Positions 1-64,000 of a DNA stretch of 64,000 nucleotides are shown piece by piece. This DNA comes from an uncultured Candidatus Saccharibacteria bacterium (lineage in GTDB: Bacteria > Patescibacteriota > Minisyncoccia > Phycocordibacterales > UBA9973): NCBI GenBank assembly GCA_964646765.1, contig CAZYIA010000003.1, forward strand, positions 2,815 through 66,814. The letters run 5' to 3'. A model generated the notes under the pieces. That model worked only from the letters and a program-made list of their open reading frames with translations, had not been told where the DNA came from and ran no database searches. Within the stretch, counting starts at the first letter, position 1, and each line of letters begins with the position of its first letter. The position numbers were made by a program, and so were the translations under genes.

Positions 1-357
1 CACTATGACAATAACGGCAAAGTAGTTACCGGCCCTGCTTCTCGCGGCGGCAACAACTACACTTCTGTAAAACCAGTAACTGATAACAGGAATTTTGCGC
101 AAGCAAAAACGAATCAGTTCCAACCGAAGCAGTATCAACCTGCTTCAACTGGTAATAATTTCCAAAAACAGAATTTTCAGCCGAAGCAGCAGGCATCACA
201 GCAACGGTTTAATCAACCGAAGCAGCAAATGAATGCACCTCAGCGTTCGTTTACTCCATCTAACCAAGGAAGAGGCAATATGCAACAGATGCGTTCTGCC
301 TCCTCCTCTAACAGAGGTGGTGGTGGACAAAGAATGGCTATGATGGGCCATCGCTAA
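1..357 (+). CDS. 3' end of a gene starting upstream of the window; Q/N/G-rich low-complexity C-terminal tail, product not identifiable
   Basis: Frame 1 is open from the window edge to TAA at 355-357. The translation (..NFQPKQ..RGGGGQRMAMMGHR) is low complexity and has no recognisable domain. Confidence 0.4.
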   Translation, partial: HYDNNGKVVTGPASRGGNNYTSVKPVTDNRNFAQAKTNQFQPKQYQPASTGNNFQKQNFQPKQQASQQRFNQPKQQMNAPQRSFTPSNQGRGNMQQMRSASSSNRGGGGQRMAMMGHR

Positions 358-605
358 TGTTTTCTGTAGCGCAATAATAATGCGCAAAAATTGAAACTTG
401 GTTTTTCTAAATACGGGTGGGAAGGGTTCCTTAAAAAGTTCCTTTCCCCCTACTTTCAAGCTCTGAATCTTCCCTAGTTACATAACGGGGATCCGGTTGA
501 GCGCTTGATGGTAGGACTTTCCTAAAAAGGGAAGAAATTATAAGGCATTGACAATTATTAGAAGTCGTTCTAAGGTTCGCCTATTGACAGGTAGGTAGAA
601 TACGT

Positions 606-2822
606 ATGAAAAAAGCATTTAAAAATCTTTTCGTTCTCGGGGTGCTCGGCGCACTCTTCTTTTCTGTTGGAACTGCTTTTGCTCAAGAGCAGTTTTCAAC
701 GATGACTCCATTGCTTCGCTCAAAGCTTAATGAGGGTTCAAATTATAATAACTCGCTCGGTTGGAGCACATCGACCTCTGGAGTGAATGGAGGGGACACG
801 GTTGCCCTTACGGTGTTTCTCTATAATCCATCGCAGCAAACCGCGAATAACGTTCGCATCACTCTTACTCCGCAGTCGACTGGTTCAGTATCACAGCAGA
901 CATTTACGGCGACACTTACTGCTGACAACTTTGCGCAAGCAAATGGCAGTACTAGTGTTTCTTTAAATACCCCGACGACACTGACATTCACTGGGATCGA
1001 CTCACAAGGAGCAACTGCAGTTGCCCTTTGGAAGGATCTTGGCGGCACTAACGGTACTAGTGATGCAACTGTTTCATATATTGATGGTTCAGCACTCTTT
1101 AATGGTGGTTTAAATATCGGCTCCCTTGCCCCAGACTGTCCTGGAGATGGTGGCTGTCACCAGGGGGCTCTTGTTATTCATTTCCGTGCAGGTCAAGGAC
1201 AACAGCAGTCGCAGTGTTACATCAATAACTTCTACGCCTCACCATCAAACGTTTCGTACGGTTCAGCAACTACGCTCTACTGGAACTCAACAGGTTGTAC
1301 TAGCGCCAGTATTTCTGGACCTGGTATCTCAAGTACCAACCAGGGTCCGAACGGTTCAATTGGAACCAATGCTCTCTACAATTCTGCAACGTATACCATT
1401 ACCGCCTATGGGTCGGGAGGTTCTGACTCGCGTACTACGTATGTAACTGTAAATCAACAACAGCAACAGAGTTGTTCAATTTCTGCCTACGCTCTTCAAA
1501 ACCAAGTTTCCTACGGTGGTTCAACAACCCTCTACTGGAATTCAACTGGTGTAAACACCGTGTACATTTCTGGTTTGAACTATAACAACTACTACAATCA
1601 GTCATACTCAGGTTCAGTTTCAACCGGAGCAATTTACAACACTCAAACCTATACCTTTACTGCAAACTGTCAGAACGGTGGAACACAACAGCAGACAGTA
1701 ACAGTGTACGCAAATCAGCAGCAAACCTATCAGTGTAACGATGGATATGACAACGATGGCGATGGAAAAATCGACATGAATGATCCAGGTTGTACTTCAG
1801 TTTACGACAATGATGAATACAATCAGGCAACTGCTTCAGTAGTTACGGTGGATGCTTCAAGTATTACCCAGTCGTCTGCTCGCTTGAATGGTCTCTTGGT
1901 TAACTCTGGTGGTTATGCAACGAACGGCTACTTCCAGTGGGGAACAACGAGTGCTCTTGGTACAGCAACTTCAGCAATTTCTCTCGGTAGTGTTGGAACT
2001 AATTTCTACACGACAATCTTTGGTCTCTCGCCAAATACTACGTACTACTTCCGTGCAGTAGCAACAAACGCACTCGGAACATTTTATGGAGATATTGAAT
2101 CATTTGTAACTCCACCAGCAACAGTAATTACTCCACCGACCGTTGTTAACACAACAACAATTGTTTCGGGAACTGGTTCAGGTTCAAATCTTATTCAGCT
2201 TGAAATCGTTCCGAACAACTCAAACGTTGTTGGTATCACCACTGCAGGCGTAACAACTGCACCGACAGAAAATCCAATTATCGCTAATGTCTGTGTGGCT
2301 GACCACGTTACCTACCGTGTGTACTACAAAAATATTTCTGGTCGCACATTAAATGATGCAATCTTACACGTTGAGTTACCAAAGGATGTTACCTTTGAAG
2401 GAACAACTGCTGGTATTTATAACGCTTCTGATAGCACCATTACACTTCCAATTGGTACGCTCATCAAAAACCAAGACGGAACTTTCTTCATCACGGTAAC
2501 TGTGCTCCGCAGTGCTGTTGATCGCGACCTTCTTGTTGCAACCGCAACTATTACCGTTGAAAATCCAACCACGCTTGCTCGTGAGAATGCTATCGCTTAC
2601 GGTTTGGTTTCTACCACCCAATGTGCGAAGAATGGTCTTCTCGGCCTTGCGCTCTTCTCAGGATTCTGGCCAACAAGCCTTATTGGTTGGTTAATTCTTC
2701 TTCTCTTGGTTCTTATGGTGGTCTACCTTGCGAGTCGCTTTTACCGCGACCGTCGACCAGTAGCTCGCCCAGCTCCTCACTACGAGGATATGGATGTCCC
2801 AACGTATCGCCCGGGTCACTAA
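606..2822 (+). CDS. Large cell-surface protein with an N-terminal signal peptide, two tandem ~90-aa Ig-like repeats separated by poly-Q linkers, an FN3-like module and a C-terminal TM anchor
   Basis: ATG at 606. N-terminus MKKAFKNLFVLGVLGALFFSVGTAFA is a signal peptide. The motif SYG..TTLYWNSTG..Y.ITA.G is repeated twice. The module CNDGYDNDGDGKIDMNDPGC and an FN3-like 'NTTYYFRAVATN' are present. The C-terminal hydrophobic stretch LILLLLVLMVVYLASRFYRDRR is followed by a basic tail. Confidence 0.75.
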   Translation: MKKAFKNLFVLGVLGALFFSVGTAFAQEQFSTMTPLLRSKLNEGSNYNNSLGWSTSTSGVNGGDTVALTVFLYNPSQQTANNVRITLTPQSTGSVSQQTFTATLTADNFAQANGSTSVSLNTPTTLTFTGIDSQGATAVALWKDLGGTNGTSDATVSYIDGSALFNGGLNIGSLAPDCPGDGGCHQGALVIHFRAGQGQQQSQCYINNFYASPSNVSYGSATTLYWNSTGCTSASISGPGISSTNQGPNGSIGTNALYNSATYTITAYGSGGSDSRTTYVTVNQQQQQSCSISAYALQNQVSYGGSTTLYWNSTGVNTVYISGLNYNNYYNQSYSGSVSTGAIYNTQTYTFTANCQNGGTQQQTVTVYANQQQTYQCNDGYDNDGDGKIDMNDPGCTSVYDNDEYNQATASVVTVDASSITQSSARLNGLLVNSGGYATNGYFQWGTTSALGTATSAISLGSVGTNFYTTIFGLSPNTTYYFRAVATNALGTFYGDIESFVTPPATVITPPTVVNTTTIVSGTGSGSNLIQLEIVPNNSNVVGITTAGVTTAPTENPIIANVCVADHVTYRVYYKNISGRTLNDAILHVELPKDVTFEGTTAGIYNASDSTITLPIGTLIKNQDGTFFITVTVLRSAVDRDLLVATATITVENPTTLARENAIAYGLVSTTQCAKNGLLGLALFSGFWPTSLIGWLILLLLVLMVVYLASRFYRDRRPVARPAPHYEDMDVPTYRPGH

Positions 2823-2905
2823 CACCCTATAGAGACAATGTAGAATCCGCTCCAAAAGGGCGGATTTTGCGTGATAAAATAAGGGATAGGCAAAAAGCCT
2901 CTACT

Positions 2906-3349
2906 ATGAAAAAAACTTTTACCATTTCAGAACTCCCCGATATCGCGAAAATGATACTCGCTCATGTTGGTAAGGAAAAACGTGAGGGTGCATTGGTTGT
3001 GACCGTTACTGGAGATTTAGGCGCTGGGAAGACCTCGCTTATTCAAGCAATCGCTAAAAAATTACAGATTAAGGAAACAGTGCATAGTCCAACCTTTGTT
3101 ATTTTAAAACGGTATCTAATTCCTAAAACAGCATCCTTAGGGGTTCGGTTTTCCAACCTAATTCATATCGACGCCTACCGTTTGATGCACGAACAAGAAC
3201 TTTCTAAATTAGGTTGGCATGAATTAGTGCACGATCAAAAAAATCTTATTTTTCTTGAGTGGCCAGAAAAAGTTCCTGGTCTTATTCCTAAAGATGCCAT
3301 CTCTATTTCACTCGATCACAAAGGGGAAGCTCGGCGGATTTCGTGGTAG
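2906..3349 (+). CDS. tsaE: tRNA threonylcarbamoyladenosine biosynthesis protein TsaE (YjeE-type P-loop ATPase)
   Basis: Internal ATG at 2906 in ORF 2621..3349. MKKTFTISELPDIAKMIL...VTVTGDLGAGKTSLIQAIAK is the characteristic TsaE P-loop. The upstream extension overlaps the preceding gene and is rejected. Confidence 0.75.
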   Translation: MKKTFTISELPDIAKMILAHVGKEKREGALVVTVTGDLGAGKTSLIQAIAKKLQIKETVHSPTFVILKRYLIPKTASLGVRFSNLIHIDAYRLMHEQELSKLGWHELVHDQKNLIFLEWPEKVPGLIPKDAISISLDHKGEARRISW

Positions 3350-3360
3350 AGTAAGAACTT

Positions 3361-4050
3361 ATGACTCAATCTGCAGAAATCATCCGACAAGTTAGTGCTC
3401 TTTCTTACCTAGGTATTTTTGGGCTTTCATTACTTGCGAATGTTGTTATCCCAGTGCCTGAAGAAATCTCCCTATTGGCTATTGGCTACGTTATCGGCAT
3501 GGGGAAGATTGATCCATTTATTACCACAGCTATTGTTATTGCGGGGCTTTTGGTTAGTGATCTGGTAATCTTTGTTCTTGCTCGCGGAGGGAATAAACCG
3601 TTGTCATTCATCTATAATAAATTTTTTGCGCGCACCCTTTCTAAAGATCCGGACTTTGTAAAAAAACATGTAGAAAAATTTATTTTCTTCTCACGATTTC
3701 TTGTGCAGCTGCGGTTCCTTGGGCCATTTTTGGCCGGGAAAGAAAAAACGTCACTCCGTACTTTTTTAACCTACGAATTTGCTGCACTTTTTCTCTATGT
3801 TCCAATTCTCCTTGCTTTGGGTGATTATTTCCGCGACCGATTTGAAGCAGTCGTTAGTGACTTAGGGGCAGTGCGCAATATCATTCTTATTATTATCGGT
3901 ATTTTTCTTCTCCTCTCTGTTATGCGGGTGATTCGTCAGTTTTTCTTAGGAGATCTTCTCATTTCCCTCAAAAGCGAAAACGAAGAATATGAAAAAACCT
4001 GGATTCCAGGCCTTCTTCGTCGTAAAGAAGAAATGACCCAAGCAGAATAG
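3361..4050 (+). CDS. DedA/TVP38-family integral membrane protein
   Basis: Multi-TM protein with the VTT-type motif ANVVIPVPEEISLLAIGY. Confidence 0.6.
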   Translation: MTQSAEIIRQVSALSYLGIFGLSLLANVVIPVPEEISLLAIGYVIGMGKIDPFITTAIVIAGLLVSDLVIFVLARGGNKPLSFIYNKFFARTLSKDPDFVKKHVEKFIFFSRFLVQLRFLGPFLAGKEKTSLRTFLTYEFAALFLYVPILLALGDYFRDRFEAVVSDLGAVRNIILIIIGIFLLLSVMRVIRQFFLGDLLISLKSENEEYEKTWIPGLLRRKEEMTQAE

Positions 4051-4073
4051 GGAGAGTAGGGTATACTCTTCGT

Positions 4074-6464
4074 ATGGCTAAAGAGGCACGAAAAAAGCTG
4101 GTTTTACTTGACTCCCACGCGATTATTCACCGGGCATATCATGCCTTACCAGATTTTTCGTCGTCGAAAGGAGAGCCAACGGGGGCGCTTTACGGGCTCT
4201 CCACGATGCTTTTGCGTATCGTTACTGACTTAAAACCCGATTATATTATTGCTTGTTACGATCTTCCCCAGAAAACATTTCGTCATGAAGCATATGATGC
4301 CTATAAGGCAGGGAGAGCAAAAGCCGATGAAGCTCTTATCTCTCAGATCATTGAATCACGTCGCGTTTTCGAAGCCTTTGGTGTGCCTATTTATGATGCC
4401 GTTGGGTTTGAGGCCGATGACGTGCTTGGGACAATTGTTGAAATAAGTCGAAGCGAAAAAGATCTTGATATTATCATTGCTTCCGGAGACATGGACACAC
4501 TCCAGCTTGTTGAGGGTACGCGTGTATCTGTTTTTACGTTACGAAAGGGAATTAATGACACCGTGCTCTACGACGAAGAGAGCGTGCTTGAGCGTTTCGG
4601 TTTTAAGCCAAAACTCTTACCTGACTATAAAGGTCTTCGTGGAGATCCATCTGATAACATTATTGGGATCAAAGGTATTGGCGAGAAAACCGCGCAGATT
4701 TTAATTTCTAAAATTGGAACTATTGAGAACCTCTATAAAAAATTAAAAACTGAAAAAGGGAAAAAGGAAATTAAAGAATTAGGGCTTACTGATCGAGTGG
4801 TGAATCTTTTGGTTGAAGGTGAAGAAGAAGCGCTATTCTCAAAAACGCTTGCAACGATTCGTCGCGATGCCCCAATTGCGTTCACGGTACCAGAAAAAAC
4901 ATTTCGTCAGTCCATTATTCTCGCCAACATTGAAGCACTTTTTCGAGAACTCGAGTTTCGCTCGCTGGTGGATCGGTTGCGCAAAGTGTTTGCTGAACAA
5001 GCGGCAGTACAAACAACCATGTTCGAAGAGGCTAACATTTCATCTTTTGATCCAAAGCAGCTCAAAGAACTTACCATTGCAGTTTGGCTTTTAAATAGTG
5101 AGGAAGGGTTACCAACCCCAGAGGATGTCTTAAGGTATAAAAATGCAGCTACAGGAGAAAAAGCCGCTGAGCTTATTTTGGCTGATATTGAGAAAGCCGG
5201 GCTTAGCTATGTCTACAAAACAATTGAACTTCCTCTTATTCCAATAATTTCCAAGATGGAAGAACGTGGAATTGCAGTTGATGTTCAATTTCTTAAAGAG
5301 CTAGGTAAGGAGTACCATAAAAATCTCTCGGCTATTGAGAAAGAAATTTATCGTCATGCCGGGCGAGAATTTAACATCAACTCACCAAAACAGCTCGGTG
5401 AAGTTCTCTATGATGAACTTAAGCTAGGGGAGACGAAAGGTGTACGACTCAAAAAAACTGCTGGTGGTGCACGTTCAACACGCGAGAGTGAGCTCGAAAA
5501 ACTTCGTGAGGCACATCCAATTATCGACGCTATTCTTCGTTTCCGCGAAATTCAAAAACTTCTCTCAACCTATATTGATACTATCCCTGATTTAGTGGGA
5601 AGCGACGGACGTCTCCATGCAAAGTTTCATCAAGCCGGTACGACAACTGGTCGCTTTTCTTCAACTGATCCTAACCTCCAGAATATTCCCATTAAGAACG
5701 ATCTGGGGCGTCGCGTTCGTCGCGGATTCGTCGCGGCAAAAGGACACACACTGCTTTCATTCGACTATTCACAGATTGAACTTCGTATCGCAGCCCTTCT
5801 TTCACAGGATGAATATCTTTTGAAGGTATTTGAAGAAGGCCGGGATGTACATGCCGCGGTTGCTTCTCGAGTGTTTGGTGTTAAAGAAACAGATGTTACT
5901 CGCGAAATGCGCCGTCGCGCAAAGGTTATTAACTTCGGAATTCTCTATGGCATGGGAGTAACAGCCCTTCAACAAAATTTAGGTACTGATAGAAAAGAAG
6001 CTCAAGCTTTTTACGATAATTATTTTGCTGAATTTCCAACGATTCGTGGTTACCTTGATGGAGTACTCGAATTTGCTGAGGCGAAAGGTTTTACCGAAAC
6101 CCTTTTTGGTCGCCGTCGTTACTTTGCTGCTCTTAAATCTAAAATTCCCTTTATTAAGGCCGCAGCAGAGCGTACGGCTATCAATGCTCCAATTCAAGGA
6201 ACTGCTGCTGATGTGCTTAAAATTGCCATGCAGCGCGCCGAGCGTGAACTTGCCGCCCAGAAACTTTCTGACAAAGCCCACCTGCTTCTTCAGGTGCATG
6301 ACGAACTCATTTACGAAGTTGAAGACAGTGTTGTTCAAAAAGTGGAAAGCATTGTTGAGGAAGCAATGCAAAATGCTATTCCACCAGAATTTTTGAAAGG
6401 TAAAAAGCCAGTACCACTTGCTGTTGGTAAAGGGCAAGCTTCTAATTGGGAAGATCTAAAATAA
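4074..6464 (+). CDS. polA: DNA polymerase I (5'-3' exonuclease + polymerase domains)
   Basis: 796 aa. The N-terminal 5'-nuclease domain (LLDSHAIIHRAYHAL..) and the family-A polymerase motifs (RRRAKVINFGILYGMG, QVHDELIYEV) are present. Confidence 0.9.
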   Translation: MAKEARKKLVLLDSHAIIHRAYHALPDFSSSKGEPTGALYGLSTMLLRIVTDLKPDYIIACYDLPQKTFRHEAYDAYKAGRAKADEALISQIIESRRVFEAFGVPIYDAVGFEADDVLGTIVEISRSEKDLDIIIASGDMDTLQLVEGTRVSVFTLRKGINDTVLYDEESVLERFGFKPKLLPDYKGLRGDPSDNIIGIKGIGEKTAQILISKIGTIENLYKKLKTEKGKKEIKELGLTDRVVNLLVEGEEEALFSKTLATIRRDAPIAFTVPEKTFRQSIILANIEALFRELEFRSLVDRLRKVFAEQAAVQTTMFEEANISSFDPKQLKELTIAVWLLNSEEGLPTPEDVLRYKNAATGEKAAELILADIEKAGLSYVYKTIELPLIPIISKMEERGIAVDVQFLKELGKEYHKNLSAIEKEIYRHAGREFNINSPKQLGEVLYDELKLGETKGVRLKKTAGGARSTRESELEKLREAHPIIDAILRFREIQKLLSTYIDTIPDLVGSDGRLHAKFHQAGTTTGRFSSTDPNLQNIPIKNDLGRRVRRGFVAAKGHTLLSFDYSQIELRIAALLSQDEYLLKVFEEGRDVHAAVASRVFGVKETDVTREMRRRAKVINFGILYGMGVTALQQNLGTDRKEAQAFYDNYFAEFPTIRGYLDGVLEFAEAKGFTETLFGRRRYFAALKSKIPFIKAAAERTAINAPIQGTAADVLKIAMQRAERELAAQKLSDKAHLLLQVHDELIYEVEDSVVQKVESIVEEAMQNAIPPEFLKGKKPVPLAVGKGQASNWEDLK

Positions 6465-6515
6465 CTAGATTCTTTTTATATACACTCCGCGTCAGGGGTG
6501 GAGAATGTGTATAGT

Positions 6516-7313
6516 TTATTTTGGGCGAATTTCGGAGTCGAGGCGTTTTGCTTCTGCCCAAGACAGTTCGTAAATTTTTTTCATAGCGTCTGCAATTTCG
6601 GCACTTTCAATAATAATACCAAGTTTTTCTCGCCAAGAAGCAATCATAACTTTATTGTCGTAAATATTTATTTCGGGAGAAAAATAAAATTTGTCTTTTG
6701 GTACAAAGGCGCTCTCTCGAGATTCTTCCTTGTCGTGTCGTCCTCGCTCAAAGCCAATATCAGTGTAGGGAATAATAGCCCGAATAGCGATGCCAGCACC
6801 CGCGCGGCGCTTGTAGTACTTTGGGAAATAGTTTGGAAGTGCAGCATGCATGTCATCCACAGTAGCGTATGCTCGAATTGGTTCGTGGGCAGTCAGTGTA
6901 TCCTCGTATACTTGTTGCATTCCTTCGGTCCCTTCGTAAAAACGCACACGTGGCCGACCAGCAACATTGTGAAGCGATTTTAGTTCTGGCACGAGAGTTT
7001 CTTGCGCAAGTTTTAATGCCTCGTGGCGATTTTTAATTTCTTCTGAAATAAATATCTCAATAGCCTCGGGAGATTCAGCCGCGTATTCTTGTTTTGGTTC
7101 TTTTCCGGAAACACTCGCCAGACCTTTTTGGGTGAGGGAATCCAAAATATCGTAGCCAGTAGTTCGATTAATACCCGCTTTTCGAGCTATCTGAGAAACC
7201 GTTCCTTTTCCTAATTCAAGGAGGGCTAAATACACAGCAACTTCTTTCTCGGAAAAGCCAATAGATGAGAGGGAAGTGCGAACCTTTAAATACTTATCTG
7301 ACTGATTTTTCAT
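6516..7313 (-). CDS. TrmB-family HTH transcriptional regulator
   Basis: N-terminal wHTH GFSEKEVAVYLALLELGKGTVSQIARKAGINRTTGYDILDSLTQKGL is typical of the TrmB family. It is divergent from the Cys-rich protein gene across a 370-bp AT-rich region. Confidence 0.65.
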   Translation of the reverse strand: MKNQSDKYLKVRTSLSSIGFSEKEVAVYLALLELGKGTVSQIARKAGINRTTGYDILDSLTQKGLASVSGKEPKQEYAAESPEAIEIFISEEIKNRHEALKLAQETLVPELKSLHNVAGRPRVRFYEGTEGMQQVYEDTLTAHEPIRAYATVDDMHAALPNYFPKYYKRRAGAGIAIRAIIPYTDIGFERGRHDKEESRESAFVPKDKFYFSPEINIYDNKVMIASWREKLGIIIESAEIADAMKKIYELSWAEAKRLDSEIRPK

Positions 7314-7429
7314 ATTTCTAACCTTATCATATGGAGGCTAATTGTGTCAATAATATTCCACAAAATTATATATTTATTTAAATTAACTTTAAAATAAGGC
7401 TTTAAATAAGAATATATTGACGCTTGGTA

Positions 7430-7458
7430 TTGACAAATTAAAATCAAACTGCTATGCT
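7430..7458 (+). promoter_or_regulatory. Sigma-70-like promoter (TTGACA-17nt-TATGCT) about 230 nt upstream of CDS 7686
   Basis: ttgaca aattaaaatcaaactgc tatgct has near-consensus -35 and -10 elements with 17-nt spacing. It lies in the AT-rich divergent intergenic region. Confidence 0.35.
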
Positions 7459-7685
7459 TTCTGTGAAATTCTATGGTCGTTTAGTAGGTAACTGGTTATA
7501 GACATATGGTAATACTTTTTATTGTGTTGCTAGTGGTCGTGATTGTTTCTGTGAGCCCTTCACCAGATTGTCATAAGAATAAATTTGATTTGCACTAGTA
7601 TGAACACTAATTTTTAGGGTAGAGAAATTGTATTTATCTATCCTATAAAGTTAGTAGCAAATAACGTATACTGACTTTTATATCC

Positions 7686-9383
7686 ATGAAAGATACTCAG
7701 ACAGGTTCGATGCAAACATGCAAGACATGCTCAAAGGAATTTGAAATACGCATGGAAGATAAAATCTTCTACGAGCAGGTAAAGACGGTTTCGCCTTTAT
7801 TTTGCCCAGAATGTCGCATGGCGCAGCGATTACAGTTCCGAAATGAAAGAGTTCTCTATAAGCGACCATGTGATCTGTGTAAGAAAGATATGGTCACACT
7901 CTATTCTCCTGAATCACCATATGTAGTCTACTGCAGTAAGTGTTGGTGGAGTGACGAATGGAATCCAAAAGATTTTGGAATGGAGTACGATCCGAGTAAG
8001 AAATTTTTTGACCAATATCGTGAACTTCAAAGTAAAGTTCCGCGACTCGGATTAGTTGCAATTCAAAATGTACGAAGTGATTACACTAATGGCTCAGCAG
8101 AGAATAAAGATTGCTATCTTGTTTTTGCCGCAGATTATAATGAAGAGTGCTTATACGGACGCTTGCTTCAAAGAGATAAGCAGTGTGTAGACTGCGCTTT
8201 TTTGCACGAATCGGAACTTTGTTACGAATGTATTGACTGCCGAGAATGTTTTAAGTGCATGTTCTCTGAGCAATGTCAGTCTTCAACAGATCTACTGTTT
8301 TGCTACAACCTGAGAAATTCAAATAATTGTATTTTTTGTACTAATGGCAGGAATCTTTCAAACGCAATATTCAACGTCCAATATTCTAAAGAAGAATTCG
8401 AGAAGAAAAAAGCAGAAATTTTAAAAGACTATGAAAGCATTGAAGAAGCAAAAAAAGAGTTTGAAGCACTAAAGAAAAAGACGCTGCGCAAATTTACGAT
8501 GCAGACAAAATGCCACAATGTGACCGGTGACTACATTCACAATTGTTACGATGGTGTGGAGCTCTTTGATACCTACGATGCAAAGAACTGCTCATATATG
8601 AAAGATACCGAAAAGCCTCTTGATAGCATGGACTGCAATAACTATTACTATAATCCGCAACTCGGTTATAACGTCATGGGAGCTCTCGAAGGAAGCATGA
8701 TGAAAAATTCTGCCTTCGTCTTTTACTGTAACGACGTTGAGTACTGTGATAATTGTCATCATCTTTCAAATGGCATTGGTTGCATCTCGATACGGAAAGG
8801 GGATTACATGATTTTAAATAAAAGTTATTCAAAAGAAGAGTATCTTGATATCAAGAAAAAAATTGAGAACCAACTCAAGGAAGATAATTTACTAGGCCAG
8901 TTTTTCCCTCCCAACGTTGCTCCTTTTGCCTACAACGAGTCTTTGATCCAGGACTTTTACCCACTTTCTCGCGAAGAAGCATTACAAAGAGGGTATCGTT
9001 GGCAAGAACACCATACCGGCACTTTCGGTAAAGAAACAATTACCGAGGAAAATATTCCTACAAGTATTGAAACTACTCCCGATTCAGTTCTTTCAGAAAT
9101 TTTAGCTTGTACTGAATGCGGAAAGAATTTTCGTCTCACTGAGATGGAGCTTTCCTTCTATCGTCGTATGGGTATTCCAGTACCACATAAAGACTTTGAG
9201 TGTCGACATCAAGATCGAATGAAAAAGCGTAATAGCATGAAGCTTTGGCACCGTTCCTGTATGTGCGAACAAAATGGGCATGATCATGCCGGTAAGTGTC
9301 CAAATGAATTTGAAACAACCTATGCCCCGGAGCGAAGCGAACAGATTTACTGCGAACCCTGCTATCAAAAAGAGGTTTCCTAA
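7686..9383 (+). CDS. Cys-rich multi-zinc-ribbon protein of unknown function (paralog 1 of 2; 565 aa)
   Basis: About 60 Cys. An N-terminal zinc-ribbon pair (CKTCSKEF..FY..CPECR ... CDLCKK..VYCSKCWW) and a homologous C-terminal ribbon (CTECGKNF..FY..P..CRHQ ... CEPCY). The central CxxCxxCxxC cluster is ESELCYECIDCRECFKC. It has the same length and architecture as CDS 56267..57964. Confidence 0.8.
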   Translation: MKDTQTGSMQTCKTCSKEFEIRMEDKIFYEQVKTVSPLFCPECRMAQRLQFRNERVLYKRPCDLCKKDMVTLYSPESPYVVYCSKCWWSDEWNPKDFGMEYDPSKKFFDQYRELQSKVPRLGLVAIQNVRSDYTNGSAENKDCYLVFAADYNEECLYGRLLQRDKQCVDCAFLHESELCYECIDCRECFKCMFSEQCQSSTDLLFCYNLRNSNNCIFCTNGRNLSNAIFNVQYSKEEFEKKKAEILKDYESIEEAKKEFEALKKKTLRKFTMQTKCHNVTGDYIHNCYDGVELFDTYDAKNCSYMKDTEKPLDSMDCNNYYYNPQLGYNVMGALEGSMMKNSAFVFYCNDVEYCDNCHHLSNGIGCISIRKGDYMILNKSYSKEEYLDIKKKIENQLKEDNLLGQFFPPNVAPFAYNESLIQDFYPLSREEALQRGYRWQEHHTGTFGKETITEENIPTSIETTPDSVLSEILACTECGKNFRLTEMELSFYRRMGIPVPHKDFECRHQDRMKKRNSMKLWHRSCMCEQNGHDHAGKCPNEFETTYAPERSEQIYCEPCYQKEVS

Positions 9384-9389
9384 AGCGCA

Positions 9390-9923
9390 TTGCGTCCATT
9401 CTTAAGAGGTGTAGAATGGCAGAAGTATTGCGCTCCGTCAGTTTCTATGTGGAAAATCGATAAAACAAACCTCATTCATATTGTTTTAGGACATTCATAC
9501 CTTGTGTATTTTGCCTCTATTTTGATTGGTCTAGCTATCGATATTGGTTGGCAGTACCACCTGGAACAAACTCTTCTTACAGGAATAGTGGGTTGGGTGC
9601 TCATAGTTGTTGGACCAGCAATTGTGTACTGGGCGCAGCATTCGTCTGTAAAACTCGCGGTTAAGCGTATTTGTGATGTGCATGGTATTTGCCCTGATGA
9701 TTTTCGTAAAGGTCCATATGCCTTTACTCGAAGTCCAACAAATTTTGGACTTTTCCTAATGATCATTGGTCTTGGTTTTATCCTTTCATCAGTTTCAGTG
9801 GTAGTTACAACCATCATCGCATTTTTGCTCACCCGCTATGTATTTATTCGCAAAGAAGAACAGCTTCTCGAAGAAAAATATGGTGACGCCTACCGGGATT
9901 ACAAATCCCAAGTTCGCATCTAA
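9390..9923 (+). CDS. Membrane-bound methyltransferase of the isoprenylcysteine carboxyl methyltransferase/phospholipid MTase (ICMT/PEMT) family
   Basis: Four or five TM helices. The C-terminal motif is GPYAFTRSPTNFG...RKEEQLLEEKYGDAYRDYKSQV. The track start is a TTG; an internal ATG (MWKIDKT) is an alternative start. Confidence 0.6.
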   Translation: MRPFLRGVEWQKYCAPSVSMWKIDKTNLIHIVLGHSYLVYFASILIGLAIDIGWQYHLEQTLLTGIVGWVLIVVGPAIVYWAQHSSVKLAVKRICDVHGICPDDFRKGPYAFTRSPTNFGLFLMIIGLGFILSSVSVVVTTIIAFLLTRYVFIRKEEQLLEEKYGDAYRDYKSQVRI

Positions 9924-9929
9924 GGTTAT

Positions 9930-10652
9930 ATGCTTACCCTAATATATGGTACTGATGCAGTAAAACGCGCATCTGCTCGTGATGCTACGATTACGTTACT
10001 TCAAAAAAAATTTCCTGATCTTGAAGTAACTTTTCAAAATGCGCTTGATGCATCACGTGAACACCTTGAAAATCTTACTCAAGCAACAAATCTTTTTGGG
10101 GCACATCGCCTTGTTGTGCTTACTTCACTCTCCGAGCATGAAGAGGCTGGAAGTTTTTTTATCCCGCTTTTGAAAGAAGTAGGTGATCGCAGTGATGTCA
10201 CCGTACTCGTTGTTGAAGGAAAACTCACGAAAGATATTCTTTCGAAATATGAAAAGTATGCAGAGAGTGTGAGCGTGTATGACTTACCAAAAGAAAAAGC
10301 GGTCGAGAAGCGGAATCCATTTGCGCTTTCAGACGCCCTCTTTGCGCGTGACCGAAAACTTGCGTGGCAGTTGTATCGTGAAGCAATCGACAACGGAGCA
10401 GGGGAGGAAGAAATTGCAGGGCTTTTGTTTTGGGGATTAAAAGCACTTCTCTTAGCGGCAAAAGAAAATACAGCCACTGATGCAGGACTTCATCCGTTCG
10501 TGTTTGGAAAAGCAAAACGTGCACTTACAAAATGGCGAGAGGATGAACTTCAAAAAATTACTGGTGACCTCGTAGCGCTTGTACATGAATCACGCACTCG
10601 CTCTCTTGATCCGGAAATTTCTCTTGAGCAATTTATTTTGACTCGTGTTTAA
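9930..10652 (+). CDS. DNA polymerase III delta subunit-like protein (HolA-like, short form)
   Basis: 240 aa. The N-terminus LIYGTDAVKR and overall helical composition resemble clamp-loader delta, and there is no P-loop. The assignment is tentative. Confidence 0.35.
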   Translation: MLTLIYGTDAVKRASARDATITLLQKKFPDLEVTFQNALDASREHLENLTQATNLFGAHRLVVLTSLSEHEEAGSFFIPLLKEVGDRSDVTVLVVEGKLTKDILSKYEKYAESVSVYDLPKEKAVEKRNPFALSDALFARDRKLAWQLYREAIDNGAGEEEIAGLLFWGLKALLLAAKENTATDAGLHPFVFGKAKRALTKWREDELQKITGDLVALVHESRTRSLDPEISLEQFILTRV

Positions 10653-10670
10653 AATTCAAAGAAATAAAAA

Positions 10671-10735
10671 AAGAGCCTTGGATTCGTTATCCGAGATTTT
10701 ATTCTCCGATAACCGATCCAAGGCTCTTAACCTTT
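10671..10735. terminator. Long imperfect inverted repeat (about 25-bp arms) between convergent genes; bidirectional terminator candidate
   Basis: agagccttggattcgttatccgaga-ttttat-tctccgataaccgatccaaggctct, flanked by A-run and T-run sequence. Confidence 0.5.
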
Positions 10736-10951
10736 TGAGGAAAGAACGAGAGAGACCCACAAGGTCCTCTATACAAAGAATGGGCAGAACTGTGCACATT
10801 AATAATCGTGCGTGTTCTTCATCTTCTCTTACGTTACCTGCGACGTAAATATCTCTAAGCGAGAAACTTACAGGTGCAAAAGGAGCGTGCCATTTCGCTA
10901 TTAAGTATAACGCTCTTTAGAAAGTTCTTTACGGGGTATGTGGAAAAACCA

Positions 10952-11485
10952 CTATTTTCCTTGTCGTTCAAGGCCAATCCAGGCGGTGACGGTGAGTCCG
11001 AGGAGGCCAAGAAGTGACATGAGCGGGATAGTAACAAAACCGAATTCAGCCACGAAACGTTGTGTACATGATACCGCAGCATCACACACAAAGAGTGCCC
11101 CGCCACCCCAGTCGATATAATTGTGGTAGAGAGAAATAACTAAGCCAACAAGTGAGAGTACTAAGGTGTAACGGAAAACACTTCTGTCGCGAGTGATAAG
11201 TGCAACTGCGTAGAGAAGTACTTGCGGATAAATTGCAAGACGCTGCCACCAGCACAATTGGCATGGCGGGTAACCAATGTAGCCTGAATATAAGAGACTT
11301 ACAATTGCTCCAGAAAGTGCGATACCAAAACCGATCCACTCTAAATGTTTTGATACAGGGTCAAGAATAGGATGAGCAACTTTTCGGTTAAATGCGTGGG
11401 CGATAAGCGCCACCAAACCCACAGCTCCGATTGAGAGCGTGCCAATAGCAGCAATGAAGTTAAGTGTGTTGGTGAATGTTTGCAT
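10952..11485 (-). CDS. Disulfide bond formation protein B (DsbB/BdbC family) membrane oxidoreductase
   Basis: Four TM helices and the CQLCWWQR motif (compare BdbC CxxCWYQR), plus a second Cys pair CDAAVSC. Confidence 0.65.
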   Translation of the reverse strand: MQTFTNTLNFIAAIGTLSIGAVGLVALIAHAFNRKVAHPILDPVSKHLEWIGFGIALSGAIVSLLYSGYIGYPPCQLCWWQRLAIYPQVLLYAVALITRDRSVFRYTLVLSLVGLVISLYHNYIDWGGGALFVCDAAVSCTQRFVAEFGFVTIPLMSLLGLLGLTVTAWIGLERQGK

Positions 11486-11487
11486 AC

Positions 11488-12087
11488 TTATTTTTCAGCT
11501 GGTAACTGACAGCCAGTTTCTTCAGACAAAAGAGCGAGACTGGTTTCTCCTGAAAGGCGAGAAGTTGCTGGATCGAAGGTGTATGTTTTTTCATCTCCTT
11601 CTCCAGTGGTAGTTGGTGTACTTGTTGTCATTACGCGAACAGCTTCTCCGCTATTGAGTGTAAATACCCACTGCGTAAATAGTTTTGATTCGTTACCCCC
11701 TTCTCCTGGTTTTGAAACAATCGGATTAGTTTTTGTGTGAAGCACGATTGGTTTTGTAAAGGTCCATGTTGGGTATCCCTCGATTTTATTATCAGTACAT
11801 ACTTGCGTTTGTGATGCTCCATCTGGGTTAGAACATTCAGTGTATAGATCGATAGCTTCAAGTTTTTGGCGTGACATACCAAACTCACGTTCCTGGGCTT
11901 GGCAGTGTGGGCACCAGAATGCTCCGTAAAACTTTGCACCTTGGTCTTTCAAACACTGAGCAAAACCATCGTACACCCCTTTTTTATTTGATGAGTAAAT
12001 GGCAAAGGCAATAGCTCCGGCGATAAGAATAATGACAACTGCGATTGTAACTTTTTTTGATGTATCCATAGATAGAAAGTATAGCAA
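11488..12087 (-). CDS. Membrane-anchored thioredoxin-fold thiol-disulfide oxidoreductase (DsbA/BdbD-like) with a C-terminal extension
   Basis: N-terminal TM anchor followed by FYGAFWCPHCQAQ (CPHC active site). It sits immediately upstream (minus strand) of the DsbB-like gene. Confidence 0.65.
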   Translation of the reverse strand: MLYFLSMDTSKKVTIAVVIILIAGAIAFAIYSSNKKGVYDGFAQCLKDQGAKFYGAFWCPHCQAQEREFGMSRQKLEAIDLYTECSNPDGASQTQVCTDNKIEGYPTWTFTKPIVLHTKTNPIVSKPGEGGNESKLFTQWVFTLNSGEAVRVMTTSTPTTTGEGDEKTYTFDPATSRLSGETSLALLSEETGCQLPAEK

Positions 12088-12157
12088 AAAATGAGGCTAT
12101 AGGGATCGGTCACAAATCACTAAGTTTTTACCACGCAACGCGTGTTAAAACAAAGTG

Positions 12158-12250
12158 TTTGCGACCCCGCCTCGCCTGTCACTAGCGCGACATGGCTGCG
12201 GCCTTCGATCCCTGCTCGCATGTGAAGCAGTTCACATGCTTGAGCGGATA
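12158..12250 (-). repeat. tRNA-linked conserved element, copy A (downstream of tRNA-Lys): scaffold block + antisense T-arm segment + AAGCAGT-loop hairpin
   Basis: About 70% identical to copy B (47141..47245, opposite genomic orientation, same orientation relative to its tRNA), including a 16/16 block gcgaccccgcctcgcc (12161-12176). ttcgatccctgct (12204-12216) is the reverse orientation of the tRNA-Lys T-loop/T-stem. The hairpin catgtgaagcagttcacatg lies at 12219-12238. Confidence 0.6.
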
Positions 12251-12272
12251 AAAATCCGCTTCGTGATTTTTG

Positions 12273-12345
12273 TCCGCTCAGCAGGGATCGAACCTGCGAC
12301 CGTCTCCTTAAAAGGGAGCTGCTCTACCAACTGAGCTATGAGCGG
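12273..12345 (-). tRNA. tRNA-Lys (anticodon TTT)
   Basis: Minus-strand cloverleaf CCGCTCA-TA-GCTC-AGTTGGTA-GAGC-A-GCTCC-CTTTTAA-GGAGA-CGGTC-GCAGG-TTCGATC-CCTGC-TGAGCGG-A. Anticodon loop CTTTTAA. CCA is not encoded. Confidence 0.85.
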
Positions 12346-12461
12346 AAAACAGGTAGAAAGTACCACAGAATAGAGCCGAAATCAATTTTTTAAGCACGCT
12401 TCTCCCTGAAGTAAAAAAGAGCCTATTTTATAAATATCCTAACTAAGCTACTATTATCTCC

Positions 12462-13169
12462 ATGATTAAATTCAACGAAGTGACGTGGTACTCAAAGTTA
12501 GCCGCCATCGTTTTCTTTATTGGTGCTTTACCTGCTCTTACTTTTTATATAGGAACTGAGTACGAAAAAACGAAAGAGGTAACTATGCCGCTTACGGTAA
12601 CAACTCCAGCTACGTCTCATGTAACGACGAATGGTCATTACGAACTCTCCACTTACACCAACAAAATGTATGGCTGGAGTTTCAAATATCCAAGTACTTG
12701 GAAGGTTACTGAAGATAAAGATGGTACGGGAGTTTCAATTGACCCCGGTGTACGTGTCGCTGGTTACTTACCAGACCAAAAAGCTATGGTAGAAAAATAT
12801 AGCCTTGGCTTCTCGACAATTAAAAAGAAAGATTTTGGAACCATAAACAGTAAAGTTGGAATGATTAGTTTTGATTCCGCAAAAGATGCTCTGGTTGATG
12901 GTCTCGATACCCCAAGTCGTTGTCTTCCGGTTTCTGAACACATTGGTTTACATAATGCACTCTCGGGTTTTATGTACACTGGAAGTTTAATGTCTGACCC
13001 AGCGTATGGAGGTTCTGCGATCGTTACAAACAAGGACTACCTTATAACGTACGGCTGGCAATCATATGAAAACGATGACGCGTTTGCTCTCGGCCAAAGT
13101 ATTATTTACGGAACCTTTACTCTCGCTCCTGACGTATATTCCATTGTTCCTCGATGTGTAGCTCAGTAA
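12462..13169 (+). CDS. Hypothetical membrane-anchored/secreted protein
   Basis: N-terminal TM/signal anchor (LAAIVFFIGALPALTFYIG). No recognisable domain. Confidence 0.5.
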   Translation: MIKFNEVTWYSKLAAIVFFIGALPALTFYIGTEYEKTKEVTMPLTVTTPATSHVTTNGHYELSTYTNKMYGWSFKYPSTWKVTEDKDGTGVSIDPGVRVAGYLPDQKAMVEKYSLGFSTIKKKDFGTINSKVGMISFDSAKDALVDGLDTPSRCLPVSEHIGLHNALSGFMYTGSLMSDPAYGGSAIVTNKDYLITYGWQSYENDDAFALGQSIIYGTFTLAPDVYSIVPRCVAQ

Positions 13170-13645
13170 TGAACAAACAAGTATCCTTTCTTGTTCTCCT
13201 AAATATCCGCTCCGCCCAAAACGTCGGGTCTCTTTTTCGCACGGCAGATGCCGCTGGTATTTCTAAAATCTATCTCGTTGGCTACACTCCTGACCCAGTT
13301 GATCGTTTTAATCGTCCGCGTGCTGATGTTGCGAAAGCATCTTTGGGGGCTGAAAAAACCGTTGCATGGGAGCATGTAAAAACAGTTAGTCCACTGCTCA
13401 AAAAATTAAAAGGGCAGGGAGTACAACTTGTTGCTGTTGAACAGTCAGAAAGTTCTGTAGACTACAAAAAAATAAAACCACAGTTTCCTGTGGCATTTAT
13501 TCTTGGCAACGAGGTGGAAGGTATTTCCAAAAATGTTCTTTCTAAGGTAGATCTGGTTGCTGAAATTCCGATGGCAGGAAAGAAAGAATCACTCAATGTT
13601 TCCGTTGCTGGTGGTATTGCACTATTTCGGATGCTTAACCGTTAG
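13169..13645 (+). CDS. SpoU-class (TrmH/TrmL-like) RNA 2'-O-methyltransferase
   Basis: ATG at 13169 overlaps the upstream stop (TAATG). SPOUT motifs are present: LLNIRSAQNVGSLFRTADAAGI...ESLNVSVAGGIALF. Confidence 0.7.
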   Translation: MNKQVSFLVLLNIRSAQNVGSLFRTADAAGISKIYLVGYTPDPVDRFNRPRADVAKASLGAEKTVAWEHVKTVSPLLKKLKGQGVQLVAVEQSESSVDYKKIKPQFPVAFILGNEVEGISKNVLSKVDLVAEIPMAGKKESLNVSVAGGIALFRMLNR

Positions 13646-13880
13646 AAGCAGGCGTTGTTTGCTCTAATGGCTGCGCCCCTTCGTTTACTGGGGTAACCTC
13701 GTCGCCGCCTGGGCCGTAGACTTCACCGTTACCAATAGGACTTGGAGCGTTCATGAATGGTTTGTCTTTGTCAGTGCGCAGTGCACCGCCAGTAACGTAC
13801 CAAATTACCCAGAGCACAATGATGAGGCCAACAAGCCACCATAGCGGTCCGAATGTGCTCCCTCCTTCTCCGTGACTCAT
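13635..13880 (-). CDS. Small hypothetical membrane protein
   Basis: 81 aa. One TM helix (LWWLVGLIIVLWVIWYV) followed by a G/P-rich tail. Intergenic position between SpoU MTase and mutM. Confidence 0.4.
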   Translation of the reverse strand: MSHGEGGSTFGPLWWLVGLIIVLWVIWYVTGGALRTDKDKPFMNAPSPIGNGEVYGPGGDEVTPVNEGAQPLEQTTPASNG

Positions 13881-13889
13881 AACTATATA

Positions 13890-14834
13890 TTACGAATTAG
13901 CTAGTAATTTCTGATGAACCGAACAAAAGTGTGCGCTCCGGCCACCAACTACTTTGCGCAGTATAACACCTCTACAACCACGTTTTCTACATGGTTCACC
14001 TTTTCTTCGATACACATTATGATGATGCTGAAATTTTCCTGGCTTACCATCAATGTTGCGATAATCGCTGGTTGAGTCACCACCAAAATTAATTCCCTGA
14101 GCAAGTACTTTCTGCACCGACTGATAGAGTATTTTCAGTTTACTTTTTGGAATATTTTTTACGCGTTCCTCCGGATGAAGACCTGCAAGCCAAAGTGCTT
14201 CGTCAGAGTAAATATTGCCAATGCCGGAAATGAGCGTCTGATCCATAAGCGCTGTTTTGATTTTTCCATTCGGCCAAAGATTGAGTCGTTCACGAAAAAT
14301 TTCTTCAGTAAATTTTTTATCGAGGGGCTCGGGTCCTAAATGTGAGAGATGTTTGGAATCCAAAATATCTTTGGTGGGCACCACCGTTACTTTTGCAAAC
14401 TTTCGCATATCCGAAAGGGCCAGATGCTTACCGTTAGAAAATGAAAAAACCACGTGAATGAATTTGTTGAACGGATCTCGCAGAGCGTCATTCTTTTCTT
14501 TTTTAGCTGGTCGCCACAGTTCTTTCTTTTCCTCGAGTACTTTTTCGTATACTCCATAGAGCAAATGCCCTGTCATTTTCATGTGCACCAAAATAGTTTC
14601 TTTATTTGAGAGATGAATGAGAATATTTTTAGCCCGTCTGGAAACAGAAGTAACTTTTGCGCCAACAACCCGGCCGCGGAATGATTTAAAAAATAAATGA
14701 CTCTTAAGTGTTTCAGCTCGAATACCGCCAACAATTTTTAGTGGCAAGTCAGTCCACACGTCAGTAATTTTTAGTTTCGGTAGAACTTTTTGAAGAGAGG
14801 AGACTGTGGTTTGTACTTCAGGAAGCTCTGGCAT
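13890..14834 (-). CDS. mutM: Formamidopyrimidine-DNA glycosylase (Fpg/Nei family)
   Basis: N-terminal MPELPEV catalytic Pro/Glu. C-terminal zinc finger CRKRGCRGVILRKVVGGRSAHFCSVHQ. Confidence 0.8.
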   Translation of the reverse strand: MPELPEVQTTVSSLQKVLPKLKITDVWTDLPLKIVGGIRAETLKSHLFFKSFRGRVVGAKVTSVSRRAKNILIHLSNKETILVHMKMTGHLLYGVYEKVLEEKKELWRPAKKEKNDALRDPFNKFIHVVFSFSNGKHLALSDMRKFAKVTVVPTKDILDSKHLSHLGPEPLDKKFTEEIFRERLNLWPNGKIKTALMDQTLISGIGNIYSDEALWLAGLHPEERVKNIPKSKLKILYQSVQKVLAQGINFGGDSTSDYRNIDGKPGKFQHHHNVYRRKGEPCRKRGCRGVILRKVVGGRSAHFCSVHQKLLANS

Positions 14835-14835
14835 G

Positions 14836-15411
14836 TTATTTCTGGCCTAAAATTTTGAGTGCCTCCTTGATGCGAGCATTGGTATCAGTAATTTCAGATG
14901 GTACATGTTTTAATGCGTCACGGGCATCTCCCGCTGAATATCCGAGCGCTTGAAGTGCCAATATAGTGTCGCTTTCGGCACGAAGTGAATGCTTGCCTTC
15001 AGAAGAAGCGTGAGCGGCTAACTTGTCGCGAAGTTCAAGGACAATTTTTTCTGCCGTCTTTCTGCCGATACCAGAAACTTTAGTGAGGTATGAAGTATCG
15101 CCGGTCGCAATCGCGCGACGGAGCGCATCAGTAGAAGCGATACCCAAAATACCGAGTGCTGATTTTGGGCCAATACCAGAAACAGAAATTAGGAGCTCGA
15201 AGAAGCCAAGATCGTCTTCATTCGAAAATCCGTACAAATCGAGTGCATCTTCTCGTACCGCGAGGTACGTATGAAGTGCTGTTTCGGTTTTTCCCGAAAG
15301 TTCGGCTAAAAGATCATTTGTGCAAAACACCCGGTAGCCAACACCTGACACGTCAATGAGCACATACTTCTCAGTGACGGTTAAAATTCCTCCCCGAAGA
15401 TGACTAATCAT
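14836..15411 (-). CDS. ruvA: Holliday junction branch migration protein RuvA
   Basis: MISHLRGGILTVTEKYVLIDVSGVGYRVF, HhH motifs (ISVSGIGPKSALGIL; VSGIGRKTAEKIVLEL) and a C-terminal domain III. Confidence 0.85.
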   Translation of the reverse strand: MISHLRGGILTVTEKYVLIDVSGVGYRVFCTNDLLAELSGKTETALHTYLAVREDALDLYGFSNEDDLGFFELLISVSGIGPKSALGILGIASTDALRRAIATGDTSYLTKVSGIGRKTAEKIVLELRDKLAAHASSEGKHSLRAESDTILALQALGYSAGDARDALKHVPSEITDTNARIKEALKILGQK

Positions 15412-15544
15412 AAGGGAAGTATAGCATGTGTGCCGATTTGATTTTTAAAGGATTTCTGGTATAGTCATTCCACTTCAGTACAGTGTCTCGTACTAGAAGA
15501 TAGTACGTTAGATATTAGAAATTAGAACCTAGATATTCGCATTT

Positions 15545-15808
15545 ATGCCAATTACCCGTTCCGCAAAAAAGGCTCACCGCGTTTCTCTTCGCAAGAAAGC
15601 CGTTAATGACCAGTATAAAAAGGTTGTTAAGGAAGAAATCAAGAAGATTGAGCGTTTGGTTAAAGAAGGTAAGTTCGCCGATGCTAAGAAGCTTCTCTCA
15701 GAAGCTTACAGTGCTATCGATAAAGCAGCCAAGCACAAAGTGATCGAAAAGAACAACGCTTCTCGTAAGAAGTCTCGTCTCTCTCGCATTACGAAACCAG
15801 CTAAATAG
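15545..15808 (+). CDS. rpsT: 30S ribosomal protein S20
   Basis: MPITRSAKKAHRVSLRKKAVNDQYKK... is the typical basic S20 sequence. Confidence 0.85.
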   Translation: MPITRSAKKAHRVSLRKKAVNDQYKKVVKEEIKKIERLVKEGKFADAKKLLSEAYSAIDKAAKHKVIEKNNASRKKSRLSRITKPAK

Positions 15809-15816
15809 CTAGTACA

Positions 15817-15841
15817 AAAGCCTCCCAAGCGGAGGCTTTTG
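15817..15841 (+). terminator. Rho-independent terminator after rpsT
   Basis: aaaagcctcc-caagc-ggaggctttt hairpin followed by a T-run. Confidence 0.7.
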
Positions 15842-15974
15842 TAATGGTTGGTGGGGATGCGCGTCTATAGAGATGTCATGATTCTCCTTATTGGCACAGC
15901 CGTATATTTTGCAGTTCGTCGGACACTTTTGTCTTAGCCTTTTTACTTCCTGGTAAATACTATATACTGGCCCC

Positions 15975-16238
15975 ATGTCACACCTCATAAATTTTTACGG
16001 CGAAGAGTGTCCACATTGCCTCAAAATGCACACATTAGTGGAAAAGTTAGAGACTGAAACTGGAGCAAAAGTTGATCGTCTCGAAGTCTGGCATAACGAA
16101 GATAACTTAAAAAAACTGGAGGGATTTGATCCAAAAGGAGAATGCGGCGGTGTCCCATTTTTTGTGAATACCAAAAGCAATAAGTTTATCTGCGGCGAAG
16201 CAAGCTACGATGAACTTAAAGCGTGGGCAGCTGAGTAA
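15975..16238 (+). CDS. Small thioredoxin-fold redox protein (CPHC motif; glutaredoxin-like/redox-active disulfide protein)
   Basis: 87 aa. FYGEECPHCLKM near the N-terminus and a second Cys pair GECGG. Confidence 0.55.
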   Translation: MSHLINFYGEECPHCLKMHTLVEKLETETGAKVDRLEVWHNEDNLKKLEGFDPKGECGGVPFFVNTKSNKFICGEASYDELKAWAAE

Positions 16239-16952
16239 TTACCCAGCAATAGAGATAGCGATATAAATGACGAGGGCGCCAAGGATGGTCATCGCGGTGG
16301 TCCATTTTGTTGGATGTCCGTGAAAACTTTCAGGAATTAAGTCACTTGCACCAATGTACAAGAAGAATCCAGCGAAGAGAGAAAGTAGCAATGAAAGGGT
16401 GGATTCTGAAATAGGGAAGAGATATGCAATGAACACGCCAATAATTGGAGCAATGGAATCAGCTAAAAGCCAATGCATGGCTTTTTTTTGGTTCCCGCCA
16501 TTTTTCAATACAACACTAATAGTATTGATACCGTCAGAGAAATCGTGAGCGAGCACAGCAATGGCAACGATAATTCCTAAGCTCGCTGAAACTTGGAAGG
16601 ATAAACCAACACCGAGGCCATCTAAGAGACTGTGAAATGAAAGACTTCCTGCGCGCAAATCAGAACGTCGATGATCGTGGTCGTGACTCTCGTGAGTATG
16701 GGGGATAAAAAAGCGATCAACAACCAGATAGAGTAAAAAACCAATTGCTGTTACCAAAAGACCCGTTGAGAGAGGATGATAAGCGCTTCCTAATTCGAGC
16801 GATTCCGGAAGCAGATCAAAAAAAGCTACTCCAATAACTGCGCCAGCAGAAAATCCCAAGATAAGGTGGAGTTGGTCTTTAAACCGAAGAGCGAGAGAAC
16901 CGCCCAAGTAGGTCATGATGCCTGCGAGGAAGGCGATACTAATAATAAGCAT
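16239..16952 (-). CDS. ZIP-family divalent metal (zinc) transporter
   Basis: Eight TM helices, a His-rich loop HTHESHDHDHRRSD, and conserved HSLLDGLGVG / AHDFSDG motifs. Confidence 0.75.
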   Translation of the reverse strand: MLIISIAFLAGIMTYLGGSLALRFKDQLHLILGFSAGAVIGVAFFDLLPESLELGSAYHPLSTGLLVTAIGFLLYLVVDRFFIPHTHESHDHDHRRSDLRAGSLSFHSLLDGLGVGLSFQVSASLGIIVAIAVLAHDFSDGINTISVVLKNGGNQKKAMHWLLADSIAPIIGVFIAYLFPISESTLSLLLSLFAGFFLYIGASDLIPESFHGHPTKWTTAMTILGALVIYIAISIAG

Positions 16953-17057
16953 CTTTGTAATTTAACATCGGACCCAGTAAAAACAAGGGGTGTAACGGAA
17001 AAGTTTCTAGGACGTTAGCCTATAAAGGTCGGCTATTACTAACCCAAATTTTTACTT

Positions 17058-17453
17058 ATGAGATTTATATCGACTAAAACACACGGAATTATTGATTACA
17101 TTGTCGGCATTATTTTATTTTTTGCCCCTTCAATTTTTGGATTTTCTGAGTATGGTGGCGCAGCCGTTACAATTCCTCAGGTCCTCGGTGTGGCAATTTT
17201 GATTGTTACTCTTCTGACAAACTTTGAACCTGGTTTGATTAAGCTTATTCCAATGAGCTTACATCTCTGGTTTGATTACCTCGGTAGCATTCTCCTCATT
17301 GTTTCTCCTTGGCTCTTTAATTTCTCAAACTTGTCAGGATCTGTATGGACACCGCACGTTGTTGTCGGAGCACTTATTCTTGTTCAGGCACTCTTCTCTG
17401 AAAAAACTCCACATAGCGTTGGACATAAAAGTCATCGCTTAGGATATCGTTAA
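17058..17453 (+). CDS. Small SPW-repeat-type membrane protein, function unknown
   Basis: Four TM helices with 'SPW' (LLIVSPWLFNF). Confidence 0.45.
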   Translation: MRFISTKTHGIIDYIVGIILFFAPSIFGFSEYGGAAVTIPQVLGVAILIVTLLTNFEPGLIKLIPMSLHLWFDYLGSILLIVSPWLFNFSNLSGSVWTPHVVVGALILVQALFSEKTPHSVGHKSHRLGYR

Positions 17454-17572
17454 TCGAAATCTCGCAAAAAATCAAAAAGCACTATCGGGTGCTTTTTGAT
17501 TTTAGCCTGTAAAAACTGGACGAAATGGCAAAAATACCGTATAGTAGCAACGCTTTTAGCTTAAAAGGCTAT

Positions 17573-17647
17573 GGTCCCGTCGTTCAATGGATAGGACGCA
17601 AGATTGCGGATCTTGCAATGCAGGTTCGATTCCTGCCGGGATCACCA
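17573..17647 (+). tRNA. tRNA-Arg (anticodon GCG as read; CCA encoded)
   Basis: Cloverleaf GGTCCCG-TC-GTTC-AATGGATA-GGAC-G-CAAGA-TTGCGGA-TCTTG-CAAT-GCAGG-TTCGATT-CCTGC-CGGGATC-A-CCA. The anticodon loop TTGCGGA gives GCG. The overlapping track ORF 17525..17935 is spurious over this region. Confidence 0.7.
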
Positions 17648-17653
17648 GAGACA

Positions 17654-17680
17654 AAAAGACTGCCCTGCGGCAGTCTTTTT
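17654..17680 (+). terminator. Rho-independent terminator after tRNA-Arg
   Basis: agactgcc-ctgc-ggcagtct stem followed by ttttt. Confidence 0.7.
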
Positions 17681-17683
17681 ACT

Positions 17684-17935
17684 GTGTGTGATGACTACAG
17701 CTATGTTTCGCGAGCACGCGAAACCGCGAGGGGCGGGCTGCGAAAATTTCGAGCGACTGGCGAGAAATTATTTGTAGCCACACTAACTGATACGGGATCA
17801 CCTGGTCATGAATCAAGTAAATTAGGACCAAAGACAAAAGCAGCCCTGATTAAGTTCCAAAAGGCTCACGGTATTCTTCCAGCGACCGGAAGATTTGGGC
17901 CAAGAACAAGAGCTTACTTCAATCAGCATCCATAG
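17684..17935 (+). CDS. Possible small ORF/gene remnant with a peptidoglycan-binding-domain-like C-terminus (GTG start; no signal peptide)
   Basis: The 3' portion of track ORF 17525..17935 downstream of the tRNA encodes ..LGPKTKAALIKFQKAHGILPATGRFGPRTRAYFN, a PG_binding_1-type motif also present at the C-terminus of CDS 42822..45614. There is no ATG; a GTG lies at about 17684. Confidence 0.25.
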   Translation: MCDDYSYVSRARETARGGLRKFRATGEKLFVATLTDTGSPGHESSKLGPKTKAALIKFQKAHGILPATGRFGPRTRAYFNQHP

Positions 17936-18021
17936 TAGAAGATTTAAAAAAACCGCTTTTCGCGGGTTTTTTAAATCCGATTGTTTTTTAAGTATGTGTT
18001 GTTACACTGTCTGTATAGTTT

Positions 18022-18693
18022 ATGAAGTTTATTGATCTTACGCATACTCTCTCAAGCGATACTGTTTCCTGGGATGGCGATTGCGGATTTACTCTCACTA
18101 ATCAGGTTGATTACCAAGATTGCGTGTCACCAGATCTGTTTCGAGTCCAAAAAATAGAAACCCGAGCAGGAATGGGTACGCATATGGATGCTCCAGCACA
18201 CTGTATCTCTGGTGGAAAAACAATCGAAGCACTCGAACTTTCTGATTTGATAACCGATTGCGTGGTTATTGACGTTTCGAATGAAGCTGACGAAAATTTT
18301 TTGGTTACGCCGGAGGTAATAGAAAGCTTTGAAAAAGAATATGGAAAAATCCCCGAGCGTGCCTTCGTGATTTTTTATACCGGCTGGAGTAATTATTGGG
18401 ATGATAAAGAAAAGTATCGCAATAATCTACAGTTTCCTTCGGTTTCTGAAGAAACAGCAAAAGTATTACTTAAACGAAATATTGCAGGACTCGGTATTGA
18501 TACGCTCTCAGCTGACACAGGCAAAAATGGTTTTCCGGTACACCGATCAATTTTGGGCGCAGGGAAGTATCTGGTTGAAAACATTGCTAATGCAAGTGAG
18601 CTTCCACCAACTGGCTCAAAAATTTGCGTGTTGCCGATAAAAATTAAAGAGGGAACTGAGGCGCCTATTCGGTTAATCGCCCTTGTTGGGTAA
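18022..18693 (+). CDS. Cyclase-family protein (kynurenine formamidase-like metal-dependent hydrolase)
   Basis: HMDAPAH motif and the overall pattern (FIDLTHTLS...GIDTLSAD) match the putative cyclase / arylformamidase family. Confidence 0.6.
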   Translation: MKFIDLTHTLSSDTVSWDGDCGFTLTNQVDYQDCVSPDLFRVQKIETRAGMGTHMDAPAHCISGGKTIEALELSDLITDCVVIDVSNEADENFLVTPEVIESFEKEYGKIPERAFVIFYTGWSNYWDDKEKYRNNLQFPSVSEETAKVLLKRNIAGLGIDTLSADTGKNGFPVHRSILGAGKYLVENIANASELPPTGSKICVLPIKIKEGTEAPIRLIALVG

Positions 18694-18766
18694 GCTGAAA
18701 TTTTACTTTTCAACAAATAAATGTTATTGTGTCAAGTATCTACTAGCCCTAGCAATAAGAGTTTTC

Positions 18767-19294
18767 ATGAAAGATTTTAAGAAATCGAACGGATTTGGTA
18801 ATAGAGACCGTGGGGGAAATCGTTTCCCGAAGCGTGATTTTGGAGGCCGCCCAAGTTTTGGTGGACGCAATGATCGTGGCGGAGATTCTCGCCGACCAGA
18901 TATGCACCAGGCAACATGTGCTAACTGTAATAAACAGTGCCAAGTGCCATTTCGTCCAAACGGGGAAAAGCCAGTGTACTGTAATGACTGTTTTGGAAAT
19001 GTACGCGGTGATTCAAAGCCAAACTTTGAAAAGCGAGGTTTTAACGATCGCGGAGATCGTGGTAATCGTGAGAACTCATTTTCAAAACCTCAAAGTGAAC
19101 ATCGCGACACTCGCATCGATGACTTGAAGCGCGAAATTACTGCGATGAATATAAAACTCGATCGCGTCATGGAAATGTTGAAAGAAAGTACTGCAAAGGT
19201 TTCTATTCAATCCGAAACAAAAAAGTCAGCTAAGAAAGCAGAAAAAACTAAAACGATAGTAGTAAAGAAAAAGCCTGCTTCAAAAAAGAAATAA
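18767..19294 (+). CDS. R/G-rich, K-tailed zinc-ribbon protein (CxxC..CxxC), hypothetical
   Basis: ATG at 18767 (MKDFKK). RG/RGG-rich N-region, then CANCNKQCQVPFRPNGEKPVYCNDCF, then a lysine-rich C-terminus, suggesting nucleic-acid binding. Confidence 0.55.
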   Translation: MKDFKKSNGFGNRDRGGNRFPKRDFGGRPSFGGRNDRGGDSRRPDMHQATCANCNKQCQVPFRPNGEKPVYCNDCFGNVRGDSKPNFEKRGFNDRGDRGNRENSFSKPQSEHRDTRIDDLKREITAMNIKLDRVMEMLKESTAKVSIQSETKKSAKKAEKTKTIVVKKKPASKKK

Positions 19295-19302
19295 GGAACT
19301 AT

Positions 19303-19335
19303 AAAACCACCCAGCTCTGTACTGGGTGGTTTTCG
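19303..19335. terminator. Bidirectional rho-independent terminator between convergent genes
   Basis: aaaaccacccag-ctctgta-ctgggtggtttt. Confidence 0.7.
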
Positions 19336-19344
19336 TTTAGTTAC

Positions 19345-20586
19345 TTAGTGCATACTCGGCATGTTTTCAGTAGGGGAAGTCGGTGTAACTGCACTAAAAA
19401 TGTCGGGTTGCGGATCACCAGTTACTTCAAGCACAGCCCAGGCACCTTTATTCATGCGGGCGAGGGCGTGATCAACCAAAAGATATTTGCCGGGAACGTT
19501 TACGGTAAACTCAACGATACTTGCGCCACCAGGGAGCACAGCTGTCGTTTGCACATTGTGTTCTACGGCACCACCAATATTTGCTTCCGGATACACCGTG
19601 TCAAAAATTTCGCCAATAATGTGGAATGAAGAAATGAGATTCACTCCGCCGTTACCAACATACATGCGGATTTTATCGCCTACTTTGGCGTGCATGCGTG
19701 GAGCACTTTCGATTTTACCGTTAAAGGTTACATAGTTTGGATGACCATCAAGAAGGGCTTGCGAATCAAAGGCTACCAACCCTTTTTTACCCAGCTGACC
19801 TTTGGTGTAGAGTTCACCCTGCATGACATAAAATTCCTTATCTACTTTTGGTAGTCCATTTTCTGGTTCAACCAAAATCATGCCGTACTGTCCGTGTGAG
19901 TTATGGGTTGAAACGTTTGGCATCGCGCAGTGGTAGACATAGAGTCCTGGGTTGAGTGCTTTCCAGCGGAAGGTTTTTGTTTCGCCAGGCATAACTTCGG
20001 TAAGGGACGCGCCACCACCTTGGCCGGTAACAGCATGAAGATCAATGTTATGATGGTGAAGATTTTCTGGAGCGTTGGTGAGTGTAAGCTCAATAGTGTC
20101 ACCTTCACGAACATGGAGCATTGGCCCCGGCACCTGTTTATCGAAGGTCCAGTAGTTGTAGTAAATACCAGGAGCAACTTCAGCAATAACTTCCTTAACG
20201 GTTAGTTCTATATGCACAACACCATCTTTGTCGGGGGTAGCAAGCGGTGGAACAGCATTTGGATCAGCGCCAATGTCAGCTACACGTTCAAACTTATGTT
20301 CGTATAAAAAGAAATCGAGAATTTTAGAGAAGGGGATAGAAGGAGGAACGCCACCAGGTGCATGAGAGTGCATAAAAGCCGGCATAGCAAAATCTGGGGG
20401 ATAGGTTTCGTGTGAGAACCAACCGGCGAAAAACGCGATGACAAAAAGTATGAGGGGAATAAGGACTGCTCGATAGGTAAAGAATCGCAAAAAGTGCGTA
20501 TGGCGCTCAAGCTGAATGAGAATAAATATAATGGCAATAGCTCCAACTACAGCCGAGAATAATTCAAGGAGAAGATAGGTAAGCAT
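19345..20586 (-). CDS. Copper-containing nitrite reductase (NirK)-type multicopper oxidase, membrane-anchored
   Basis: HHHNIDLHAVTGQGGG and YVYHCAMP...HNSHGQYGMILVEP match the NirK type-1/type-2 Cu ligand motifs (HNIDFHAATG; YVYHCAP..M). The N-terminus has two TM helices. Confidence 0.7.
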   Translation of the reverse strand: MLTYLLLELFSAVVGAIAIIFILIQLERHTHFLRFFTYRAVLIPLILFVIAFFAGWFSHETYPPDFAMPAFMHSHAPGGVPPSIPFSKILDFFLYEHKFERVADIGADPNAVPPLATPDKDGVVHIELTVKEVIAEVAPGIYYNYWTFDKQVPGPMLHVREGDTIELTLTNAPENLHHHNIDLHAVTGQGGGASLTEVMPGETKTFRWKALNPGLYVYHCAMPNVSTHNSHGQYGMILVEPENGLPKVDKEFYVMQGELYTKGQLGKKGLVAFDSQALLDGHPNYVTFNGKIESAPRMHAKVGDKIRMYVGNGGVNLISSFHIIGEIFDTVYPEANIGGAVEHNVQTTAVLPGGASIVEFTVNVPGKYLLVDHALARMNKGAWAVLEVTGDPQPDIFSAVTPTSPTENMPSMH

Positions 20587-20590
20587 ATAA

Positions 20591-21136
20591 CTATGAACTT
20601 ATGAATAAGGTACCTGGTTGCCAAAAAGTTCCGAGATGCTTGAGGACAATACGATCAAAGCCAATGTAGCCGGCAGTTTTCCAAGCTAGGACAAGAAAAA
20701 TTTCAATAACAAACATGACGGGGTTAAGTGAAACCGCTCCAGCAAGCAGAAAATTTAAATTCATAAAAAGACCAAAGCCAGCGGCGATGCCAGTGAAGAT
20801 TCCTAGAATAAGGGCGATTCCAATAAGAACTTCTCCATAGGCTACAAGATGTGACCAGAGAGCGGGGTGAGATAGGACAACCGTTTTTAAAAAAGTTGCA
20901 TACCAACCTTGTACATCAGGATGGGCACCCTGGGTTTTTTCAAGAGCACCTTGAACAAACCCCGAAAGAGCTTTTCCGGCGTCACTTCCCACCCATGCAG
21001 GGTTTGAAATTTTATTCCACCCCGCCATAATCCACTCGTATCCGACATACAGGCGAGCCAAAAACCATACCCAGGCAACTTTTGTGTTACCAAATAAAAA
21101 CTTTGCGATCGGCGCATCATCAAATTCTATATACAT
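20591..21136 (-). CDS. DoxX-family membrane protein
   Basis: Four TM helices. The N-region KVAWVWFLARLYVGYEWIMAGWNKI is typical of DoxX. It lies immediately downstream (minus strand) of the NirK-like gene. Confidence 0.6.
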   Translation of the reverse strand: MYIEFDDAPIAKFLFGNTKVAWVWFLARLYVGYEWIMAGWNKISNPAWVGSDAGKALSGFVQGALEKTQGAHPDVQGWYATFLKTVVLSHPALWSHLVAYGEVLIGIALILGIFTGIAAGFGLFMNLNFLLAGAVSLNPVMFVIEIFLVLAWKTAGYIGFDRIVLKHLGTFWQPGTLFISS

Positions 21137-21258
21137 AGTAGTTCTAAGGTTAGTATACCTAATAAATTGACACTATGAGGTAAGGATTTCCAAAACTATA
21201 GTTAGAGTTATCCACTGTTGCCTCAGCTTATTGCCGGGCGTATACTCTTAACCCAACT

Positions 21259-21278
21259 AGTTTCGAAGTTTCGAAACT
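21259..21278. promoter_or_regulatory. Candidate operator palindrome upstream of the membrane protein-nrdJ-pduO operon
   Basis: agtttcgaa-gt-ttcgaaact, perfect 9-bp inverted repeat arms, about 60 nt upstream of ATG 21339. Confidence 0.3.
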
Positions 21279-21338
21279 ATGCAAATAGTATAGCAGCCTT
21301 TCCTTAGTCGGGAAAGGGATAAGCAAAGAGTTGCCACT

Positions 21339-21878
21339 ATGGAAACGTATCGTACAAATTGGTTCAAGTTCATTCTTGGATTCGTGGTCTGTCTTCTTAT
21401 TCGTCTTATCCCGTTCCGACCGCCAAATATTGAGCCGCTCCTGGCAACTCAAATGCCGTTTTCAAAAGCGTATGGCGGCTTTGCTGGGTTTACTTTCGCC
21501 TTCCTTTCGATTGTGCTCTTTGATCTTATCAGCGGAAAGGTTGGCATCTGGACATTTATTACCGCAATCGCCTACGGCCTATTAGGGCTCTGGGCAGGGA
21601 AGTATTTTCAGTATCGGAGTAATAAGCCACTCCAGTATGTTGGCTTTGCCGTTATTGCCACGATTATCTACGATGCGGTTACGGGTCTATCGGTTGGACC
21701 ACTCTTTTTTCACCAGCCTTTCATGGAGGCACTTATCGGCCAAATACCGTTTACCGGCATGCACCTCTTAGGCAATATTCTTTTTGCAGCTGTCCTTTCA
21801 CCACTTCTTTATACCTACGTAATAACGAACGAACGGTTCGAGAGTGGACGATTATTTGCTTTTAAACCAAGCGTATGA
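21339..21878 (+). CDS. Small polytopic membrane protein, possibly an ECF-type vitamin transporter S-component (candidate cobalamin uptake)
   Basis: 179 aa, five or six TM helices. It overlaps the nrdJ start by 4 nt (operonic). The S-component assignment is inference from size, topology and B12 context. Confidence 0.3.
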   Translation: METYRTNWFKFILGFVVCLLIRLIPFRPPNIEPLLATQMPFSKAYGGFAGFTFAFLSIVLFDLISGKVGIWTFITAIAYGLLGLWAGKYFQYRSNKPLQYVGFAVIATIIYDAVTGLSVGPLFFHQPFMEALIGQIPFTGMHLLGNILFAAVLSPLLYTYVITNERFESGRLFAFKPSV

Positions 21879-24148
21879 GGACAACTCAAAAAAATACCGA
21901 AATCTTAAAAACTCAAAAACGAAATGGTACATTGGTGCCATTTGATCTAGCCAGAATCACTCGAGCCATTATTCGAGCGATGGAAGCTACTGGTGAGGGC
22001 GGTGAAGAAGAAGCAAAAAAAGTTACCAGTGAGGTACTTGCTTCACTTATCAAATTAAAAAATGAGCGTCGTGAAAAACATTCAGTGCCGCATGTTGAAA
22101 CTATCCAAGATGTTGTTGAAAATGAACTGATTGCTCTTGGATTTATTCAAACAGCCAAGGCGTATATTTTGTATCGCAACGAGCGTGCGCGTGTTCGAAA
22201 AGAACGTGGTGACGTGCCAGAGCGCGTACGAGAACTGACTCTTGAGAGTAAGAAGTATTTTCGTAACCCTCTTGCAGAGTTTGTATATTATCGCACTTAC
22301 GCACGCTGGATTCCCGAAGAAGCTCGTCGGGAAACCTGGATTGAAACAGTTGATCGCTATATCAATTTCATGAAAGAAAATATCGGCGTTGGATTTACTG
22401 ATGGAGAGTACGCAGAAATACGTCAAACAATTTTAAAACAAGAAGCGATGCCTTCAATGCGGCTTCTTCAGTTTGCTGGACGTGCTGCTCGCCGCACGAA
22501 TGTCTGTGCTTACAACTGTTCATTTATTGCCCCCAAAACATTTCAGGATTTTGCTGAGATTATGTACATCTCAATGTGTGGCACCGGTGTTGGATTTTCA
22601 GTTGAAAGCGAAAATATTCAAGCGCTACCCCAAATTCAGAAGCAAACCGGAACACTGTTGCCGCGCTACATTGTTCCCGACACCAAAGAAGGCTGGGCAG
22701 ATGCATTGGCCTTTGGTTTAGAAACTTGGTTTTCTGGTTCTGACGTCGAGTTTGATTACTCGTTTATTCGGCCAGCCGGCTCTCGTCTAAAAACGATGGG
22801 GGGAAAGAGTTCTGGCCCGGAACCGCTTCGCTCACTTTTAACCTTTGCTCGTGAGCGTATTTTGCGACGACAAGGACGACGATTATCAAACCTCGATGCC
22901 CACGACATTATCTGCAAAATCGGTGAGTGCGTGGTGGCTGGTGGGGTGCGTCGTAGCGCAATGATTTCTCTCTCTGATCTCGATGATGAAGCAATTCGTG
23001 ACTCAAAGAAAGGTCAGTTCTATATAAATGAAGCACAGCGCATGCTCGCGAATAACTCGGCAGTGTACAACACAAAACCAAGCGCGGCTGAATTTTTGGA
23101 TGAATGGACAGCCCTCGTAAAATCGGGTAGTGGTGAGCGCGGTATTTTTAATCGAGGAAGTTTACCAAAAACGTTGCCGAAGCGCAGGCTTTCACAGTGG
23201 AGTGACGCGCTACCTTCATTTGGCACCAATCCGTGTGGAGAAATTATTTTACAGTCAAAACAGTTCTGTAATTTAACCGAAGTTATTGCTCGAGCCGAAG
23301 ATACCGAAGAAACACTTATTCGAAAAGTGCGAGTAGCCACCATGCTCGGCACCTATCAATCAGTGCTCACGTACTTTCCTTACCTTTCTCGTGAATGGAA
23401 AAAGAATTGTGAAAAAGAACGATTACTCGGAGTCTCAATTACTGGCCAGTGGGACTGTGCTCTTGCCCGTGATCCGAAAATGCTCGAAAAATTGAAAGCA
23501 GTAGCAATTGAAACAAACAAAAAATACGCTAAGCGATTTGGTGTTAATCAATCAACCTGCATTACCTGTGTAAAACCATCAGGCACTGTTTCGCAAACTG
23601 TAGATTGTGCTTCAGGTATGCATCCGCGACATGCCCCGTACTATATTCGTCGCATTCGTATTTCGGCAACTGACGCTCTATTTAAGATGCTGAAAGATCA
23701 GGGGGTACCGTACCATCCTGAAGTTGGCCAAGCACTCGGGACAGCGAGTACCTATGTTTTAGAATTTCCAGTGCAAGCACCCAAAGGAGCACTCTGTAAA
23801 GATGATATTTCTGCTATTACTCAGCTCGAGCATTGGAAGGTGGTGAAGGAACACTACACCGAACATAATCCATCGGTCACTATTTCAGTGGGGGAAGATG
23901 AATGGATTAAAGTAGGTAATTGGGTGTATGAAAACTGGGATCTTGTTGGTGGCCTTTCATTTTTACCGCGCTCAAACCACGTCTATCAATTAGCACCGTA
24001 TGAAGCGATTACCAAAGAGCGTTACGAAGAACTGCTTGAAAAAGTGCGACATATCGATTTTTCAAAAATTGTAACGTACGAGGCCGAAGATGAAACCGAA
24101 GTTAAACGCGAGCTTGCCTGCGCCGGTGGCGTGTGCGAAATCGCCTAA
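21875..24148 (+). CDS. nrdJ: Adenosylcobalamin-dependent (class II) ribonucleotide reductase NrdJ with an N-terminal ATP-cone
   Basis: 757 aa. ATP-cone-like N-terminus (KRNGTLVPFDLARITRAI) and active-site region NPCGEIILQSKQFCNLTEV typical of class II RNR. Confidence 0.8.
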   Translation: MRTTQKNTEILKTQKRNGTLVPFDLARITRAIIRAMEATGEGGEEEAKKVTSEVLASLIKLKNERREKHSVPHVETIQDVVENELIALGFIQTAKAYILYRNERARVRKERGDVPERVRELTLESKKYFRNPLAEFVYYRTYARWIPEEARRETWIETVDRYINFMKENIGVGFTDGEYAEIRQTILKQEAMPSMRLLQFAGRAARRTNVCAYNCSFIAPKTFQDFAEIMYISMCGTGVGFSVESENIQALPQIQKQTGTLLPRYIVPDTKEGWADALAFGLETWFSGSDVEFDYSFIRPAGSRLKTMGGKSSGPEPLRSLLTFARERILRRQGRRLSNLDAHDIICKIGECVVAGGVRRSAMISLSDLDDEAIRDSKKGQFYINEAQRMLANNSAVYNTKPSAAEFLDEWTALVKSGSGERGIFNRGSLPKTLPKRRLSQWSDALPSFGTNPCGEIILQSKQFCNLTEVIARAEDTEETLIRKVRVATMLGTYQSVLTYFPYLSREWKKNCEKERLLGVSITGQWDCALARDPKMLEKLKAVAIETNKKYAKRFGVNQSTCITCVKPSGTVSQTVDCASGMHPRHAPYYIRRIRISATDALFKMLKDQGVPYHPEVGQALGTASTYVLEFPVQAPKGALCKDDISAITQLEHWKVVKEHYTEHNPSVTISVGEDEWIKVGNWVYENWDLVGGLSFLPRSNHVYQLAPYEAITKERYEELLEKVRHIDFSKIVTYEAEDETEVKRELACAGGVCEIA

Positions 24149-24152
24149 GTAT

Positions 24153-24725
24153 ATGCTCTACACACGAAAAGGAGATGGTGGTACGACAAAACTTTTTACC
24201 ACGCCGCAGGGTGTGCGGATAGGGAAGGATTCAAAAATCTTTGAGGCGCTTGGCACTGTAGATGAACTCAATGCTTCGCTTGGATATGCTAAGGCGCTTT
24301 GTCGAAATGAACAGCTCACGGTACTCATTGGATTACAGCGTATGCCGTATGAGAAAGTGCTTACTGAACTTCAAAATACACTCTTCACTATCCAGGCGGA
24401 GATCGCTGGGTCAGATATGCATCCAACAGTGCATACGATAGAGTACGTTGAAAATATTATTTTTCAAATCGAGACACTCCTTCCACCAGTTCAATCATTT
24501 GTAGTTCCCGGGGGAACCCTAGCCGCAAGCTATCTTGATATTTGCCGGACCATTGCGCGAAGAGCTGAGCGACTTCTTGTGACAGTATCTCTTGGGAAAT
24601 ACTGTGAAGTATCGCCAGAAACACTTCAATTTATGAACCGACTCTCGAGTGTCCTCTACGCGTTAGCTCGCTTTGGTAACTATACTGGAGGCATAAGTGA
24701 AGACCCTCCTCACTACCATACTTAA
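24153..24725 (+). CDS. PduO-type ATP:cob(I)alamin adenosyltransferase
   Basis: ATG at 24153, 5 nt after the nrdJ stop. MLYTRKGDGGTTKLF...FEALGTVDELNASLGYA matches the PduO/MMAB N-terminal signature. Confidence 0.75.
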   Translation: MLYTRKGDGGTTKLFTTPQGVRIGKDSKIFEALGTVDELNASLGYAKALCRNEQLTVLIGLQRMPYEKVLTELQNTLFTIQAEIAGSDMHPTVHTIEYVENIIFQIETLLPPVQSFVVPGGTLAASYLDICRTIARRAERLLVTVSLGKYCEVSPETLQFMNRLSSVLYALARFGNYTGGISEDPPHYHT

Positions 24726-24733
24726 TTACCTAC

Positions 24734-25180
24734 ATGAGATCACTTTTTCGTACATCAGTATGGTTCTTCGGTGTCACCAGTATTGTGATTATTGGCTTAC
24801 TGTATTTGGTCGGCATCCAAAATGTTTCAGCGACTGCTTCAGAAAAAACGACTATCGCTGTGCCAATAGTTTTACAGCAACAGACTCTTTCAAAGAAATT
24901 AGCCTCTATTACTCTCATTGCAGGGAATACAAATATTGTAATCCCTTTACCCTCTAAGGCTACGCTCTATGAAACCTTACGTATCGCGCAAAAGGCAGGG
25001 ATGCTCCAATTTTCCGGGCGAATGTATCCAGGCTTAGGCTTCTTTATTACTGCTATTGGCTCATTACATGAAGAACATGGTCGGCACCTCTTCTATTATA
25101 AGAACGGTATTCCTGCCACGGTTGGTATTTCTTCATATGTCCCACATAACGGAGATCTCATAACATGGCAACTAAAGTAG
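24734..25180 (+). CDS. DUF4430-domain protein (transcobalamin beta-domain-like, putative B12-binding), membrane-anchored
   Basis: N-terminal TM, then the DUF4430 signature ..LFYYKNGIPATVGISSYVPHNGDLITWQL (W.Y..NG...G....L.DGD.I.W). Confidence 0.55.
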   Translation: MRSLFRTSVWFFGVTSIVIIGLLYLVGIQNVSATASEKTTIAVPIVLQQQTLSKKLASITLIAGNTNIVIPLPSKATLYETLRIAQKAGMLQFSGRMYPGLGFFITAIGSLHEEHGRHLFYYKNGIPATVGISSYVPHNGDLITWQLK

Positions 25181-27153
25181 TCACTATGAAAAACAATTTT
25201 TATCTATCACTATTTTTTAGTATCTTACTTTTTTTCTCAGTTCCTTCTATTACTAAGGCAGCTGATAGTGATGTAATTCAAGATACATCCGATTCAGGAA
25301 CGTCTCAAACTGTAACTGATGATACAACCACCAATGATATAACCCCAGATACTCCTCCGGCACCGTCCAATCCTCTAAGCTTTTCTGAAACAGTAATTGT
25401 TCGAGCAGGGGACAATGTGCTTTTTAATGGGGTAGTTGCTATTCCAGAAGAAGGAACTATCGAAGCACTTGATGCTACGGGAACATTACATTTTGTACCA
25501 ACGACAAGCGCTCTTGGATTACTTGAAGCTGTCGATGCAGTAAGTGATACTTTTTCTATTTCTGATCTTGAGTACTACGCTTCTTTTGGTTCTTTATATC
25601 TGAAATGTATTACTTCTAGTACCAATCAGTCATTATGTGACAACTGGCAGTTTGTCGTAAACGGGTCAACACCCACCGTTGGTATAGATAAAACGATGCT
25701 CTCTGACGGAGAAACAGTTGGATTTTATTTTGGCTCGCCACACCAGCTTATTTTTCCAGGAAGTACGTATCATGCAGGTGACACGATTACCGTGACTGCA
25801 GAGAACTATAACTACGAGGATAATACCTGGAGCCCACTCTCTGGAGTAACAGTGAGTGCAACAACACCTAATGCTAGTGACCCGTATACTCCTACTGTTG
25901 TTAGTGGTGGGATAACTGATACTGAAGGACACGCTTCATTTATTGTTGCAGATCCAGGGACATACGACGTTGGTATCCTTGAAGATTATTATTTCCCGTC
26001 ATATCCACTTACGGTTATATCACCTCAAAACACAGCACCTGCGCCAGTGATTATTTCTGGGGGAGGAGTCCCGCTAGAGATAATTGATAAAAAATTTGAT
26101 CCCCAAAAGGCAGCCCAATTTCTTATACAAAATTTTGACAATACTGAGACAGCAGACGGAGAACTCTACGGTGACTGGGCCATTATTGGTTTATCGGCTA
26201 CTGACCTATCCCCAGAATTGAAACAACAATTGCGTGACTATCTGTGTCGCACTAAAGCAGTAAGTCCACTACTCACTGATACTGAACGGCATGCCATGGC
26301 GATCCTTTCGCTTGGGGGTGACCCATATACTTTTTGCGGAGAAAACTATATTCAAGCAATTTTGCAGAACTTTGATGGTTCGCAATTTGGCGATAACTCT
26401 CTCGTCAATGATGATATTTTTGCGCTCATTCCACTTCTGGCTTCTGGCTACACTCTTAAAGATGCCAACATTCAAGCAGATACTACATTTATTCTTAACC
26501 ACCAAAAAGCAGATGGCTCGTGGGAAGAAAGTGTTGACCTCACTTCCGCTGCGGTCCAAGCTCTGTATCCTCTTGAGACAGTACCTGAGGTGGCAGTGGC
26601 AATTCAGCATGGAGTTGCCTATATTGATAGTTTTCAAAAAGAGAATGGAAGTTTCGATGATTCAGTTTTTTCTACCGCCTGGGCACTCCAATCAAAACAG
26701 ATAGTTCCTAACGAAGATAGTTCTTTGACGAATAGCCTGGCATATTTTGGCTCACTTCAGTCAGATGACGGAGGCCTACTCCAAACTGGAGAAAGCATGC
26801 ATCAGCGAATATGGGCAACAAGTTATGCATTGCCTGCCACCCTTCAAAAATCATGGATTACGATTCTTGTTCCCGCTCAAAGACCAGCTGAAATAACGAT
26901 CGATGTACCAAAAATAATTTCCCAACCTCCTGCTGATACTGCTCAAAAGAAACATACCAACCAAAAATATTCAACACAAACAGTGTCAGTATCTTCAAAG
27001 ACTCCCAAGGAAACTAAAAGTACGACCCCACAAGAAAAAGAATCTGTAAAACTTTCAGCTACAGTACTAGCAAGTGACGCCTCGCGTAGTTTCTCATTTA
27101 AGAGATTTTTCCAGTCACTCGTATCCGCCATACTCTCTAGGGTTGCTTTTTAG
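25165..27153 (+). CDS. Secreted surface protein with a DUF4430 (B12-binding beta) domain plus a squalene-cyclase/prenyltransferase-like alpha-alpha toroid (transcobalamin/intrinsic-factor-like)
   Basis: Signal peptide. NWQFVVNGSTPTVGIDKTMLSDGETVGFYFG is a DUF4430 signature. Downstream repeats (GDWAIIGLSAT; DDIFALIPLLASG; DGSWEESVDLTSAAVQALY; NGSFDDSVFSTAWALQ; DDGGL) are characteristic of alpha6/alpha6 toroid folds. The C-terminus is S/T/K-rich. Confidence 0.55.
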   Translation: MATKVVTMKNNFYLSLFFSILLFFSVPSITKAADSDVIQDTSDSGTSQTVTDDTTTNDITPDTPPAPSNPLSFSETVIVRAGDNVLFNGVVAIPEEGTIEALDATGTLHFVPTTSALGLLEAVDAVSDTFSISDLEYYASFGSLYLKCITSSTNQSLCDNWQFVVNGSTPTVGIDKTMLSDGETVGFYFGSPHQLIFPGSTYHAGDTITVTAENYNYEDNTWSPLSGVTVSATTPNASDPYTPTVVSGGITDTEGHASFIVADPGTYDVGILEDYYFPSYPLTVISPQNTAPAPVIISGGGVPLEIIDKKFDPQKAAQFLIQNFDNTETADGELYGDWAIIGLSATDLSPELKQQLRDYLCRTKAVSPLLTDTERHAMAILSLGGDPYTFCGENYIQAILQNFDGSQFGDNSLVNDDIFALIPLLASGYTLKDANIQADTTFILNHQKADGSWEESVDLTSAAVQALYPLETVPEVAVAIQHGVAYIDSFQKENGSFDDSVFSTAWALQSKQIVPNEDSSLTNSLAYFGSLQSDDGGLLQTGESMHQRIWATSYALPATLQKSWITILVPAQRPAEITIDVPKIISQPPADTAQKKHTNQKYSTQTVSVSSKTPKETKSTTPQEKESVKLSATVLASDASRSFSFKRFFQSLVSAILSRVAF

Positions 27154-27159
27154 AAAAAC

Positions 27160-27501
27160 TTGTTGCATACTTTCGAAACTAGTATGGCAACAAAAGAGCG
27201 CAAAATAAAACAGCCCCTTCCGCGTACAGCCTACCGACGAAACGCCGAAACTTACAAGATTTTGGCTAATTCAAAGCGTCTCGAAATTTTAAATTTACTC
27301 CGTGAACAGGAAATGTCAGTTGAAGAGTTGGTTAAGATTCTTGGCGTAGCTAAAGCAAATGTCTCGCAGCATCTCGCACTTTTACGTCACGCACATCTTG
27401 TAACGGTACATCGCAAAGGCTTAAATGCGTACTACAATATCATTGACCCTCGTATTGTTGAGCCATGTCGAATTCTCCACGCTCTCGCGCATAATCGCTA
27501 G
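27160..27501 (+). CDS. ArsR/SmtB-family HTH transcriptional regulator
   Basis: NSKRLEILNLLREQEMSVEELVKILGVAKANVSQHLALLRHAHLV. Confidence 0.7.
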   Translation: MLHTFETSMATKERKIKQPLPRTAYRRNAETYKILANSKRLEILNLLREQEMSVEELVKILGVAKANVSQHLALLRHAHLVTVHRKGLNAYYNIIDPRIVEPCRILHALAHNR

Positions 27502-27967
27502 TGAGTATGGAGGGTCTCGCTGTTAAGGCTAAAGCCTTGCTTGAAAAAATCCCATACATCACGCTTACTACAGTTTCAGAAAAAGGGGATCCGCACAACT
27601 CACCAGTATATGCTGTACACGATGAGAAGTATGCCTTTTTCTGGAATTCTTCCGTAGAATCTGTGCACTCAAAAAATATTGCAGCGAACGGAAAAGTATC
27701 TATTGTTGTCTACGATCAACTGTCCTTGAAGGACAAGGGTTTGGCGTCTACATGGATGGCATTGCAGAAGAGCTTACCGGTGAAGATCTTGAGCATGTAA
27801 TTGCAATTTTCTACGCGAAAAAAGGAAAAGAACCTGCGCCAACTAATGTATTTATGGCCCCATCGCTTCGCCGAATGTATCGAGTGGTACCAACAAAAAT
27901 TTGGGTAAATACTTACGAAAAAGGCCGCACGCCGCCTGATGGTAAGGCCGAAGTTCGCCTGGTTTAG
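27501..27967 (+). pseudogene. Pyridoxamine-5'-phosphate-oxidase-like (FMN-binding split-barrel) gene interrupted by a frameshift near 27735-27750
   Basis: Track ORFs 27501..27800 and 27752..27967 are consecutive halves of one PNPOx-like protein in different frames (..VSIVVYDQLS | GFGVYMDGIAEELTGEDLEHV..). This is either a real pseudogene or an assembly indel. Confidence 0.5.
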
Positions 27968-28008
27968 TCTTCATCAATTCTTCATCTCTCCTTGGTTATA
28001 CTGCACAG

Positions 28009-29694
28009 ATGCAGATTCCATTGGTATTTGAACGCGGTAAAGTGTTTGTTATGGGCCATAAAAAAATAGTTATTGGTGTGCTCTGTATTCTCGCGATCGG
28101 AGGCTATTTTATTTTTCGTACTAGTTCAAGCAAAGCTGAAACAAGTTATCTTATTTCCCCAGTTGAGAAGGGAACCATTATTGCTTCAATAACTGGTAGT
28201 GGTCAGGTTGAATCTTCCGATCAAATCGACCTGAAGTCACGTTCTTCTGGAGAAATAACTCGAATTAATGCACACGCTGGCCAAACAGTACATCGAGGAC
28301 AAACGCTTTTTGTAACCGATACTCGCGATGCTGAAAAGTTGGTTCGCGATGCCGAGACATCTCTTGAACTCACACAACTTGACCTCGATAAATTTACTGC
28401 TCCCCCAGAAAATACTGCAGTACAGAGTTTACAAAATGCGATGCTCAATGCGGAGAAAACAAAACATGATGCGGCAACTGATGTTGCAAAAGCCTACCAA
28501 AATCTTTTGAATTCATCAGTTGATGCTAGTGCTGATACCATTGCTAATTCAGTTACACCGCCCACAATTACTGGAACTTATACTAAAGGAGAAGAAGTAA
28601 CTATTACTATTTCTGTATATCAAACCGCAGATAGTGCATATTGGAGCGCTTCAAGTGATCCAAGTGGACTCGTAACAGGTTCAGGTATTGTTAGTTCAGC
28701 ATCCTCTCAACCTATTGGAGATTCCGGACTCTTTATTAAATTTTCTAACACAACAGCTATTCAACCCAAGTGGGTGATTGAGATTCCCAATAAGACGGTA
28801 GCTGCTTACGCAAGTAATCTTGTGGCATATCAAACTGCTCTTGCTAATCAAGAAAAAGTTGACCGAGATGCCGATCTTTCTGTTGCTCAGGCAAAAGAAG
28901 ATCTCAATACTCTCTACCACCCTGATGATCTTGAATTACGCACCAAGCAACTTGCTGTAAAACAAAAACAAGACGCACTCGAAGATGCTAAAAGTGCTCT
29001 CGCGGATTGCTATGTTACTGCTCCATTTGCAGGAACTATTGCAACAGTTACGGCAAAAGTAGGGGATACTGCTTCGGGGATACTTGGCACACTGATTACC
29101 GATCAAAAAGTGGCTACGATATCGCTGAACGAAGTTGATATTTCAAAAATCAAACTTGGTCAAAAAGCAACGCTTACCTTTGATGCTCTCGATGATTTTT
29201 CACTCACTGGGGAAGTTGCTGATATTGATGTTACGGGCACTGTTTCTCAAGGAGTAGTGAACTATAACGTCAAAATTGCTTTTGATACTGACAGCGAAAA
29301 AGTTAAACCCGGAATGAGTGTTTCAGCTGCGATTATCATTGATACAAAACAAGATGTTCTTACAGTTCCTGTTTCAGCTGTAAAGAACGGAGCCAATGGA
29401 AGTTATGTAGAAAAATTCCCTTCTACTGTAGCTCTTACTGCTTCTGCGAGTGGTCAGGGAGTGCTTTCAAAAGCCACTCCCGAGCAAGTGCCCGTCGAAA
29501 CAGGTATTTCTGACGATACTTCAATTGAAATTGTTTCAGGACTCTCGGAAGGAGAAAAAATTATTTCTCGCACTATTACTGCCGCGAAACCAACAACAGC
29601 TACACAAGCACCGAGCCTTCTTGGTGGAGGCGGGGCACGTTTAGGCGGCGGCGGTAACCGTTCATTTAGTGGCGGAGCAGCATTTGGCCGATAG
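28009..29694 (+). CDS. HlyD/MacA-type periplasmic adaptor (membrane fusion protein) with a long coiled-coil and a Gly-rich C-terminus
   Basis: N-terminal TM anchor, a biotinyl/lipoyl-like barrel (GSGQVESSDQIDLKSRSSGEITRINAHAGQTVHRGQTLF), a long alpha-helical hairpin, and a position immediately upstream of the MacB-type ABC pair. Confidence 0.7.
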   Translation: MQIPLVFERGKVFVMGHKKIVIGVLCILAIGGYFIFRTSSSKAETSYLISPVEKGTIIASITGSGQVESSDQIDLKSRSSGEITRINAHAGQTVHRGQTLFVTDTRDAEKLVRDAETSLELTQLDLDKFTAPPENTAVQSLQNAMLNAEKTKHDAATDVAKAYQNLLNSSVDASADTIANSVTPPTITGTYTKGEEVTITISVYQTADSAYWSASSDPSGLVTGSGIVSSASSQPIGDSGLFIKFSNTTAIQPKWVIEIPNKTVAAYASNLVAYQTALANQEKVDRDADLSVAQAKEDLNTLYHPDDLELRTKQLAVKQKQDALEDAKSALADCYVTAPFAGTIATVTAKVGDTASGILGTLITDQKVATISLNEVDISKIKLGQKATLTFDALDDFSLTGEVADIDVTGTVSQGVVNYNVKIAFDTDSEKVKPGMSVSAAIIIDTKQDVLTVPVSAVKNGANGSYVEKFPSTVALTASASGQGVLSKATPEQVPVETGISDDTSIEIVSGLSEGEKIISRTITAAKPTTATQAPSLLGGGGARLGGGGNRSFSGGAAFGR

Positions 29695-29695
29695 T

Positions 29696-30388
29696 ATGAT
29701 TACCATTACCGATATAACTAAAACGTATCAATCAGGTGATGTGTCATTTCAAGCACTTAAGGGAGTTTCGTTCTCAATTCATGACGGAGAATTTGTAGCT
29801 ATCATGGGTCCGTCGGGTTCAGGCAAGTCAACACTGATGCACATTCTTGGAGCGCTCGATAATCCAAGTTCCGGTAGTTATTTCCTTGACGGCAAAGATG
29901 TTTCAACACTCTCCGACGATGCGCTTGCTGATATTCGTCGAGAAAAAATCGGTTTTGTTTTTCAAGCATTTAATCTTCTCCCTCGGGCAACTGTTCTTCG
30001 AAATGTGGCATTACCCCTCGTATATGAAGGTATTCCATCTGAGTCGCGCGACGAAAAAGCTCGCACAGCGCTTCTCTCGGCGGGACTTGATGAACAATAT
30101 TTTACCCATCTCTCCAACCAACTTTCTGGAGGCCAGATTCAACGTGTGGCCATTGCTCGAGCGTTGGTTAATAATCCTTCGCTTATTCTTGCCGACGAAC
30201 CAACAGGAAATCTTGATTCCCGAACTGGGGAAATTGTGCTCTCTACATTTCAAAAATTAAATCGCGAAGAAAGGCGCACTATTATTTTGATTACCCACGA
30301 ACAAGATGTAGCCGAGCATGCCGATAGAATTATTTTCATTAAAGACGGATTAATAAAAAGCGACACGCCTGTACACCACACCGCATGA
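29696..30388 (+). CDS. ABC transporter ATP-binding protein (MacB/LolD-type)
   Basis: ATG at 29696. Walker [13 protein letters not shown] signature [15 protein letters not shown], Walker [13 protein letters not shown]. Confidence 0.85.
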
Positions 30389-31608
30389 CATTTAACGACA
30401 CACTCAACGAAACATATCTTGCGCTCTCGTCGAATAAAGTTCGATCAGGCCTTACCATGCTCGGCATTGTCATCGGTATCAGTTCAGTAATTGCTATGAC
30501 TGCTATCGGTAACGGGGCGCAGAGTACGATTGAAGCGAATATTCAATCAATCGGGGCAAACCTTATTACTATTGTTCCTGGGGCCCAGCGTGGAACTGGC
30601 GTACAAATTTCTGCTGGCCGTGGTTCGGCAAAATCTCTTACTTTGGCTGATGCTACTGCATTAGAGAGTGGTTTGGATTCGGTGAAAGCGGTTGCGCCAG
30701 AAGTTTCGGGACGCTATCAAATTGCGACAAAGGGGGCGAATACTAATACGTCGGTTTCTGGGGTAACTCCAGATTATCTTATTGTACACAATGCTGACAT
30801 TGACGAAGGAGTATTTATTAGTGATCAAAACATTACGAGCGCGAGTAAGGTTGCGGTTATTGGGCCTACGGTTCGCGATGACTTATTTGGTGAAGGAGTT
30901 AACGCTCTTGGGGCAACCATTCGCATTAAACAGATACAATTTAAAGTAATTGGGATCATGCGCTCAAAAGGGGGAACTGGTTTTAATAATCCCGATGATC
31001 AGGTTTATATTCCGATAACTTCTGCTCAACGATATTTTTCCGGTGATCAATACGTTTCTTCAATTAGTGTTGCGGCAACTGACGCCAACTCGACAACTAG
31101 CGCTCAAGAAGAGGTAACCACGGTACTTTTGGATCGCCATAAAATTTCTGATCCCACACTCGCTGACTTTTCGACCATCAACCAAGCAGACATTATCGCG
31201 ACTGCTTCTACGGTAACGGGTACTTTTACGAAATTACTTGCCGCCGTTGCCGGCATTTCACTACTGGTTGGGGGTATCGGTATCATGAATATGATGCTCA
31301 CCACCGTAACTGAGCGAACTCGCGAAATCGGGTTACGTAAGGCAATCGGCGCAAAAGAGAAAGATATCAATAAACAGTTTCTTGTGGAGGCAGTCATGCT
31401 CACCTGTATCGGCGGCACTATCGGGATTATTCTCGGATGGCTGATTACCTTTGCATTCACACATCTTGGCGTTATTCAGACGAAAGTCTCAATTAGTTCG
31501 ATTCTCCTTGCCTTTGGAGTTTCGACGGTTATCGGCATTCTATTCGGGTACTATCCAGCCCGTCGTGCTGCGAAGCTAAATCCGATTGAGGCGCTTCGCT
31601 ATGAGTAA
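30385..31608 (+). CDS. ABC transporter permease, FtsX/MacB family
   Basis: N-terminal TM, a large periplasmic domain, and three C-terminal TM helices with the FtsX-like region (GGIGIMNMMLTTVTERTREIGLRKAIGA). Confidence 0.8.
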   Translation: MTFNDTLNETYLALSSNKVRSGLTMLGIVIGISSVIAMTAIGNGAQSTIEANIQSIGANLITIVPGAQRGTGVQISAGRGSAKSLTLADATALESGLDSVKAVAPEVSGRYQIATKGANTNTSVSGVTPDYLIVHNADIDEGVFISDQNITSASKVAVIGPTVRDDLFGEGVNALGATIRIKQIQFKVIGIMRSKGGTGFNNPDDQVYIPITSAQRYFSGDQYVSSISVAATDANSTTSAQEEVTTVLLDRHKISDPTLADFSTINQADIIATASTVTGTFTKLLAAVAGISLLVGGIGIMNMMLTTVTERTREIGLRKAIGAKEKDINKQFLVEAVMLTCIGGTIGIILGWLITFAFTHLGVIQTKVSISSILLAFGVSTVIGILFGYYPARRAAKLNPIEALRYE

Positions 31609-31635
31609 CGTATTATTCAGTTAATTAGTATAGAT

Positions 31636-32085
31636 ATGGAAAAAAAATATAGTGCATATATTGTAGTTGGTGCGGTCATTCTCGCTGTCATTTCATTTTA
31701 TGGGGGAGAGGTGTACGCAAAATACAAAGTAAGCTCGTCATTTCGTAGCGGCCAAATGATGGGAAATCGCCAAGGTGGGTTTTCTGGTGGTCAACAAGGA
31801 AATCGTTTTCGTAGCAGTATGGGCGGCTTCATTGCCGGAACTATTTTAAGTAAAGATGCCCAAACTATAACTATCAGTCTTCCTGATGGCAGTTCAAAAA
31901 TTGTGCTTATCGGAGAAAGTACCCAAGTTTCAAAATTTACTCCTGGGACAGACAATGATTTAACCTTAGGAACTTCGGTTATGGTTATGGGAGCGCCAAA
32001 TTCTGATGGCTCAATTACCGCTCAATCTGTTCAAATTCGTCCAGCATCTTCAAATGGGACGAGTACGGCTCCACAAGTAAAATAG
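31636..32085 (+). CDS. Hypothetical exported protein (signal anchor; G/S/Q-rich)
   Basis: N-terminal hydrophobic anchor. No recognisable domain. Confidence 0.45.
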   Translation: MEKKYSAYIVVGAVILAVISFYGGEVYAKYKVSSSFRSGQMMGNRQGGFSGGQQGNRFRSSMGGFIAGTILSKDAQTITISLPDGSSKIVLIGESTQVSKFTPGTDNDLTLGTSVMVMGAPNSDGSITAQSVQIRPASSNGTSTAPQVK

Positions 32086-32268
32086 CAAACAAGCCTCTTT
32101 GACAGGTGTGCTACCATATATGTATGGAGTTTTTCGACGAGTTCATCGACTTTTTCGCTAAAATGAATGCCTGGGAATGGGCGGGATTTTTCGTAACCAT
32201 CTTTCTGACCTATGCTGTCGTAAAAATTATTATTTGGATTGTTCAATTATTAACCACACTATAATTGT

Positions 32269-32670
32269 ATGGATACAAACGAAAAAGTAGAAAAAACTGA
32301 ACGCGAGTGGCAGGAGAAGTTAACCGCTGAAGAATATGCAGTATTGCGTGGAAAGGGAACTGAGATGCCGGGCTCAGGAAAATATCTGCACGAAAAACGA
32401 GAAGGAAGCTACACCTGCAAAGCGTGTGGCAACCCACTTTTTTCTTCAGACACAAAGTTTGATTCTGGTACTGGTTGGCCATCATTCGATGAGGCTATTC
32501 CAGGAGCCGTGGAATTTATTGAAGATGGTAGTCATGGCATGGCGCGTACCGAAGTTGTTTGTGCAAAATGCAAATCACATCTGGGTCATGTATTTGATGA
32601 TGGTCCAACCAAAACTGGTAAGCGTTACTGTATGAACTCCGTGTGCTTAGATCTTAAAGAAAAAAAGTAG
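32269..32670 (+). CDS. msrB: Peptide methionine-(R)-S-oxide reductase MsrB
   Basis: CKACGNPLF...GTGWPSF...[16 protein letters not shown] with SelR zinc and catalytic Cys motifs. Confidence 0.85.
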
Positions 32671-32674
32671 CAAT

Positions 32675-32703
32675 CAAAAAAACCGGTATAGCCGGTTTTT
32701 TTG
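32675..32703. terminator. Bidirectional rho-independent terminator
   Basis: aaaaaaccggc-tata-gccggttttttt. Confidence 0.7.
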
Positions 32704-32705
32704 AT

Positions 32706-33188
32706 TTAGAATCCAAGAAGTTCGAGGAACTGATGCGTTTTCTGTTCAACCAGTTCTTGTTCTTTAATAAAAGGAGTAAGTTTGTCCTTAATTAAAGCTG
32801 GTGGGACTTCACCGATAGGAATAGCGACGAGAGGCATAACTTTACGGTTGGTCATGATAAGTAGATGTCGGTCATGGCCAGGGGGTACGATATCTGCTTC
32901 CTCAATCCAAAATGCGGAAATCGTTGAATATAAAAAGAGGGTTTCGTTAAGTCGAAGTCCACGGGCGCCAAGAGTTACGGTAAGTAGGCGCGGTGGGCGA
33001 GCAGTAAAGTAAAGTAAACTACCAACGCCAATTAACAAAAGGACGCCGAGGAGGAAATTTCCAAGAACAATAGAAGCAATAATGGCAATGAGGGTAACAA
33101 GCCCGATACCCCAATACCAGTCGTTTGAGTGGTTGCGGGGAGTATATTCGGGGATGCTCCACGAGAGTGCGTCGGGAGATTCTTGCAT
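32706..33188 (-). CDS. Hypothetical membrane protein (two TM helices + cytoplasmic domain)
   Basis: 160 aa with two adjacent TM helices. No recognisable motif. Confidence 0.45.
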   Translation of the reverse strand: MQESPDALSWSIPEYTPRNHSNDWYWGIGLVTLIAIIASIVLGNFLLGVLLLIGVGSLLYFTARPPRLLTVTLGARGLRLNETLFLYSTISAFWIEEADIVPPGHDRHLLIMTNRKVMPLVAIPIGEVPPALIKDKLTPFIKEQELVEQKTHQFLELLGF

Positions 33189-33216
33189 GTCACTATTGTA
33201 TCAAAAGAGTGAAAAC

Positions 33217-33456
33217 TTAGGAATGAGCTTCGTCTTGGTAAAAGTTTTTAGAGATCCAAAAGCGGAATGACGATAAGCATGAGCGCAATGAGTAGCAGTC
33301 TTTTGCTTTTGTTTCCTCAAGTGCTTGAGCAAGTTTTTCCCGAGAGGGGAGTGCTTCATTTTTTGCGCTGGCAAAGAGAGCTGCAATATGAGCTTCTTCA
33401 GCTTCGGTTACATCTTCTTTACCTCGATATTCAGTTGTAGTTGTGGTCTCCTTCAT
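33217..33456 (-). CDS. Small acidic protein translationally coupled to the ECF sigma factor (candidate anti-sigma factor)
   Basis: Its start overlaps the sigma-factor stop (ATGA-type overlap on the minus strand). 79 aa. The anti-sigma role is inferred from position only. Confidence 0.3.
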   Translation of the reverse strand: MKETTTTTEYRGKEDVTEAEEAHIAALFASAKNEALPSREKLAQALEETKAKDCYSLRSCLSSFRFWISKNFYQDEAHS

Positions 33457-34013
33457 AAGAGATCGTTACTACGGAACCGGTCTCGCAACTTGCGAAGCGC
33501 GCGGCTCTGTATTTGTCTAATATTTACTTCAGTCTTGCCCGTTTTTTGAGCAATTTCTTGGTTTGTAAGTTCATCGATGAAACGCATCGTGATAATATCG
33601 CGCTCATCACCGTGCAAAGTGGCAAGTGCTTCACGTACCAACTCTGAGGTCTCACGTTCTTCGGTTAGGTTTTGTGTGCCTGGTGTACTCTCGTCTAACT
33701 CTTTAATAAGGTCATCGCTCGGGATAGCCCGGTGAGGCTGTGAGCGAAAAAAGTCGATAACCAAGTTGCGGGCAGCAGTGTAGAGATACTTTTCTGGCGG
33801 GACTCCTCCACTGTAGGCGCTTAAACTGCGATACAGTTTGAGGAATAAGGTCTGGGTCAGATCTTCGGCCTCGCTTTTGCTCCGCACCCGGAAGAAGATA
33901 AATCGGTACAAGGGGGTATAGTAACTAAGGTAAATGGCCTCAAACGCTTCTTGGTCGCCATCCCGGTACCGCTCGATTAATTCTTTCAGGGCTATTTTTT
34001 CATTCAATCCCAT
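33453..34013 (-). CDS. RNA polymerase sigma-70 factor, ECF subfamily
   Basis: Region 2 (YLSYYTPLYRFIFFRVRSKSEAEDLTQTLFLKLY) and region 4 (DIITMRFIDELTNQEIAQKTGKTEVNIRQIQSRALRKLR). Confidence 0.8.
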   Translation of the reverse strand: MGLNEKIALKELIERYRDGDQEAFEAIYLSYYTPLYRFIFFRVRSKSEAEDLTQTLFLKLYRSLSAYSGGVPPEKYLYTAARNLVIDFFRSQPHRAIPSDDLIKELDESTPGTQNLTEERETSELVREALATLHGDERDIITMRFIDELTNQEIAQKTGKTEVNIRQIQSRALRKLRDRFRSNDLL

Positions 34014-34193
34014 ACATGGTAACGCACAGTCTTAGCTTTTCGTGACAAAGCTTCGGCTACACGTGTTAGCTAGTTTGCTAATGCCTGCTGGGTTAGCAGG
34101 TTCCTATAAAGGGTACCCCATACTTTTTGAATAGCAAGTCCTTTTTTCACGTTTTATTTAGAAAAATCAAGAGCCCATTTGGGGTTATAAAAA

Positions 34194-34904
34194 TTATGAA
34201 CCCTGGTTTTTAACCCGGTACACATTCATAACATTATGCGCCAAACGGGTTGGTTCAGGCATTCGATGGTCTCGGATTACTCGTAACACCCACCCAATAG
34301 ATTCTTGGACGGTAATGCGGTGACCAGGAGAAATAAACATTGGTTTCACTTTTCGCTTTGTTCGTACTGCGGCTCCGATGTTTTCTTTCGAAACAAACCT
34401 ATCACGTAAGTAAGAAAAAGAACCCCGTTCAAATTCTGGCTCCTCATATATTCCAGTGAGAACTTTTTTAGCACAACCGATGGTTGGAATATCTAATAGA
34501 ACGCCTAAGTGTGAAGCAATACCAATACGGCGTGGATGGGCAATGCCAACACCATCAACAAAAATAAGATCAGGAATCTGTTTCAGTTTTTTCCAAGCGT
34601 GAAGTAGCGCCGGCACTTCACGAAATGAGAGTAAGCCAGGAACATACGGGAACGATGTTTCTTCGCGTACTACCGCGTGGTCAACAAGAATAAGTTCAGG
34701 GTAGGTGAGAACAACAAAACCAGCGAAAATAGTTGTCGAATACAAATTCATCGAAACATCACATCCGGCAATAAAGCGGACTTTTTTGTTAAACGGTACG
34801 AGGCGCACTTTTTCTCGCAAATCTTTTTGAATTGCGACAGCTTCTTTGGGTGAAACATTCCAGTTGTGGGTAATTTTATTCATCATTTTTATACTAACGC
34901 GCAA
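34194..34904 (-). CDS. nfi: Endonuclease V (deoxyinosine 3' endonuclease)
   Basis: YVPGLLSFREVPALLHAWKKL...IFVDGVGIAHPRRIGIASHLGVLLDIPTIGCAKK matches the Endonuclease V family closely. The likely start is the internal MNKITHNW. Confidence 0.8.
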   Translation of the reverse strand: MRVSIKMMNKITHNWNVSPKEAVAIQKDLREKVRLVPFNKKVRFIAGCDVSMNLYSTTIFAGFVVLTYPELILVDHAVVREETSFPYVPGLLSFREVPALLHAWKKLKQIPDLIFVDGVGIAHPRRIGIASHLGVLLDIPTIGCAKKVLTGIYEEPEFERGSFSYLRDRFVSKENIGAAVRTKRKVKPMFISPGHRITVQESIGWVLRVIRDHRMPEPTRLAHNVMNVYRVKNQGS

Positions 34905-34969
34905 AAGAAAAGCCGGTTACACTCGCGAAAAACGAAAGTGTAACCGGCTAGAAAAAAGTTGGGTGGTAG

Positions 34970-36253
34970 TTAATTTAATGTTTTGGCTAAAGCCTGAGCA
35001 AATGTTGCTGCTTCAGTATAAGTATTATATGCAACTGGAGCAGCACGTAAAATATCGCCACGAATTTCACCGAAGCAATGGTGTTTTTTAGCCAAAGTTT
35101 CTAACACTCCACTCGCAGCATGCTGAGGGGTTGTGAATGAAATCTGGCAGCCACGGTGCTCCCATGCTGTTGGTGTAATAATTCCCACCTGAGGAATGCA
35201 TGAAAGTAAATCATACAAGTAGGTAGAAATTGTTTTGTGCTTCTCTTCAATTGCCGCAAAAGAATATTGTGTAACGATTTCCAAATTAGCCTTTAACCCT
35301 AAAGAATTAAAAATAGGGTCGTTGCTGGCTAAAAATCTCCGCGCACCTTTCGCTGGTTTATAGTTTTCTGTCGGTCCAAATCGGGTATCTTTGTCGATTC
35401 CCCACCAACCAAGCAGTAACGCCAGTTCTGCAATCAGTGCTTCCTTAATGTAAAATCCGGCTACTCCGCCAGGTCCTCCATTTAAGTATTTGTAAGAGCA
35501 GAAGGTGCTGAAATCTATATTCCAGTCGGTCATATGAAGCTGCATATTTCCGATACCGTGAGCGAGGTCAAGACCAATGAAGCCTCCGTTTGCATGTACC
35601 TGTTTTGCTAAATCTTGTACGGGGAAACGTTCTCCGGATTTGTAATTTACCATTTCAAAAAACCCAAGAGCGAGGTTTTTAGTTTCTCCAATAATGCCGC
35701 AGAGTCGGGCAAAATCGTACGTTTCTCCACCGCGAGGGTTAGCAATAACCAGGAATTCATCAATATCCATTTTCCCGTGGATGATTCGTAGAGCCGATTT
35801 GATCGACTCCAAATCAGAAGGGAAGATAGTTGCTATTGTTACTACTTTTGTTCTTCCTTCCTGTTTCTTTTTCCAAAGCGCAAACAGGATAAGAAGGAAG
35901 TTGTTGATACTCAATGAGTTACCGATAACGGCTTCTGGCACATCACCATTACAGCCAAGTAACTCGGCAAGCGGTTTTTCGTATTGCTCGCCATATATCC
36001 ACCAAGGTTCTTTACCTTCTAAGTGTCCATCATGGCCAAGGTTTCCCCATTTATGTGCTTCGTTGGCAAAAATAAGAGGGAACCGTTTGGGCATAAAACC
36101 CAAAGAGTTTCCTCTAAGATCTGCTATCCCACTAGGGCGGGAAAATTCTTGCACATAATTTTTTAAAGGGTCAGATTCATCTAATTGAAGAGCTTTTGCA
36201 AGCAGGTCTTTCCATTTTTTGTTTGTCATTGTTAAAGGATTTAGTATCGTCAC
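34970..36253 (-). CDS. kynU: Kynureninase (PLP-dependent, class V aminotransferase fold)
   Basis: 427 aa. The N-terminus MTNKKWKDLLAKALQLDESDPLKNYVQEF and PLP-lysine region (..CSYKYLNGGPGG..) are typical of KynU. Confidence 0.65.
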   Translation of the reverse strand: MTILNPLTMTNKKWKDLLAKALQLDESDPLKNYVQEFSRPSGIADLRGNSLGFMPKRFPLIFANEAHKWGNLGHDGHLEGKEPWWIYGEQYEKPLAELLGCNGDVPEAVIGNSLSINNFLLILFALWKKKQEGRTKVVTIATIFPSDLESIKSALRIIHGKMDIDEFLVIANPRGGETYDFARLCGIIGETKNLALGFFEMVNYKSGERFPVQDLAKQVHANGGFIGLDLAHGIGNMQLHMTDWNIDFSTFCSYKYLNGGPGGVAGFYIKEALIAELALLLGWWGIDKDTRFGPTENYKPAKGARRFLASNDPIFNSLGLKANLEIVTQYSFAAIEEKHKTISTYLYDLLSCIPQVGIITPTAWEHRGCQISFTTPQHAASGVLETLAKKHHCFGEIRGDILRAAPVAYNTYTEAATFAQALAKTLN

Positions 36254-36371
36254 TCTACAATATTTTTCTCTAAAGTAAAGAAAGGCTAAAATAGGAAGGG
36301 AAACAAAATAATGTTTAAAGCAGGTAAAAAAGTTTAGAAGAAGTTTAGAAATTTCTTGGTACGCTATACGT

Positions 36372-37037
36372 ATGAAAATTCTTGTAATTGAAGATGAGCC
36401 AGATATCGCCGCTTTTATTAAGAAAGGGCTCGAGGCAGAAACCTGTCTTGTAGAACTCGCTGCGACAGGCGAACGAGGTATTTCACTCGCACACTCATAT
36501 ACATATGATGCTATTGTTTTAGATTTTCATTTACCTGATATGCGTGGAGACGAAGCGTCTGCTCGGATTCGTAAAGTAAAGCCCTCTATTCCGATTCTTG
36601 TGCTCTCTGTCGAACGCAATATGGATATTAAATTGGATATGCTTTCCATTTGTGATGACTATCTTACGAAACCGTTTTCTCTTCGTGAGCTTGCCGTTCG
36701 GCTTCGTGCTCTTACTCGACGTGGGGAAGTGCTTCATGGAGATAGATTAGAAGCTGGTGGCCTCACTATGGATTTGGCAAAGCACTCAGTTTCTCTTGAA
36801 GGCAAACCAATTCAGCTTCGCAATAAAGAGTTTGCTCTTCTTGAGTACTTTATGCAGCATCCTGATATCGTTCTCTCACGAGAAATGATTTTGGATCACG
36901 TGTGGGATATGAATGCTGATCCGTTTACTAATACTGTTGATACTCATATTCGATTACTTCGTAAAAAGTTGGAAGACAAACGTCACACCTTTATCCATAC
37001 TGTTCCCAAGCGAGGGTATAAGTTTGCTATCGCTTAA
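36372..37037 (+). CDS. OmpR-family two-component response regulator
   Basis: Receiver domain (MKILVIEDEPDIA...DAIVLDFHLPDMRGDE) plus a winged-helix C-terminus (..PKRGYKF). Confidence 0.85.
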   Translation: MKILVIEDEPDIAAFIKKGLEAETCLVELAATGERGISLAHSYTYDAIVLDFHLPDMRGDEASARIRKVKPSIPILVLSVERNMDIKLDMLSICDDYLTKPFSLRELAVRLRALTRRGEVLHGDRLEAGGLTMDLAKHSVSLEGKPIQLRNKEFALLEYFMQHPDIVLSREMILDHVWDMNADPFTNTVDTHIRLLRKKLEDKRHTFIHTVPKRGYKFAIA

Positions 37038-37046
37038 ACGGGGGTA

Positions 37047-37077
37047 GAAAATGAACGCATAGAAGCGTTCATTTTTT
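37047..37077 (+). terminator. Rho-independent terminator after the response regulator gene
   Basis: gaaaatgaacgc-atagaa-gcgttcatttttt. Confidence 0.65.
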
Positions 37078-37142
37078 GTTTAGAATTTCTTTACATCAAG
37101 TTACATACAATTAAAACAATTTTTAAAACCAAAAACATTTTT

Positions 37143-38132
37143 ATGGCTCAGCAACTCCCCGTGTATGATCTACACACGCTTCCGGAGAATCCGGAACCCC
37201 ATGGTATTTACATTCTTAAACCCAACAATTTCTCGGAAGAGTTTTACCGAGAACGAACGCGACGTAATATCGATTGGATAACTCTTGAAGAGCAAGAAAT
37301 GCTCCGCAATTCTACTGTTGGTATATTCGGTGCTGGAGGTATGGGTGGCACCATCGTTGCTATTCTTGTCCGTTTAGGTATTGGTACCGTTATTCTTTTT
37401 GAACCGGAAACGTTTGATGTTTCAAATATTAACCGTCAATTTGGTGCAACAAAGCAAACGGTAGGGAAGTCAAAAGCTTTCGAAACCGCTCGCATGGTGC
37501 GTGCTATTACTGATGATACTACTTTGATTATTGCCGACGTTGGTTTAAGTGAATCAAATTATGCTTCGCTACAACCCTTTATTACACGTTGCGATATTAT
37601 TCTTGATGAGATTGAATTTTGGGCACTTGGTTCACGGCTTATGCTTCATGACGTTGCCCGAGAGCACAACATTCCTATCATTAATTGCAATACTGTTGGT
37701 CATCGTACCAATCTTTGGTACTTTTCCCGTGCCGGCAAGTCACTTTCTGAGTGTATGCATATCACAACAAGCGATGCTTGGGTATTACAGAAACGGATCC
37801 ACAAGCAGAAGGCGGGGAAAGATGAAATTGCTTTAGTGAAAAATAAAGTGATGAAAATATTTCTGCCGGAAGTTCCGGAGTACTCCGCTACCCCTGAGTT
37901 TTGGAGCACCGCTTCTAATTGGGATACTCGAATTAACCAAGGTGAAGCCATTGTTATTGCAACAAATCCGCCTATGGCTTCAGGTTTTGCGGCTAATCAC
38001 ACGCTATTTCAATTACTACATCAAAAGTCTTCAATAAAGCGAACCTTTATTCTGCCCCCTGAAATGCCCGGGTATATCATGTTTGATGCAGCATTTATGG
38101 AAACCAAACGTATCACAACGCAATGGTGGTAA
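37143..38132 (+). CDS. ThiF/MoeB/E1-like adenylyltransferase with an atypical N-terminal lead (~55 aa) and C-terminal extension (~130 aa)
   Basis: Rossmann GxGxxG VGIFGAGGMGGTIVAIL, conserved ..FDVSNINRQ.. (Arg finger), K...A and DEIE. No CxxC zinc motif. The C-terminal 130 aa have no obvious similarity. Confidence 0.65.
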   Translation: MAQQLPVYDLHTLPENPEPHGIYILKPNNFSEEFYRERTRRNIDWITLEEQEMLRNSTVGIFGAGGMGGTIVAILVRLGIGTVILFEPETFDVSNINRQFGATKQTVGKSKAFETARMVRAITDDTTLIIADVGLSESNYASLQPFITRCDIILDEIEFWALGSRLMLHDVAREHNIPIINCNTVGHRTNLWYFSRAGKSLSECMHITTSDAWVLQKRIHKQKAGKDEIALVKNKVMKIFLPEVPEYSATPEFWSTASNWDTRINQGEAIVIATNPPMASGFAANHTLFQLLHQKSSIKRTFILPPEMPGYIMFDAAFMETKRITTQWW

Positions 38133-38159
38133 TTCTTTCAACCAAAAATCCCTCTGACA

Positions 38160-38768
38160 ATGGAACAAGAATACATAATCCGCATACCCCACACTACTGA
38201 AGAACGTGACCGCGCAATTGAATACGTTTCTTCTCATATGTACAAGAAGCACGGTGGTCATCCACCTAAAGAAACTACCCCTCCGCATCTTTTTATCGCC
38301 CTCGATGGCGCGGAAGTTGTTGGTGCTGTTGGTATAGAATTTGGCACCAAAGATACCCCGTTACCGTTTGAAGAGCTTTACCTGTTTACTCAAGAGATGC
38401 TTCCTGTACAGTATCAGCGCGAAAAAACAATTTACTACTCTCGATGGAATTCGTCCCGCCCCAATATTGGTCCACCACTCTGGCTTGCTGCAACTGAATA
38501 CGCACTTTCTTGCGGCATAGTACATGGCGTTGCTATTACTAAAAAAGACATGGTTGCTTACTGTAAACAATCGCTTGGTTTTGATTGGCGAATTGTGTCT
38601 GGGGCAACCATTAACTCCCAGTACGTTCAGGCTAATGAAACAATTTATTTTTTTAGCCAAAATCCACCTCTCTTATGCTTCAGCGTCTTACCTGATGATG
38701 TTCTACTTCTCCGCATCCTCGTTCGCGATATTTGCCTTAAGCAACGAATTCATGTTGAGCTTCCTTAA
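38160..38768 (+). CDS. Hypothetical GNAT-fold-like (N-acyltransferase/autoinducer-synthase/thermostable-hemolysin-like) protein
   Basis: 202 aa. HLFIALDGAEVVGAVGIEFG resembles the beta4 strand/core of acyl-CoA N-acyltransferase-fold proteins. It lies 27 nt downstream of the ThiF-like gene. The assignment is by motif only. Confidence 0.3.
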   Translation: MEQEYIIRIPHTTEERDRAIEYVSSHMYKKHGGHPPKETTPPHLFIALDGAEVVGAVGIEFGTKDTPLPFEELYLFTQEMLPVQYQREKTIYYSRWNSSRPNIGPPLWLAATEYALSCGIVHGVAITKKDMVAYCKQSLGFDWRIVSGATINSQYVQANETIYFFSQNPPLLCFSVLPDDVLLLRILVRDICLKQRIHVELP

Positions 38769-38828
38769 CCTTTCTGGGGCCCGTCTATCTGATAGTACGG
38801 GCCTCTCTTTATCTTCAGAGTTTTTACA

Positions 38829-40823
38829 ATGTTACAATATTCTCCAATGCCATTTATTACTCAAGAAACGGTACTCGTGATCGTAAGCTCTTTTAACCTA
38901 TGTATTGGGATCTTTGTGTTTTGGTATCGGCCAGAACGTATCGTAAATCGAATGCTCTGTGCGATAACTCTCGGTATTGCGCTATGGGGCTTTGGGCTCA
39001 CACTACTCACTGAAACACATGATTTTTCATATAACACCGTAATGTTTTACGGTTTCTCACTCTTTATTTTTGGCTTTGTTACGTTTGCTCGGACGTTTCC
39101 CAACACTACTTTTATTCCAAAAAAATTTTATCTTATTTTTCTTCCGCTTGCCGGTGTTCCACTCGCGGCCTTATTTGGTTGGATTATAAAAAGTGCAACC
39201 TATGACATAAGCAATCATCCAGCACCAGTAAATGGTCCACTCTTTCCGTTTTTTGTGGCGCTATCGCTTTTTTATTTTTTGCTTGGCTTTTATTTTTTCA
39301 GACGCACGTATCGAACTTCTGTTGGTGTTGCTCGTATCCAAATCTATTATTTACTGTTCGGTCTTGGGGTACTCCTGCTTTCGACACTCATTTTTGACAT
39401 GCTCTTACCAATTCTTGGTGTTTTTAAACTTAATTTCTTAGGACCCATCTCATCTATCGTTCTTACCGGGATGACCGCTTATGCGATTGTGCGACACCAA
39501 CTTATGGATATTCGTATTATCATCCAACGCTCACTCATTTATGCGATTCTTCTAGGGCTCACGGTTGCATTCTATCTTGCTTCCGTTTCTCTTATTGGTT
39601 TTTTGTTTAATAGTGCGACAGGTACCAGTACTCTTCTTGGAGGTGCAATTACCACGTTGTTCGGTATTTTTACGGTGCCGCTGCTCGAACAATACTTTCG
39701 AAAAATCACTGACCCAATCTTTTTTAAAGATCACTATAACTATGCAGAAGCATTGCATCAGCTTTCAAAGATTTTATATACCAGTGTTCGGCAAGGGGAT
39801 ATTATGCGAGATACCTCAGCACTACTTCGAACACTTTTTAAAACTGAATATGTAGCATTCCGACTTATTGCTGAGAGCACCACATGTCCCTTTCCACCTA
39901 AGCAGGTAGCACTCATAGTTCCTATCCTCTTTGAACAAAAAGAAATTGGCCAACTTGAACTTGGCGAAAAACGTTCAGGAGAACGGTATAGTGCAGAGGA
40001 TCATAAACTTCTAGAAACCTTCGTCTTTCAAGCGGCGGTGGCTCTTGAGAAAGCAAAATTATATGAAAAAGTAGAAGAATATTCAGGAACACTTGAGCAG
40101 CTTGTTGAAAATCGTACTCAAGAAATTAGAAAACTTCAGGAAGACCAGAAGCAAACTATGATTGATATTTCTCATAATCTTCAAACTCCACTGGCAATTA
40201 TTCGCGGTGAACTCGAGCTTGTTACAGAGTCAGCTATGGATGCTGACAAAGTGCGCACGGTTAAAAAATCGCTCGACCGGGTATCACAATTTATTCGCCA
40301 GCTCTTACATTTGGCCAAGCTTGATAACTCCGCGTTTGCTGTGCGAAAAGAACCCGTTAATCTTACAACACTTGTGCGTGACCAAGCTGAGTACTTTGAG
40401 GTTATGGCAAACGAACAAGGAGTAGAGATCAAAACAACTCTTACTCCCAACGTATACAGTATTGGTGATAAACGATTACTCGAGGAACTCCTCACCAATT
40501 TGGTCGCCAACTCTCTCAAGTATCGACGTACTGACGTGGCAAGTCATGTTGAAATTTCCCTCACAAAAAATCAAACAGATATTATTCTTAGTGTTCGTGA
40601 TAATGGCTTAGGTATTCAAAAAGATATACTGCCTAATATTTTTACTCGTTATGTCACAGCTCGATCGTCGCCCAACTTAGAAAGTACCGGGCTCGGGCTC
40701 GCTATTTGTAAAAAGATAGTCCTGCGACACGAGGGGACAATTAGCGCAACTAGCCAGCCAGGGAAAGGGACTGAAGTTACTATTACCTTTCCACTTAGTT
40801 CTCATAATCCAGAAAAAGCTTGA
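38829..40823 (+). CDS. Sensor histidine kinase with an N-terminal ~8-TM sensor module (7TM-HK type), a GAF-like linker, HisKA and HATPase_c
   Basis: The first 330 aa contain about eight TM helices. H-box DISHNLQTPLAIIRGELE. N, G1 and G2 boxes (NLVANSLKY; DNGLGI; GLGLAICKKIV). Confidence 0.8.
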   Translation: MLQYSPMPFITQETVLVIVSSFNLCIGIFVFWYRPERIVNRMLCAITLGIALWGFGLTLLTETHDFSYNTVMFYGFSLFIFGFVTFARTFPNTTFIPKKFYLIFLPLAGVPLAALFGWIIKSATYDISNHPAPVNGPLFPFFVALSLFYFLLGFYFFRRTYRTSVGVARIQIYYLLFGLGVLLLSTLIFDMLLPILGVFKLNFLGPISSIVLTGMTAYAIVRHQLMDIRIIIQRSLIYAILLGLTVAFYLASVSLIGFLFNSATGTSTLLGGAITTLFGIFTVPLLEQYFRKITDPIFFKDHYNYAEALHQLSKILYTSVRQGDIMRDTSALLRTLFKTEYVAFRLIAESTTCPFPPKQVALIVPILFEQKEIGQLELGEKRSGERYSAEDHKLLETFVFQAAVALEKAKLYEKVEEYSGTLEQLVENRTQEIRKLQEDQKQTMIDISHNLQTPLAIIRGELELVTESAMDADKVRTVKKSLDRVSQFIRQLLHLAKLDNSAFAVRKEPVNLTTLVRDQAEYFEVMANEQGVEIKTTLTPNVYSIGDKRLLEELLTNLVANSLKYRRTDVASHVEISLTKNQTDIILSVRDNGLGIQKDILPNIFTRYVTARSSPNLESTGLGLAICKKIVLRHEGTISATSQPGKGTEVTITFPLSSHNPEKA

Positions 40824-40905
40824 AAAATAAGGTGATTTATGCTACACTCGCAACACGAACAATTTAAGAGTTTCCCAATACTGCGCCGGGAAAGCGCTCT
40901 TTCTT

Positions 40906-41352
40906 TTGTTCGTATCTATTTTCATTATTTCAAAATTTAAAAATTCAGATTTAAACCCCAAGACAGTTATGATGACATTACTTACCATTACGGCACACGT
41001 TGCCCCGCTAATTTTTTTGTTGACCCTCGTTTGCTTGATTGGCAATTCGCGTATCGCGAACCATCAACTTAATGGGCAATTTACCTTAGGTTTTTGCATA
41101 TCCCTTAGTGTATTCTCGCTTTTTGGCATTTTCGCCAGTATAAAAGCCAGTCTTCCTAACGCATATGCAGTATCCTATGCAGCGTTTACCCTCGGTAACG
41201 CCTGGGTGGTATTCCAAATATACTTTGGCATATCAAAGGTTTCTAAAGAAGAAGCAGAGCAGCAAACTCTTATTGCTCCCGTGCCTGTTGGCAGAGACTG
41301 GGACCCACGTTCCACTCAAAACAAAGAACATTCCGCTTCAGTAGAAGCATAG
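40906..41352 (+). CDS. Hypothetical membrane protein
   Basis: Four TM helices. Non-ATG (TTG) track start. The more likely start is the internal MMTLLTIT. Confidence 0.4.
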   Translation: MFVSIFIISKFKNSDLNPKTVMMTLLTITAHVAPLIFLLTLVCLIGNSRIANHQLNGQFTLGFCISLSVFSLFGIFASIKASLPNAYAVSYAAFTLGNAWVVFQIYFGISKVSKEEAEQQTLIAPVPVGRDWDPRSTQNKEHSASVEA

Positions 41353-41404
41353 TTATTTTAGGCGCAGAAATTTGTAATTCCCGGAGGTTGCCCTTCGGGA
41401 ATTA

Positions 41405-42076
41405 TTATTTTGCCACAAACGGATTGAAGTTTGTTTCCGTATCGTAGTAGTCCTCTTGTTCGTTTTTCTTCAGGAAACCAACGACGGCGTAGGTAATTGG
41501 AGTGAAGATAATTTCTACTCCCGTTTTAAAGAGGTAATTTGAGATGATGAGTGTTATCAAAAGTGAGTTTGGCAAGATGCCGAAAAAAGCGATAACAATA
41601 AAAAGTGCGCTATCGATGAGTTCACCAACAACTGTTGAACCGATTGTGCGGGTCCAAAGAGCATTTCCTTTCGTCCAGATTTTCATTTTGGCCAAAATGT
41701 AGGAGTTCGAAAATTCGCCGGCAAAGTAGGCAATGAGGCTTGCGATAACTAAGCGAGGAGTGAGGCCCAAAATAGCATCGTATGCTGCTTGGTTATTCCA
41801 ATCAGCCGCCGCTGGCAGTTTACCAACAACGATAAAGATGACTGACATTAAAAGTGCACAGAAAAATCCAAGCCAGATAGTTTGGCGGGAGCGCTTATAG
41901 CCATACACTTCAGTGAGAATGTCACCAAAGATGTATGAGAGTGGGAAGAGGAGAGTTCCCGCATCAAAGGTAAACCAGCCGAAGTCGACAATTTTAGTTG
42001 AAGCGACGTTTGAAATAAGTAGTACCGCGACAAAGAAAACGCTGATCGCGGTTAAATAATTGTATGATTTTTGCAT
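41405..42076 (-). CDS. Queuosine-precursor transporter YhhQ (VUT family)
   Basis: Six TM helices. The N-region NVASTKIVDFGWFTFDAGTLLFPLSYIFGDILTEVYGY is highly characteristic of YhhQ. Confidence 0.7.
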   Translation of the reverse strand: MQKSYNYLTAISVFFVAVLLISNVASTKIVDFGWFTFDAGTLLFPLSYIFGDILTEVYGYKRSRQTIWLGFFCALLMSVIFIVVGKLPAAADWNNQAAYDAILGLTPRLVIASLIAYFAGEFSNSYILAKMKIWTKGNALWTRTIGSTVVGELIDSALFIVIAFFGILPNSLLITLIISNYLFKTGVEIIFTPITYAVVGFLKKNEQEDYYDTETNFNPFVAK

Positions 42077-42085
42077 AGGGTGAGC

Positions 42086-42715
42086 TTAGCGTACTTGCTC
42101 GCGGATCACAACTTTTCCTTTACCAATTTTCTTGATCTTAGTAGGGAATGTTTCAGTATCAAATTCCAGTGCTGTTATTGTATCAATTCCAACACCAAAA
42201 CGTACCGGCGCTTCTTCCATGTCGAGTTCGAGAATTTTTTCTCGCTTTCTTTGGGTGTAGTGGGCCTCAATGGCAGTATCTTTGATCAAGTTTAATCCTT
42301 TCGCCATTTTGCTTTTAGGATCGCTTCCTGAAACACGAAAATAAGCGCCAAGCATTTTCGCTCCTGCGGACTCGCCGATAATGCACGAAGCATTTTTAAT
42401 AAGTCGAACTAATTTTGGGTTTTTCTTAAGAACCGCATGTAAGTTCATGATGCTACTTCCGCCACTGATGAAAATGAGTGGATTTTTTACCTTCGCCATA
42501 TCCACTTTGTTTTCTGAGTTTAGGTAAATGATCCCTGGATGTTTGATGTTTTTATGATACCAATCTCCTTGCCACTCCGGTTCTTTGGTTGTTACTCGAG
42601 CTGATGGGATATGAAGAACTTGCTTCGGTTTTTCCCGTTTGATAACTCGCTCAATCATTTTCATTTCTTTTATTCCTTCGCCTGTTTCTGCACCGCCGAA
42701 AAGTATAACTTTCAT
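42086..42715 (-). CDS. Peptidase S51 family (dipeptidase E-like Ser peptidase)
   Basis: MKVILFGGAE... plus the nucleophile elbow GESAGAKM and FISGGSS. Confidence 0.55.
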   Translation of the reverse strand: MKVILFGGAETGEGIKEMKMIERVIKREKPKQVLHIPSARVTTKEPEWQGDWYHKNIKHPGIIYLNSENKVDMAKVKNPLIFISGGSSIMNLHAVLKKNPKLVRLIKNASCIIGESAGAKMLGAYFRVSGSDPKSKMAKGLNLIKDTAIEAHYTQRKREKILELDMEEAPVRFGVGIDTITALEFDTETFPTKIKKIGKGKVVIREQVR

Positions 42716-42821
42716 AGTCTGTATACTACCGTAGTTCTATAGGGTCGCAAACAAGAGGAAAAACGTTTTCTTTGCTTAGAATCCCTAGGGTTACCTGATA
42801 TACTTCCTACATATAACACGT

Positions 42822-45614
42822 ATGAAAATATCCCACCTTCGATCGCTCGTAGTCGCCTTTATTATTTTAGTAGCGTTCAGTTTCACTACTCAGCAAGCGT
42901 ATGCTTTCTCAGGTGGGTCGGGTACCGATGGTGATCCGTATCAAATGACGACGTGTGCTGATTTTGAAAGTATGCTCTCTAGTCCAATGGCGTCGTTTAT
43001 TTTTGAAAACGATATCGACTGTACTGCGGATGGAAATGCGGTTGGCTTCGCCACTATTTTTGGAGGGCACATTAATGGTAATGGTCACAAATTAACCTAC
43101 GCACTTACTACAACCGGTCCGTCATCATCATGGGCGCTCATTGAGGATTTCTCAGGGATTATTGAAAATTTGTGGGTTGATGGCACCGTTACCGACACCT
43201 ATGGTTCTGATGTATTGAGTGGCCTTATCTATAGTATGGATAGTGGAACCATTTCGAATGTAAAAAATACGGTTACGATTGTTGGTGGCACAGGAACCGG
43301 CTTGGTTGGTGGTTTTGCGTCCTATATGCAGGGCGGAACTATTGAAGATTCCTACTTTAGCGGAAGTATTGTTACTAACGGCGATACTGTTGGTGGTTTA
43401 GTTGGCCGAATGAACGCGGGAACAATTACTAATTCCTATGCCGCTGGAACCGTTGAAGGGGTTAATAATGTCGGTGGGCTGGTTGGTTACTTAGATAGCG
43501 GAACCATTACTAACAGTTTTGCGTCACCAACAATGAGTGGGACAACCCTCGGTGGTTTAGTTGGTTGGTATCAGAGCATGGTTGGCGGGGGAGTATTTTC
43601 GGGAGATTATTGGGACATTACTCGTACCACACAAACAACATGTAATCAGCAAGGCGATATCATTTCCGGTTGTACTGGTGTAAATAGTGGAAGCAGTAGC
43701 CCGAACTATTTTACCGACAATACTAATGCGCCACTTTCAGCATGGAACACTTCTACCTGGACGTTCTCGCCCGGAAATAGTCTTCCCGAATTAACCCTGT
43801 TTTCTTCAGATTCAACATCATTTATTACTACCTGGAAAACTAATAACCCAGGTGTATCAGCGAATAACCAAATTACTATCCCAACCTTTTCTGGGGCAAC
43901 ATATAACTACAACGTTGATTGGGGCGATGGAGAGACAGACACTGGAGTAACCGGGAATATAACGCATACTTATGCGACAGCTGGAACGTACACAGTAAAA
44001 ATTTCTGGAACGTTCCCGCGCATTTATTTTGATGATGGCGGGTATACTGACGCACAAAAAATTCTTTCGATCGAGCAATGGGGAAATAATCCATGGACTT
44101 CTTTTGGTAATTCCTTTGCTGGTTGTATTAACCTTATTTTGAACGCAACTGATACACCCGATCTCTCAAACGTGACCGATATGGGATATATGTTCCTCAA
44201 TGCCACTTCTCTAAATACCGACATCCACACTTGGGACGTTTCTCATGTGCAAAGTATGTATGGAACATTTCAAAGTGCAACCTCATTCAATCAACCACTC
44301 AACAGTTGGAATGTTTCAAACGTTGTGAACATGGGCTATATGTTTGAAAATGCCACTCACTTCAATCAAGATCTCAGTTCCTGGAATACTTCAAATGTCA
44401 CTGAAATGGATTCCATGTTTAACCAAGCAAGTAACTTCAATCAGGATCTCAGCAATTGGGATGTTTCGCACGTAGTAAATATGGGAGCCATGTTTTATGC
44501 AGCGTATGCGTTTGATAACGGCGGAGTGGCACTTACCTGGAATACGGCGAGTGCACAGTATATGAATGGAATGTTTAATTTGTCGCAGTTCAATCAAGAC
44601 ATTAGTTCTTGGGATGTTTCGCACGTGACTACATTTGCAAGTATGTTTAACGCCGACCATGCATTCAATCAGGATATTAGCGGCTGGGATGTTTCGCATG
44701 CCAACGATATGAATTTAATGTTCTATGCCGCTAACGCTTTCAACCAAGACCTCAGTTCTTGGGATGTCTCACATGTGACGGATCTGAGCGGTATGTTTTA
44801 CTTTGCAACCTCATTCAATCAACCGCTCAACAGTTGGAATGTTTCAAGCGCTACCAACATGGCATACATGTTTGCAAACGCAAGTGCCTTCAATCAAAAT
44901 CTTGGTAACTGGAACGTATCGCACGTGACCAATATGGACACTATGTTTGGTGATGCTAGTTCGTTTGATCAAGATATAAGTTCATGGAATATTTCGCATG
45001 TAACAAACATGCTCGGCATGTTTACAAACGTAACGCTCTCCACTGCTCACTATGATGCGCTCCTTACCTCGTGGTCGGTAGAATCGCCAGAGTCCGGAGT
45101 ATCCTTTACCGCGGGTAACAGTTTGTATTGTTCTTCTGTCGAAGCTGCTCGTCGCATACTCACAACGACGTATAGTTGGGCGATCACTGACGGGGGAGTA
45201 GATGGCAGTTGTCCTACAGTTTCTTCAGGTGGCAGCAGTGGTGTCGTTCCCGTCTGGATTTTGCAATCTATGAGTGACCAACTACGTGCAGCTCAGACGG
45301 CTTCTCAGTCAACGAGCGCGGTACCTGCCAATCCAATACCTTCTACCACCGATGCATTTGTGTTTACAAAATATCTCAAGCTCGGGATGACTGACAGCCA
45401 GGTTAAAAAGTTGCAAGCATTCCTCAATGCGCACGGTGCACAAGTTTCAGCAAGTGGAGATGGTGCCCCTGGACACGAAACAACTTCTTTTGGAAAGAAA
45501 ACGCTTAAGGCTCTCGCTCTCTACCAAAAAGCAAATGGTATCAAGCCATCATCAGGATATTTTGGTCCGGTCACAATGAAGCTCGTCAACCAGTTACTCT
45601 CTCAGGAAAAGTAA
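42822..45614 (+). CDS. Giant secreted surface protein with Gly-rich (GGLVG) repeats, a PKD domain, about 11 tandem DUF285/BspA-type repeats and a C-terminal peptidoglycan-binding domain
   Basis: Signal peptide. The PKD-like segment is YNYNVDWGDGETDTGVTGNITHTYATAGTYTVKISG. The repeat unit F...FNQD(L/I)S.W(D/N)VSHV..M..MF is iterated from about 44130 to 45010. The C-terminus FGKKTLKALALYQKANGIKPSSGYFGPVTMKLVNQLL is PG_binding_1-like. Confidence 0.75.
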   Translation: MKISHLRSLVVAFIILVAFSFTTQQAYAFSGGSGTDGDPYQMTTCADFESMLSSPMASFIFENDIDCTADGNAVGFATIFGGHINGNGHKLTYALTTTGPSSSWALIEDFSGIIENLWVDGTVTDTYGSDVLSGLIYSMDSGTISNVKNTVTIVGGTGTGLVGGFASYMQGGTIEDSYFSGSIVTNGDTVGGLVGRMNAGTITNSYAAGTVEGVNNVGGLVGYLDSGTITNSFASPTMSGTTLGGLVGWYQSMVGGGVFSGDYWDITRTTQTTCNQQGDIISGCTGVNSGSSSPNYFTDNTNAPLSAWNTSTWTFSPGNSLPELTLFSSDSTSFITTWKTNNPGVSANNQITIPTFSGATYNYNVDWGDGETDTGVTGNITHTYATAGTYTVKISGTFPRIYFDDGGYTDAQKILSIEQWGNNPWTSFGNSFAGCINLILNATDTPDLSNVTDMGYMFLNATSLNTDIHTWDVSHVQSMYGTFQSATSFNQPLNSWNVSNVVNMGYMFENATHFNQDLSSWNTSNVTEMDSMFNQASNFNQDLSNWDVSHVVNMGAMFYAAYAFDNGGVALTWNTASAQYMNGMFNLSQFNQDISSWDVSHVTTFASMFNADHAFNQDISGWDVSHANDMNLMFYAANAFNQDLSSWDVSHVTDLSGMFYFATSFNQPLNSWNVSSATNMAYMFANASAFNQNLGNWNVSHVTNMDTMFGDASSFDQDISSWNISHVTNMLGMFTNVTLSTAHYDALLTSWSVESPESGVSFTAGNSLYCSSVEAARRILTTTYSWAITDGGVDGSCPTVSSGGSSGVVPVWILQSMSDQLRAAQTASQSTSAVPANPIPSTTDAFVFTKYLKLGMTDSQVKKLQAFLNAHGAQVSASGDGAPGHETTSFGKKTLKALALYQKANGIKPSSGYFGPVTMKLVNQLLSQEK

Positions 45615-45661
45615 CATTCTCTTGAGCCCATTCTGATTTTTGGGCAGACTCGGGTAACGGG

Positions 45662-46918
45662 TTAAGCTGTACCCCGGTTTAAATATGCGGAGTATCGAAA
45701 CATTCCAATTCCCGCAGCGATAATGGCTGCGATGCCGCCAACTGTTAGGCTGTACCGCGGGCCAAAGTGTTCTCCAATGTAACCGATGATTGGAGCGCCG
45801 ATAAGTGTGGAACCCAAAAAGGCCATGGCCCACAGTGCCATTACTTGGCCGCGCATGTGACTATCGCTATTTGATTGCATGGTGCTATTGCCCCAAGAAA
45901 TGAAACTAATGGAAAAGATACCAACGAAGAACATTCCTACAACGGCAGCATTGATATCAGGAAGCACTGAAATTACCGTAAATGTAATCCCAAATAAAAA
46001 GGCTGCGGCGATGAGCAGTTTTTGTGAAGTTTTTTTAACAAAGGCTGCACCGGCAAGGCCACCAATAATTGATCCAAGTCCCAAAGCAGTAACTAACGCT
46101 GCATACGTCGCAGCTGTTCCATGAAAAGTATTCTGAGCTAAGAGTGGTAAACTTACTGAAAATTCGTATGAGAGCGTGCCGATAATTGCCATCATTAACA
46201 GCGTGTTCGAAAGAATTGGGGAAGAGCGAACGTAGCGGAGCCCATCGAGAATGGTAAGTTTTGCGTCTCGTTTTGGTTCGCGATGAAGCTCTGAAGATCG
46301 CATGAGGGCGAGCACGATAATAACGGCGATGAATGACGCGGCGTTTAACAGAAAACAAACACCGAGCCCAACAGCCGCAATAACAGCGCCACCAATAGCT
46401 GGGCCGAGGGCGCGAGTAACACTTACTTCAGTTGCAAAGAGACTAATGGCATTAGTGATGCGATCTCTTCCAACCATTTCAGAAACAAAACTTTGCCGTG
46501 CCGGATTATCGAGAGCGTTTACTATTCCGAGACATGTTGCAAAAATGTACACCATCCACAATTGGATCGTTCCTGTTACCACTAACAATCCAAGAAGAAG
46601 AGCTAATACTCCAGAGAGACCTTGAGTAATATATAGAACACGGCGTTTCTCAAAACGATCAGCAATCAAACCTCCAAAGGGAGCAAAGAAAAGCACTGGG
46701 CCGTACTGAAGCGCCGAAACGATACCGAGCTGCGTGCCAGAGTGGGAGAGGGTAAGTACCAGCCAATCTTGTGCAATCGTTTGCATCCAAGTTCCAGAAA
46801 GAGAAATTGCTTGGCCGATGAAGTAGAGCCGGAAATTGCGAACTTCAAGTGAGTGGAACGTTTTCTTAAGAAATTGGCGGCCGTTTTCAAGAATTTTTGG
46901 AATAGTAAGAGTTTGCAT
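45662..46918 (-). CDS. MFS transporter
   Basis: 418 aa, 12 predicted TM helices, MFS loop motif. Confidence 0.7.
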   Translation of the reverse strand: MQTLTIPKILENGRQFLKKTFHSLEVRNFRLYFIGQAISLSGTWMQTIAQDWLVLTLSHSGTQLGIVSALQYGPVLFFAPFGGLIADRFEKRRVLYITQGLSGVLALLLGLLVVTGTIQLWMVYIFATCLGIVNALDNPARQSFVSEMVGRDRITNAISLFATEVSVTRALGPAIGGAVIAAVGLGVCFLLNAASFIAVIIVLALMRSSELHREPKRDAKLTILDGLRYVRSSPILSNTLLMMAIIGTLSYEFSVSLPLLAQNTFHGTAATYAALVTALGLGSIIGGLAGAAFVKKTSQKLLIAAAFLFGITFTVISVLPDINAAVVGMFFVGIFSISFISWGNSTMQSNSDSHMRGQVMALWAMAFLGSTLIGAPIIGYIGEHFGPRYSLTVGGIAAIIAAGIGMFRYSAYLNRGTA

Positions 46919-47015
46919 ACAGAAATGAAGTCACCATTATAGTCTCTAGTTACAGAAATGCCCAAATTTTTAATAAACATTGAAAAAAGCTTGAAAATAC
47001 TGTAGTGTATGCCGC

Positions 47016-47100
47016 GGAGGCGTGGGTGAGTGGTTTAAACCAACGGTCTTGAAAACCGTCGTGTCGAAAGGCACCGTGAGTTCGAATCTCACCGCCTCCG
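47016..47100 (+). tRNA. tRNA-Ser (anticodon TGA)
   Basis: GGAGGCG-TG-GGT-GAGTGGTTTAA-ACC-A-ACGGT-CTTGAAA-ACCGT-[long variable arm CGTGTCGAAAGGCACC]-GTGAG-TTCGAAT-CTCAC-CGCCTCC-G. CCA is not encoded. Confidence 0.85.
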
Positions 47101-47110
47101 CAAGTACAAA

Positions 47111-47140
47111 AAAGAGCCCGAAAGGGCCTTTTTTGTTTGA
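47111..47140 (+). terminator. Weak rho-independent terminator after tRNA-Ser
   Basis: gccc-gaaa-gggc stem plus ttttttg. Confidence 0.4.
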
Positions 47141-47245
47141 CGCAGGCGAGCACGCAGACTGCTTTACGTGCGGGTGAGATTCGAAAGCCGCAGCGTGTCG
47201 CCTTGGCGACGGCGAGGCGGGGTCGCGAACACTTGGTAGTTTTGG
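47141..47245 (+). repeat. tRNA-linked conserved element, copy B (downstream of tRNA-Ser)
   Basis: About 70% identity to the reverse complement of 12158..12250, including the 16/16 block ggcgaggcggggtcgc (47211-47226). ggtgagattcgaa (47173-47185) is the reverse complement of the tRNA-Ser T-loop/T-stem (ttcgaatctcacc). A hairpin with an aaagcagt loop precedes it. Confidence 0.6.
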
Positions 47246-47364
47246 GAGTGAGACGAGCAAAAATACTTAGTGATTCGTGACCGAATCTCCCGTTCTTAAG
47301 TTTTAGTCGCGGGCGAATCGGCCGTCTCCGCAGAAATAGATAATTCTGATATTATTTTAATTGC

Positions 47365-47781
47365 ATGGAAGGAAAACCTCCTAAAATTGGAAAGCCAAAC
47401 ATCGAAGTCTTAGAACAGGGTAATGACATATCTTTCACTGCTCGACAACAAGAAAAAATACTCGCATCCTTGCAATGTGAAAAAGATTTGCCGCGCGCAG
47501 CACTCATTGCTCGGACAATTGTTGTTGAAAAAGATTTTACTAAACAGGGAATAGGTAGCAACTTACTTATCGAAGCTATTAACTATGCGAGAAGTCATAA
47601 ACTTTCACTCGAAACTGACTACGGTATTAGTGAAAACGCTGAAAAACTAATCCAGTCTCTTTCTGAGAAAGGATATTCATTTATCAAAAATTCTGGGGCT
47701 ATTGAGCGAGCCGGGACTGAAGGAAAGAGAATTGTTACGCTAGATGGATCTCCTGTCTATATTTTAGAAGATAAAGAGTAG
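47365..47781 (+). CDS. Hypothetical protein (possible small GNAT-like acetyltransferase)
   Basis: 138 aa. VVEKDFTKQGIGSNLLIEAINYARSHK weakly resembles GNAT motif A. Confidence 0.3.
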   Translation: MEGKPPKIGKPNIEVLEQGNDISFTARQQEKILASLQCEKDLPRAALIARTIVVEKDFTKQGIGSNLLIEAINYARSHKLSLETDYGISENAEKLIQSLSEKGYSFIKNSGAIERAGTEGKRIVTLDGSPVYILEDKE

Positions 47782-47790
47782 ATACTAACC

Positions 47791-48213
47791 ATGACAAATA
47801 TAAATCCTTGGATCAATTTTAATGGTAATGCCGAAGAAGCGTTCACTTTCTATAAGTCAGTCTTTGGCGGAGAGTTTGGAAAAATCGTACGCCTCAAAGA
47901 TCTGGCAACTCCTGAATTTCAGGTAGAGGAAAAAGATGCGAATAAAATTATGCTCATTACCTTGCCAATAGGTAACAATATGCTGATGGCTAATGATGTG
48001 CCGGAATTTTTGGGTAAAGTAAATGAGCGTGAAAATCGAAGTAAAATTTCAGTAAGCGTAGATTCTAAAGAAGAAGCCAACAGAATCTTCAGCGGCCTTT
48101 CAGTAGGTGGGGAAATAGAGGCTCCAATGGGTGATAGTCCCTGGGGAACGTACTTCGGTGCATTTCGAGATAAGTACGGTATTGAGTGGATGATTGAATT
48201 TAATTCAAAATAG
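47791..48213 (+). CDS. VOC-family (glyoxalase/bleomycin-resistance fold; PhnB-like) protein
   Basis: [27 protein letters not shown]...[24 protein letters not shown]. Confidence 0.65.
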
Positions 48214-48218
48214 TCAGT

Positions 48219-48566
48219 ATGCTTAAACACAATCTTTACAAAACTCCTTTCGCAAAGGTCTATCCCTATTACGTTGCCAAAGCGGAGAAAAAAGGCCGAA
48301 CTAAAGCTGAAGTAGACGAAATTATTCGTTGGCTAACTGGATATACCCAGAAGCAGTTTGAGGCGCACTTAAAAAAGCAAACCGACTTTGAAACTTTTTA
48401 TACTAAAGCAAAAATGAATCCTCTGCGATCACTTATTATCGGCGTAGTATGTGGCGTACGAATTGAAGAAATTAAAGATCCAATTATGCGAGAGATTCGC
48501 TATCTAGATAAACTGATTGATGAGTTGGCAAAAGGGAGGCCAATGGAAAAAATTAAACGAACTTAA
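48219..48566 (+). CDS. DUF2200-family protein
   Basis: [37 protein letters not shown] is the recognisable DUF2200 signature. Confidence 0.55.
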
Positions 48567-48586
48567 AACTAGTTCGCTTGTTTAAG

Positions 48587-48623
48587 TAAAAAAATAGCTG
48601 GGCAAACCCAGCTATTTTTTTAC
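48587..48623. terminator. Bidirectional rho-independent terminator
   Basis: aaaaaatagctggg-caaa-cccagctattttttt. Confidence 0.75.
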
Positions 48624-49174
48624 ATCTCTTCAATTTCTTTTCGTAGTTTTTTGATTTCACCACGTTCGTCACTAATACGAGAATTTCTATTTCGTCCATT
48701 AACAGGCTCGCCAAGATCTTCAAGTTCGTTCATGGTGTGAAAATCTTCCTCGTGTGTTTCGGTTTGCTGGCGTATTTCTTCTAGTTCTTTATCAACAGGA
48801 GGCATGAAAAGCTTCTTTAGAAGCTCCGTATTTTTTGGATTGATGACAAATTCCTTTTTTCCCGAAGGAGTGTCATCAAGAGCAAGAAAGTCACCCGGAA
48901 AATCTTCAGAGCCCATTCCCTCAAGTCTGTACAGCAAGGTTGATCGTGCTATCCCTGCATCACCAAAATATTTTTTATATTCAGCATACAGTTTTTCAGG
49001 TCGTACAAATCCATCTTTTTCAGTTTCTCCTTCGTAGTCAAACGGGATATTTTTTAATGCTTCTTGGAAAGAAACAAACTCTCTTTCAAGAGGATATGAC
49101 TCATGCTCAGCGCCTATCTTATACTTCGGAGATTTAGGAGCTTCTGGTGCCGGAAAACCGTTTTCTATCTTCAT
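48620..49174 (-). CDS. Hypothetical acidic protein
   Basis: 184 aa, E/D/K-rich. No recognisable motif. Confidence 0.4.
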   Translation of the reverse strand: MKIENGFPAPEAPKSPKYKIGAEHESYPLEREFVSFQEALKNIPFDYEGETEKDGFVRPEKLYAEYKKYFGDAGIARSTLLYRLEGMGSEDFPGDFLALDDTPSGKKEFVINPKNTELLKKLFMPPVDKELEEIRQQTETHEEDFHTMNELEDLGEPVNGRNRNSRISDERGEIKKLRKEIEEM

Positions 49175-49219
49175 ACTGTATATCCTTACTAATTAGAGCT
49201 TTTGTGTCAAACAGGTAAT

Positions 49220-50134
49220 TTATACTCCCAGTGCTTCGCACAACAGCGCCATGCGGATATACAAGCCATTTTGTGGCTGGCGGAAGTAGGCGGCGCGCTT
49301 GTCGGCATCGATTGCGGTGTCGATTTCGTTTACTCGCGGTAGGGGGTGCATGATGATTGCGGTTGGTTTCATCAAGTCTAAATGAGGAGCTTTAAGGAGG
49401 AACATATCTTTCACTCGCTCGTAATCTTCTTTGTTTTCAAAACGTTCTTTTTGAACGCGCGTCATATATACAACATCAGCGGCTTTGAGCGCTTCGTCGA
49501 GATTTTCGGTTTCGGTAAATGAAACTCCTTTTTCATAAAGTTCGCTCGTTAATTCTTCTGGTACGCGAAGTTCTTTTGGCGAAACAAAGATAAATGAGTT
49601 GTTTGAATATTCAATAAGAAGAGGAACAAGGGAATGAAGTGTGCGGCTATTTTTTAGGTCGCCAACAAACACGACCGTTAAGTTTTCGAGCCGGCCTTGT
49701 TCTTTTTGAATGGTGTACAGATCAAGAAAACCTTGTGAAGGATGTTGGTTGGCGCCATCACCAGCGTTTAATACTGGTTTGGTTGCCACTTTTGCTGCTG
49801 CTTCGGCAGAACCAATTTTTGGATGGCGCATGACGATGGCGTCAGCATATGACGAGAGCATGCGCGCAGTGTCTTCGATGGTTTCGCCTTTAAATGCAGA
49901 AGAACTCTCGGCAGCATTTTCAACGGTGATGATTTGGCCGCCTAAGCGAAGCACAGCCGTTTCAAATGAGAGACGAGTGCGGGTTGAAGGCTCAAAGAAA
50001 ACTGAAGCGACAATTTTGCCTTTCAAAAGTTCAGGCAGCGTGCCGTTTGCGTGTTCAACTTCAAGCGCTTTTGCTCGAGCGAGAATGTTCTCGACGTCGC
50101 TTTTTGAAAACTGGCTGGTGGAGAGAATATGCAT
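49220..50134 (-). CDS. pyrB: Aspartate carbamoyltransferase catalytic subunit
   Basis: STRTR and HPLP motifs. 304 aa. Confidence 0.9.
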   Translation of the reverse strand: MHILSTSQFSKSDVENILARAKALEVEHANGTLPELLKGKIVASVFFEPSTRTRLSFETAVLRLGGQIITVENAAESSSAFKGETIEDTARMLSSYADAIVMRHPKIGSAEAAAKVATKPVLNAGDGANQHPSQGFLDLYTIQKEQGRLENLTVVFVGDLKNSRTLHSLVPLLIEYSNNSFIFVSPKELRVPEELTSELYEKGVSFTETENLDEALKAADVVYMTRVQKERFENKEDYERVKDMFLLKAPHLDLMKPTAIIMHPLPRVNEIDTAIDADKRAAYFRQPQNGLYIRMALLCEALGV

Positions 50135-50135
50135 G

Positions 50136-53100
50136 TTAGCTTACGTATTCTTTGTATGACTTAATTTCGAGATCATCGATAGAGTAGTTGGAGAGAGCTT
50201 TTACGAAGGCACGGGCGAGGTGAAGATCGGTGAAGAGGGGAATTTGGTTGTCGACAGCCGCGCGGCGAATCTGGAAACCATCGGTTGTTTTCTTACCTGC
50301 TTTTATGCGTCCGGTCTCACTTAAATTTACCACAAAGCCAACATTCTTGCCGTTTACAAGATCGAGGAAGTTTGGTGATGGCTCAGAAGCCTTGCGAACC
50401 ATATTACAAGCCACGCCTTGGCCTTTTAAGAAGTTTGCCGTGCCTTCGGTTGCTGAAATGTTATAGCCAAGGGTAACGAGCTGGCGGGCTGCTTCGATAA
50501 ATTTGGCTTTGTTGATTTCACCGCCCAGAGAAAGGAGAACATCTTTTTTACGATAGTCGAAAGTGTGCGCACTCATAATCGATTTCAAAAGTGCTTCGTC
50601 GTAGTCCTTGCCGAAACAAGCCACTTCGCCGGTTGATGACATTTCGACGCGGAGAATTGGGTCGGCACCCAAGAGGCGAGAGAAGGAAAACTGCGGTGAT
50701 TTTACGATCACGCTTCGTGGATATTCGTAGTCGTGCTTTTTAGCTTTGCCAAAGAAACTGTCGACAGCCATGCCTGGAAAGTTTACGTCCATAGCTTTTG
50801 AAAGCATGGGGAAGGTTCGAGATGCGCGAAGGTTCACTTCGATAACTGATGGCTTGTTATCTTTCACCAAGAACTGAATATTGAACGGGCCAGTGATCGA
50901 AAGTTCTTTAGCAATTTTTTTCGAGATATCGCGAATCTGAAATTCAGTTGAAGCGTACACACGTTGCGTAGGGAAGACGATCGTGGCGTCACCAGAGTGC
51001 ACACCAGCGTTTTCAACGTGTTCAGAAATTCCGTACACCATCAGTTCGCCGTTCTGGGCTACCGCATCAAACTCAAGTTCCTTAGCGTTCTCGACGAATT
51101 TCGAAATCGTTACTGGATGCTCTGGGCCAAGCACTGCTGCTTTGCCAATAAAGGCTTCAAGCTGTTCTTGGTTATAACAGACACTCATGGCCGCACCAGA
51201 GAGCACGTATGATGGACGAACGAGTACAGGGTAGCCAACAGCGTCAGTAAATTTTTTGGCTTCTTCTACCGTGCTGAAACTCTGCCACTTTGGCTGAAGA
51301 ATTTCGAGCTTATCGAGCATGGCCGAGAAAGCGTTACGATCTTCAGCGCGGTCGATGTTGGCGGCAGTTGTACCAAGAATAGGGAAGCCTTCTTTTGAAA
51401 GTTTCTTAGCGAGGTTGTTTGGACGCTGGCCACCCACTGAAATAATCAGGCCGCCAGAATGTTCGAACTCAAAAATGTCAGCAACGGTTTCAAATGAGAG
51501 GTTTTCGAAGTAGAGGCGATCAGAGATATCGTAGTCGGTTGAAACAGTTTCTGGATTACAGTTTACGATGACTGAAAGTTTTTTGTGGCGCTTAAGAGCG
51601 AGGGCTGCATTCACACATGACCAGTCGAATTCAACTGAAGAACCAATGTGGTATGGGCCAGAACCAAGCACGGTGATGGCGCTTTTACCAAGCGGCTTCA
51701 CATCATGGTGATTGCCGTGATAGGTGAGGTAGAGGTAGTTGGTTTTTGCTGGCACTTCGCCGGCGAGGGTATCGATTTGGAAAACGTTCGGCATGATGCC
51801 AAGTTTCTTACGGAGCTTTCGGACTTCGAATTCAGTTTTGTGGAGGAGAGCGCCGATTTTTTTATCAGAGAAACCAAGCTGTTTTAAGTTTGTGAGATTT
51901 TCTTTATCGAGTTTTTTAGTAACGAGCAGATCTTTTTCTGCTTCAACAATTGCCTGCACGCGGTAGAGGAACCATGGATCAACACCAGTGATTTTATAGA
52001 GCTCTTCGACTGACTTTCCGCGTTTCAAACTTTCGGCGATAGCAAAGAGTCGCTTCGGAGTTGGTGTTTCCAAAAACTTTTTCAGCGTTTCATCGCCAAA
52101 GCCGTTATCGGTTACGCTTTCAATCGCACCGCTTTGCATGCGCACCGCCTTTTGTAGTGCTTCTTCAAAGTTTCGGCCAATAGCCATTACTTCACCAACC
52201 GATTTCATTGCGCTACCAATTTTCTCATCAGCGCCAACAAATTTTTCCAAGTCCCAGCGTGGGAATTTAACCACCACATAGTCGAGGGCTGGCTCGAAGA
52301 AGCTTTGAGTAACTTGAGTGATTTTGTTTTTGATATCGAGGAGGCTGTAGCCAAGAGCGAGTTTTGCGGCAACGTAGGCGAGAGGGTAGCCCGTAGCTTT
52401 TGATGCAAGCGCTGAAGAGCGGGAGAGACGAGCGTTTACTTCGATAACATAGTAGTCGAGTTCGCCATTTTTTGGGTTTGGATTTACGGCGTACTGCACG
52501 TTACATTCGCCAACAATGCCGAGCGACTGCACTATCTTAATAGAAGCGAGGCGAAGGCCATGATATTCGTCGTTTGAAAGGGTCTGCGATGGAGCGATAA
52601 CAATTGAGTCGCCAGTGTGAATACCGAGCGGATCAAAGTTTTCCATGTTACATACCGTCACCGTATTGTTGAATGAATCACGTACCACTTCGTACTCAAG
52701 TTCTTTAAAGTGGTGAAGATACTTTTCAATAAGTACTTGTGGCGAAACTGCGAGCGCACCTTCTACAATTTCTTTGAGTTCTGCTTCTGTGTGAGCCACA
52801 CCTGACTTTTGGCCGCCGAGAGTAAATGCTGCGCGTACCATAACCGGCAAACCGATTTGAGTAGCCAGTTTTTGTGCCTCTACTAAAGTTGTAGCTGCCC
52901 CAGAAGGAGCAGTTGGAATACCGATAGCACGGAGGTGGTCAGCAAAGAGCTGGCGGTCTTCGGTAAGTTCAATGGAGTCAACCGGTGTCCCGAGTACTGC
53001 GACCCCATATTTTTTGAGAATGCCTTTTTCTCGAAGAGCTAAACCACAGTTAAGTGCTGTTTGGCCGCCGAATGAGAGCATGATGCCGTCCGGCTTTTCT

Positions 53101-53330
53101 TTAGCAATTACTTTTTCAACGAAATAGGTGTTCACTGGTAAAAAGTACACTTCGTCAGCAAGTTCTTTCGACGTTTGAAATGTCGCAATGTTTGGGTTGA
53201 TGAGAATACTTTTGATTCCTTCTTCTTTGAGCGCCTTGATTGCTTGTGAGCCCGAATAATCGAATTCGCCGGCTTCACCAATTTTAAGCGCGCCACTTCC
53301 AAGCACTAGAATTTTTTTGAATTTTTTCAT
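50136..53330 (-). CDS. carB: Carbamoyl-phosphate synthase large subunit
   Basis: 1064 aa. Duplicated ATP-grasp halves and an MGS-like C-terminus. 1-nt intergenic gaps to carA and pyrB. Confidence 0.95.
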   Translation of the reverse strand: MKKFKKILVLGSGALKIGEAGEFDYSGSQAIKALKEEGIKSILINPNIATFQTSKELADEVYFLPVNTYFVEKVIAKEKPDGIMLSFGGQTALNCGLALREKGILKKYGVAVLGTPVDSIELTEDRQLFADHLRAIGIPTAPSGAATTLVEAQKLATQIGLPVMVRAAFTLGGQKSGVAHTEAELKEIVEGALAVSPQVLIEKYLHHFKELEYEVVRDSFNNTVTVCNMENFDPLGIHTGDSIVIAPSQTLSNDEYHGLRLASIKIVQSLGIVGECNVQYAVNPNPKNGELDYYVIEVNARLSRSSALASKATGYPLAYVAAKLALGYSLLDIKNKITQVTQSFFEPALDYVVVKFPRWDLEKFVGADEKIGSAMKSVGEVMAIGRNFEEALQKAVRMQSGAIESVTDNGFGDETLKKFLETPTPKRLFAIAESLKRGKSVEELYKITGVDPWFLYRVQAIVEAEKDLLVTKKLDKENLTNLKQLGFSDKKIGALLHKTEFEVRKLRKKLGIMPNVFQIDTLAGEVPAKTNYLYLTYHGNHHDVKPLGKSAITVLGSGPYHIGSSVEFDWSCVNAALALKRHKKLSVIVNCNPETVSTDYDISDRLYFENLSFETVADIFEFEHSGGLIISVGGQRPNNLAKKLSKEGFPILGTTAANIDRAEDRNAFSAMLDKLEILQPKWQSFSTVEEAKKFTDAVGYPVLVRPSYVLSGAAMSVCYNQEQLEAFIGKAAVLGPEHPVTISKFVENAKELEFDAVAQNGELMVYGISEHVENAGVHSGDATIVFPTQRVYASTEFQIRDISKKIAKELSITGPFNIQFLVKDNKPSVIEVNLRASRTFPMLSKAMDVNFPGMAVDSFFGKAKKHDYEYPRSVIVKSPQFSFSRLLGADPILRVEMSSTGEVACFGKDYDEALLKSIMSAHTFDYRKKDVLLSLGGEINKAKFIEAARQLVTLGYNISATEGTANFLKGQGVACNMVRKASEPSPNFLDLVNGKNVGFVVNLSETGRIKAGKKTTDGFQIRRAAVDNQIPLFTDLHLARAFVKALSNYSIDDLEIKSYKEYVS

Positions 53331-53331
53331 C

Positions 53332-54411
53332 TTATTTCTTTGCGGACTTTTTAGCCGGAGCGACGAGGCCAGCTTTTTCTAAGAAGTAATCAAAGATCCA
53401 GTCAGTATCGAGTGGGCCAGGGGAGCTTTCAGGGTGGAACTGTACACTCATAAATGGAAGTTTTTCGTGAATGATTCCTTCGTTCGTGCCGTCGTTTCCG
53501 TTATAGAACCATTCTTTAAATCCTTTCGGAATTTTCTTTACTGCAAAGCCGTGGTTTTGGGTGGTGAGGTAGGCTTGCTTGGTTCCGGAGAGTACCGCTG
53601 GTTGGTTTTGGCTGCGGTGGCCGAATTTTAGTTTGTAGGTAGAGCCGCCAGACGCGAGTGCTAAAATTTGGTTACCAAGACAAATACCGAGGGTTGGAAT
53701 TTTCTTAGCCACAATCTTTTTTACGTTCGCAATTGTTGCTTTTACTTTCGTTGGATCACCAGGACCGTTTGAAATGAGTACTGCATCAACAGGGAATGGG
53801 AGTGCGGTGACGTCGGTATCCCAAGGAACGACAACCACTTTTAATCCGCGAGCGAGTAAACGGCGAACCATGTTGCGCTTTTCGCCACAGTCGATAACCA
53901 CAATTGTTTTTGCGCCGTTACCTTGCGAGACAATTTCTTTGGTTGAAACTTCAGCAGAAAGGTTACGAACGTTTGGATCTTCAAACGGAATGTTTTTTCC
54001 GCCTGCCTGAATTTTGCCAAGCATCACACCTTTAGTGCGGAGTTTTTGAGTAAGGCCGCGAGTGTCTTTTATTTCAAGCGCTGGAATACCTTCAGCTTTG
54101 AACCAATCAGAGAGAGTGCGGAGGGAAGCATGATGCGATGGTGTGCCCACATAGGAAGAAACGATGAGACCGGCAACTTGGATTTTTGAAGATTCCCAAC
54201 TTTCTGGTTTCGGTACGCCATAGTTTCCAACAAGTGGAAATGTCATAACCAAAATTTGCCCGCGGAATGATGGATCGGTTAACGCTTCGGGGTAGCCCAC
54301 CATACCGGTAGCAAATACCACTTCGCCCGCCATCGAAACATCGGCGCCGAAACTCATTCCTTCTAATGTTGTGCCGTCTTTTAAGACCAGCGTTCCTTTT
54401 TTAGTTGCCAT
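53332..54411 (-). CDS. carA: Carbamoyl-phosphate synthase small (glutamine amidotransferase) subunit
   Basis: GATase triad context (GICLGNQIL...HRSQNQP...FHPE). Confidence 0.9.
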   Translation of the reverse strand: MATKKGTLVLKDGTTLEGMSFGADVSMAGEVVFATGMVGYPEALTDPSFRGQILVMTFPLVGNYGVPKPESWESSKIQVAGLIVSSYVGTPSHHASLRTLSDWFKAEGIPALEIKDTRGLTQKLRTKGVMLGKIQAGGKNIPFEDPNVRNLSAEVSTKEIVSQGNGAKTIVVIDCGEKRNMVRRLLARGLKVVVVPWDTDVTALPFPVDAVLISNGPGDPTKVKATIANVKKIVAKKIPTLGICLGNQILALASGGSTYKLKFGHRSQNQPAVLSGTKQAYLTTQNHGFAVKKIPKGFKEWFYNGNDGTNEGIIHEKLPFMSVQFHPESSPGPLDTDWIFDYFLEKAGLVAPAKKSAKK

Positions 54412-55630
54412 ACACTCTTCCTTTAATTACTGTCATAACCTGACGACCAGGAAACTCCAGGCCCTCAAACGGCGACCAACCGCATTTGGTTTTTAAATGT
54501 GACCTCTCAATAACTTTTTCTCCGGTAATATCACGAATCGTTAGAGAACCAACATAGCCTTCCTCGATTTTTCCGTACTTTGTAGGGAGGAAATTATTCA
54601 AAAAGTTTCCGGGATTTTCGGCGCAGACGCGAGCAATATCTTCGGGAGTAAAACTATGTTCGCGCATGAGCCAGTTGGTGAACGGAGCGTAGGTGTCGAG
54701 ATGTGGCATTCCAGAAATCCCAGTTTGTTTTTCTTCGAGGGTGTGTGGTGCGTGATCGGTAGCGAGATAATCGATGCGGCCATCTTTGAGAGCGGCGATG
54801 AGGGCTAGGCGATTTTCTTTGGTTTGGCGAATTGGCGGATTAACTTGGAGTTTGCGGTGGAGTTCAGTGTCGAACATTGATGCATCAAAGTAGAGATGAT
54901 GCGGTGTTACTTCAACAGTGACATCAACGCCGCGCTTTTTTGCTTCGTTTATTTTTTCCACTGCTTCTATAGTTGAAGCGTGGCAGATTTTTCCGTGAAG
55001 TTCGTATTTTTCAATGAGAGCGATGGCGGTGTCGACGGCAGATGCTTCGGCTTCGGGTGGCCGCTTAGCTTCATGCGTGCGAGCGTTTTTGTGTTCGTCC
55101 ATAATTTTTGGGTCTTCGCAGTGGAAACTGACAAACTCGCCGCGATAATTTTCGAGCGCCTTTTCTAAATCTTCACGTGAAGTAAAGAACATGTCGCCGA
55201 TTGATTTTCCCATGAACACTTTGTAGGGAACTTTTTTTGAAAGTGGTTTGGTGTGGACACCGATCGCTGCGTATAACAGTACTTCGGCAATTGATTTTTT
55301 AGTGAGCAGTTCTTTTGCCGCGTAGGTTGCATCATCAGATGGGGGAATTGGGTTGTTTGGCATTTCAGCGTAGGCAACTACACCGCCATTTACTGCAGCG
55401 AGGCCGGCAGTTTTAAAATCCTCTTTATATTCTTGGGTGTGGCTCATGTCTTCACGAGCGTGGACGTGGAGATCGATGAAGCCCGGGAAGATCAGTTCGC
55501 TTGCGAGGGTAATGTCGGCGCTTCCAGTTGGCTCACTAATAGAAGTAATAAGGCCGGTTGCCGTATCGATTTCAATTCGGCAGCGTTTGACCCCTGTATT
55601 CAGTACAGCGTTTCCTTCGATACTAAACAT
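54401..55630 (-). CDS. pyrC: Dihydroorotase (amidohydrolase superfamily)
   Basis: Likely start at the internal MFSIEGNAV (55630). FPGFIDLHVHARE metal-binding motif. It overlaps the carA start, giving a pyrC-carA-carB-pyrB operon. Confidence 0.75.
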   Translation of the reverse strand: MFSIEGNAVLNTGVKRCRIEIDTATGLITSISEPTGSADITLASELIFPGFIDLHVHAREDMSHTQEYKEDFKTAGLAAVNGGVVAYAEMPNNPIPPSDDATYAAKELLTKKSIAEVLLYAAIGVHTKPLSKKVPYKVFMGKSIGDMFFTSREDLEKALENYRGEFVSFHCEDPKIMDEHKNARTHEAKRPPEAEASAVDTAIALIEKYELHGKICHASTIEAVEKINEAKKRGVDVTVEVTPHHLYFDASMFDTELHRKLQVNPPIRQTKENRLALIAALKDGRIDYLATDHAPHTLEEKQTGISGMPHLDTYAPFTNWLMREHSFTPEDIARVCAENPGNFLNNFLPTKYGKIEEGYVGSLTIRDITGEKVIERSHLKTKCGWSPFEGLEFPGRQVMTVIKGRVYGN

Positions 55631-55832
55631 ATATTTGGGACAAAAAAATAGCCCCCACAACGGGGACTTCCTCGATACAATCTGCGGAGCTCTTCGCCTC
55701 GGCATTACGACACATTGGGTACGATGATAGCATCTTTCGTTAGTATTGCAAGCAAAAGCAGGTTTTTATATATCTTTAAAATACATTGAAAAATAAGGGT
55801 TAAATTGGATATTTAGTAATCCCCATGCTACT

Positions 55833-56264
55833 ATGCATAGAGTGAAGTATCTCGGTATCGATTATGGCACCAAACGTATCGGCCTCGCCCTCTCGGACGA
55901 GAGCGGCACTTTAGCATTTCCGCACAGTGTTTTGCCCAATGCAATGGGTGTAACAGCAGCAATTGAAGATTTAATTCGAAGTGAAAAGATTGAAGGTATT
56001 GTGATGGGAGAATCTATCGCAGCAGACGGTAGTGAAAATCCAGTACAAGCCCAAGCAAAAAATTTTGCCGTAGCACTCGAGCGTCGTTTTGAGGTGCCGG
56101 TATATTTTGAAAAAGAATTTTTTACCTCAGCACACGCGCATGGCGGAAAAGGGAAAGAGTCTCTCCATGCTCGCCAAACAAAATTTAACGCGCCAGAAAA
56201 TTTAGATGCTTCTGCCGCCGCACTCATTCTTCAGCGGTATTTAGATAAACAGAAAAAGTCTTAG
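55833..56264 (+). CDS. ruvX: Holliday-junction-resolvase-like / pre-16S rRNA nuclease YqgF (RuvX)
   Basis: LGIDYGTKRIGLALSDESGTLAFP is the RNase H-fold YqgF signature. Confidence 0.8.
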   Translation: MHRVKYLGIDYGTKRIGLALSDESGTLAFPHSVLPNAMGVTAAIEDLIRSEKIEGIVMGESIAADGSENPVQAQAKNFAVALERRFEVPVYFEKEFFTSAHAHGGKGKESLHARQTKFNAPENLDASAAALILQRYLDKQKKS

Positions 56265-56266
56265 CT

Positions 56267-57964
56267 ATGGAAAATCGAAACTGCCAAAATTGTAAAAAGA
56301 ATTTCACAATTGAATCTCGTGATTTTAACTATTACGAGAAAATTGGTGTTCCAGCACCGTCATGGTGCCCACTCTGTCGTTTTATTCGCCGCACGGCGTT
56401 TGTGAACGGGTGGTCACTTTTTTGGCGAAACTGCGACAAGTGTTCAAAGCGCACGCTTTCGATGTATCCACCGGATCAAAAAATTACGGTGTACTGCCAA
56501 CCGTGTTGGTGGGGAGATAGTTGGGATGGAACCGAGTATGCGCAAGACTATGATCCGTCGAGGCCATTCTTAGAGCAGGTGAAAGAACTTTCAGAGAAGA
56601 CACCATTTTGCGCGCTCGAGACTACATACCTAACGCTCAAAGACTGCGAGTATTGTAATGCAATTGCTTACGGTAAAAACTGCATGCTCGCGACTTGGCT
56701 CGACTACTGCGAAAATGTCTGTTTTTCTTCATACTTAAATGGCAGTAAAGATATTTCAGACTGTCTTCGCATGCAGGAATCGGAACTCTGCTATGAATCA
56801 ATTGGCCAAACAAAAGGGTATCACGTTTTTTATTCAGAAGAGTGTGATGGTTGTACTGATGTATGGTTCTCCCGCAATCTCTATAGTTCGAGTAACTGTA
56901 TTGGCTGTGTAAATATGCGTGGTGCTTCGTACTGTATTTTTAATGAGAAATATACGAAAGAAGAATACGCGGAAAAATTGAAAGAGTTTAAATTACATAC
57001 TCGAGCGGGAATTCTCGCTTTTAAAGAAAAAGCGGAGGCGTTTTGGAAATCTCATCCGTATCGCGAGTACTCAGGAAATACCTTGAACGTAAACGTTACC
57101 GGAGAATATACCTACCAGTCAAAAAATTCTACCGACATGTACATTTCGACTGGCGCCGAAGATTGTGCGCACAGCCAATTTATTACGGTAGCACCAGCGC
57201 GCGACTGTACAGATTACTCGGGGTGGGGAAATGGTGCTGAACTTATTTATGAATCAGCAAACATTGGTGACAACGTGAACAATGTTCGATTTTCGGTCTA
57301 TTGTTTTCCAGATGTGCTGCAGACTGAATACTCAATGTGGGCGATTGCTGGAAAATATAATTTTGGTTGCGTAAATCTTAAAAGAAAACAGTATGCGATC
57401 TTGAACAAGGTTTATGATAAAGAAACTTATGAAAAACTTCGTGCCGAAATTATCGAAGATATGAAAAAGCGTCCATATGTAGATGTAACTGGCAAACAAT
57501 TTTTCTACGGTGAATTTTTCCCGCCGGAGTTTTCAAAGTTTGCATATAACACTTCGAACGCTTCTAAATATTTTTGGAAAACAAAAGAAGAAGTCGCTCT
57601 CATGGGTTCATTTTGGTACGACGAGGAACCGCAAAATATCGTAGCAACAATAACTGCTGATGCATTGCCAGAAACAATTGCCGAAGTGAGCGAGGCGATT
57701 ATGAAAGAAACTATTCAGTGCGCTACCTGTGATCGAAAATATCGTATTGCTCAACTTGAGCTTTCTATTCTCCAAAAGCTCTTAATGCCGATTCCGACGA
57801 GTTGCCCAAAGTGCCGTGAAGCGAGTCGCTTTAAAAAGATGAATATGCCAATACTTCGAGACTCAAGCTGTGCACATTGTGGTAAAGCCATTAAAACGGC
57901 GTTTCCAGCTGATACGGACAAAACTGTGTATTGTGTCTCTTGCTATCAGGCCACAGTGATATAA
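56267..57964 (+). CDS. Cys-rich multi-zinc-ribbon protein of unknown function (paralog 2 of 2; 565 aa)
   Basis: Starts 3 nt after the ruvX stop. It has the same length and architecture as 7686..9383: N-terminal ribbons (CQNCKKNF..YY..P..CPLCR ... CDKCSK..VYCQPCWW), conserved ESELCYE, and C-terminal ribbons (CATCDRKY.. CPKCR ... CAHCGK ... YCVSCY). About 30% identity to paralog 1. Confidence 0.8.
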   Translation: MENRNCQNCKKNFTIESRDFNYYEKIGVPAPSWCPLCRFIRRTAFVNGWSLFWRNCDKCSKRTLSMYPPDQKITVYCQPCWWGDSWDGTEYAQDYDPSRPFLEQVKELSEKTPFCALETTYLTLKDCEYCNAIAYGKNCMLATWLDYCENVCFSSYLNGSKDISDCLRMQESELCYESIGQTKGYHVFYSEECDGCTDVWFSRNLYSSSNCIGCVNMRGASYCIFNEKYTKEEYAEKLKEFKLHTRAGILAFKEKAEAFWKSHPYREYSGNTLNVNVTGEYTYQSKNSTDMYISTGAEDCAHSQFITVAPARDCTDYSGWGNGAELIYESANIGDNVNNVRFSVYCFPDVLQTEYSMWAIAGKYNFGCVNLKRKQYAILNKVYDKETYEKLRAEIIEDMKKRPYVDVTGKQFFYGEFFPPEFSKFAYNTSNASKYFWKTKEEVALMGSFWYDEEPQNIVATITADALPETIAEVSEAIMKETIQCATCDRKYRIAQLELSILQKLLMPIPTSCPKCREASRFKKMNMPILRDSSCAHCGKAIKTAFPADTDKTVYCVSCYQATVI

Positions 57965-58015
57965 TAGAGGAGTTACTAAAGGTCCTCTTTTATTAGCACT
58001 CACATATACATTTGT

Positions 58016-58270
58016 ATGATGATGCATAAAGGTCCAACAGCAAAAATTTGCTGGATCCTCGTTATTATTGGCGGGCTTAACTGGGGTCTTGTCGGTCTCG
58101 GTATGCTTATTGGCACCAACTTAAATGTGGTGAACCTTATCTTCGGCAGCATGCCGACGCTTGAGGCAATCATTTACCTCATTGTTGGTCTGTCTACCTT
58201 GTGTAAAATTTTTATGCACGGTAAGCACATGGAAGCTCCGATGGGGCAGCCAGGAATGGGCGCAAAGTAA
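58016..58270 (+). CDS. DUF378-family small membrane protein
   Basis: ICWILVIIGGLNWGLVGL..IIYLIVGLSTL is the DUF378 signature. Confidence 0.6.
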   Translation: MMMHKGPTAKICWILVIIGGLNWGLVGLGMLIGTNLNVVNLIFGSMPTLEAIIYLIVGLSTLCKIFMHGKHMEAPMGQPGMGAK

Positions 58271-58285
58271 ATATAAAGGTACTTC

Positions 58286-58319
58286 AAAAACACTCCGACA
58301 ATCTGTCGGAGTGTTTTTG
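58286..58319 (+). terminator. Rho-independent terminator
   Basis: aaaaacactccgaca-atc-tgtcggagtgttttt. Confidence 0.75.
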
Positions 58320-58343
58320 AATAAATAGTGTAAAATACCGACT

Positions 58344-58754
58344 ATGAGTGAAGAACAAAAAATTTCGGAGGTAACAGAAACTGTGCCAGCTCCGGCAGCG
58401 CCCGTATATGTTTCGTATGATGAATTTAAAAAGATGGACATGCGCGTTGGCACGATTCAGGAAATTACGCCGGTTGAAGGTGCTGATAAACTACTTCGTT
58501 GTCTTATCGATTTCGGCGAAAAAAATGAAGATGGTACCCGCAAGCTTCGCCAAATCGTTTCTGGTATCCGGGAGTATTTTCCAGAGTTTGAACAGCTGGT
58601 AGGGAAGCAGGTGCTCTACATCATTAACCTTGAGCCGCGAACGATCCGCGGCGTAGAGTCACATGGCATGCTTATGGCCGTTGATGGTATTGATGGCAAA
58701 CCAGTATTTCTTACGCCCGACGTGCCAGTGGCTCCTGGTACCAAAGTTCGCTAA
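58344..58754 (+). CDS. tRNA-binding protein (CsaA/Trbp111-type OB-fold domain)
   Basis: ..DMRVGTIQEITPVEGADKLLRCLIDFGE...VVNLEPRTIRGVESHGMLMA matches the MetG-C-terminal/EMAP-like tRNA-binding domain. Confidence 0.7.
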   Translation: MSEEQKISEVTETVPAPAAPVYVSYDEFKKMDMRVGTIQEITPVEGADKLLRCLIDFGEKNEDGTRKLRQIVSGIREYFPEFEQLVGKQVLYIINLEPRTIRGVESHGMLMAVDGIDGKPVFLTPDVPVAPGTKVR

Positions 58755-59356
58755 TGAATTGGCTTAACCCAACATTCTTACTCCAAACATTTGGCCTAGC
58801 CGGAGTTTTTGCAATTGTGTTTGCTGAAACAGGAATGCTCCTTGGATTATTTCTGCCGGGTGATTCACTTCTGTTTGTGGCAGGACTTTTTGCTTGGCAT
58901 GGATACTTTTCTATCTGGGTGCTCTATATCGGTACGACGCTCGCAGCAATTATTGGCGACAGCACAGGCTACTGGCTTGGGAAAAAAGCCGGTCCAAAGA
59001 TTTTTGTTCGCGAGGAATCTTTGTTCTTTAAAAAAAGCCATGTAGAAAAAACCCAAGCATTTTTTGATCGCTACGGAGCGTGGACAATTTTTGTTGCGCA
59101 TTTTATTCCTTTTGTCCGTACGGTTGCTCCTACTATGGCAGGAGTAGGGCAGATGCCGTATCGAACCTTTTTCTTTTGGAATGTATTAGGTGGTATTGTT
59201 TGGACCGCAGTATTCATTTTTAGCGGATTCTTTCTTGGCAAGATATTACCGAATAGCGAGCATCTTCTTTCATACCTAACACTTGGCATCATTGTCGTTT
59301 CTCTCATTCCGGTTGGAGTTCAGCTATTTCGGGTTTGGAAAAATAAACATCACTAG
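58754..59356 (+). CDS. DedA-family membrane protein
   Basis: LFLPGDSLLFVAGLFAW...GYWLGKKAGPKIF is the DedA/SNARE-associated signature. Confidence 0.75.
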   Translation: MNWLNPTFLLQTFGLAGVFAIVFAETGMLLGLFLPGDSLLFVAGLFAWHGYFSIWVLYIGTTLAAIIGDSTGYWLGKKAGPKIFVREESLFFKKSHVEKTQAFFDRYGAWTIFVAHFIPFVRTVAPTMAGVGQMPYRTFFFWNVLGGIVWTAVFIFSGFFLGKILPNSEHLLSYLTLGIIVVSLIPVGVQLFRVWKNKHH

Positions 59357-59394
59357 GCTGTTTCTTGGAGCAAGTTCGCGTATAATGGGGGAGT

Positions 59395-60477
59395 ATGTCC
59401 GTGTCCTCCCTTAAAACATTTTTCCCAATACCATCGATCATTACGCCGCGTTCAGTTGGTTTTGATGTTTCTGATCAATCAATCAAGTTTGTGGAACTTG
59501 CTGAGCGTTCTTACGGACTCGACGTCATCCGCCACGGTGCAATTTCTATCCCCCAAGGGGTCATTATCTCTGGCAAGATCCAAGACACCGTTCGCTTTAC
59601 CGATATTTTGCAAACATTTCAAAAAAAAGAGCGCGTTAGTCGTGTACGCGTGTCGCTTCCTGAAGAGCAAGTATATCTTTTTGAAATTAGTATCCCGAAA
59701 GTTGAGCCGAAAGAAATTCCAGGAACTATTGAGTTGTCACTTGAGGAACATATTCCAATTAAAGCTTCCGAAGCAGTATTTGATTATTCGCTGATTCGAG
59801 AAACAGAAACAAATTTTGATCTTCAGGTAGCCGCACTTCCTGTTGGCGTAGCAGAAAGTTATGTTTCGGTCTTTCGTGATGCAGGACTTGATCCAATTTC
59901 ATTAGAGCTTGAAGCTCAAGCGGTGGCTCGAGCGGTAACGCAACGAGGGGAGAAAGTAACCGTATTGGTTATCGATTTTGGTGAAACACGAACTGGCATT
60001 TCGATTGTTGAAAATGGCTTGGTGCGGTTTACGACGACGCTTGAAATTGGAGGTTACGCTATTACCAAAACAATTGAAAAAATGTGCCAGTGTAATTTTG
60101 CTGATGCTGAGCGGATGAAGCGCACCATCGGTCTTTCACGCAAGCCTGAGCACGAAGAACTTTTTTCAACATTACTCCAAAGCATTGCCGTACTCCGTGA
60201 CGAAGTAAATAAACACTATCTCTATTGGCATACGCACAAAGATGAGCTTGGCGGGGAACACCAGAAAATTGCGAGTATTACGCTAGTAGGCGGTAATGCG
60301 AACATGCCTGGTCTACAAGAATATCTTGCAGCTTCTCTTAAGACAAAAGTAACGATTGCTAATCCTTGGATTAACATCACCGATCCTCATGTGCGAATTC
60401 CTTCTATTGAAAGTACTGACGCGCTTTCCTATGCCACGGCTCTTGGTCTTGCCTTAGGCGACGAATCATATGATTAA
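59395..60477 (+). CDS. pilM: Type IV pilus assembly ATPase-fold protein PilM
   Basis: Actin-like fold pattern (VGFDVSDQSIKFVEL...VIDFGETRTGISIVENG...VGGNANMPGLQEYL). Confidence 0.75.
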   Translation: MSVSSLKTFFPIPSIITPRSVGFDVSDQSIKFVELAERSYGLDVIRHGAISIPQGVIISGKIQDTVRFTDILQTFQKKERVSRVRVSLPEEQVYLFEISIPKVEPKEIPGTIELSLEEHIPIKASEAVFDYSLIRETETNFDLQVAALPVGVAESYVSVFRDAGLDPISLELEAQAVARAVTQRGEKVTVLVIDFGETRTGISIVENGLVRFTTTLEIGGYAITKTIEKMCQCNFADAERMKRTIGLSRKPEHEELFSTLLQSIAVLRDEVNKHYLYWHTHKDELGGEHQKIASITLVGGNANMPGLQEYLAASLKTKVTIANPWINITDPHVRIPSIESTDALSYATALGLALGDESYD

Positions 60478-61024
60478 CATGCTGCCACAACAAGAGCAGA
60501 GCAGGTTACGCCGAGCATACCAATTTCGGATCGCGGCTCTTGGGACAATGATGGCGTCGCTGGTGATGCTTGTTGCCGTTGCTCTCTTACTTCCAGCATA
60601 TATTCTTACGAGTATCCGCCGTCAAACAGTTGCGGATCGTTTAAAAATGTTGGACACACGAGAAATTGATTCTAAGGTTGGTTCACTCAATAGCATCATT
60701 ACTGATATTAATGACCGACTAAAAATTTTCAAAAAGCCTAATGAAATAATGGTGGTTTCATCCGATATGTTGCTCCCGGTGCTTGCACAAACAAAGAGCA
60801 CGCTTTTAGTAAATTCTTTTTCTACCGATCGAACACCGGAGGGGCTCTATACTATTTCAGTTGGTGGGGTGGCAAAAAATCGTGAAGCTCTTCTTATGTT
60901 TGAACGAGCACTACGTGCAACACCAACATTTACTGGGGTAGATGTTCCGATTTCTAACTTTGTACGAGGTTCAGATATTCTCTTTTCAATGCAATTTACC
61001 AAGACTAGTGAAACCAATAAGTAG
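60470..61024 (+). CDS. Type IV pilus assembly protein PilN
   Basis: MINMLPQQEQSRLRRAYQFRI plus a single TM. Overlaps pilM by 8 nt. Confidence 0.65.
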   Translation: MINMLPQQEQSRLRRAYQFRIAALGTMMASLVMLVAVALLLPAYILTSIRRQTVADRLKMLDTREIDSKVGSLNSIITDINDRLKIFKKPNEIMVVSSDMLLPVLAQTKSTLLVNSFSTDRTPEGLYTISVGGVAKNREALLMFERALRATPTFTGVDVPISNFVRGSDILFSMQFTKTSETNK

Positions 61025-61025
61025 T

Positions 61026-61727
61026 ATGCGAGAATTACGAAAAAGCACGACGCTCTTTATCGCAAGTCTCATCGGATTCTTGGCTCTTTCGGGTATCTAT
61101 ACTTTTATTTTTCTTGACCTTCGAGATAGAAACGCTGCTATTCTCATGATGCACCAGGATCTTTTAGAAAAAGAACATCAGGCAAAAGAACGTTTAGAGC
61201 TTGAGCGAACCATCATCACTACCGATGCTGATCGTCAAACGCTTCAGTCCTACTTTGTTTCCGGAGATAAAGCCGTGGCGTTTCTTGAAACCCTTGAATC
61301 TTACGGAAAAACAGCGGGGACGGCTTTTGAAATTCAAACAGTAGATATTATTAACCCTACAACCCAGACAACAGCTACGTCTCAACCTCAAGGAGATGCT
61401 ACTGATACGAATCAGCCAACAACTACGGTGAAGCCAAGTAACGATGAGCACCCATCATTAGTATTTACTGTTCATGCGTTGGGCCGATTTGAAGATATTT
61501 ATCAGCTTTTGCTTCTGTTAGAAAACGCACCATACGAATTTGAGTTTGAGAAAGTAACCCTACACCATCTTGATTTGAGTAAGAACATCTCTCCAACCGC
61601 TAAGATTGAAGAGGTACTGCCTAAGATGGCTAACATTGAGCGTATTAACCCGGCAAGTATTCTTTACTTATGGGATGCAACATTTACGATTAAACTTCTT
61701 ACATTTACCCCAACGTCACAAGAGTAG
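61026..61727 (+). CDS. PilO-like pilus assembly protein
   Basis: ATG at 61026, 2 nt after the pilN stop. N-terminal TM plus a coiled-coil (LLEKEHQAKERLELER). Confidence 0.5.
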   Translation: MRELRKSTTLFIASLIGFLALSGIYTFIFLDLRDRNAAILMMHQDLLEKEHQAKERLELERTIITTDADRQTLQSYFVSGDKAVAFLETLESYGKTAGTAFEIQTVDIINPTTQTTATSQPQGDATDTNQPTTTVKPSNDEHPSLVFTVHALGRFEDIYQLLLLLENAPYEFEFEKVTLHHLDLSKNISPTAKIEEVLPKMANIERINPASILYLWDATFTIKLLTFTPTSQE

Positions 61728-61729
61728 CT

Positions 61730-62050
61730 ATGGATAAACTCAAACACATTTTTGCGCATCATAAACGAACACCGAAGTTTTCGAAGCCGTTTGAGCATTC
61801 TCCGGTACGCATTTGGAAAATTTTTCTCATTGCAACAACACTACTCTCGATTGGAGCTGTGATTGCATCTTGGTTTTTCTTCCGGACTCTTACAACCGAT
61901 GCGGTGTTTGATTCAGACGTACAAGGATCTTCGGGTGAACTTATTCAACACAGTAAATTAGAAACAGTGCTTTCCCACTATAAAGATAAGACAGAAAAGT
62001 TTAAACAATACTCAGAAGAGAAACCGGTGATTAAAGATCCGAGTATATAG
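61730..62050 (+). CDS. Small hypothetical membrane protein (pilus-cluster associated)
   Basis: 106 aa, one TM. Immediately follows the PilO-like gene. Confidence 0.4.
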   Translation: MDKLKHIFAHHKRTPKFSKPFEHSPVRIWKIFLIATTLLSIGAVIASWFFFRTLTTDAVFDSDVQGSSGELIQHSKLETVLSHYKDKTEKFKQYSEEKPVIKDPSI

Positions 62051-62123
62051 TATTCGCTTGGCCACGAATAATTTCTCGCCGTCGCTCAAAATTTTCTCGG
62101 CCCCGGCTCACGGTTTTTCACCA

Positions 62124-62732
62124 CTAGGTGGAGGAAATCTGAACAGTGTTTATTTTTGTAAGTACCCGCCTTCGTATCAGGCAGATAACTATTAGCACCG
62201 TATTCGCAGCTGAAATTGCAATAAGGTAACTCAGTGTTAGAAAGTTATATTCTTTTAAGGCAGCAATCGCAAAACAGTTTCCAACAACAAATAAGATGAA
62301 TGTTAAGACCGTCTCACTCCATGGTTCTTGAAATGCTTTTCGGTAGCTTGGTATATACCCCAAGACATCAATAATACAGATCAGAAGAATTGAAAGGAAA
62401 GGATTTTTAAGTTGCCACCAAATTATTATTGCAGAAAGAACAGCTATAAGTATGACTGTATCGCCGAGAGTGATATTTCTTGTGCCATATTTGAAAGACA
62501 AGAGAAAGATAAGGCACATCATTACTGTCCCTATAATTAACTCAAGTCCACCAATTCCGCCTCCACCATATAACAATCCGGCGAGTGCAGTTCCTTGCGT
62601 CAGAATCCATATGAACCAGGTATAAGCGTGCGGTTGAGTCTTTTTTAAGAAGATGTCTCTTATATAGGGGAGAAACGCCGTTGTACCAACAGCGACAGAG
62701 ATGAAGGCGAATATGAGTTTAATAGGCAACAA
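62124..62732 (-). CDS. Hypothetical polytopic membrane protein
   Basis: Six TM helices. TTG start in the track. Confidence 0.45.
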   Translation of the reverse strand: MLPIKLIFAFISVAVGTTAFLPYIRDIFLKKTQPHAYTWFIWILTQGTALAGLLYGGGGIGGLELIIGTVMMCLIFLLSFKYGTRNITLGDTVILIAVLSAIIIWWQLKNPFLSILLICIIDVLGYIPSYRKAFQEPWSETVLTFILFVVGNCFAIAALKEYNFLTLSYLIAISAANTVLIVICLIRRRVLTKINTVQISST

Positions 62733-62766
62733 TTTGAGTATATCAAAATTATAGTTTCTAATTTTG

Positions 62767-62838
62767 TGCCCCCGCGAGGAATCGAACCTCGAATAGCGGC
62801 TTAGAAGTCCGCAGTTATATCCATTTAACTACAGGGGC
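62767..62838 (-). tRNA. tRNA-Arg (anticodon TCT)
   Basis: Minus-strand GCCCCTG-TA-GTTA-AATGGATA-TAAC-T-GCGGA-CTTCTAA-GCCGC-TATT-CGAGG-TTCGATT-CCTCG-CGGGGGC-A. Confidence 0.75.
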
Positions 62839-62929
62839 AAGTGGGCATATCTATTGTACTTCAAAAAACAGTTCGGGACTCGCCGACTACATCGGCAGGT
62901 ACTTTTCTCATTTGCTTCTCAAATATAGA

Positions 62930-62975
62930 AAAGTCTTTCAAGTTCCTCACGCGAGCAAAGCAGTTTGCTCGCTCC
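62930..62975 (-). repeat. tRNA-linked element, diverged copy C (downstream of tRNA-Val): antisense T-arm segment + AAGCAGT-loop hairpin
   Basis: ttcaagttcctcac (62937-62950) matches the tRNA-Val T-loop/T-stem (ttcaagtccctcac) 13/14 in inverted orientation. It is followed by the hairpin gcgagcaaagcagtttgctcgc (62951-62972). Confidence 0.5.
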
Positions 62976-62981
62976 CGCGCA

Positions 62982-63007
62982 AAGACGCCCTTGAGGGGCG
63001 TCTTTTT
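62982..63007. terminator. Hairpin terminator abutting the tRNA-Val 3' end
   Basis: aagacgccc-ttgag-gggcgtctt plus ttttt. Confidence 0.6.
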
Positions 63008-63008
63008 G

Positions 63009-63081
63009 TGCGCGGTGAGGGACTTGAACCCCCGACCTTTCCGGTGTAAACGGATTGCTCTACCAACTGAGCTAACCGCGC
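63009..63081 (-). tRNA. tRNA-Val (anticodon TAC)
   Basis: Minus-strand GCGCGGT-TA-GCTC-AGTTGGTA-GAGC-A-ATCCG-TTTACAC-CGGAA-AGGTC-GGGGG-TTCAAGT-CCCTC-ACCGCGC-A. Confidence 0.8.
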
Positions 63082-63145
63082 AGGTAGAACACAGTCTACA
63101 CAATTTATCCTTTTTTTCAATGGGTATTGCTGCTATAGTGCCCGT

Positions 63146-63931
63146 ATGCAAAAAAGTGCCTATCTCGCCACTGCTATCTCGCTTGCCAAGGAGGCAGGTG
63201 AGATTATGCGTAAAAACTTTACGCTTAATATGCAGAAAGAATGGAAAGCTGATCATACTGCGGTTACCGAAACTGATCTTGCCATTAACGAGCTTGTCCT
63301 TAAGAAGCTCAAAGAAAAATATCCTGATCATAGTATTCTCTCAGAAGAAGGAGATGATTTTTCACACGAAAGCGAATATGTTTGGGTATGTGATCCGCTT
63401 GATGGTACGCACAATTTCTCTCATGGAGTTCCTACATCAACATTTGCTCTCGCGCTAACCCACCAGGGAACGCCGATACTAGGCGTGATCTATGATCCTT
63501 TTCTTGATCGAATGTTTTATGCTGAACAAGGGAAGGGAGCCTACTTAAATGGTTCACCAATTCATGTTTCGGAAAGCCCTCTACTTAAAAGAACGGTTAT
63601 TGGTTTAGGAAAATGGGATGGTGTACGCAATTTGTTTCCAGTCGCCGAAGAACTTCGTAATCATGGAGTTAGATTAGTAACCGGGCTTTCCATACATTAC
63701 ATGAGCGCGCTTGTTGCTGCTGGAGAATTTGCTGCTACTTTTTTTAGCAGTACAGCTCCGCATGATACTGCGGCAGCAAAAATTCTTGTTGAAGAGGCTG
63801 GGGGAAAAGTTACTAACCTTTTTGGTGGTTCGAGCCGTTATGATCGTGACGTCGAAGGTCAGCTGACATCAAATGGAATTTTACATGAAGAGCTGCTTGC
63901 CATTATGGACCGTGTTTCTCCTAAAAAATAA
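63146..63931 (+). CDS. Inositol monophosphatase family protein (SuhB-like)
   Basis: WVCDPLDGTHNFSHGVP and the metal-binding motifs are present. 261 aa. Confidence 0.8.
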   Translation: MQKSAYLATAISLAKEAGEIMRKNFTLNMQKEWKADHTAVTETDLAINELVLKKLKEKYPDHSILSEEGDDFSHESEYVWVCDPLDGTHNFSHGVPTSTFALALTHQGTPILGVIYDPFLDRMFYAEQGKGAYLNGSPIHVSESPLLKRTVIGLGKWDGVRNLFPVAEELRNHGVRLVTGLSIHYMSALVAAGEFAATFFSSTAPHDTAAAKILVEEAGGKVTNLFGGSSRYDRDVEGQLTSNGILHEELLAIMDRVSPKK

Positions 63932-63933
63932 TC

Positions 63934-64000
63934 ATGCATTTTAACGATAGTATTTTATATGAAGATAACGATGTGCTCGTTATCAATAAACCAGCGGGGA
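63934..64000 (+). CDS. RluA-family pseudouridine synthase, 5' end (continues beyond window)
   Basis: MHFNDSILYEDNDVLVINKPAG, where VINKPAG is the RluA/RluD family signature. Confidence 0.6.
   Translation, partial: MHFNDSILYEDNDVLVINKPAG

Follow-up and report, generated by a model that had tools for sequence, protein, structure and literature searches.

The attP(+) hairpin of CTX phage and the attC site of integrons are single strands whose inverted segments fold into a stem that mimics the target, and they serve XerCD or IntI at one fixed target (dif or attI). Elements of the IS200/IS605 family and their ORF-less derivatives are small and strand-specific; their cleavage site is set by a 4-nt guide adjoining a hairpin, which pairs with a target 5' of the left end, and they leave no target duplication. 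The bridge (seek) RNAs of IS110/IS1111 are encoded beside a recombinase in an element of 1.2-1.5 kb and carry their guides in two internal loops, with a target duplication of 2 nt. In retrons, terminal inverted repeats of the msr-msd RNA form a closing stem, accompanied by a short hairpin and a long variable one. Genomic islands in tRNA and tmRNA genes are kilobases long and, like their integrase-less derivatives, leave direct repeats of the gene 3' end. Group II introns measure 400 nt or more, contain a domain I and find their targets by guide pairing, those of class C inserting behind terminator hairpins; they have been reported absent from Patescibacteria (PMC13011429).

In the present work, we analyze the sequence downstream of tRNA-Ser(tga) in a 64,000-nucleotide stretch of a Saccharibacteria genome (hereafter, the window). 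The original prediction described this sequence as copy B of a repeated element linked to tRNA genes and customised to the T arm of the preceding tRNA, with copies A and C elsewhere in the window. Our analysis indicates that the element is widespread and belongs to an apparently undescribed family, which resembles each of the above systems in part.

Anatomy of copy B and its relatives in the window

Copy B spans approximately 47142-47291, with a modelled core at 47172-47293 (Table 1). The sequence features by which it was first recognized (tRNA, terminator-like hairpin, hairpin with an “aaagcagt” loop, antisense arm, and shared block) are all present. Two of the particulars need revision. The interval originally given, 47016-47245, covers the element in part, but it includes the tRNA and stops inside the long hairpin about 50 nt short, thereby missing cttagtgattcGTGAC, the repeat cgaatctc, and cgaatcggccgtctccgca. 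The loop hairpin is real, but the quoted letters are the reverse complement of the tRNA-sense strand, on which copies A, B, and C all read aaCTGCtt. The trailer between the tRNA and the element is symmetric and therefore has the look of a terminator in either direction.

The stretch ggtgagattcgaa (47173-47185) is antisense at 13/13 positions to ttcgaatctcacc (47081-47093), the T loop and T-stem 3' strand of tRNA-Ser, as had been claimed. This arm (X') is, however, one strand of the element's own closing helix, P1, whose partner had been overlooked: the 8-nt cgaatctc (47282-47289), a repeat of the tRNA T loop and T stem, pairs with the arm and closes the structure. The arm is split in copy B, with X'a as its first half, and the split is plain in copy A (CCGCTCA, then the hairpin, then GAGCAGGGATCGAA) as well as at loci L110, L148, and L203. 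The shared 16-nt block, ggcgaggcggggtcgc (47211-47226), matches 16/16 as stated and has a single further exact occurrence in the window, at 12161-12176 (-) in copy A; the number expected in window shuffles (n = 100) is 0.00. No ORF was found within the 70-200 nt elements, in agreement with the earlier remark that the region has no plausible one, and none is needed. Two read-archive assemblies of this genome stop at an identical position within copy B.

Table 1. Features of copy B and of other copies in the window
Feature	Position	Strand	Basis
tRNA-Ser(tga), target gene 5' of copy B	47016..47101	+	ARAGORN; Rfam RF00005, 61.3 bits
D_L: tRNA-Ser from T-loop C56 through its 3' terminus; the sequence that recurs	47083-47101	+	
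Trailer: A-tract, hairpin gagccc-gaaa-gggcc, T-tract	47108..47134	+	sequence; terminator scan lists minus strand
gcaggcga (X'a), weak antisense copy of the acceptor 3' strand	47142..47149	+	by-eye comparison with reverse complement of tRNA 3' end
Accessory hairpin gcacgcaga-CTGC-tttacgtgc, CUGC tetraloop 47159-47162	47150..47171	+	sequence
Left arm X'b, gggtgagattcgaa(a), 5' strand of closing helix P1, then ~3 unpaired A	47172..47186	+	complementarity, folds
P2: GCC[GCAG]C - hairpin - G[CGA]GGC	47187..47218	+	alignments A1, A2; pair counts
GGG linker and P3 (GUCGC + 3 bp, variable long hairpin, bulged A, 3 bp, GUGAC)	47219..47281	+	alignments, pair counts
cttagtgattcGTGAC, 3' strand of the long hairpin; also recurs in copy A	47266-47281	+	sequence
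Invariant bulged A of P3	47273	+	alignment A1
GUGAC, end of the element proper	47277-47281	+	alignments
D_R cgaatctc(cc), direct repeat of tRNA-Ser from C56 on; 3' strand of P1	47282..47291	+	sequence, folds
Second tandem copy, relic: degenerate P3 3' strand cttaagttttagtcgcggg, then cgaatcggccgtctccgca	47292..47332	+	by-eye comparison with 47083-47101 and 47266-47281
cgaatcggccgtctccgca, fuller repeat of the tRNA-Ser 3' end	47314-47332	+	by-eye comparison
Copy A, after tRNA-Lys(ttt) 12272-12345(-)	12097..12217	-	covariance model 70.1 bits; sequence; fold
Divergent member after tRNA-Arg(gcg)	17679..17790	+	covariance model 30.7 bits, E = 5e-8
Copy without recognisable left arm or P2, mainly P3 left; 3' end of membrane-protein ORF	62049..62154	-	covariance model 15.8 bits, E = 0.005; sequence, ORFs
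Copy C, after tRNA-Val(tac); CUGC hairpin and 13/14 antisense arm intact, core degenerate	62860..62974	-	sequence

Four of the five tRNAs in the window carry a copy. The covariance model scores copy A at 70 bits and copy B at 67 bits (E about 1e-20), and its search of the window missed copy C. The member behind tRNA-Arg(gcg) shows a double compensatory change at the base of its P3 (GCUGC/GUAGC). GC skew is mostly positive in the window, with a rising cumulative curve, and as the elements occur on both strands, their orientation seems to follow the gene and not replication; there was no sign of a replication-strand (lagging-strand) rule in the window, where skew is weak evidence.

A three-way junction with RNA-type covariation

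The tRNA-sense strand of copy B folds into a three-way junction of P1, P2, and P3 (-67.6 kcal/mol, z = -4.3; copy A, z = -6.7). P1 joins the left arm, antisense to the gene 3' end, to D_R, placed directly after GTGAC. P2 has a conserved outer 3 bp and a conserved internal loop GSAG/CGA, whose strands, as read from alignment A1, would be expected to form G.A/A.G pairs and not AGC triad pairing. P3 is paired in 93-95%; the pairs adjoining its base may be AU, GC, or CG, a single G.U pair is invariant (93/94 paired), and the pair next to it is G.U in 45 cases, G-C in 36, and A-U in 7. Eight nucleotides before the junction, P3 has a bulged A that is invariant in 49/49 sequences of alignment A1. An invariant G follows the junction, and 61/82 copies have three unpaired nucleotides after the left arm.

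RNA-type covariation is strong across the family. Paired cells make up 84% family-wide, against 63% after shuffling; the score for covariation is 0.50, versus 0.17 in shuffles and 0.08-0.12 with the partners slid; the earlier proposal that stems change while pairing is kept is thus borne out. In divergent copies, P2 changes in a compensatory manner from GCC/GGC to GGC/GCC, GAC/GUU, or GUC/GAC, and such changes reach even the near-invariant P2a and P3a stems. Because the copies were collected by the exact 16-mer, the conservation of that block is partly inflated, a bias that spares only the 22 divergent copies. It is the sense strand that folds, as the G.U pairs would become mismatches on the other, and its fold is ~12 kcal/mol better than that of the antisense strand. 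A tRNA or tmRNA on the opposite strand was also considered and rejected: ARAGORN finds none, the fold is worse, and the G.U pairs turn into mismatches.

The CUGC hairpin is an optional accessory, and the conserved part is the P2/P3 junction. The hairpin had been put forward as a selected structure; its pairing is indeed kept, but only 35/97 family members have the CTGC loop (the runner-up loop occurs 6 times), at a constant ~24 nt from the core, and a minimal copy of ~70 nt does without it. Typical copies measure 110-200 nt, with a core of 52-126 nt, and the distance from the tRNA end to the 16-mer is 30-240 nt.

These data also bear on whether the likeness between copies is a chance product of GC-rich, low-complexity sequence, as might be argued from the fact that the bare 16-mer occurs by chance in many high-GC genomes. 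The absence of expected occurrences in window shuffles, the covariance E-values of about 1e-20, and the architecture, context, and covariation common to 102 matches refute this explanation, to which we assign practically no probability; the similarity is far beyond chance.

Distribution and targets of the family

Further copies, which had been looked for beyond the window, are plentiful: the covariance model gave 102 matches at E<=0.001 among 100 sequences of related DNA, mostly from Patescibacteria and metagenome contigs and including one Elusimicrobium genome. The weakest few of these matches look like chance. Members occur in Saccharibacteria, Paceibacteria, Kaiserbacteria, and Elusimicrobium, a patchy distribution over two distant phyla. 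A same-strand tRNA ends <=260 nt upstream in 55/102 matches, and an opposite-strand tRNA was found in 3/102.

The tRNA targets comprise 31 isoacceptors. A link to tRNAs only, as originally envisaged, does not hold, since the same core follows tmRNA, 5S rRNA, rpsI, and rplL, with an arm complementary to each 3' end. The customisation itself was confirmed and extended, since in all target classes X' complements the local gene. Copies lie just downstream of, and co-oriented with, highly conserved, highly expressed genes. At several loci (L158, L128, L223, L195, L110, L121), near-identical cores carry different arms at different tRNAs; such identity could stem from gene conversion among copies instead of recent jumps.

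Signs of insertion

D_R begins exactly after the invariant GUGAC. One junction is therefore precise, and the other is variable: the repeats are 6 to 57 nt long, often ending at the gene 3' end (19/19 in L184), and the joint is preceded by T, G, or C, with no conservation at that base. Tandem arrays occur at L043, L125, L186, L148, L206, L227, and L243, among others. There are also truncated and degenerate copies, at least one of which lacks the 5' part, and L243 has P2-deleted units. In a close relative with 84% identity, an identical tRNA-Ser is without the element, the locus is inverted or rearranged with respect to the window, and the trailer is different. No clean filled-versus-empty orthologous pair was found; as this sole empty tRNA-Ser locus is rearranged, the exact insertion boundaries are unreadable.

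Two origins of the arm and repeat were tried and rejected. Self-primed copying of the left arm does not explain D_R, because the repeat in L165 follows the tRNA where the arm differs. Nor is the arm a leftover 5' half of a duplicated tRNA, given that its complementarity includes T-loop bases, trailers, and coding sequence. Sites at which repeat and gene copy differ, and which could show which of the two the arm follows, numbered 3.

Searches for partner proteins and known families

An all-against-all ORF comparison within 4 kb of 88 loci revealed no recurrent ORF family, only syntenic housekeeping groups. No reverse transcriptase gene adjoins the element among the 88 loci, and a TnpA gene was found at no locus. 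Pfam annotation of 30 of the 61 window ORFs identified no recombinase or integrase, all being housekeeping; next to copies A and B lie GNAT, glyoxalase, MFS, DsbB, and thioredoxin-like ORFs.

With Rfam 15 at gathering score, only tRNA genes were found in the window. Relaxed searches (E<=10 on 47000-47370 and E<=1 on 15 element-bearing loci) placed no family over the core and gave spurious hairpin matches; group II introns (RF00029) had no match at E<=10 on 47000-47370, and neither the retron models nor those of self-cleaving ribozymes (hammerhead, twister, pistol, hatchet, HDV-like) matched. Phage and plasmid collections contained no match, and 2.9 million viral contigs yielded one true copy, at a contig end, with none from a second pattern. 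Searches of the literature for the core sequence or related terms found no description. No sigma-70-like promoter in sense orientation was found near copies A and B, and the strand that folds is the tRNA-sense strand; co-transcription of the element with the tRNA is plausible.

Interpretation

Our leading reading, which we hold with about even confidence, is that copy B would belong to a large family of insertion elements that are small, structured, strand-specific, and protein-less, either non-autonomous or self-acting, and that use a single strand and are guided by base pairing. Both the mobility of the family and its enzyme are inferred. Direct repeats, tandem arrays, truncated copies, and a patchy spread over two phyla favor an insertion element over a dedicated small RNA gene linked to tRNAs. 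The element would move as a single-stranded molecule, with RNA read through from the upstream gene slightly favored over single-stranded DNA as the intermediate. The smallest unit that appears mobile is ~93 bp (L185), which is short for a double-stranded DNA circle and favors a single-stranded intermediate. X' would act as the guide by pairing with the sense strand of the target gene 3' end, and breakage and joining would take place at the P3/P1 junction, between GUGAC and the following N. In the layout D_L ... X'-core-D_R, the insert has the gene 3' end on either side, which would keep the gene intact. An element with a folded stem that mimics the target site would leave such a layout, as with the CTX-phage attP hairpin and integron attC. 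The catalyst would be an unlinked, trans-encoded enzyme or the conserved core itself. Counting against this reading, the terminator-like hairpin between tRNA-Ser and copy B would limit read-through. The mobile-element reading gives no account of how arm and repeat come to match each new target. In a bolder version, which we regard as unlikely, the three-way junction would act as a mobile ribozyme of minimal size, or else supply the RNA half of a new ribonucleoprotein, with an exchangeable guide of ~6-20 nt permitting programmable insertion of ~70-130 nt behind chosen gene ends without gene disruption. Such an element, with little or no protein of its own, would have colonised the genes for tRNA, tmRNA, rRNA, and ribosomal proteins in Patescibacteria and other bacteria.

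The high occupancy of tRNAs in the window, together with structure kept at similar loci in diverged genomes, could point to a host function. A host-serving, cis-acting RNA module at the 3' ends of highly expressed genes, involved in 3'-end formation, processing, termination, or stabilisation and spread by local duplication only, would have the arm pair with the 3' end of the upstream RNA, or the repeat hold the arm inactive. In keeping with this, the folded strand is the gene sense strand, copies are always co-oriented and just behind the gene, compensatory changes maintain the structure at similar loci such as rpsI in L164 and L221, and the GC content of 0.54-0.57 in a 43% GC genome is as in other structured RNAs. 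However, the relative with an identical tRNA-Ser does without the element, as do many tRNAs on element-bearing contigs; orthologous tRNA-Lys loci differ in junction class (window and L104 versus L159); and tandem, truncated, and decayed copies, a family that spans two distant phyla, and the lack of a known processing role for pairing with a folded tRNA T arm also speak against such a module, which we consider rather unlikely. Alternatively, a retron- or DGR-like RNA could serve a reverse transcriptase encoded elsewhere as template or primer; target-primed reverse transcription would then spread its copies and leave repeats of variable length. Its closing stem would stand for a1/a2, its short hairpin for msr, and its long hairpin for msd, with the conserved G or the bulged A as the 2'-OH priming site. 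The match of these three parts, including the variable length of the long hairpin, the invariance of the G after the junction and of the bulged A 8 nt from the 3' end, the pairing of one precise with one variable junction and repeats of 6-57 nt, and the loss of the 5' part or of P2 in some units all fit this scheme, and Patescibacteria are rich in DGR reverse transcriptases. Still, none of the 88 loci has an adjacent reverse transcriptase, the Rfam retron and group II models do not match, retron stems do not derive from neighboring genes, and renewal of the antisense arm at each target is left unexplained; we judge this origin quite unlikely.

The third possibility is a classical miniature integrative element or scar, with the repeats as attL/attR of a tyrosine integrase supplied in trans by a prophage or island and the core as the protein-binding region of attP. 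The direct repeats of the gene 3' end do begin in the T loop or at the acceptor end, which Williams is said to have named in 2002 as sublocations used by integrases; tmRNA is among the targets, the repeats often stop where gene conservation stops, and copies occur in tandem. Set against these points are the lack of an integrase near the 88 loci or among the 30/61 scanned window ORFs and the near absence of copies from viral, phage, and plasmid collections. Moreover, 31 isoacceptors plus rpsI, rplL, and 5S are too many targets for protein-only recognition, the RNA-type covariation and G.U bias on one strand are out of place, ~93 bp units are very small for a double-stranded circle, and classical att sites have no antisense arm. 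We find this explanation improbable.

If the insertion reading is true, the family would be a new class of very small structured element in which the target is specified by a copy-specific short arm on a constant scaffold. It would also be a candidate, open to testing, for a minimal module of programmable insertion or recombination. It would bear on the GC-rich “intergenic” blocks and partial tRNA copies behind many Patescibacteria tRNA genes; assembly breaks inside copy B may reflect repeats of this kind, and inverted copies of tRNA ends could drive local inversions. Even if it serves the host, a conserved RNA fold that is absent from Rfam and follows the 3' end of some of the most conserved genes of two phyla would deserve its own family.

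Comparison with known systems

In layout, the element resembles CTX attP and attC: one end carries a direct copy and the other an inverted-plus-direct pair (D_L ... X'-loop-D_R). Also common to both are a folding single strand with a target-mimicking stem, strand specificity, bulged bases, and wobble pairs. The element differs in having dozens of targets, a conserved three-way-junction core, no linked recombinase, and an orientation set by the gene and not by replication. It shares with IS200/IS605 its small size, strand-specific, single-stranded logic, subterminal hairpins with an extrahelical base, and a short hairpin-adjoining guide. Its putative guide, however, is 6 to >20 nt long with the paired target 3' of the joint, the gene end is repeated over 6-57 nt, and there is neither a fixed left-flank motif nor a TnpA gene at any locus.

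Islands in tRNA/tmRNA genes have the same gene 3'-end repeats, T-loop and 3'-end sublocations, restoration of the gene, and tandem accretion, whereas the element is 100-200 nt long, lacks an integrase, has an antisense arm and a covarying, RNA-like core, and also targets protein genes and 5S rRNA. Group II introns resemble it in guide-target pairing, in insertion behind terminator hairpins, and in a terminal hairpin whose bulged A lies 7-8 nt ahead of a 3' end in AY; at 70-130 nt, the element has no domain I, 5' GUGYG, intron-encoded protein, or RF00029 match, and in most copies the flanking gene is uninterrupted. The retron msr-msd has a similar closing stem, short and long hairpins, and conserved G by the stem, in contrast to which the element has no adjacent reverse transcriptase or Rfam match, copies its stem from the neighboring gene, and is present in many copies per genome. 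A variable-length target duplication with one precise and one variable junction is also seen in SINE-like retroelements. As in IS110/IS1111, a non-coding RNA matching both target strands would provide programmable specificity, but the element has no recombinase, a different fold, and a target duplication of 6-57 nt versus 2 nt. If our reading is true, the element, itself without a linked protein gene, would have an RNA-guided logic in common with CRISPR RNAs, TnpB/IscB guide RNAs, and IS110 bridge RNAs.

Copy B and its surroundings

We re-analyzed copy B, the element behind tRNA-Ser(tga), together with copy A (behind tRNA-Lys(ttt)) and copy C (behind tRNA-Val(tac)). The element is a protein-less structured unit, a three-way junction of P1, P2 and P3 with P2/P3 as core, in which a left strand antisense to the 3' end of the upstream gene (the arm) precedes the core and a direct repeat of that gene end follows GUGAC. 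The original prediction of copy B holds, but its end at 47245 was set too early, as both the 3' strand of the long hairpin and the direct repeat lie beyond it. The proposed antisense match to the T loop and T stem holds in full, and the block common to copies A and B exceeds chance, its 16-mer occurring twice in the window versus 0.00 expected. Copy C retains the CUGC hairpin and an arm with 13/14 antisense matches, but its core is degenerate.

Features of copy B, matches of the covariance model R1 in the window, and targets other than intact tRNA genes
Feature	Position or locus	Remarks
tRNA-Ser(tga)	47016-47101	upstream gene of copy B
Symmetric A-tract/hairpin/T-tract	47108-47134	tRNA orientation, 3' of tRNA-Ser
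Weak antisense copy of acceptor 3' strand	47142-47149	tRNA orientation
CUGC-tetraloop hairpin	47150-47171	tRNA orientation
Arm gggtgagattcgaa	47172-47185	47173-47185 antisense, 13/13 nt, to T loop and T-stem 3' strand at 47081-47093
Block GCCGCAGC...GGCGAGGCGGGGTCGC, copy B		16-mer within, 47211-47226
Long-hairpin 3' strand cttagtgattcGTGAC, copy B	ends 47281
Direct repeat cgaatctc	47282-47289	right behind cttagtgattcGTGAC; tRNA-Ser from C56 of T loop onward
Degenerate P3 3' strand and fuller tRNA-end repeat	repeat at 47314-47332	after copy B
Copy A		R1 70 bits
Copy B		R1 67 bits
Divergent copy after tRNA-Arg(gcg)	17679-17790	R1 30.7 bits, E = 5e-8
Relic	62049-62154(-)	found by R1
rpsI stop codon	L164, L172, L221	element behind
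rplL stop codon	L169, L196	element behind; two tandem copies in L196
tmRNA	L184	element behind
Split 5S rRNA copy beside intact one	L239
Split or decayed tRNA copies	L153, L176	in L176 followed by intact tRNA-Lys

The junction of copy B is closed by the arm pairing with the cgaatctc repeat, with a predicted fold of -67.6 kcal/mol (z = -4.3). Copy A is organized in the same way (-72.3 kcal/mol, z = -6.7), and for both copies alike the opposite strand folds about 12 kcal/mol worse. As a degenerate P3 strand and a fuller tRNA-end repeat lie behind copy B, its 8-nt repeat is probably what a deletion inside a tandem pair has left. Two independent read-archive assemblies of the same genome (L246 and L247) both end at one base inside copy B, their position 1 being window 47196, at gccgcagcgt; this common end may reflect a repeat or population variant there. 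The hairpins between tRNA and element, at 12242-12261 (+) for copy A and 47115-47128 (-) for copy B, score as intrinsic terminators only on the strand antisense to the tRNA. Read in the sense direction, the copy A hairpin has no U tract, so that transcription of tRNA-Lys is expected to run on into the element.

The source names of homologues of the neighbouring MFS gene place the window organism in the Patescibacteria. A relative with an 84% identical MFS protein carries the identical tRNA-Ser without the element. Because this tRNA-Ser lies inverted with respect to the MFS gene and its trailer differs, the exact insertion boundaries are not readable from the comparison. In this relative (L245 1-200 versus window 46919-47140), tRNA-Ser is inverted together with its promoter and the terminator differs, a fragment of which (aactagag) is kept in the window beside the MFS start; the inversion could have been brought about by the inverted tRNA-end copies that the element contains.

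Conserved structure

The consensus begins with the left arm, usually followed by three unpaired nucleotides (61/82 copies) that read AAR where the arm ends in the T loop. P2 then reads G-N-C [G-S-A-G] C-C, a variable hairpin, and G-G [C-G-A] G-N'-C, with a GGG linker next; P3 consists of GUCGC with 3 bp, then a variable hairpin, and on the 3' side an invariant bulged A followed by 3 bp and GUGAC, after which comes the repeat. On alignment A2, 84% of the cells are paired versus 63% in shuffles. The covariation score of 0.50, versus 0.17 in shuffles and 0.08-0.12 with partners slid by 1-3 columns, bears out the earlier remark that stems differ while pairing is kept. At the P3 base pairs, AU, GC and CG all occur and unpaired cells are almost absent. 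The P2a and P3a stems are constant apart from compensatory changes in divergent copies, where GCC/GGC becomes GGC/GCC, GAC/GUU or GUC/GAC in P2a, and GUCGC/GUGAC becomes GCUGC/GUAGC or GUCGG/CUGAC in P3a. On this comparative evidence, the core is a selected single-strand structure.

At one P3-base pair, 93 sequences have G.U and a single one has G-C; at the pair beside it, 45 have G.U, 36 G-C and 7 A-U. This wobble bias shows that it is the upstream gene's sense strand that folds. The CUGC hairpin occurs in 35 of 97 copies (the runner-up tetraloop, 6 times), with its loop always ~24 nt from the core; it is optional, because the ~70-nt element of L185 has none.

Family size and spread

An exact-pattern scan of species-representative genomes returned mostly chance matches in high-GC genomes, with true copies in Saccharibacteria, Paceibacteria, Kaiserbacteria and one Elusimicrobium genome. 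A more specific pattern found at least 120 stretches among metagenome contigs. The covariance model R1, built from 49 aligned copies (alignment A1) with the structure written by hand, gave 102 matches at E<=0.001 on 100 related sequences, which makes the family a large one; 22 of the 102 lack the exact 16-mer used for collection, and the weakest, in a few high-GC contigs, are probably chance. Within the window, four of the five tRNA genes have a copy.

Viral contigs yielded one true copy, at a contig end. A 34.7-kb contig listed as viral in IMG/VR (L121 and L142 are the same) carries at least three elements of two core types in tandem behind a decayed tRNA 3' end near its end, and ARAGORN found no intact tRNA on it. 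Another core type (ACCTGTGATAAC...) lies in L201, ~140 nt downstream of a minus-strand tRNA-Ala beginning at 2186, and yet another reads CCGCGAGGGGCGGGC...AAAATTT-hairpin-AAATTAT. Other core types share one plan, with a split antisense arm, a hairpin, a core and a repeat (L201; window 17679-17790; L121 3319-3230(-)), which suggests a superfamily with several cores. One contig with an element copy also holds a LOOT RNA (RF03000, 84.8 bits; L153 9292-9419 (+)), unrelated to the element.

No recurrent protein family was found within 4 kb of 88 loci, and the 30 window ORFs examined are all housekeeping genes. Rfam held no family matching the element, phage and plasmid records gave no match, and we found no paper containing the core sequence. 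Group II introns are absent from Patescibacteria according to an intron survey of the phylum, in which the element is not described either (PMC13011429).

Target genes and direct repeats

A same-strand tRNA ends within 260 nt upstream of 55 of the 102 matches, and an opposite-strand tRNA at 3 of 102; 31 isoacceptors are represented. Two junction classes occur. Class I has an arm ending in ...ATCGAA-R and a repeat that starts at C56 of the T loop. In class II, the antisense match of the arm covers both acceptor end and trailer, the repeat starts at CAC(C)A or GAC, and tRNA end, trailer and arm make up a single long palindrome, perfect over as many as 25 bp, with the CUGC loop at its tip. Targets extend beyond tRNAs: at each non-tRNA and split or decayed tRNA target (table), the arm is complementary to the gene 3' end and the same end is repeated after GUGAC. 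Near-identical cores carry different arms and repeats (L158, Ser; L128, Val; L223, Met; L195, Val; L110, Tyr), and syntenic tRNA-Lys loci differ in junction class. Judged from these sequences, arm and repeat are derived from the target.

The repeat is 6 to 57 nt long with sharp ends. In many copies it stops at, or a few nucleotides from, the gene 3' end (L130, L151, L158, L165, L195, L218; in L184, a 19/19 match up to the tmRNA end); in others it continues into a trailer and terminator that are homologous but have diverged (L139, L145, L149, L222), and in still others into a second full copy. Loci with tandem arrays include L043 (191-nt unit), L125, L186, L148, L206 and L227. Downstream of tRNA-Lys(ctt) in L243 stand four tandem copies of a 51-nt derivative without P2 (4-nt repeat, short arm, GGCGGGGTCGC-P3-GTGAC), which is amplified in place. 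We rejected the arm as template of the repeat in favour of the gene, since the L165 repeat agrees with the tRNA where the arm differs.

Two side observations concern tRNA-Arg genes. In a Saccharibacteria genome (L113 4302-4390 (+)), the element after tRNA-Arg(tct) is cut off right behind GGGGTCGC by the start of tRNA-Val(tac); the same pair is adjacent in the window, in reversed order, with degenerate copy C in between. A mechanical 136-aa ORF (window 17525-17935 (+)) spans tRNA-Arg(gcg) (17573-17647) and the divergent element; its peptidoglycan-binding domain match is limited to the last ~40 residues, and it appears to be what is left of a gene's 3' part, tRNA and element having taken the place of the front.

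Proposed mode of insertion and known systems

An insertion element, rather than a fixed gene, is indicated by the multiplicity of copies, their tandem arrays and truncations, their patchy distribution across two phyla and the differing tRNA-Lys junction classes. Resident gene end, arm, core and repeat (D_L ... X'-core-D_R) would be the trace of a folded single-stranded element, in which a stem of arm paired with gene end imitated the target. One precise and one variable junction also fit target-primed reverse transcription. The small unit of L185, ~93 bp, speaks against a double-stranded DNA circle. GC skew is mostly positive in the window, with a rising cumulative curve, and copies lie on both strands; element orientation appears to track the gene. 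This orientation, together with co-orientation with strongly transcribed genes, slightly favours an RNA stage. That the repeat often ends at the gene 3' end would be explained by limited homology between imported and resident gene ends, or by a role for a processed RNA 3' end.

By our own analogy, the element would follow the logic of a stem that mimics its target, known from the CTX-phage attP hairpin and integron attC. It shares pairing by a guide, sites close to terminators and a bulged A near an AY 3' end with group II class C introns, a single-strand hairpin and guide with IS200/IS605, segments matching both target strands with IS110 bridge RNAs, its overall fold with retrons, and repeats with tRNA-targeting islands. 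As it falls short on one or more defining tests for each of these five systems, we place it outside the known kinds, and from sequence we infer both its mobility and its mechanism.

Follow-up and report, generated by a model that had tools for sequence, protein, structure and literature searches.

Organization of the locus

The analyzed window, i.e., the whole stretch of 64,000 bp, belongs to a Paceibacteria (CPR/Patescibacteria) genome. It contains ruvX, the gene of a Cys-rich protein designated paralog 2 (P2) and the gene of a DUF378 protein, which probably form a compact co-directional unit closed by a strong hairpin (Table 1). The product of ruvX was assigned to the Pfam family RuvX PF03652 (100.7 bits against a cutoff of 29.2, E 1.1e-28, profile positions 2–133 of 134) and to TIGR00250 (67.1 bits against a cutoff of 43.25).

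Table 1. Features of the P1 and P2 regions; positions are those of the window.
Feature	Position (bp)	Strand	Description
polA	4074..6464		flanks P1
TrmB-family HTH regulator	6516..7313	-	divergent from P1; Pfam TrmB, E 1.1e-16
Paralog 1 (P1)	7686..9383	+	565 aa; architecture of P2; separate conserved orthogroup
holA-like gene	9930..10652		flanks P1
Promoter-like site	55786..55813	+	candidate; TTGAAA-16-GATATT, 9/12 positions match
ruvX/yqgF	55833..56264	+	143 aa; opens the gene unit
ruvX–P2 junction	56262..56269	+	TAG (56262-56264), CT, ATG; read from sequence
Paralog 2 (P2)	56267..57964	+	soluble protein of 565 aa, rich in Cys (33 residues); pI 5.7
N-terminal two-zinc-site module	56267..56524	+	residues 1-86; net charge +6; zinc sites predicted
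Mid-A	56549..57001	+	residues 95-245; predicted narrow beta-solenoid, then helical hairpin; acidic
Mid-B	57002..57472	+	residues 246-402; predicted second solenoid and helix unit; 4 Cys in P2
Acidic linker	57473..57700	+	residues 403-478
C-terminal two-zinc-site module	57701..57961	+	residues 479-565; net charge +7; zinc sites predicted
Weak hairpin and T-run	57966..57993	+	P2/DUF378 gap; dG -10.2 kcal/mol, z -2.0
DUF378 small membrane protein	58016..58270	+	84 aa; closes the unit; Pfam PF04070, 49.1 bits against 25, E 5e-13
Hairpin terminator ending the unit	58283..58321	+	perfect 18 bp; dG -26.8 kcal/mol

The first-pass annotation placed the start of P2 directly after the ruvX stop, and this was confirmed: the spacer is 2 nt, so the ATG begins at the third base past the stop codon. 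The downstream order that it gave, a DUF378 gene and then a strong terminator, was also found to be correct. The terminator hairpin has a z of -9.3 against shuffled sequences, none of 200 shuffles being as stable, and a simple terminator scan missed it because its T-run lies partly within the 3' arm. The hairpin located directly past the P2 stop is weak and is possibly a partial terminator. Adjacency of a DUF378 gene and a gene of the P2 family was also found in the P0002 contig and in loci L176, L156 and L158.

Co-transcription of ruvX and P2 is plausible from the arrangement of the genes, which lie on the same strand 2 nt apart, with no promoter-like site on the plus strand within ruvX according to a site scan (the site counts of the region were within the shuffle expectation). 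The only terminator-like element inside ruvX is a weak 5-bp stem at 56,081–56,097. The usual sequence marks of an operon, namely a common strand, a gap of a few nucleotides and no convincing promoter or terminator in between, are all present at this gene pair, but they are non-specific. Gaps of 5 nt or less were found in 19 of 48 same-strand neighbor pairs of the window, the median gap being 9 nt, and the 2-nt gap is no more than is expected by chance here. The divergent intergenic region between pyrC and ruvX (127 nt) contains the promoter-like site of Table 1; the region holds 5 such sites versus 6.0 ± 2.5 in shuffled sequences, so this site is no evidence of function. A search of the window against Rfam revealed five tRNA genes only and no RNA element at the P2 locus.

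It had also been noted that both paralogs lie beside nucleic-acid-handling genes. This is true of the window, where polA and a holA-like gene flank P1 and ruvX adjoins P2, but polA and holA are not conserved near P1 orthologs. The only conserved neighbor of the P1 orthologs is the TrmB-family regulator, and the same partner is present in loci L081 and L082, while in L083 and L084 its position is taken by a 274-aa gene without a Pfam match.

Family size, distribution and divergence

A total of 2550 homologues of P2 were found, all of them unnamed or annotated as hypothetical, and the source names on their records were Paceibacterota, Nomurabacteria or Patescibacteria only. The best 120 of these 2550 are 500–600 aa long (mostly about 565 aa) and 58–100% identical to P2; for P1, the top 120 matches are 66–93% identical. 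At 50% identity the family comprises 4710 clusters at E < 1e-3, 3376 at E < 1e-10 and 1895 at E < 1e-30, nearly all of them full-length. P1 and P2 are 32% identical over their full length (E 3e-93). The P2 gene is real and is a member of a very large uncharacterized family of candidate-phyla bacteria.

The idea that P2 is unusually conserved was rejected. Within the syntenic clade, its mean pairwise identity is 64% versus 63–73% for the neighboring genes, and P2 orthologs evolve at the rate of ruvX, pilM, the pseudouridine synthase and L19. PADLOC gave no match for P1 or P2 at E ≤ 1, and only one partial match to the family was found among 2.9 million viral contigs.

Predicted terminal zinc modules

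The four zinc ribbons per protein that the first-pass annotation had described were verified as pairs of CxxC motifs in the P2 sequence. The N-terminal module contains the sites C6-x2-C9-x24-C34-x2-C37 and C56-x2-C59-x17-C77-x2-C80, and the C-terminal module contains C485-x2-C488-x24-C513-x2-C516 and C535-x2-C538-x17-C556-x2-C559. Homology of the two modules to each other was shown with hhalign (probability 99.3%, E 6e-21). The Cys residues of the outer zinc sites are present in no fewer than 96% of sequences. When zinc-site Cys residues are lost, they are lost as complete units (phi 0.99–1.0 for C59/C77/C80 and 0.75–0.94 for C488/C513/C516). Four structural zinc sites are therefore predicted in P2, since the ligands are conserved and are lost solely as a unit.

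Residues 533–562 of P2 matched Pfam zf_Tbcl_2 PF23477 (30.2 bits against a cutoff of 27), and a sub-threshold zinc-ribbon match was obtained with NCBIfam TIGR04272 (24.7 bits against a cutoff of 36). At the N-terminal x17 site, zf_Tbcl_2 was detected only in other family members, below the cutoff. For zf_Tbcl PF13451, the first-knuckle pattern CxxC-x24-CxxC with the motif F.I...D..FY.K..P.P was sought; neither P2 nor P1 gave a match at E < 0.01. Residues 5–42 of the member P0320 did match this family (32.5 bits against a cutoff of 24, E 8.5e-8), and some P1 orthologs have a precomputed PF13451 match. In further family members, zf_Tbcl was matched by the first zinc site and zf_Tbcl_2 by the second one. 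A literature search for the P2 family, PF13451 and PF23477 yielded only a report on purified small proteins of Methanosarcina mazei, in which a domain of the CxxC-x17-CxxC type binds zinc according to ICP-MS (PMC12704099).

Predicted structure of the core

An AlphaFold 2 model of P2 built from 139 diverse sequences had a pLDDT of 91.5 and a pTM of 0.92; it replaced an earlier, poor model from 20 close sequences (pLDDT 63, below 50 in the core). In the model, the first two-zinc-site module is followed by a pair of homologous narrow beta-solenoids, each with a helical hairpin as its cap, then by an acidic linker and the second two-zinc-site module. Mid-A, which contains 13 Cys residues, is predicted to wind in coils of 12 residues, every third of which points inward, the strands being located at residues 185–188, 197–200, 209–212 and 221–224. 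The same periodicity is seen in the core sequence, where Cys residues recur with a period of 3 and hydrophobic residues with a super-period of 12. Mid-A and mid-B are homologous (probability 97.7%, E 2e-12). The Cys residues of the solenoid core vary independently, unlike those of the zinc sites.

The most conserved motif of the family other than the Cys motifs, the aromatic YGEFFPxxxSPFxYN(E/T), lies in the linker, where G415, F417, P419, S423, Y427, N428, G447 and W450 are each kept in at least 90% of sequences. The near-invariant polar residues are D84, D96, Q104, D165, N226, D316, N380, K381, S423 and N428. The zinc modules are mildly basic, while mid-A and the linker are acidic, as is the whole protein.

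Pfam gave no match to the central 388 residues of P2 at E ≤ 10. Searches of PDB sequences with the single sequence and with profiles of the zinc module and of the core retrieved LIM half-sites only, with E-values of 1e-3 or worse. The best Foldseek matches of the core in the PDB were left-handed beta-helix proteins, and these were not significant (E 4e-3 or worse, TM < 0.1). No nucleic-acid-binding or catalytic fold was recognized in P2 by the Pfam, PDB sequence and Foldseek searches.

Genomic context of ruvX and of P2 orthologs

In compact genomes of this kind, gene junctions of 2 nt and neighboring genes for nucleic-acid handling are to be expected by default, and information comes only from synteny that is compared across both lineages and paralogs. 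The clade of the window, with RuvX identity of 63–87%, was represented by seven genomes, that of the window being one of them. In each of the six others, family genes form an array downstream of ruvX. A family gene directly follows ruvX in four of them, with a gap of 2–14 nt (loci L169/170, L171/172 and L174/175 and the P0002 contig, where family membership was inferred from gene size and the absence of Pfam matches), and one gene intervenes in the other two (L173 and L176). The paralog in this position varies: in the window it is P2, L169 has a 39%-identical paralog there, and L171–L176 have members of a third subfamily, which are 66–71% identical to each other and 32–35% identical to P2. In a relative with 84% identity, two genes lie between ruvX and the P2 ortholog. 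At a RuvX identity of 55% or lower the adjacency is absent; in L177 (55%), ruvX, the pseudouridine synthase gene and rplS are present, with no family gene within 10 kb.

Among P2 orthologs of other lineages, ruvX was the upstream neighbor in none of 76 genome loci and none of 70 metagenome loci. Instead, an RluA-family pseudouridine synthase gene lies upstream in 41 of the 76 genome loci, with a gap of exactly 4 nt in 24 of them, and rplS lies downstream in 38. The other contexts, where CYS is the family gene, are thyA-CYS-folA, scpAB-CYS-mraY and xerC-xth-CYS. Outside the clade of the window, P2 orthologs usually reside between the synthase gene and rplS, and otherwise in other housekeeping operons. 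A ruvX gene was located about 3.6–4.7 kb upstream in 19 of 51 genome loci with enough flanking sequence and in 10 metagenome loci. The conserved synteny reflects collinearity of the whole clade, because the entire string of 9 genes is collinear and pilM/N/O-like genes are mixed in it with RNA genes.

The view that the ruvX adjacency is wholly unconserved, which was drawn from P2-centered loci, was overturned for the clade of the window by the search from the ruvX side. The expectation of conserved placement next to ruvX is accordingly borne out in part: a family gene is found behind ruvX throughout the clade, but the paralog differs and the other lineages lack the arrangement. The position of P2 probably reflects an array of this family that is peculiar to the clade, lies behind ruvX and gains and loses genes; its reduction to P2 in this genome would bring P2 next to ruvX.

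The adjacency could also mean that P2 is a co-translated functional partner of RuvX/YqgF that takes part in the processing of pre-16S rRNA or in the repair and recombination of DNA. Such a partnership would agree with the 2-nt junction, with the family genes behind ruvX in all sampled genomes of the clade (by inference in the P0002 contig), with the synthase and rplS neighbors of P2 orthologs elsewhere and with the basic charge of the zinc modules. In addition, the set of ribosome-biogenesis factors retained by CPR bacteria is only about half of the usual one (PMC12641178), so that lineage-specific factors could find a place there. We nevertheless consider a partnership doubtful. Tight gaps are the norm in this genome, the neighbor of ruvX is not the same paralog across genomes, none of the loci outside the clade has P2 behind ruvX, and L177 has the three marker genes with no family gene nearby. 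Moreover, the 9-gene string combines pilM/N/O-like and RNA genes, and further contexts are thyA-folA, scpAB-mraY and xerC-xth. The ruvX adjacency says little on the role of P2, because the paralog beside ruvX differs among relatives and distant counterparts lie elsewhere.

Possible function of P2

A slight preference can be given to an explanation that combines a compact ruvX–P2–DUF378 unit, a clade-specific array and a uniform uncharacterized family whose members act as non-enzymatic binding scaffolds. The predicted terminal zinc modules would grip a macromolecular partner, the rigid twin solenoid would set the spacing of the modules, and different paralogs may serve different partners. We tentatively suggest RNA or an RNA–protein complex of the translation apparatus as the most likely partner of P2, with a protein as the alternative. 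Our best guess is a scaffold that binds through its zinc modules, its relation to RNA being a possibility. The nucleic-acid-related role proposed in the first-pass annotation is possible: the zinc modules are basic and genes of RNA enzymes and ribosomal proteins recur in the neighborhood, but the pI is acidic and no such fold was recognized.

Several observations run counter to a scaffold. The acidic P2 is unlike typical RNA-binding or ribosomal proteins. Enzyme families whose members differ in substrate likewise typically consist of many well-conserved paralogs, and the near-invariant polar residues could form an unrecognized active site. The TrmB-type regulators and VirD4-like ATPases that recur beside some paralogs are not what would be expected of a constitutive translation factor.

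The family could alternatively comprise enzymes of an unrecognized type, for example, for RNA or protein modification with one substrate per paralog. Several orthogroups are present per genome, and each is well conserved, as the identities of the top 120 matches of P1 and of P2 indicate. Near-invariant polar and aromatic residues are kept even in clusters that are only 30–47% identical to P2; the member P0359 is fused to a GNAT acetyltransferase; and family genes are tightly coupled to the pseudouridine synthase gene at 41 loci, 24 of them with the 4-nt gap. At the same time, no enzymatic family or fold was found for P2 in the Pfam, NCBIfam, PADLOC, Foldseek and PDB sequence searches, and the Pfam, NCBIfam and PDB sequence matches do not extend beyond the zinc knuckles. 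No nucleotide- or cofactor-binding motif was noticed by eye in the P2 sequence, and the predicted core is a narrow beta-solenoid with a very weak likeness to left-handed beta-helices. An enzymatic function is therefore judged unlikely.

It is equally unlikely, in our estimate, that the family consists of Paceibacteria-specific assembly or escort factors for the translation apparatus, which would offset the roughly halved set of ribosome-biogenesis factors. The zinc modules of each paralog would then hold rRNA, tRNA or a ribosomal protein for a partner enzyme. It would account for the tight packing of family genes behind ruvX/yqgF in one clade and for their placement in another, where an RluA/RluD-like synthase gene and rplS (bL19) enclose them.

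Dedicated TrmB-type regulators adjoining several paralogs and VirD4/TraG-like ATPase genes that alternate with family genes (L047, L065) or adjoin them (L012, L050) would be in agreement with a polymorphic conflict or host-interaction system of episymbionts, i.e., non-housekeeping effectors, immunity proteins or substrates of type IV coupling ATPases. The turnover of paralogs in tandem arrays, with at least 6 copies in L012, points the same way. We regard this as very unlikely, since neither an N-terminal signal peptide nor a transmembrane segment was seen by eye in the P2 sequence, PADLOC gave no matches, the viral contigs yielded a single partial match, and P2 orthologs lie within housekeeping operons and evolve at the rate of the genes around them.

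Finally, stacked metal or Fe-S sites or disulfides along a Cys ladder in the solenoid, which would make P2 a metal store or a redox/electron-transfer element, would suit the 33 Cys residues of P2 (family median 37), their strict placement at every third residue of the 12-residue coils and the CxxCxxCxxC coil of most members (positions 205, 208, 211 and 214; Cys frequencies 0.76–0.94), but such a ladder was rejected by the covariation test, in which no core Cys pair co-varies (all phi < 0.45, versus 0.75–1.0 for zinc-site Cys), and is highly improbable given that P2 itself has L205 and S208 in that coil, V151, I163 and S178 at other ladder positions and just 4 Cys in mid-B.

Paceibacteria rank among the uncultured bacteria with the highest abundance in groundwater and sediments, and to our knowledge, no role has been assigned to most of the lineage-specific proteins conserved in them. 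The P2 family numbers thousands of clusters with several paralogs per genome, and it combines a rigid architecture and a confident predicted fold without a solved relative with a location in housekeeping operons. Its function, once known, would fill a real gap in our knowledge of RNA, protein or metal handling in reduced cells.

Comparison with known systems

P2 has no sequence or fold in common with RuvX/YqgF. Its zinc modules are closest to the treble-clef families zf_Tbcl_2, TIGR04272 and zf_Tbcl, as the second site of each module has exactly the CxxC-x17-CxxC spacing. However, the zf_Tbcl and zf_Tbcl_2 proteins are small and single-domain, whereas in P2 four knuckles cap a core of about 390 residues without a family match. 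LIM domains are double-zinc, protein-binding modules, and the x17 knuckle weakly resembles one LIM half-site of proteins such as CRP1 and PINCH (E 1e-3 for the profile of the module and 0.025 for the single sequence). This match is below family thresholds and covers 29 residues only, and the ligand pattern and spacing differ, so it is an analogy at most.

ZPR1 combines a zinc finger, a beta-helix and a helical hairpin in a duplicated arrangement. A ZPR1-like architecture was rejected, since ZPR1 was absent from the best 50 listed Foldseek matches in the PDB and its domains follow another order. Left-handed beta-helix enzymes (GlmU, LpxA, LpxD and gamma-carbonic anhydrase) resemble the predicted P2 core in their stacked coils of short strands; the coils of the left-handed beta-helix have 18 residues, and trimeric acyltransferases are typical of this fold. 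The beetle antifreeze protein TmAFP, a Cys-rich beta-helix with 12-residue coils, is secreted and disulfide-bonded, whereas the core Cys residues of P2 show no pairwise co-variation. Its repeat is similar to the predicted P2 coil, having 12 residues and an inward residue, often Cys, at every third position.

Organization of the ruvX–P2 Locus

P2, a 565-aa cysteine-rich protein, is encoded directly behind ruvX, and the ruvX, P2 and DUF378 genes form a real co-directional unit closed by a strong hairpin. The first-pass annotation had described a P2 start right behind the ruvX stop, followed by DUF378 and a strong terminator, and the sequence agrees with this. A far weaker hairpin with a T-run is located immediately past the P2 stop. 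Co-transcription of P2 with ruvX is plausible. The tight ruvX–P2 junction is ordinary for this genome: gaps of 5 nt or less were found in 19 of the 48 same-strand neighbor pairs of the window, where the median gap is 9 nt. No RNA elements were found at the ruvX–P2 locus using Rfam and ARAGORN.

A complete-looking de novo pyrimidine block is divergent from ruvX, and its pyrB and pyrC scored above the NCBIfam cutoffs. De novo nucleotide synthesis is uncommon among CPR bacteria. On the other side lie pilM, ORFs without a Pfam match that were read as pilN-like and pilO-like, and a 106-aa ORF; this gene order is kept 3′ of ruvX in many relatives.

Location of the analyzed features in the window and in the loci of relatives (L numbers)
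Feature	Location	Strand	Remarks
ruvX	55833-56264	+	Pfam RuvX E 1e-28; TIGR00250 score above its cutoff; stop TAG at 56262-56264
P2, 565-aa ORF	56267-57964	+	ATG 2 nt past ruvX stop
DUF378 gene, 84 aa	58016-58270	+	3′ of P2
Perfect 18-bp hairpin	58283-58321		3′ of DUF378; dG -26.8 kcal/mol, z -9.3
P1 (paralog of P2)	7686-9383		32% identical to P2 over full length, E 3e-93
TrmB-family regulator	6516-7313	-	near P1
pyrB-carB-carA-pyrC	49220-55705	-
pilM to 106-aa ORF	59395-62050
pilN-like ORF	60470-61024		as called, overlaps the next by 83 nt
pilO-like ORF	60942-61727
TrmB-family regulator, L081	3396-4169
TrmB-family regulator, L082	3240-4022
TrmB-family regulator, L086	1971-2714
TrmB-family regulator, L173	9758-10492
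VirD4/TraG-like ATPase, L047 (c15)	3755-5290
Tandem family genes, L012	2414-13924
thyA/folA locus, L087	4811-8230
thyA/folA locus, L088	2137-5556
bAvd and reverse transcriptase, L171	72-2864
DUF378 gene, L176	5413-5718

Genomic Context of the Family Genes

The contexts of the closest RuvX relatives were read after a RuvX search, and the clade of the window was taken as that with RuvX 63–87% identical. An array of genes of the P2 family was found 3′ of ruvX in every sampled genome of this clade, the first array gene on the contig of the homolog P0002 being a probable member. In L169 and L170 (RuvX 87%), ruvX is followed after 2 nt by a 571-aa paralog (39% identical to P2), a P2-like gene (51%) and SIMPL, tRNA_bind and VTT genes. 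The neighbor is a member of a third paralog subfamily (P3) after 14 nt in L171 and L172 (RuvX 76%) and after 6 nt in L174 and L175 (63%), where a 41%-identical paralog, CutA1 and another paralog follow. One gene separates ruvX from P3 in L173 (69%) and L176 (68%), the latter also containing a DUF378 gene between two family genes. The P3 genes are 66–71% identical among themselves and 32–35% identical to P2. On the P0002 contig, a putative family gene of 563 aa begins 2 nt after ruvX and precedes a 284-aa gene, a P2 ortholog (84% identical to P2), DUF378, a 583-aa gene and tRNA_bind. Throughout one clade, therefore, the family occupies the position behind ruvX, but with differing paralogs. In the window, the array seems to have shrunk to P2 and DUF378.

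Several side observations concern the same loci. The carB-carA-pyrC genes are also divergent from ruvX in L169/L170 and on the P0002 contig. The DUF378 small membrane protein recurs right behind, or within, family-gene arrays (the window, the P0002 contig, L176, L156 and L158), and its neighbors include a family paralog merely 43% identical to P2. In L171, bAvd and reverse transcriptase genes (diversity-generating-retroelement-like components) and a large serine recombinase gene lie 2–5 kb upstream of ruvX.

The neighborhoods of P2 orthologs (54–77% identical) were analyzed in 80 loci from species-representative genomes, with ORFs called and clustered and the clusters annotated. An RluA-family pseudouridine synthase gene was directly upstream in 41 of 76 loci (gap of exactly 4 nt in 24 of the 41), another family paralog in 11/76 and ruvX in 0/76, while rplS (bL19) was directly downstream in 38/76. 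A second, partly overlapping set of 80 metagenome loci gave the same pattern down to 45% identity (ruvX adjacent in 0/70, synthase in 33/70, rplS in 44/61). Elsewhere, P2 orthologs thus have a different and commoner neighborhood than ruvX. The conservation of the ruvX-adjacent placement holds for a family gene within the window's own clade, but the paralog differs and P2 orthologs of other lineages do not share it.

Many loci are fully collinear, in the order ruvX-(tRNA_bind)-pilM-pilN-like-pilO-like-small TM protein-synthase-P2 ortholog-rplS. The distance from ruvX to the P2 ortholog downstream is then 3.6–4.7 kb, as seen in 19 of the 51 genome loci whose flank was long enough. Mean pairwise identities in the collinear clade are similar for ruvX (63%), pilM (65%), the P2 ortholog (64%), the synthase (70%) and L19 (73%), so the shared gene order reflects overall collinearity within a fairly shallow clade and not a dedicated operon. 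The synthase gene and rplS are directly adjacent to each other further along the P0002 contig. L177 (RuvX 55% identical; ruvX-pilM...synthase-rplS) contains no family gene in the 10.4 kb around ruvX, neither behind ruvX nor at synthase/rplS, so the family is not universal in this block. Further contexts of P2 orthologs were scpA-scpB-P2-mraY, xerC-xth-P2, a convergent RNase Y gene and, in L087/L088 (ortholog 74% identical), thyA-P2-folA with the genes 5 and 10 nt apart. A dCMP deaminase and an ITPase-like NTPase are encoded close to the latter, and thyA likewise precedes the P2 ortholog in L001, L002, L018 and L089.

Around P1 lie polA, the divergently oriented gene of a TrmB-family regulator, a holA-like gene and one for a PEMT/ICMT-like membrane methyltransferase. 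The first-pass annotation was right that both copies lie near nucleic-acid genes in the window, but polA and holA are not kept beside P1 orthologs. Their recurring neighbor is the divergent TrmB-family regulator, and TrmB-like genes also adjoin several P2-type and other paralogs. This HTH regulator (~250–270 aa) recurs across paralog subfamilies, mostly divergently; the Pfam match covers its N-terminal HTH only, and ~180 C-terminal residues are unannotated. Genes of soluble VirD4/TraG-like ATPases (Pfam T4SS-DNA_transf E 2.6e-6, DUF87/HerA E 1.7e-5) were found in L047, L065, L012, L016 and L050. They alternate with family paralogs in L047 and L065 and adjoin them in L012 and L050. L012, a Staskawiczbacteria MAG contig, carries at least six tandem family genes, one 62% identical to P1.

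Family Distribution and Domain Architecture

P2 is a member of a Paceibacteria family that is very large and uniform in architecture; in databases its proteins appear only as "hypothetical protein". A 90%-clustered collection contained 2,550 P2 homologs; the best 120 of these were 500–600 aa long (mostly ~565), 58–100% identical and without a functional name. Organism names in the sources, where given, were Paceibacterota, Nomurabacteria, Minisyncoccia or Patescibacteria. P1 represents a second orthogroup, better conserved still (best 120 matches 66–93% identical). When 1.84 billion representatives clustered at 50% identity were searched with a profile, 4,710 clusters matched at E<1e-3, of which 1,895 did so at E<1e-30; almost all were 545–600 aa long and aligned end to end. 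The family is essentially missing from viral contigs (a single partial match). One homolog, P0359 (731 aa), carries a GNAT acetyltransferase domain (residues 42–140) N-terminal to a full-length family protein; this single instance could be a gene-calling artefact.

The N- and C-terminal modules of P2 are mutually homologous (BLASTP E 2e-14; hhalign probability 99.3%, E 6e-21), and each contains one CxxC-x24-CxxC and one CxxC-x17-CxxC site. The C-terminal x17 site scores above the Pfam zf_Tbcl_2 cutoff, and in other members the first site matches zf_Tbcl and the second zf_Tbcl_2. Covariation across 139 diverse members showed that a site keeps or loses its ligands as a set (phi 0.99–1.0 for C59/C77/C80, 0.75–0.94 for C488/C513/C516), which is a signature of real four-ligand metal sites. 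Zinc was bound in purified small Methanosarcina mazei proteins with the same domain type (PMC12704099). The four zinc ribbons per protein proposed earlier were thus recovered as four zinc-type sites in two modules, and these sites probably bind zinc. The two outer sites are retained in ≥96% of family clusters. The inner ones (P2 residues 56–80 and 485–516 in the family alignment) are absent from about a quarter to half of clusters, each lost as a unit, and many C-modules bear an inserted Cys/His-rich segment instead (C-x-C...H-x-H...C).

The center of P2 is an internal duplication, with residues 101–245 resembling 252–398 (hhalign probability 97.7%, E 2e-12). AlphaFold2 modeling with 20 close sequences was poor (pLDDT 63), and that with 139 diverse representatives led to a confident model (pLDDT 91.5, pTM 0.92). 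In the latter, each half is predicted to fold into stacked short strands, repeating every 12 residues, and then a helical hairpin. Cysteines in the first half (residues 95–245) occupy strictly every third alignment position with a 12-residue super-period. Since they do not covary (all phi<0.45) and in P2 itself are frequently replaced by V, I, L or S, these cysteines were taken to pack the interior of a very narrow solenoid. The linker (residues 403–478) holds YGEFFPxxxSPFxYN, the motif best conserved apart from the cysteines.

Putative Function

The zinc modules are mildly basic (charge +6 and +7), unlike the acidic first core half and linker, and P2 as a whole has a pI of 5.7. Treble-clef and zinc-ribbon types usually mediate macromolecular contacts. 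No catalytic signature was found in P2 and its only basic parts are these termini, of treble-clef or zinc-ribbon types; therefore, we favor a binding scaffold whose zinc modules would hold a partner.

This partner might be RNA, although such a role is put forward only tentatively. The recurrent neighbors (RuvX/YqgF, pseudouridine synthase, bL19, CsaA-like tRNA-binding protein, RNase Y and CCA-adding enzyme) lean toward it; the lean is weakened by the dominance of information-processing genes in reduced genomes of this kind, the thyA/folA and scpAB/mraY contexts and the acidic protein overall. The nucleic-acid reading based on ruvX is partly supported, by an adjacency conserved within one clade and at the family level only. 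Joint action of P2 with RuvX is accordingly unlikely, the adjacency being clade-limited and paralog-unspecific. That P2 is instead an unrecognized enzyme seems rather improbable, and a conflict or secretion-linked role very improbable; PADLOC gave no match for P1 or P2. A metal, disulfide or redox ladder in the core is hardly tenable, as it is contradicted by the lack of cysteine covariation and the V/I/L/S replacements.

The core of this putative scaffold gave no Pfam match at E≤10. The only PDB matches in sequence and profile searches were LIM half-sites (E 1e-3 or worse). Foldseek against PDB and BFVD found nothing at E<1e-3, and the best matches to the P2 model were left-handed beta-helix enzymes with TM<0.1. 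In this multi-zinc-ribbon-type protein, the zinc knuckles are Pfam domains already described, though functionally unstudied, whereas neither the duplicated narrow solenoid nor the overall architecture has a described counterpart in the libraries searched.

Follow-up and report, generated by a model that had tools for sequence, protein, structure and literature searches.

A family of small, gene-less structured elements behind tRNA genes of Patescibacteria and Elusimicrobia that probably integrate at their tRNA neighbours

Genes for tRNA and tmRNA are well-known homes of integrative elements, among them prophages, genomic islands and integrase-less derivatives of the CIME type, whose attL and attR sites correspond to the 3' part of the tRNA; insertions in tRNA genes were reportedly sorted into sublocation classes by Williams in 2002. 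Recombination sites that act as folded single strands are also established, in the attC sites of integrons and the attP hairpin of CTX-phi. The bridge-RNA guides of IS110 pair with both DNA strands and read adjacent half-sites, and IS110 insertion leaves no long repeat; IS200/IS605 insertion entails no duplication, and the hallmarks of MITEs are constant terminal inverted repeats and a short target duplication of fixed length. tRNA-like domains are known from tmRNA, viral 3' tRNA-like structures and mascRNA, and R2, in rDNA, is co-transcribed with its host RNA gene. In TIGR-Tas systems, the tandem spacers of tigRNAs pair with both DNA strands, at adjacent half-sites (PMC12045711).

The element described here lies downstream of tRNA-Val(TAC) (63008–63081, minus strand; predicted by ARAGORN, 68.3 bits with the Rfam tRNA model) in the window, by which we mean the whole 64,000-nucleotide stretch of DNA that was analysed. 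A first-pass annotation had noted a hairpin, which lies at 62951–62972, followed by an inverted copy of the T-arm matching the tRNA at 13 of 14 positions, and the sequence reads exactly so. The hairpin and the inverted T-arm copy are the front half of an intact non-coding element of about 145 bases. The span of 62925–63081 originally assigned to the feature is too short, since it extends to 62862 and takes in two more hairpins as well as a short stretch that repeats the T-loop and T-stem in direct orientation. The complete element, with a small scaffold (class 3), occupies 62862–63007 on the minus strand, with the same-strand tRNA directly upstream and anti-acceptor and anti-T arms on either side of the AACUGCUU hairpin. 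It sits between two co-oriented tRNAs, and one promoter-like site is seen upstream.

All parts of the Val copy are on the minus strand. The target, or 'A' copy, is segment 54–73 of tRNA-Val (63009–63028), and behind it stands a trailer hairpin, AAAGACGCCC-CUCAA-GGGCGUCUUU (62981–63005), which resembles a terminator, though its U run is short, and was not called when terminators were sought on the minus strand. The anti-acceptor arm B2 (TGCGCGG, 62975–62981, the 7 nt preceding the hairpin) is antisense to tRNA-Val 67–73, the acceptor 3' strand plus discriminator, at 7/7 positions. The conserved hairpin, gcgagcaaagcagtttgctcgc, or GCGAGCAAACUGCUUUGCUCGC in the tRNA-strand reading (62951–62972), has a 9-bp stem and a CUGC apex. 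Adjoining it is the anti-T arm B1, or X' (62937–62950; GTGAGGAACTTGAA / GUGAGGAACUUGAA), antisense to tRNA-Val 54–66 with a single mismatch. The class-3 scaffold comprises hairpin P2 (ACUUUUCU...AGAAAAGU, 62901–62934), with the junction GAAAG ahead of it, and mini-hairpin P3 (GCCGA-UGUAG-UCGGC, 62882–62896), whose KGUAR loop is conserved; both show covariation. Segment C, or X (GAGUCCC, 62875–62881), pairs with B1 and closes a three-way junction. Its AGUCCC is a direct copy of tRNA-Val 58–63, and these 6 nt are what is left of the distal direct repeat, the rest having been lost; the class-3 relatives L135, L202, L280 and L185 retain 15–22 nt of it. A U/T run follows the closing helix (62862–62870), 24 nt before tRNA-Arg(TCT).

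Folded alone, the Val copy has a predicted energy of −41.3 kcal/mol (z −3.7). When the tRNA 3' third is included this becomes −76.9 kcal/mol (z −7.6), and the prediction is a long fold-back of the tRNA 3' third against the element, with the trailer hairpin as its apex and the conserved hairpin as a branch, at the point of the acceptor/T-arm helix from which the tRNA body would emerge.

The first-pass annotation took the Val feature to be a third instance of a phenomenon seen at tRNA-Lys and tRNA-Ser, with the loop retained and the hairpin stem altered by compensation, and in this it was correct. The GC-rich scaffold of those two copies (its copies A and B) is absent from Val, again as it said: neither the class-1 model R1, run with filters off, nor a motif search finds GCCGSAGCC...GGCGAGGCGGGGUCGC...GUGACC in the Val region. 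The suggestion of an older, decayed copy has nevertheless to be abandoned, because Val is an intact member of a different, smaller class. A covariance model of class 3 (R2, with the form X'-GAAAR-P2-ACC-P3(KGUAR loop)-X), built from 12 relatives with the Val copy excluded, matches 62867–62953 on the minus strand over 87 nt at 78.6 bits (E 1.9e-19), bona fide members scoring 50–97 bits. The other suggestion, a minimal core of hairpin and anti-T-arm, was half right: that module is indeed common to different scaffold classes, but Val comes in addition with a scaffold of its own, an arm antisense to the acceptor and, on its 3' side, a short T-arm repeat.

Relatives adjoin four of the five tRNAs in the window. 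The class-1 element of tRNA-Lys(TTT) (12085–12272, minus strand; 73.2 bits, fold z −8.6) has a trailer hairpin at 12250–12272, B2 at 12241–12248, the hairpin at 12218–12239, B1 at 12204–12216, P2 at 12167–12202, P3 at 12108–12166, C at 12101–12108 and a T run at 12085–12093, all on the minus strand. That of tRNA-Ser(TGA) (47102–47292, plus strand; 67.2 bits) has, on the plus strand, a terminator at 47108–47134, the hairpin at 47150–47171, B1 at 47173–47185, P2 at 47187–47220, P3 at 47221–47282 and C at 47282–47292. Behind tRNA-Arg(GCG) lies a degenerate relative (17708–17802, plus strand; 20.5 bits, E 5e-5), with, both on the plus strand, a scaffold-like long hairpin (17731–17779) and CGGGATCACC (17793–17802), which repeats the 3' end of the tRNA acceptor directly and adds CC. 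The earlier tally of three out of five tRNAs becomes four out of five with the Arg(GCG) relative; tRNA-Arg(TCT), named as a negative control, is without an antisense T-arm. The neighbouring genes of the window copies are housekeeping genes.

These copies belong to a large and apparently undescribed family found behind tRNA genes in Patescibacteria (CPR) and Elusimicrobia. More than 200 copies, adjoining nearly all tRNA species and tmRNA, were retrieved by exact sequence patterns, so that the counts are biased towards conserved variants. Every element immediately follows the 3' end of a tRNA gene in the same orientation, measures about 130–250 nt and has no ORF inside. At least four scaffold classes share a single plan. 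At its start the element has a tRNA copy of its own that covers T-loop position 56 to the 3' end, and then a trailer hairpin; there follow the anti-acceptor arm B2, the AACUGCUU-loop hairpin, the anti-T arm B1, a covarying three-way-junction scaffold and the direct repeat C, running from the tRNA T-loop to its 3' end. Fresh copies have the whole repeat of 18–21 nt, sometimes with an encoded CCA missing from the functional gene copy; in old copies, including three of this window, only the few bases that pair with B1 remain. The exact 22-nt hairpin recurs in the same context in at least 120 metagenome contigs, and the same 22-mer serves 14 or more tRNA species, which rules out a stem specific to the tRNA.

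The scaffolds behave as structured single strands. Covariation is seen at 12 of 13 pairs in the class-3 helices, where 96% of cells are paired compared with 41–57% when slid, and at 15 of 16 pairs in the class-1 helices (92.8% against 35–43%), the class-1 set having been gathered by hairpin and not by scaffold. One class-1 pair is G–U in 46 sequences and G–C in three. The fold is strand-specific and backed by covariation.

The elements share the layout of guide RNAs, a conserved scaffold whose flanks vary and match a target, and the strand-specific fold with its conserved G–U would suit a functional RNA. The copies could accordingly be genes for the guide of a trans-acting, RNA-guided enzyme (a recombinase, a nuclease or a tRNA-modifying enzyme), with the scaffold as its protein-binding handle; B and C would each recognise one strand of the tRNA gene, or B would recognise the tRNA itself, and the copies, with RNA as their product, need not move. 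With B complementary and C identical to the sense strand, the two could between them base-pair to each strand of the DNA in a TIGR-like manner (PMC12045711). We consider this account unlikely. B and C cover one segment and pair mutually, unlike the adjacent half-sites of TIGR and IS110 RNAs, and there are no box C/D-like motifs, no short-spacer array and no linked Nop, DEDD, TnpB or IscB gene. Nor does a static guide gene account for the arrays described below or for a tRNA end repeated directly over 18–21 nt.

T-arms are conserved, as the first-pass annotation itself cautioned, and hairpins are common after tRNAs, so that chance, or a decayed remnant, might be thought to account for the pattern at Val, where moreover the class-1 model finds no scaffold. 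A background comparison was therefore run. Among fetched loci, a 12-mer antisense to the cognate T-loop and 3' T-stem occurs with at most one mismatch within 260 nt downstream of 55/184 tRNAs; over the 260 nt upstream the same test gives 0/180. T-loops are nearly universal, and non-cognate T-arms do match downstream regions, but in only 16 of 905 cases (1.8%). In the window, this 12-mer has no mismatch at Lys, none at Ser and one at Val. For the B2 arm, again with at most one mismatch, the family-wide figures are 27/57 cognate and 5/339 non-cognate, so that arms on both sides of the same 22-nt hairpin match the cognate tRNA. Given these counts, the recurrence of the hairpin in its context and the score of a class-3 model made without the Val copy, chance is refuted to the point of being scarcely conceivable.

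The distal repeat is similarly matched to its neighbour. Among 74 class-1 matches with a same-strand tRNA ending 65–150 nt upstream, the sequence that follows the scaffold agrees with the cognate tRNA, counted from C56, in at least 10 of 12 nt at 35 loci, compared with 8 of 711 non-cognate pairs. The repeat is 6–24 nt long and its end is usually the tRNA 3' end.

Several observations point to mobility. There are tandem arrays (L061, L074, L145, L168, L178 and L164) and a mixed class-3/class-1 array, and units are gained or lost between contigs whose shared flanks are about 92–100% identical. Bearing on the polarity of integration, every unit of the L213 array comes with a trailer palindrome, and the trailers at an Elusimicrobium tRNA-Ser(GGA) are nested. 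The scaffolds of copies at tRNA-Leu(GAG) and tRNA-Ser(CGA) are 98% identical, and these copies differ in their arms, hairpin stems and trailers. Which scaffold class a given tRNA carries, if any, varies between genomes; tRNA-Val(TAC) has class 1 in some and class 3 here. Among 72 loci with a near-complete repeat, CCA follows the distal copy but not the gene copy at ten and the reverse holds at three, a modest asymmetry in favour of the polarity proposed below. One relative is syntenic with the window locus, its inositol monophosphatase (IMPase) being 71% identical; other homologues are non-syntenic, and no transcript, excised form or vacant site in a sister genome came to light. The architecture and the polymorphism between contigs and genomes, from which integration is read, suggest that the Val feature is probably an intact copy of a family of protein-less, non-autonomous elements that integrate into tRNA genes in Patescibacteria and Elusimicrobiota.

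The same observations bear on whether the elements might instead act in cis for the host. A read-through RNA would then have antisense arms that co-evolve with the upstream tRNA and base-pair to its 3' third, and the downstream repeat, competing for them, would control termination, 3' processing or quality control of the tRNA. The constant position immediately 3' of the tRNA on the same strand would agree with this, as would the alternative pairings A:B and B:C, the location of the Val copy between co-oriented tRNAs with only one promoter-like site upstream, and the occurrence in very small genomes, where junk is scarce. In old copies, too, antisense arm B still matches the tRNA perfectly even where the distal repeat is degraded, although this may reflect arm-to-arm gene conversion within the palindrome and not function. 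We think a host cis element distinctly unlikely: the distribution is patchy, with classes differing or absent at one tRNA across genomes; tandem and mixed arrays change in unit number between near-identical contigs; near-identical scaffolds stand at unrelated tRNAs in different genomes; and the full copy of the acceptor strand, sometimes with CCA, decays and has no obvious use in cis.

Database searches yielded neither a known family nor a partner protein. Rfam 15, searched at gathering and relaxed thresholds with the window, two element regions and 10 loci spanning four scaffold classes, gave tRNA matches only, and its covariance models for group I introns, small ribozymes, tmRNA, retron msr, T-boxes and the like had no match. 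Inspected by eye, the junctions and the CUGC loop fit neither a hammerhead nor a kink-turn, group I P1/P10 or anticodon-loop structure. Clustering of ORFs within ±4–7 kb of each copy at about 210 loci produced no linked protein gene but only local synteny (YraN by tRNA-Pro, CCA-adding enzyme, SmpB by tmRNA, FtsH); a few scattered large serine recombinases lay at variable distance, and no recombinase, reverse transcriptase or nuclease candidate emerged within that range. In the viral contigs of IMG/VR, the 16-mer core gave one true match, at a contig edge beside ordinary chromosomal genes, and 58 chance matches; the 22-mer hairpin had none, and a looser hairpin pattern only chance matches in coding DNA, so that in that collection the family is not phage-borne. 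Blastn against PLSDB plasmids and INPHARED phages found no match. A full-text literature search, which included the core sequence itself, returned no description of the family; the sole sequence match was to the P2 cos site and is a coincidence.

For the proposed integrating family, we envisage that an element recombines Campbell-style with segment 56–73 of its cognate tRNA gene, replacing the 3' third and pushing the original tRNA 3' end downstream. As the element would supply a new 3' end and a trailer hairpin, the tRNA would stay functional. In a single-stranded form, be it a transcript or single-stranded DNA, the two antisense arms would fold back on the element's own tRNA segment into a double-stranded, tRNA-shaped mimic of the target, and the conserved hairpin and scaffold could provide handles for an enzyme encoded elsewhere. 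We lean slightly towards RNA rather than single-stranded DNA as the folded form because of the conserved G–U wobble, the constant co-orientation with the tRNA, the U runs after the closing helix and the lack of a strong terminator between tRNA-Val and the element. For an element carrying its own tRNA 3' end, a move to a different tRNA requires a joint change in three matched segments. That such changes happen is shown by the near-identical scaffolds found at different tRNAs, and the mechanism proposed here does not explain them.

A further possibility, which we offer tentatively and with some doubt, is that the elements are programmed by base pairing, either being inserted into tRNA genes under the guidance of RNA or a folded strand or being DNA copies of a rod-like, tRNA-mimicking small circular replicon. 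In the guided form, any tRNA gene might be specified by about 20 nt of complementary arms, and the enzyme might be encoded elsewhere or be found among the ordinary tRNA-processing and repair enzymes. This would make the elements a programmable class of mobile element without a protein gene in the smallest bacterial genomes.

If the integrating family is real, Patescibacteria and Elusimicrobia, including some with genomes of about 1 Mb, hold many copies of a gene-less mobile element that consists of a structured RNA or DNA scaffold and about 20–30 nt matched to one tRNA gene, and a single scaffold has been adapted to tmRNA and to almost all tRNA species. Site choice by base pairing or homology, with no dedicated integrase, would be what programmable insertion tools need. 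At most tRNA genes there the terminal sequence would derive from an element, with consequences for tRNA annotation, 3'-end processing and CCA dependence, and correlating scaffold classes with protein families would offer an entry point to the enzyme. Even as cis-acting parts of tRNA operons, the elements would represent several unannotated and well-covarying RNA families.

How, then, do the elements compare with described systems? They are not MITEs, as their inverted segments are internal and vary with the neighbouring tRNA and their repeat, of 6–24 nt, ends at the tRNA 3' end. IS200/IS605 and the omega RNAs of TnpB and IscB are likewise ruled out, with no Rfam match, no such ORFs nearby and a long repeat present. 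Fresh copies do recall tRNA-like domains, in that B2, the hairpin, B1 and C can fold into an acceptor stem and an extended T-stem with a 3'-terminal discriminator, and this shape could perhaps be processed by RNase P, RNase Z and the CCA-adding enzyme; like R2 in rDNA, the elements would ride on transcription of a host structural RNA gene. Unlike such domains, they give no Rfam tRNA or tmRNA match over the element, the insertion is at the T-loop and not the anticodon position, and old copies are without the acceptor 3' strand.

With the bridge (seek) RNAs of IS110/IS1111 and with TIGR RNAs the elements have in common a conserved structured scaffold, putatively RNA here, and short, variable, reprogrammable segments, one for each DNA strand. 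Those guides, however, sit in internal loops (two with split guides in the bridge or seek RNAs, which adjoin a DEDD recombinase gene) or between box C/D motifs beside a protein gene, while in the elements the two target-matched segments, of 8–20 nt, overlap, pair mutually and constitute the closing helix of the three-way junction, with no protein gene linked. A bridge or seek RNA is ruled out by the lack of an adjacent ORF and the presence of the 18–21 nt repeat, and a TIGR array by its different architecture (PMC12045711).

The elements resemble attC sites and the CTX-phi attP in several respects: a folded strand whose two complementary segments re-create a duplex similar to the target in the chromosome, proposed recognition by structure, a variable apical part, and small units that array beside a fixed site. 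As against attC, there is no R''/R' core (RYYYAAC / GTTRRRY), no apparent link to IntI or Xer and no cassette ORF; on direct reading, the element junctions are GTGAC|C and GGTT|C, and GTTRRRY is not matched by the T-loop GTTCRA. Folding as DNA is only putative here, and the mimic is matched base for base to a different tRNA in each copy.

Finally, as in tRNA-gene islands and prophages, the insert is bounded by a direct repeat running from the T-loop (in one subtype, the 3' terminus) to the tRNA end, the gene would be restored by the proximal copy and the displaced copy left to decay, tmRNA is also used, and arrays would arise by repeated insertion. The elements differ from these islands in measuring 130–250 nt, without integrase or cargo or a recurrent recombinase beside them. 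They also carry the target in antisense, interrupted by a conserved hairpin and joined to a covarying single-strand scaffold, and one scaffold serves nearly all tRNA species.

Five tRNA genes were found in the window by both ARAGORN and Rfam: tRNA-Lys(TTT) at 12272-12345(-), tRNA-Arg(GCG) at 17573-17647(+), tRNA-Ser(TGA) at 47016-47101(+), tRNA-Arg(TCT) at 62766-62838(-) and tRNA-Val(TAC) at 63008-63081(-). The element 3' of tRNA-Val (the Val copy), read on the minus strand, starts with the hairpin AAAGACGCCC-CUCAA-GGGCGUCUUU (62981-63005), followed by TGCGCGG (62975-62981), GA and the hairpin GCGAGCAAACUGCUUUGCUCGC (62951-62972). Next come the 14-mer GUGAGGAACUUGAA (62937-62950), the junction GAAAG, the hairpin ACUUUUCU...AGAAAAGU (62901-62934), ACCU, the mini-hairpin GCCGA-UGUAG-UCGGC (62882-62896), GAGUCCC (62875-62881) and a U run (62862-62870), 24 nt ahead of tRNA-Arg(TCT). 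The hairpin and inverted T-arm copy that the first-pass annotation placed here are both exact, the 14-mer being the reverse complement of tRNA-Val positions 54-66 with one mismatch. The sole sigma-70-like promoter match within 62700-63160 lies upstream of tRNA-Val (63093-63120(-)) and the hairpin 3' of this tRNA received no score as a terminator, so that tRNA-Val, the Val copy and tRNA-Arg(TCT) may share one transcript.

The background frequency of such matches was assessed with 184 tRNAs, taken from the window and from the loci retrieved, using the antisense 12-mer of the cognate T-loop and 3' T-stem and allowing at most one mismatch. The 12-mer is present within 260 nt downstream of 55 of these (30%), a set enriched in carriers since the element itself served to retrieve the loci. 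Independent of that enrichment is the contrast with the controls: there were no matches in the 260 nt upstream (0/180), and non-cognate T-arms matched in only 16 of 905 cases (1.8%). The match is therefore well clear of the non-cognate background that the annotation had raised as a concern, and its count of three carriers among the five window tRNAs holds, the 12-mer having 0, 0 and 1 mismatches.

The copies 3' of tRNA-Lys and tRNA-Ser align across about 155 nt and are predicted to fold into a hairpin with a three-way junction 3' of it (z -8.6 and -3.6). In this GC-rich scaffold, class 1, the anti-T-arm pairs with a downstream T-loop-like segment to form the closing helix P1, P2 is a GC-rich helix, and P3 is a long helix with conserved GGCGAGGCGGGGUCGC at its start and GUGACC at its end. 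No Rfam family matches these copies. A scan for the class-1 pattern, with one genome per species, gave at least 119 stretches, and about 90 of those listed contain the element (89 loci, 92 distinct sequences), the remainder being chance matches in GC-rich genomes. According to the genome records, carriers belong to Saccharibacteria, Paceibacteria, Gracilibacteria, Peregrinibacteria, WWE3, other Patescibacteria and Elusimicrobia. Compensatory changes occur throughout P3 in an alignment of 86 copies. In an independent set gathered via the hairpin rather than the scaffold, they support 15 of 16 class-1 pairs, and 92.8% of cells are paired, as against 35-43% after sliding the partners. At one pair, 46 sequences have G-U and 3 have G-C; this preference, together with the covariation, assigns the fold to the tRNA-sense strand.

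The class-1 model has no match 3' of tRNA-Val, in agreement with the annotation's observation that the GC-rich scaffold is missing there. However, one of its two suggestions, that the Val copy is old and decayed, fails, while membership of the same family as the Lys and Ser copies stands. In other loci, the Val-type hairpin and anti-T-arm lead into GAAAR, the hairpin RCUUUUC...GAAAAGY, ACC, a KGUAR-loop mini-hairpin and a direct T-loop copy. A model of this small scaffold, class 3, built from 12 relatives with the window copy left out, matches window 62867-62953(-) with 78.6 bits (E 1.9e-19), inside the 50-97 bits of clear members, and covariation supports both of its helices (12/13 pairs). 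Rather than a remnant, the Val copy is thus a complete element that reproduces the class-1 three-way junction in miniature. The same flanks also surround at least two other scaffold classes: CAGGAAAGGGGUCGGG... (L088, L119, L156, L082 and L171) and AGCGAGYGCGGG...GGGCCGAGAAAUUUU... (L105 and L147).

The flanks reveal a common architecture. The anti-T-arm, B1, ends with the complement of T54 directly at the scaffold. On its other side the scaffold is followed by C, a direct repeat that copies the cognate tRNA from T-loop C56 onward and usually runs to the tRNA 3' end (18-21 nt). C matches the cognate tRNA at 10 or more of 12 nt in 35 of 74 loci, compared with 8 of 711 non-cognate pairs. The 8 nt ahead of the hairpin, B2, are antisense to acceptor positions 66-73. 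In a hairpin-anchored metagenome set of at least 120 contigs, B2 matches with at most one mismatch in 27/57 cognate but 5/339 non-cognate pairs, and B1 in 39/57 and 30/339, respectively. The trailer from tRNA to B2 is a perfect palindrome, often of some 20-30 bp per arm, so that the tRNA 3' third, trailer, anti-trailer, B2 and B1 make one long fold-back; for the Val copy this is predicted at -76.9 kcal/mol (z -7.6). The conserved hairpin branches off between positions 65 and 66, just where, in a tRNA, the body leaves the stacked acceptor/T-arm helix.

Variants of this layout exist. In one subtype, pairing involves the tRNA 3' terminus and trailer instead of the T-loop (L080, L096, L117, L132 and L177), and copies also lie 3' of tmRNA-like 3' ends (L174, L167, L089 and L201). 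In L091 (4885-4997) and L160 (3773-3885) the 3'-terminus subtype adjoins the 5' end of a tRNA that faces the other way, where the complement of the acceptor 5' strand resembles a tRNA 3' end on the element's strand; this hints that sequence, not a functional tRNA end, is what is recognised. In six independent loci with differing scaffolds and tRNAs (L209, L255, L274, L193, L217 and L283), the roughly 15-nt AAGCGTACTCGCGGT or a closely related sequence separates the final scaffold hairpin from a tRNA repeat that begins at T-stem position 61, not 56.

Several observations point to an inserted, mobile unit. Whole units are tandemly repeated in L061, L074, L145, L168, L178 and L164, and contigs with flanks about 92-100% identical differ by whole units. 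A class-3 unit in L213, ahead of shared class-1-like units, is missing from L226, and the two units of L219 correspond to one recombinant unit in L196. Between L062 and L152 an 83-nt deletion removes most of the distal repeat, reproducing the state of the window copies. Scaffolds 98% identical lie at tRNA-Leu(GAG) (L085) and tRNA-Ser(CGA) (L122), with different arms, hairpin stems and trailers. The class found at tRNA-Val(TAC) varies, being 1 in L088, L096 and L156 and 3 in the window. Among 72 loci with a near-complete repeat, CCA follows the distal but not the gene copy in 10, the gene copy only in 3 and both in 5, with a chance expectation of about 1. At Elusimicrobium tRNA-Ser(GGA) the trailer after the gene copy in L173 is that after the distal copy in L093, and in the L213 array every unit comes with a trailer palindrome of its own. 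The CCA asymmetry, nested trailers and per-unit palindromes all fit a unit comprising tRNA positions 56-73, trailer palindrome, B2, hairpin, B1 and scaffold. The distal copy decays, often through small indels around positions 58-62.

In L146 (about 340-560 of the extracted segment) positions 1-53 of tRNA-Lys(CTT) run directly into scaffold, followed by the palindrome CGAGTCCCGGGACTCG and a second, intact tRNA-Lys(CTT), as if an insertion had failed or been rearranged and had broken one gene copy. In the window, a degenerate scaffold 3' of tRNA-Arg(GCG) (17708-17935(+)) precedes CGGGATCACC, a repeat of that tRNA's acceptor end plus CC, and a short ORF tail resembling by eye the C-terminus of a peptidoglycan-binding domain, apparently a gene fragment left next to the element. 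A scaffold-like long hairpin, CGGGGCCGAGAAAAUUUU...AAAUUAUUCGUGGCC (62050-62123(-); class-1 model R1, 21.5 bits, E 2e-5), directly follows the stop codon of ORF 62124-62732(-), which starts 34 nt past tRNA-Arg(TCT) and encodes a multi-pass membrane protein of 202 aa with no Pfam match. In a syntenic relative (IMPase 71% identical) the tRNA-holding gap is 453 nt rather than 1096 nt, so the ORF and hairpin fragment may have been inserted; arms that match tRNA-Arg(TCT) were not found.

No gene is linked to the element: no protein family recurs beside it except by synteny, and the window neighbours are DsbB/thioredoxin-like, MFS, GNAT, IMPase and similar proteins. One window protein has its nearest named homologues in Kaiserbacteria, Paceibacterota and other Patescibacteria. 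A small predicted endonuclease gene, YraN/UPF0102-like by eye, abuts the element as it converges on tRNA-Pro(TGG) in 12 metagenome and 6 genome loci (L183, L185, L228, L273, L278, L163 and others); the sole nuclease-like neighbour met more than a few times, it reads as conserved synteny. FtsH homologues of about 1088 aa, with an intein-like insertion by eye, lie near elements in 10 metagenome loci (e.g. L258 6457-9724), probably as unrelated synteny. Plasmid, phage and IMG/VR collections gave no match besides one contig edge, and no description was found in the literature or Rfam. The family appears undescribed.

We propose that the unit recombines with gene positions 56-73, whereby the newest unit would adjoin the tRNA and the original 3' end would be pushed outward, to decay there. 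Such Campbell-type recombination would involve a small single-stranded intermediate with arms that may fold back on its own tRNA segment as a duplex, tRNA-shaped copy of the target; hairpin and scaffold would then serve a trans-acting enzyme as handles for recognition. As the folded form we favour RNA, because G-U is preferred in one pair, the element is always co-oriented with the tRNA, all three window copies have a U run past the closing helix, and no strong terminator or promoter separates tRNA-Val from its copy. In fresh copies, RNA spanning B2 through C could adopt an acceptor stem with an extended T-stem and, on this model, be excised by RNase P and RNase Z. GAGCGAAGCGAG, GAGCGACGGCGAG and sequences of the GCGAAGC type recur in P2/P3 hairpin loops of many loci (e.g. 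L063, L075, L182 and L163) and stand in for GC-rich terminator stems of some trailers. GCGAAGC is an unusually stable DNA mini-hairpin, and such loops could bear on the question of RNA versus single-stranded DNA. The weakest point of the mechanism is retargeting: three matched segments must change jointly, yet identical scaffolds lie at different tRNAs. Breakpoints of partial units recur in the hairpin loop (L143, L111, L166 and L095) and just past GAAAG (L147, L195/L299 and L208), which suggests module exchange at conserved islands.

Parallels can be drawn with several known systems. Integron attC and CTX-phi sites offer a similar folded-site logic, while bridge RNAs and tigRNAs share the layout of conserved scaffold and variable guide. 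The element belongs to none of these, nor to the integrative elements, since it lacks an integrase or recombinase gene, a GTTRRRY core, split guides in loops and box C/D motifs, and has a long repeat where one compared system has none. Its closest functional analogue would be a tRNA-gene integrative element pared down to the attachment site, with folded-site logic added.
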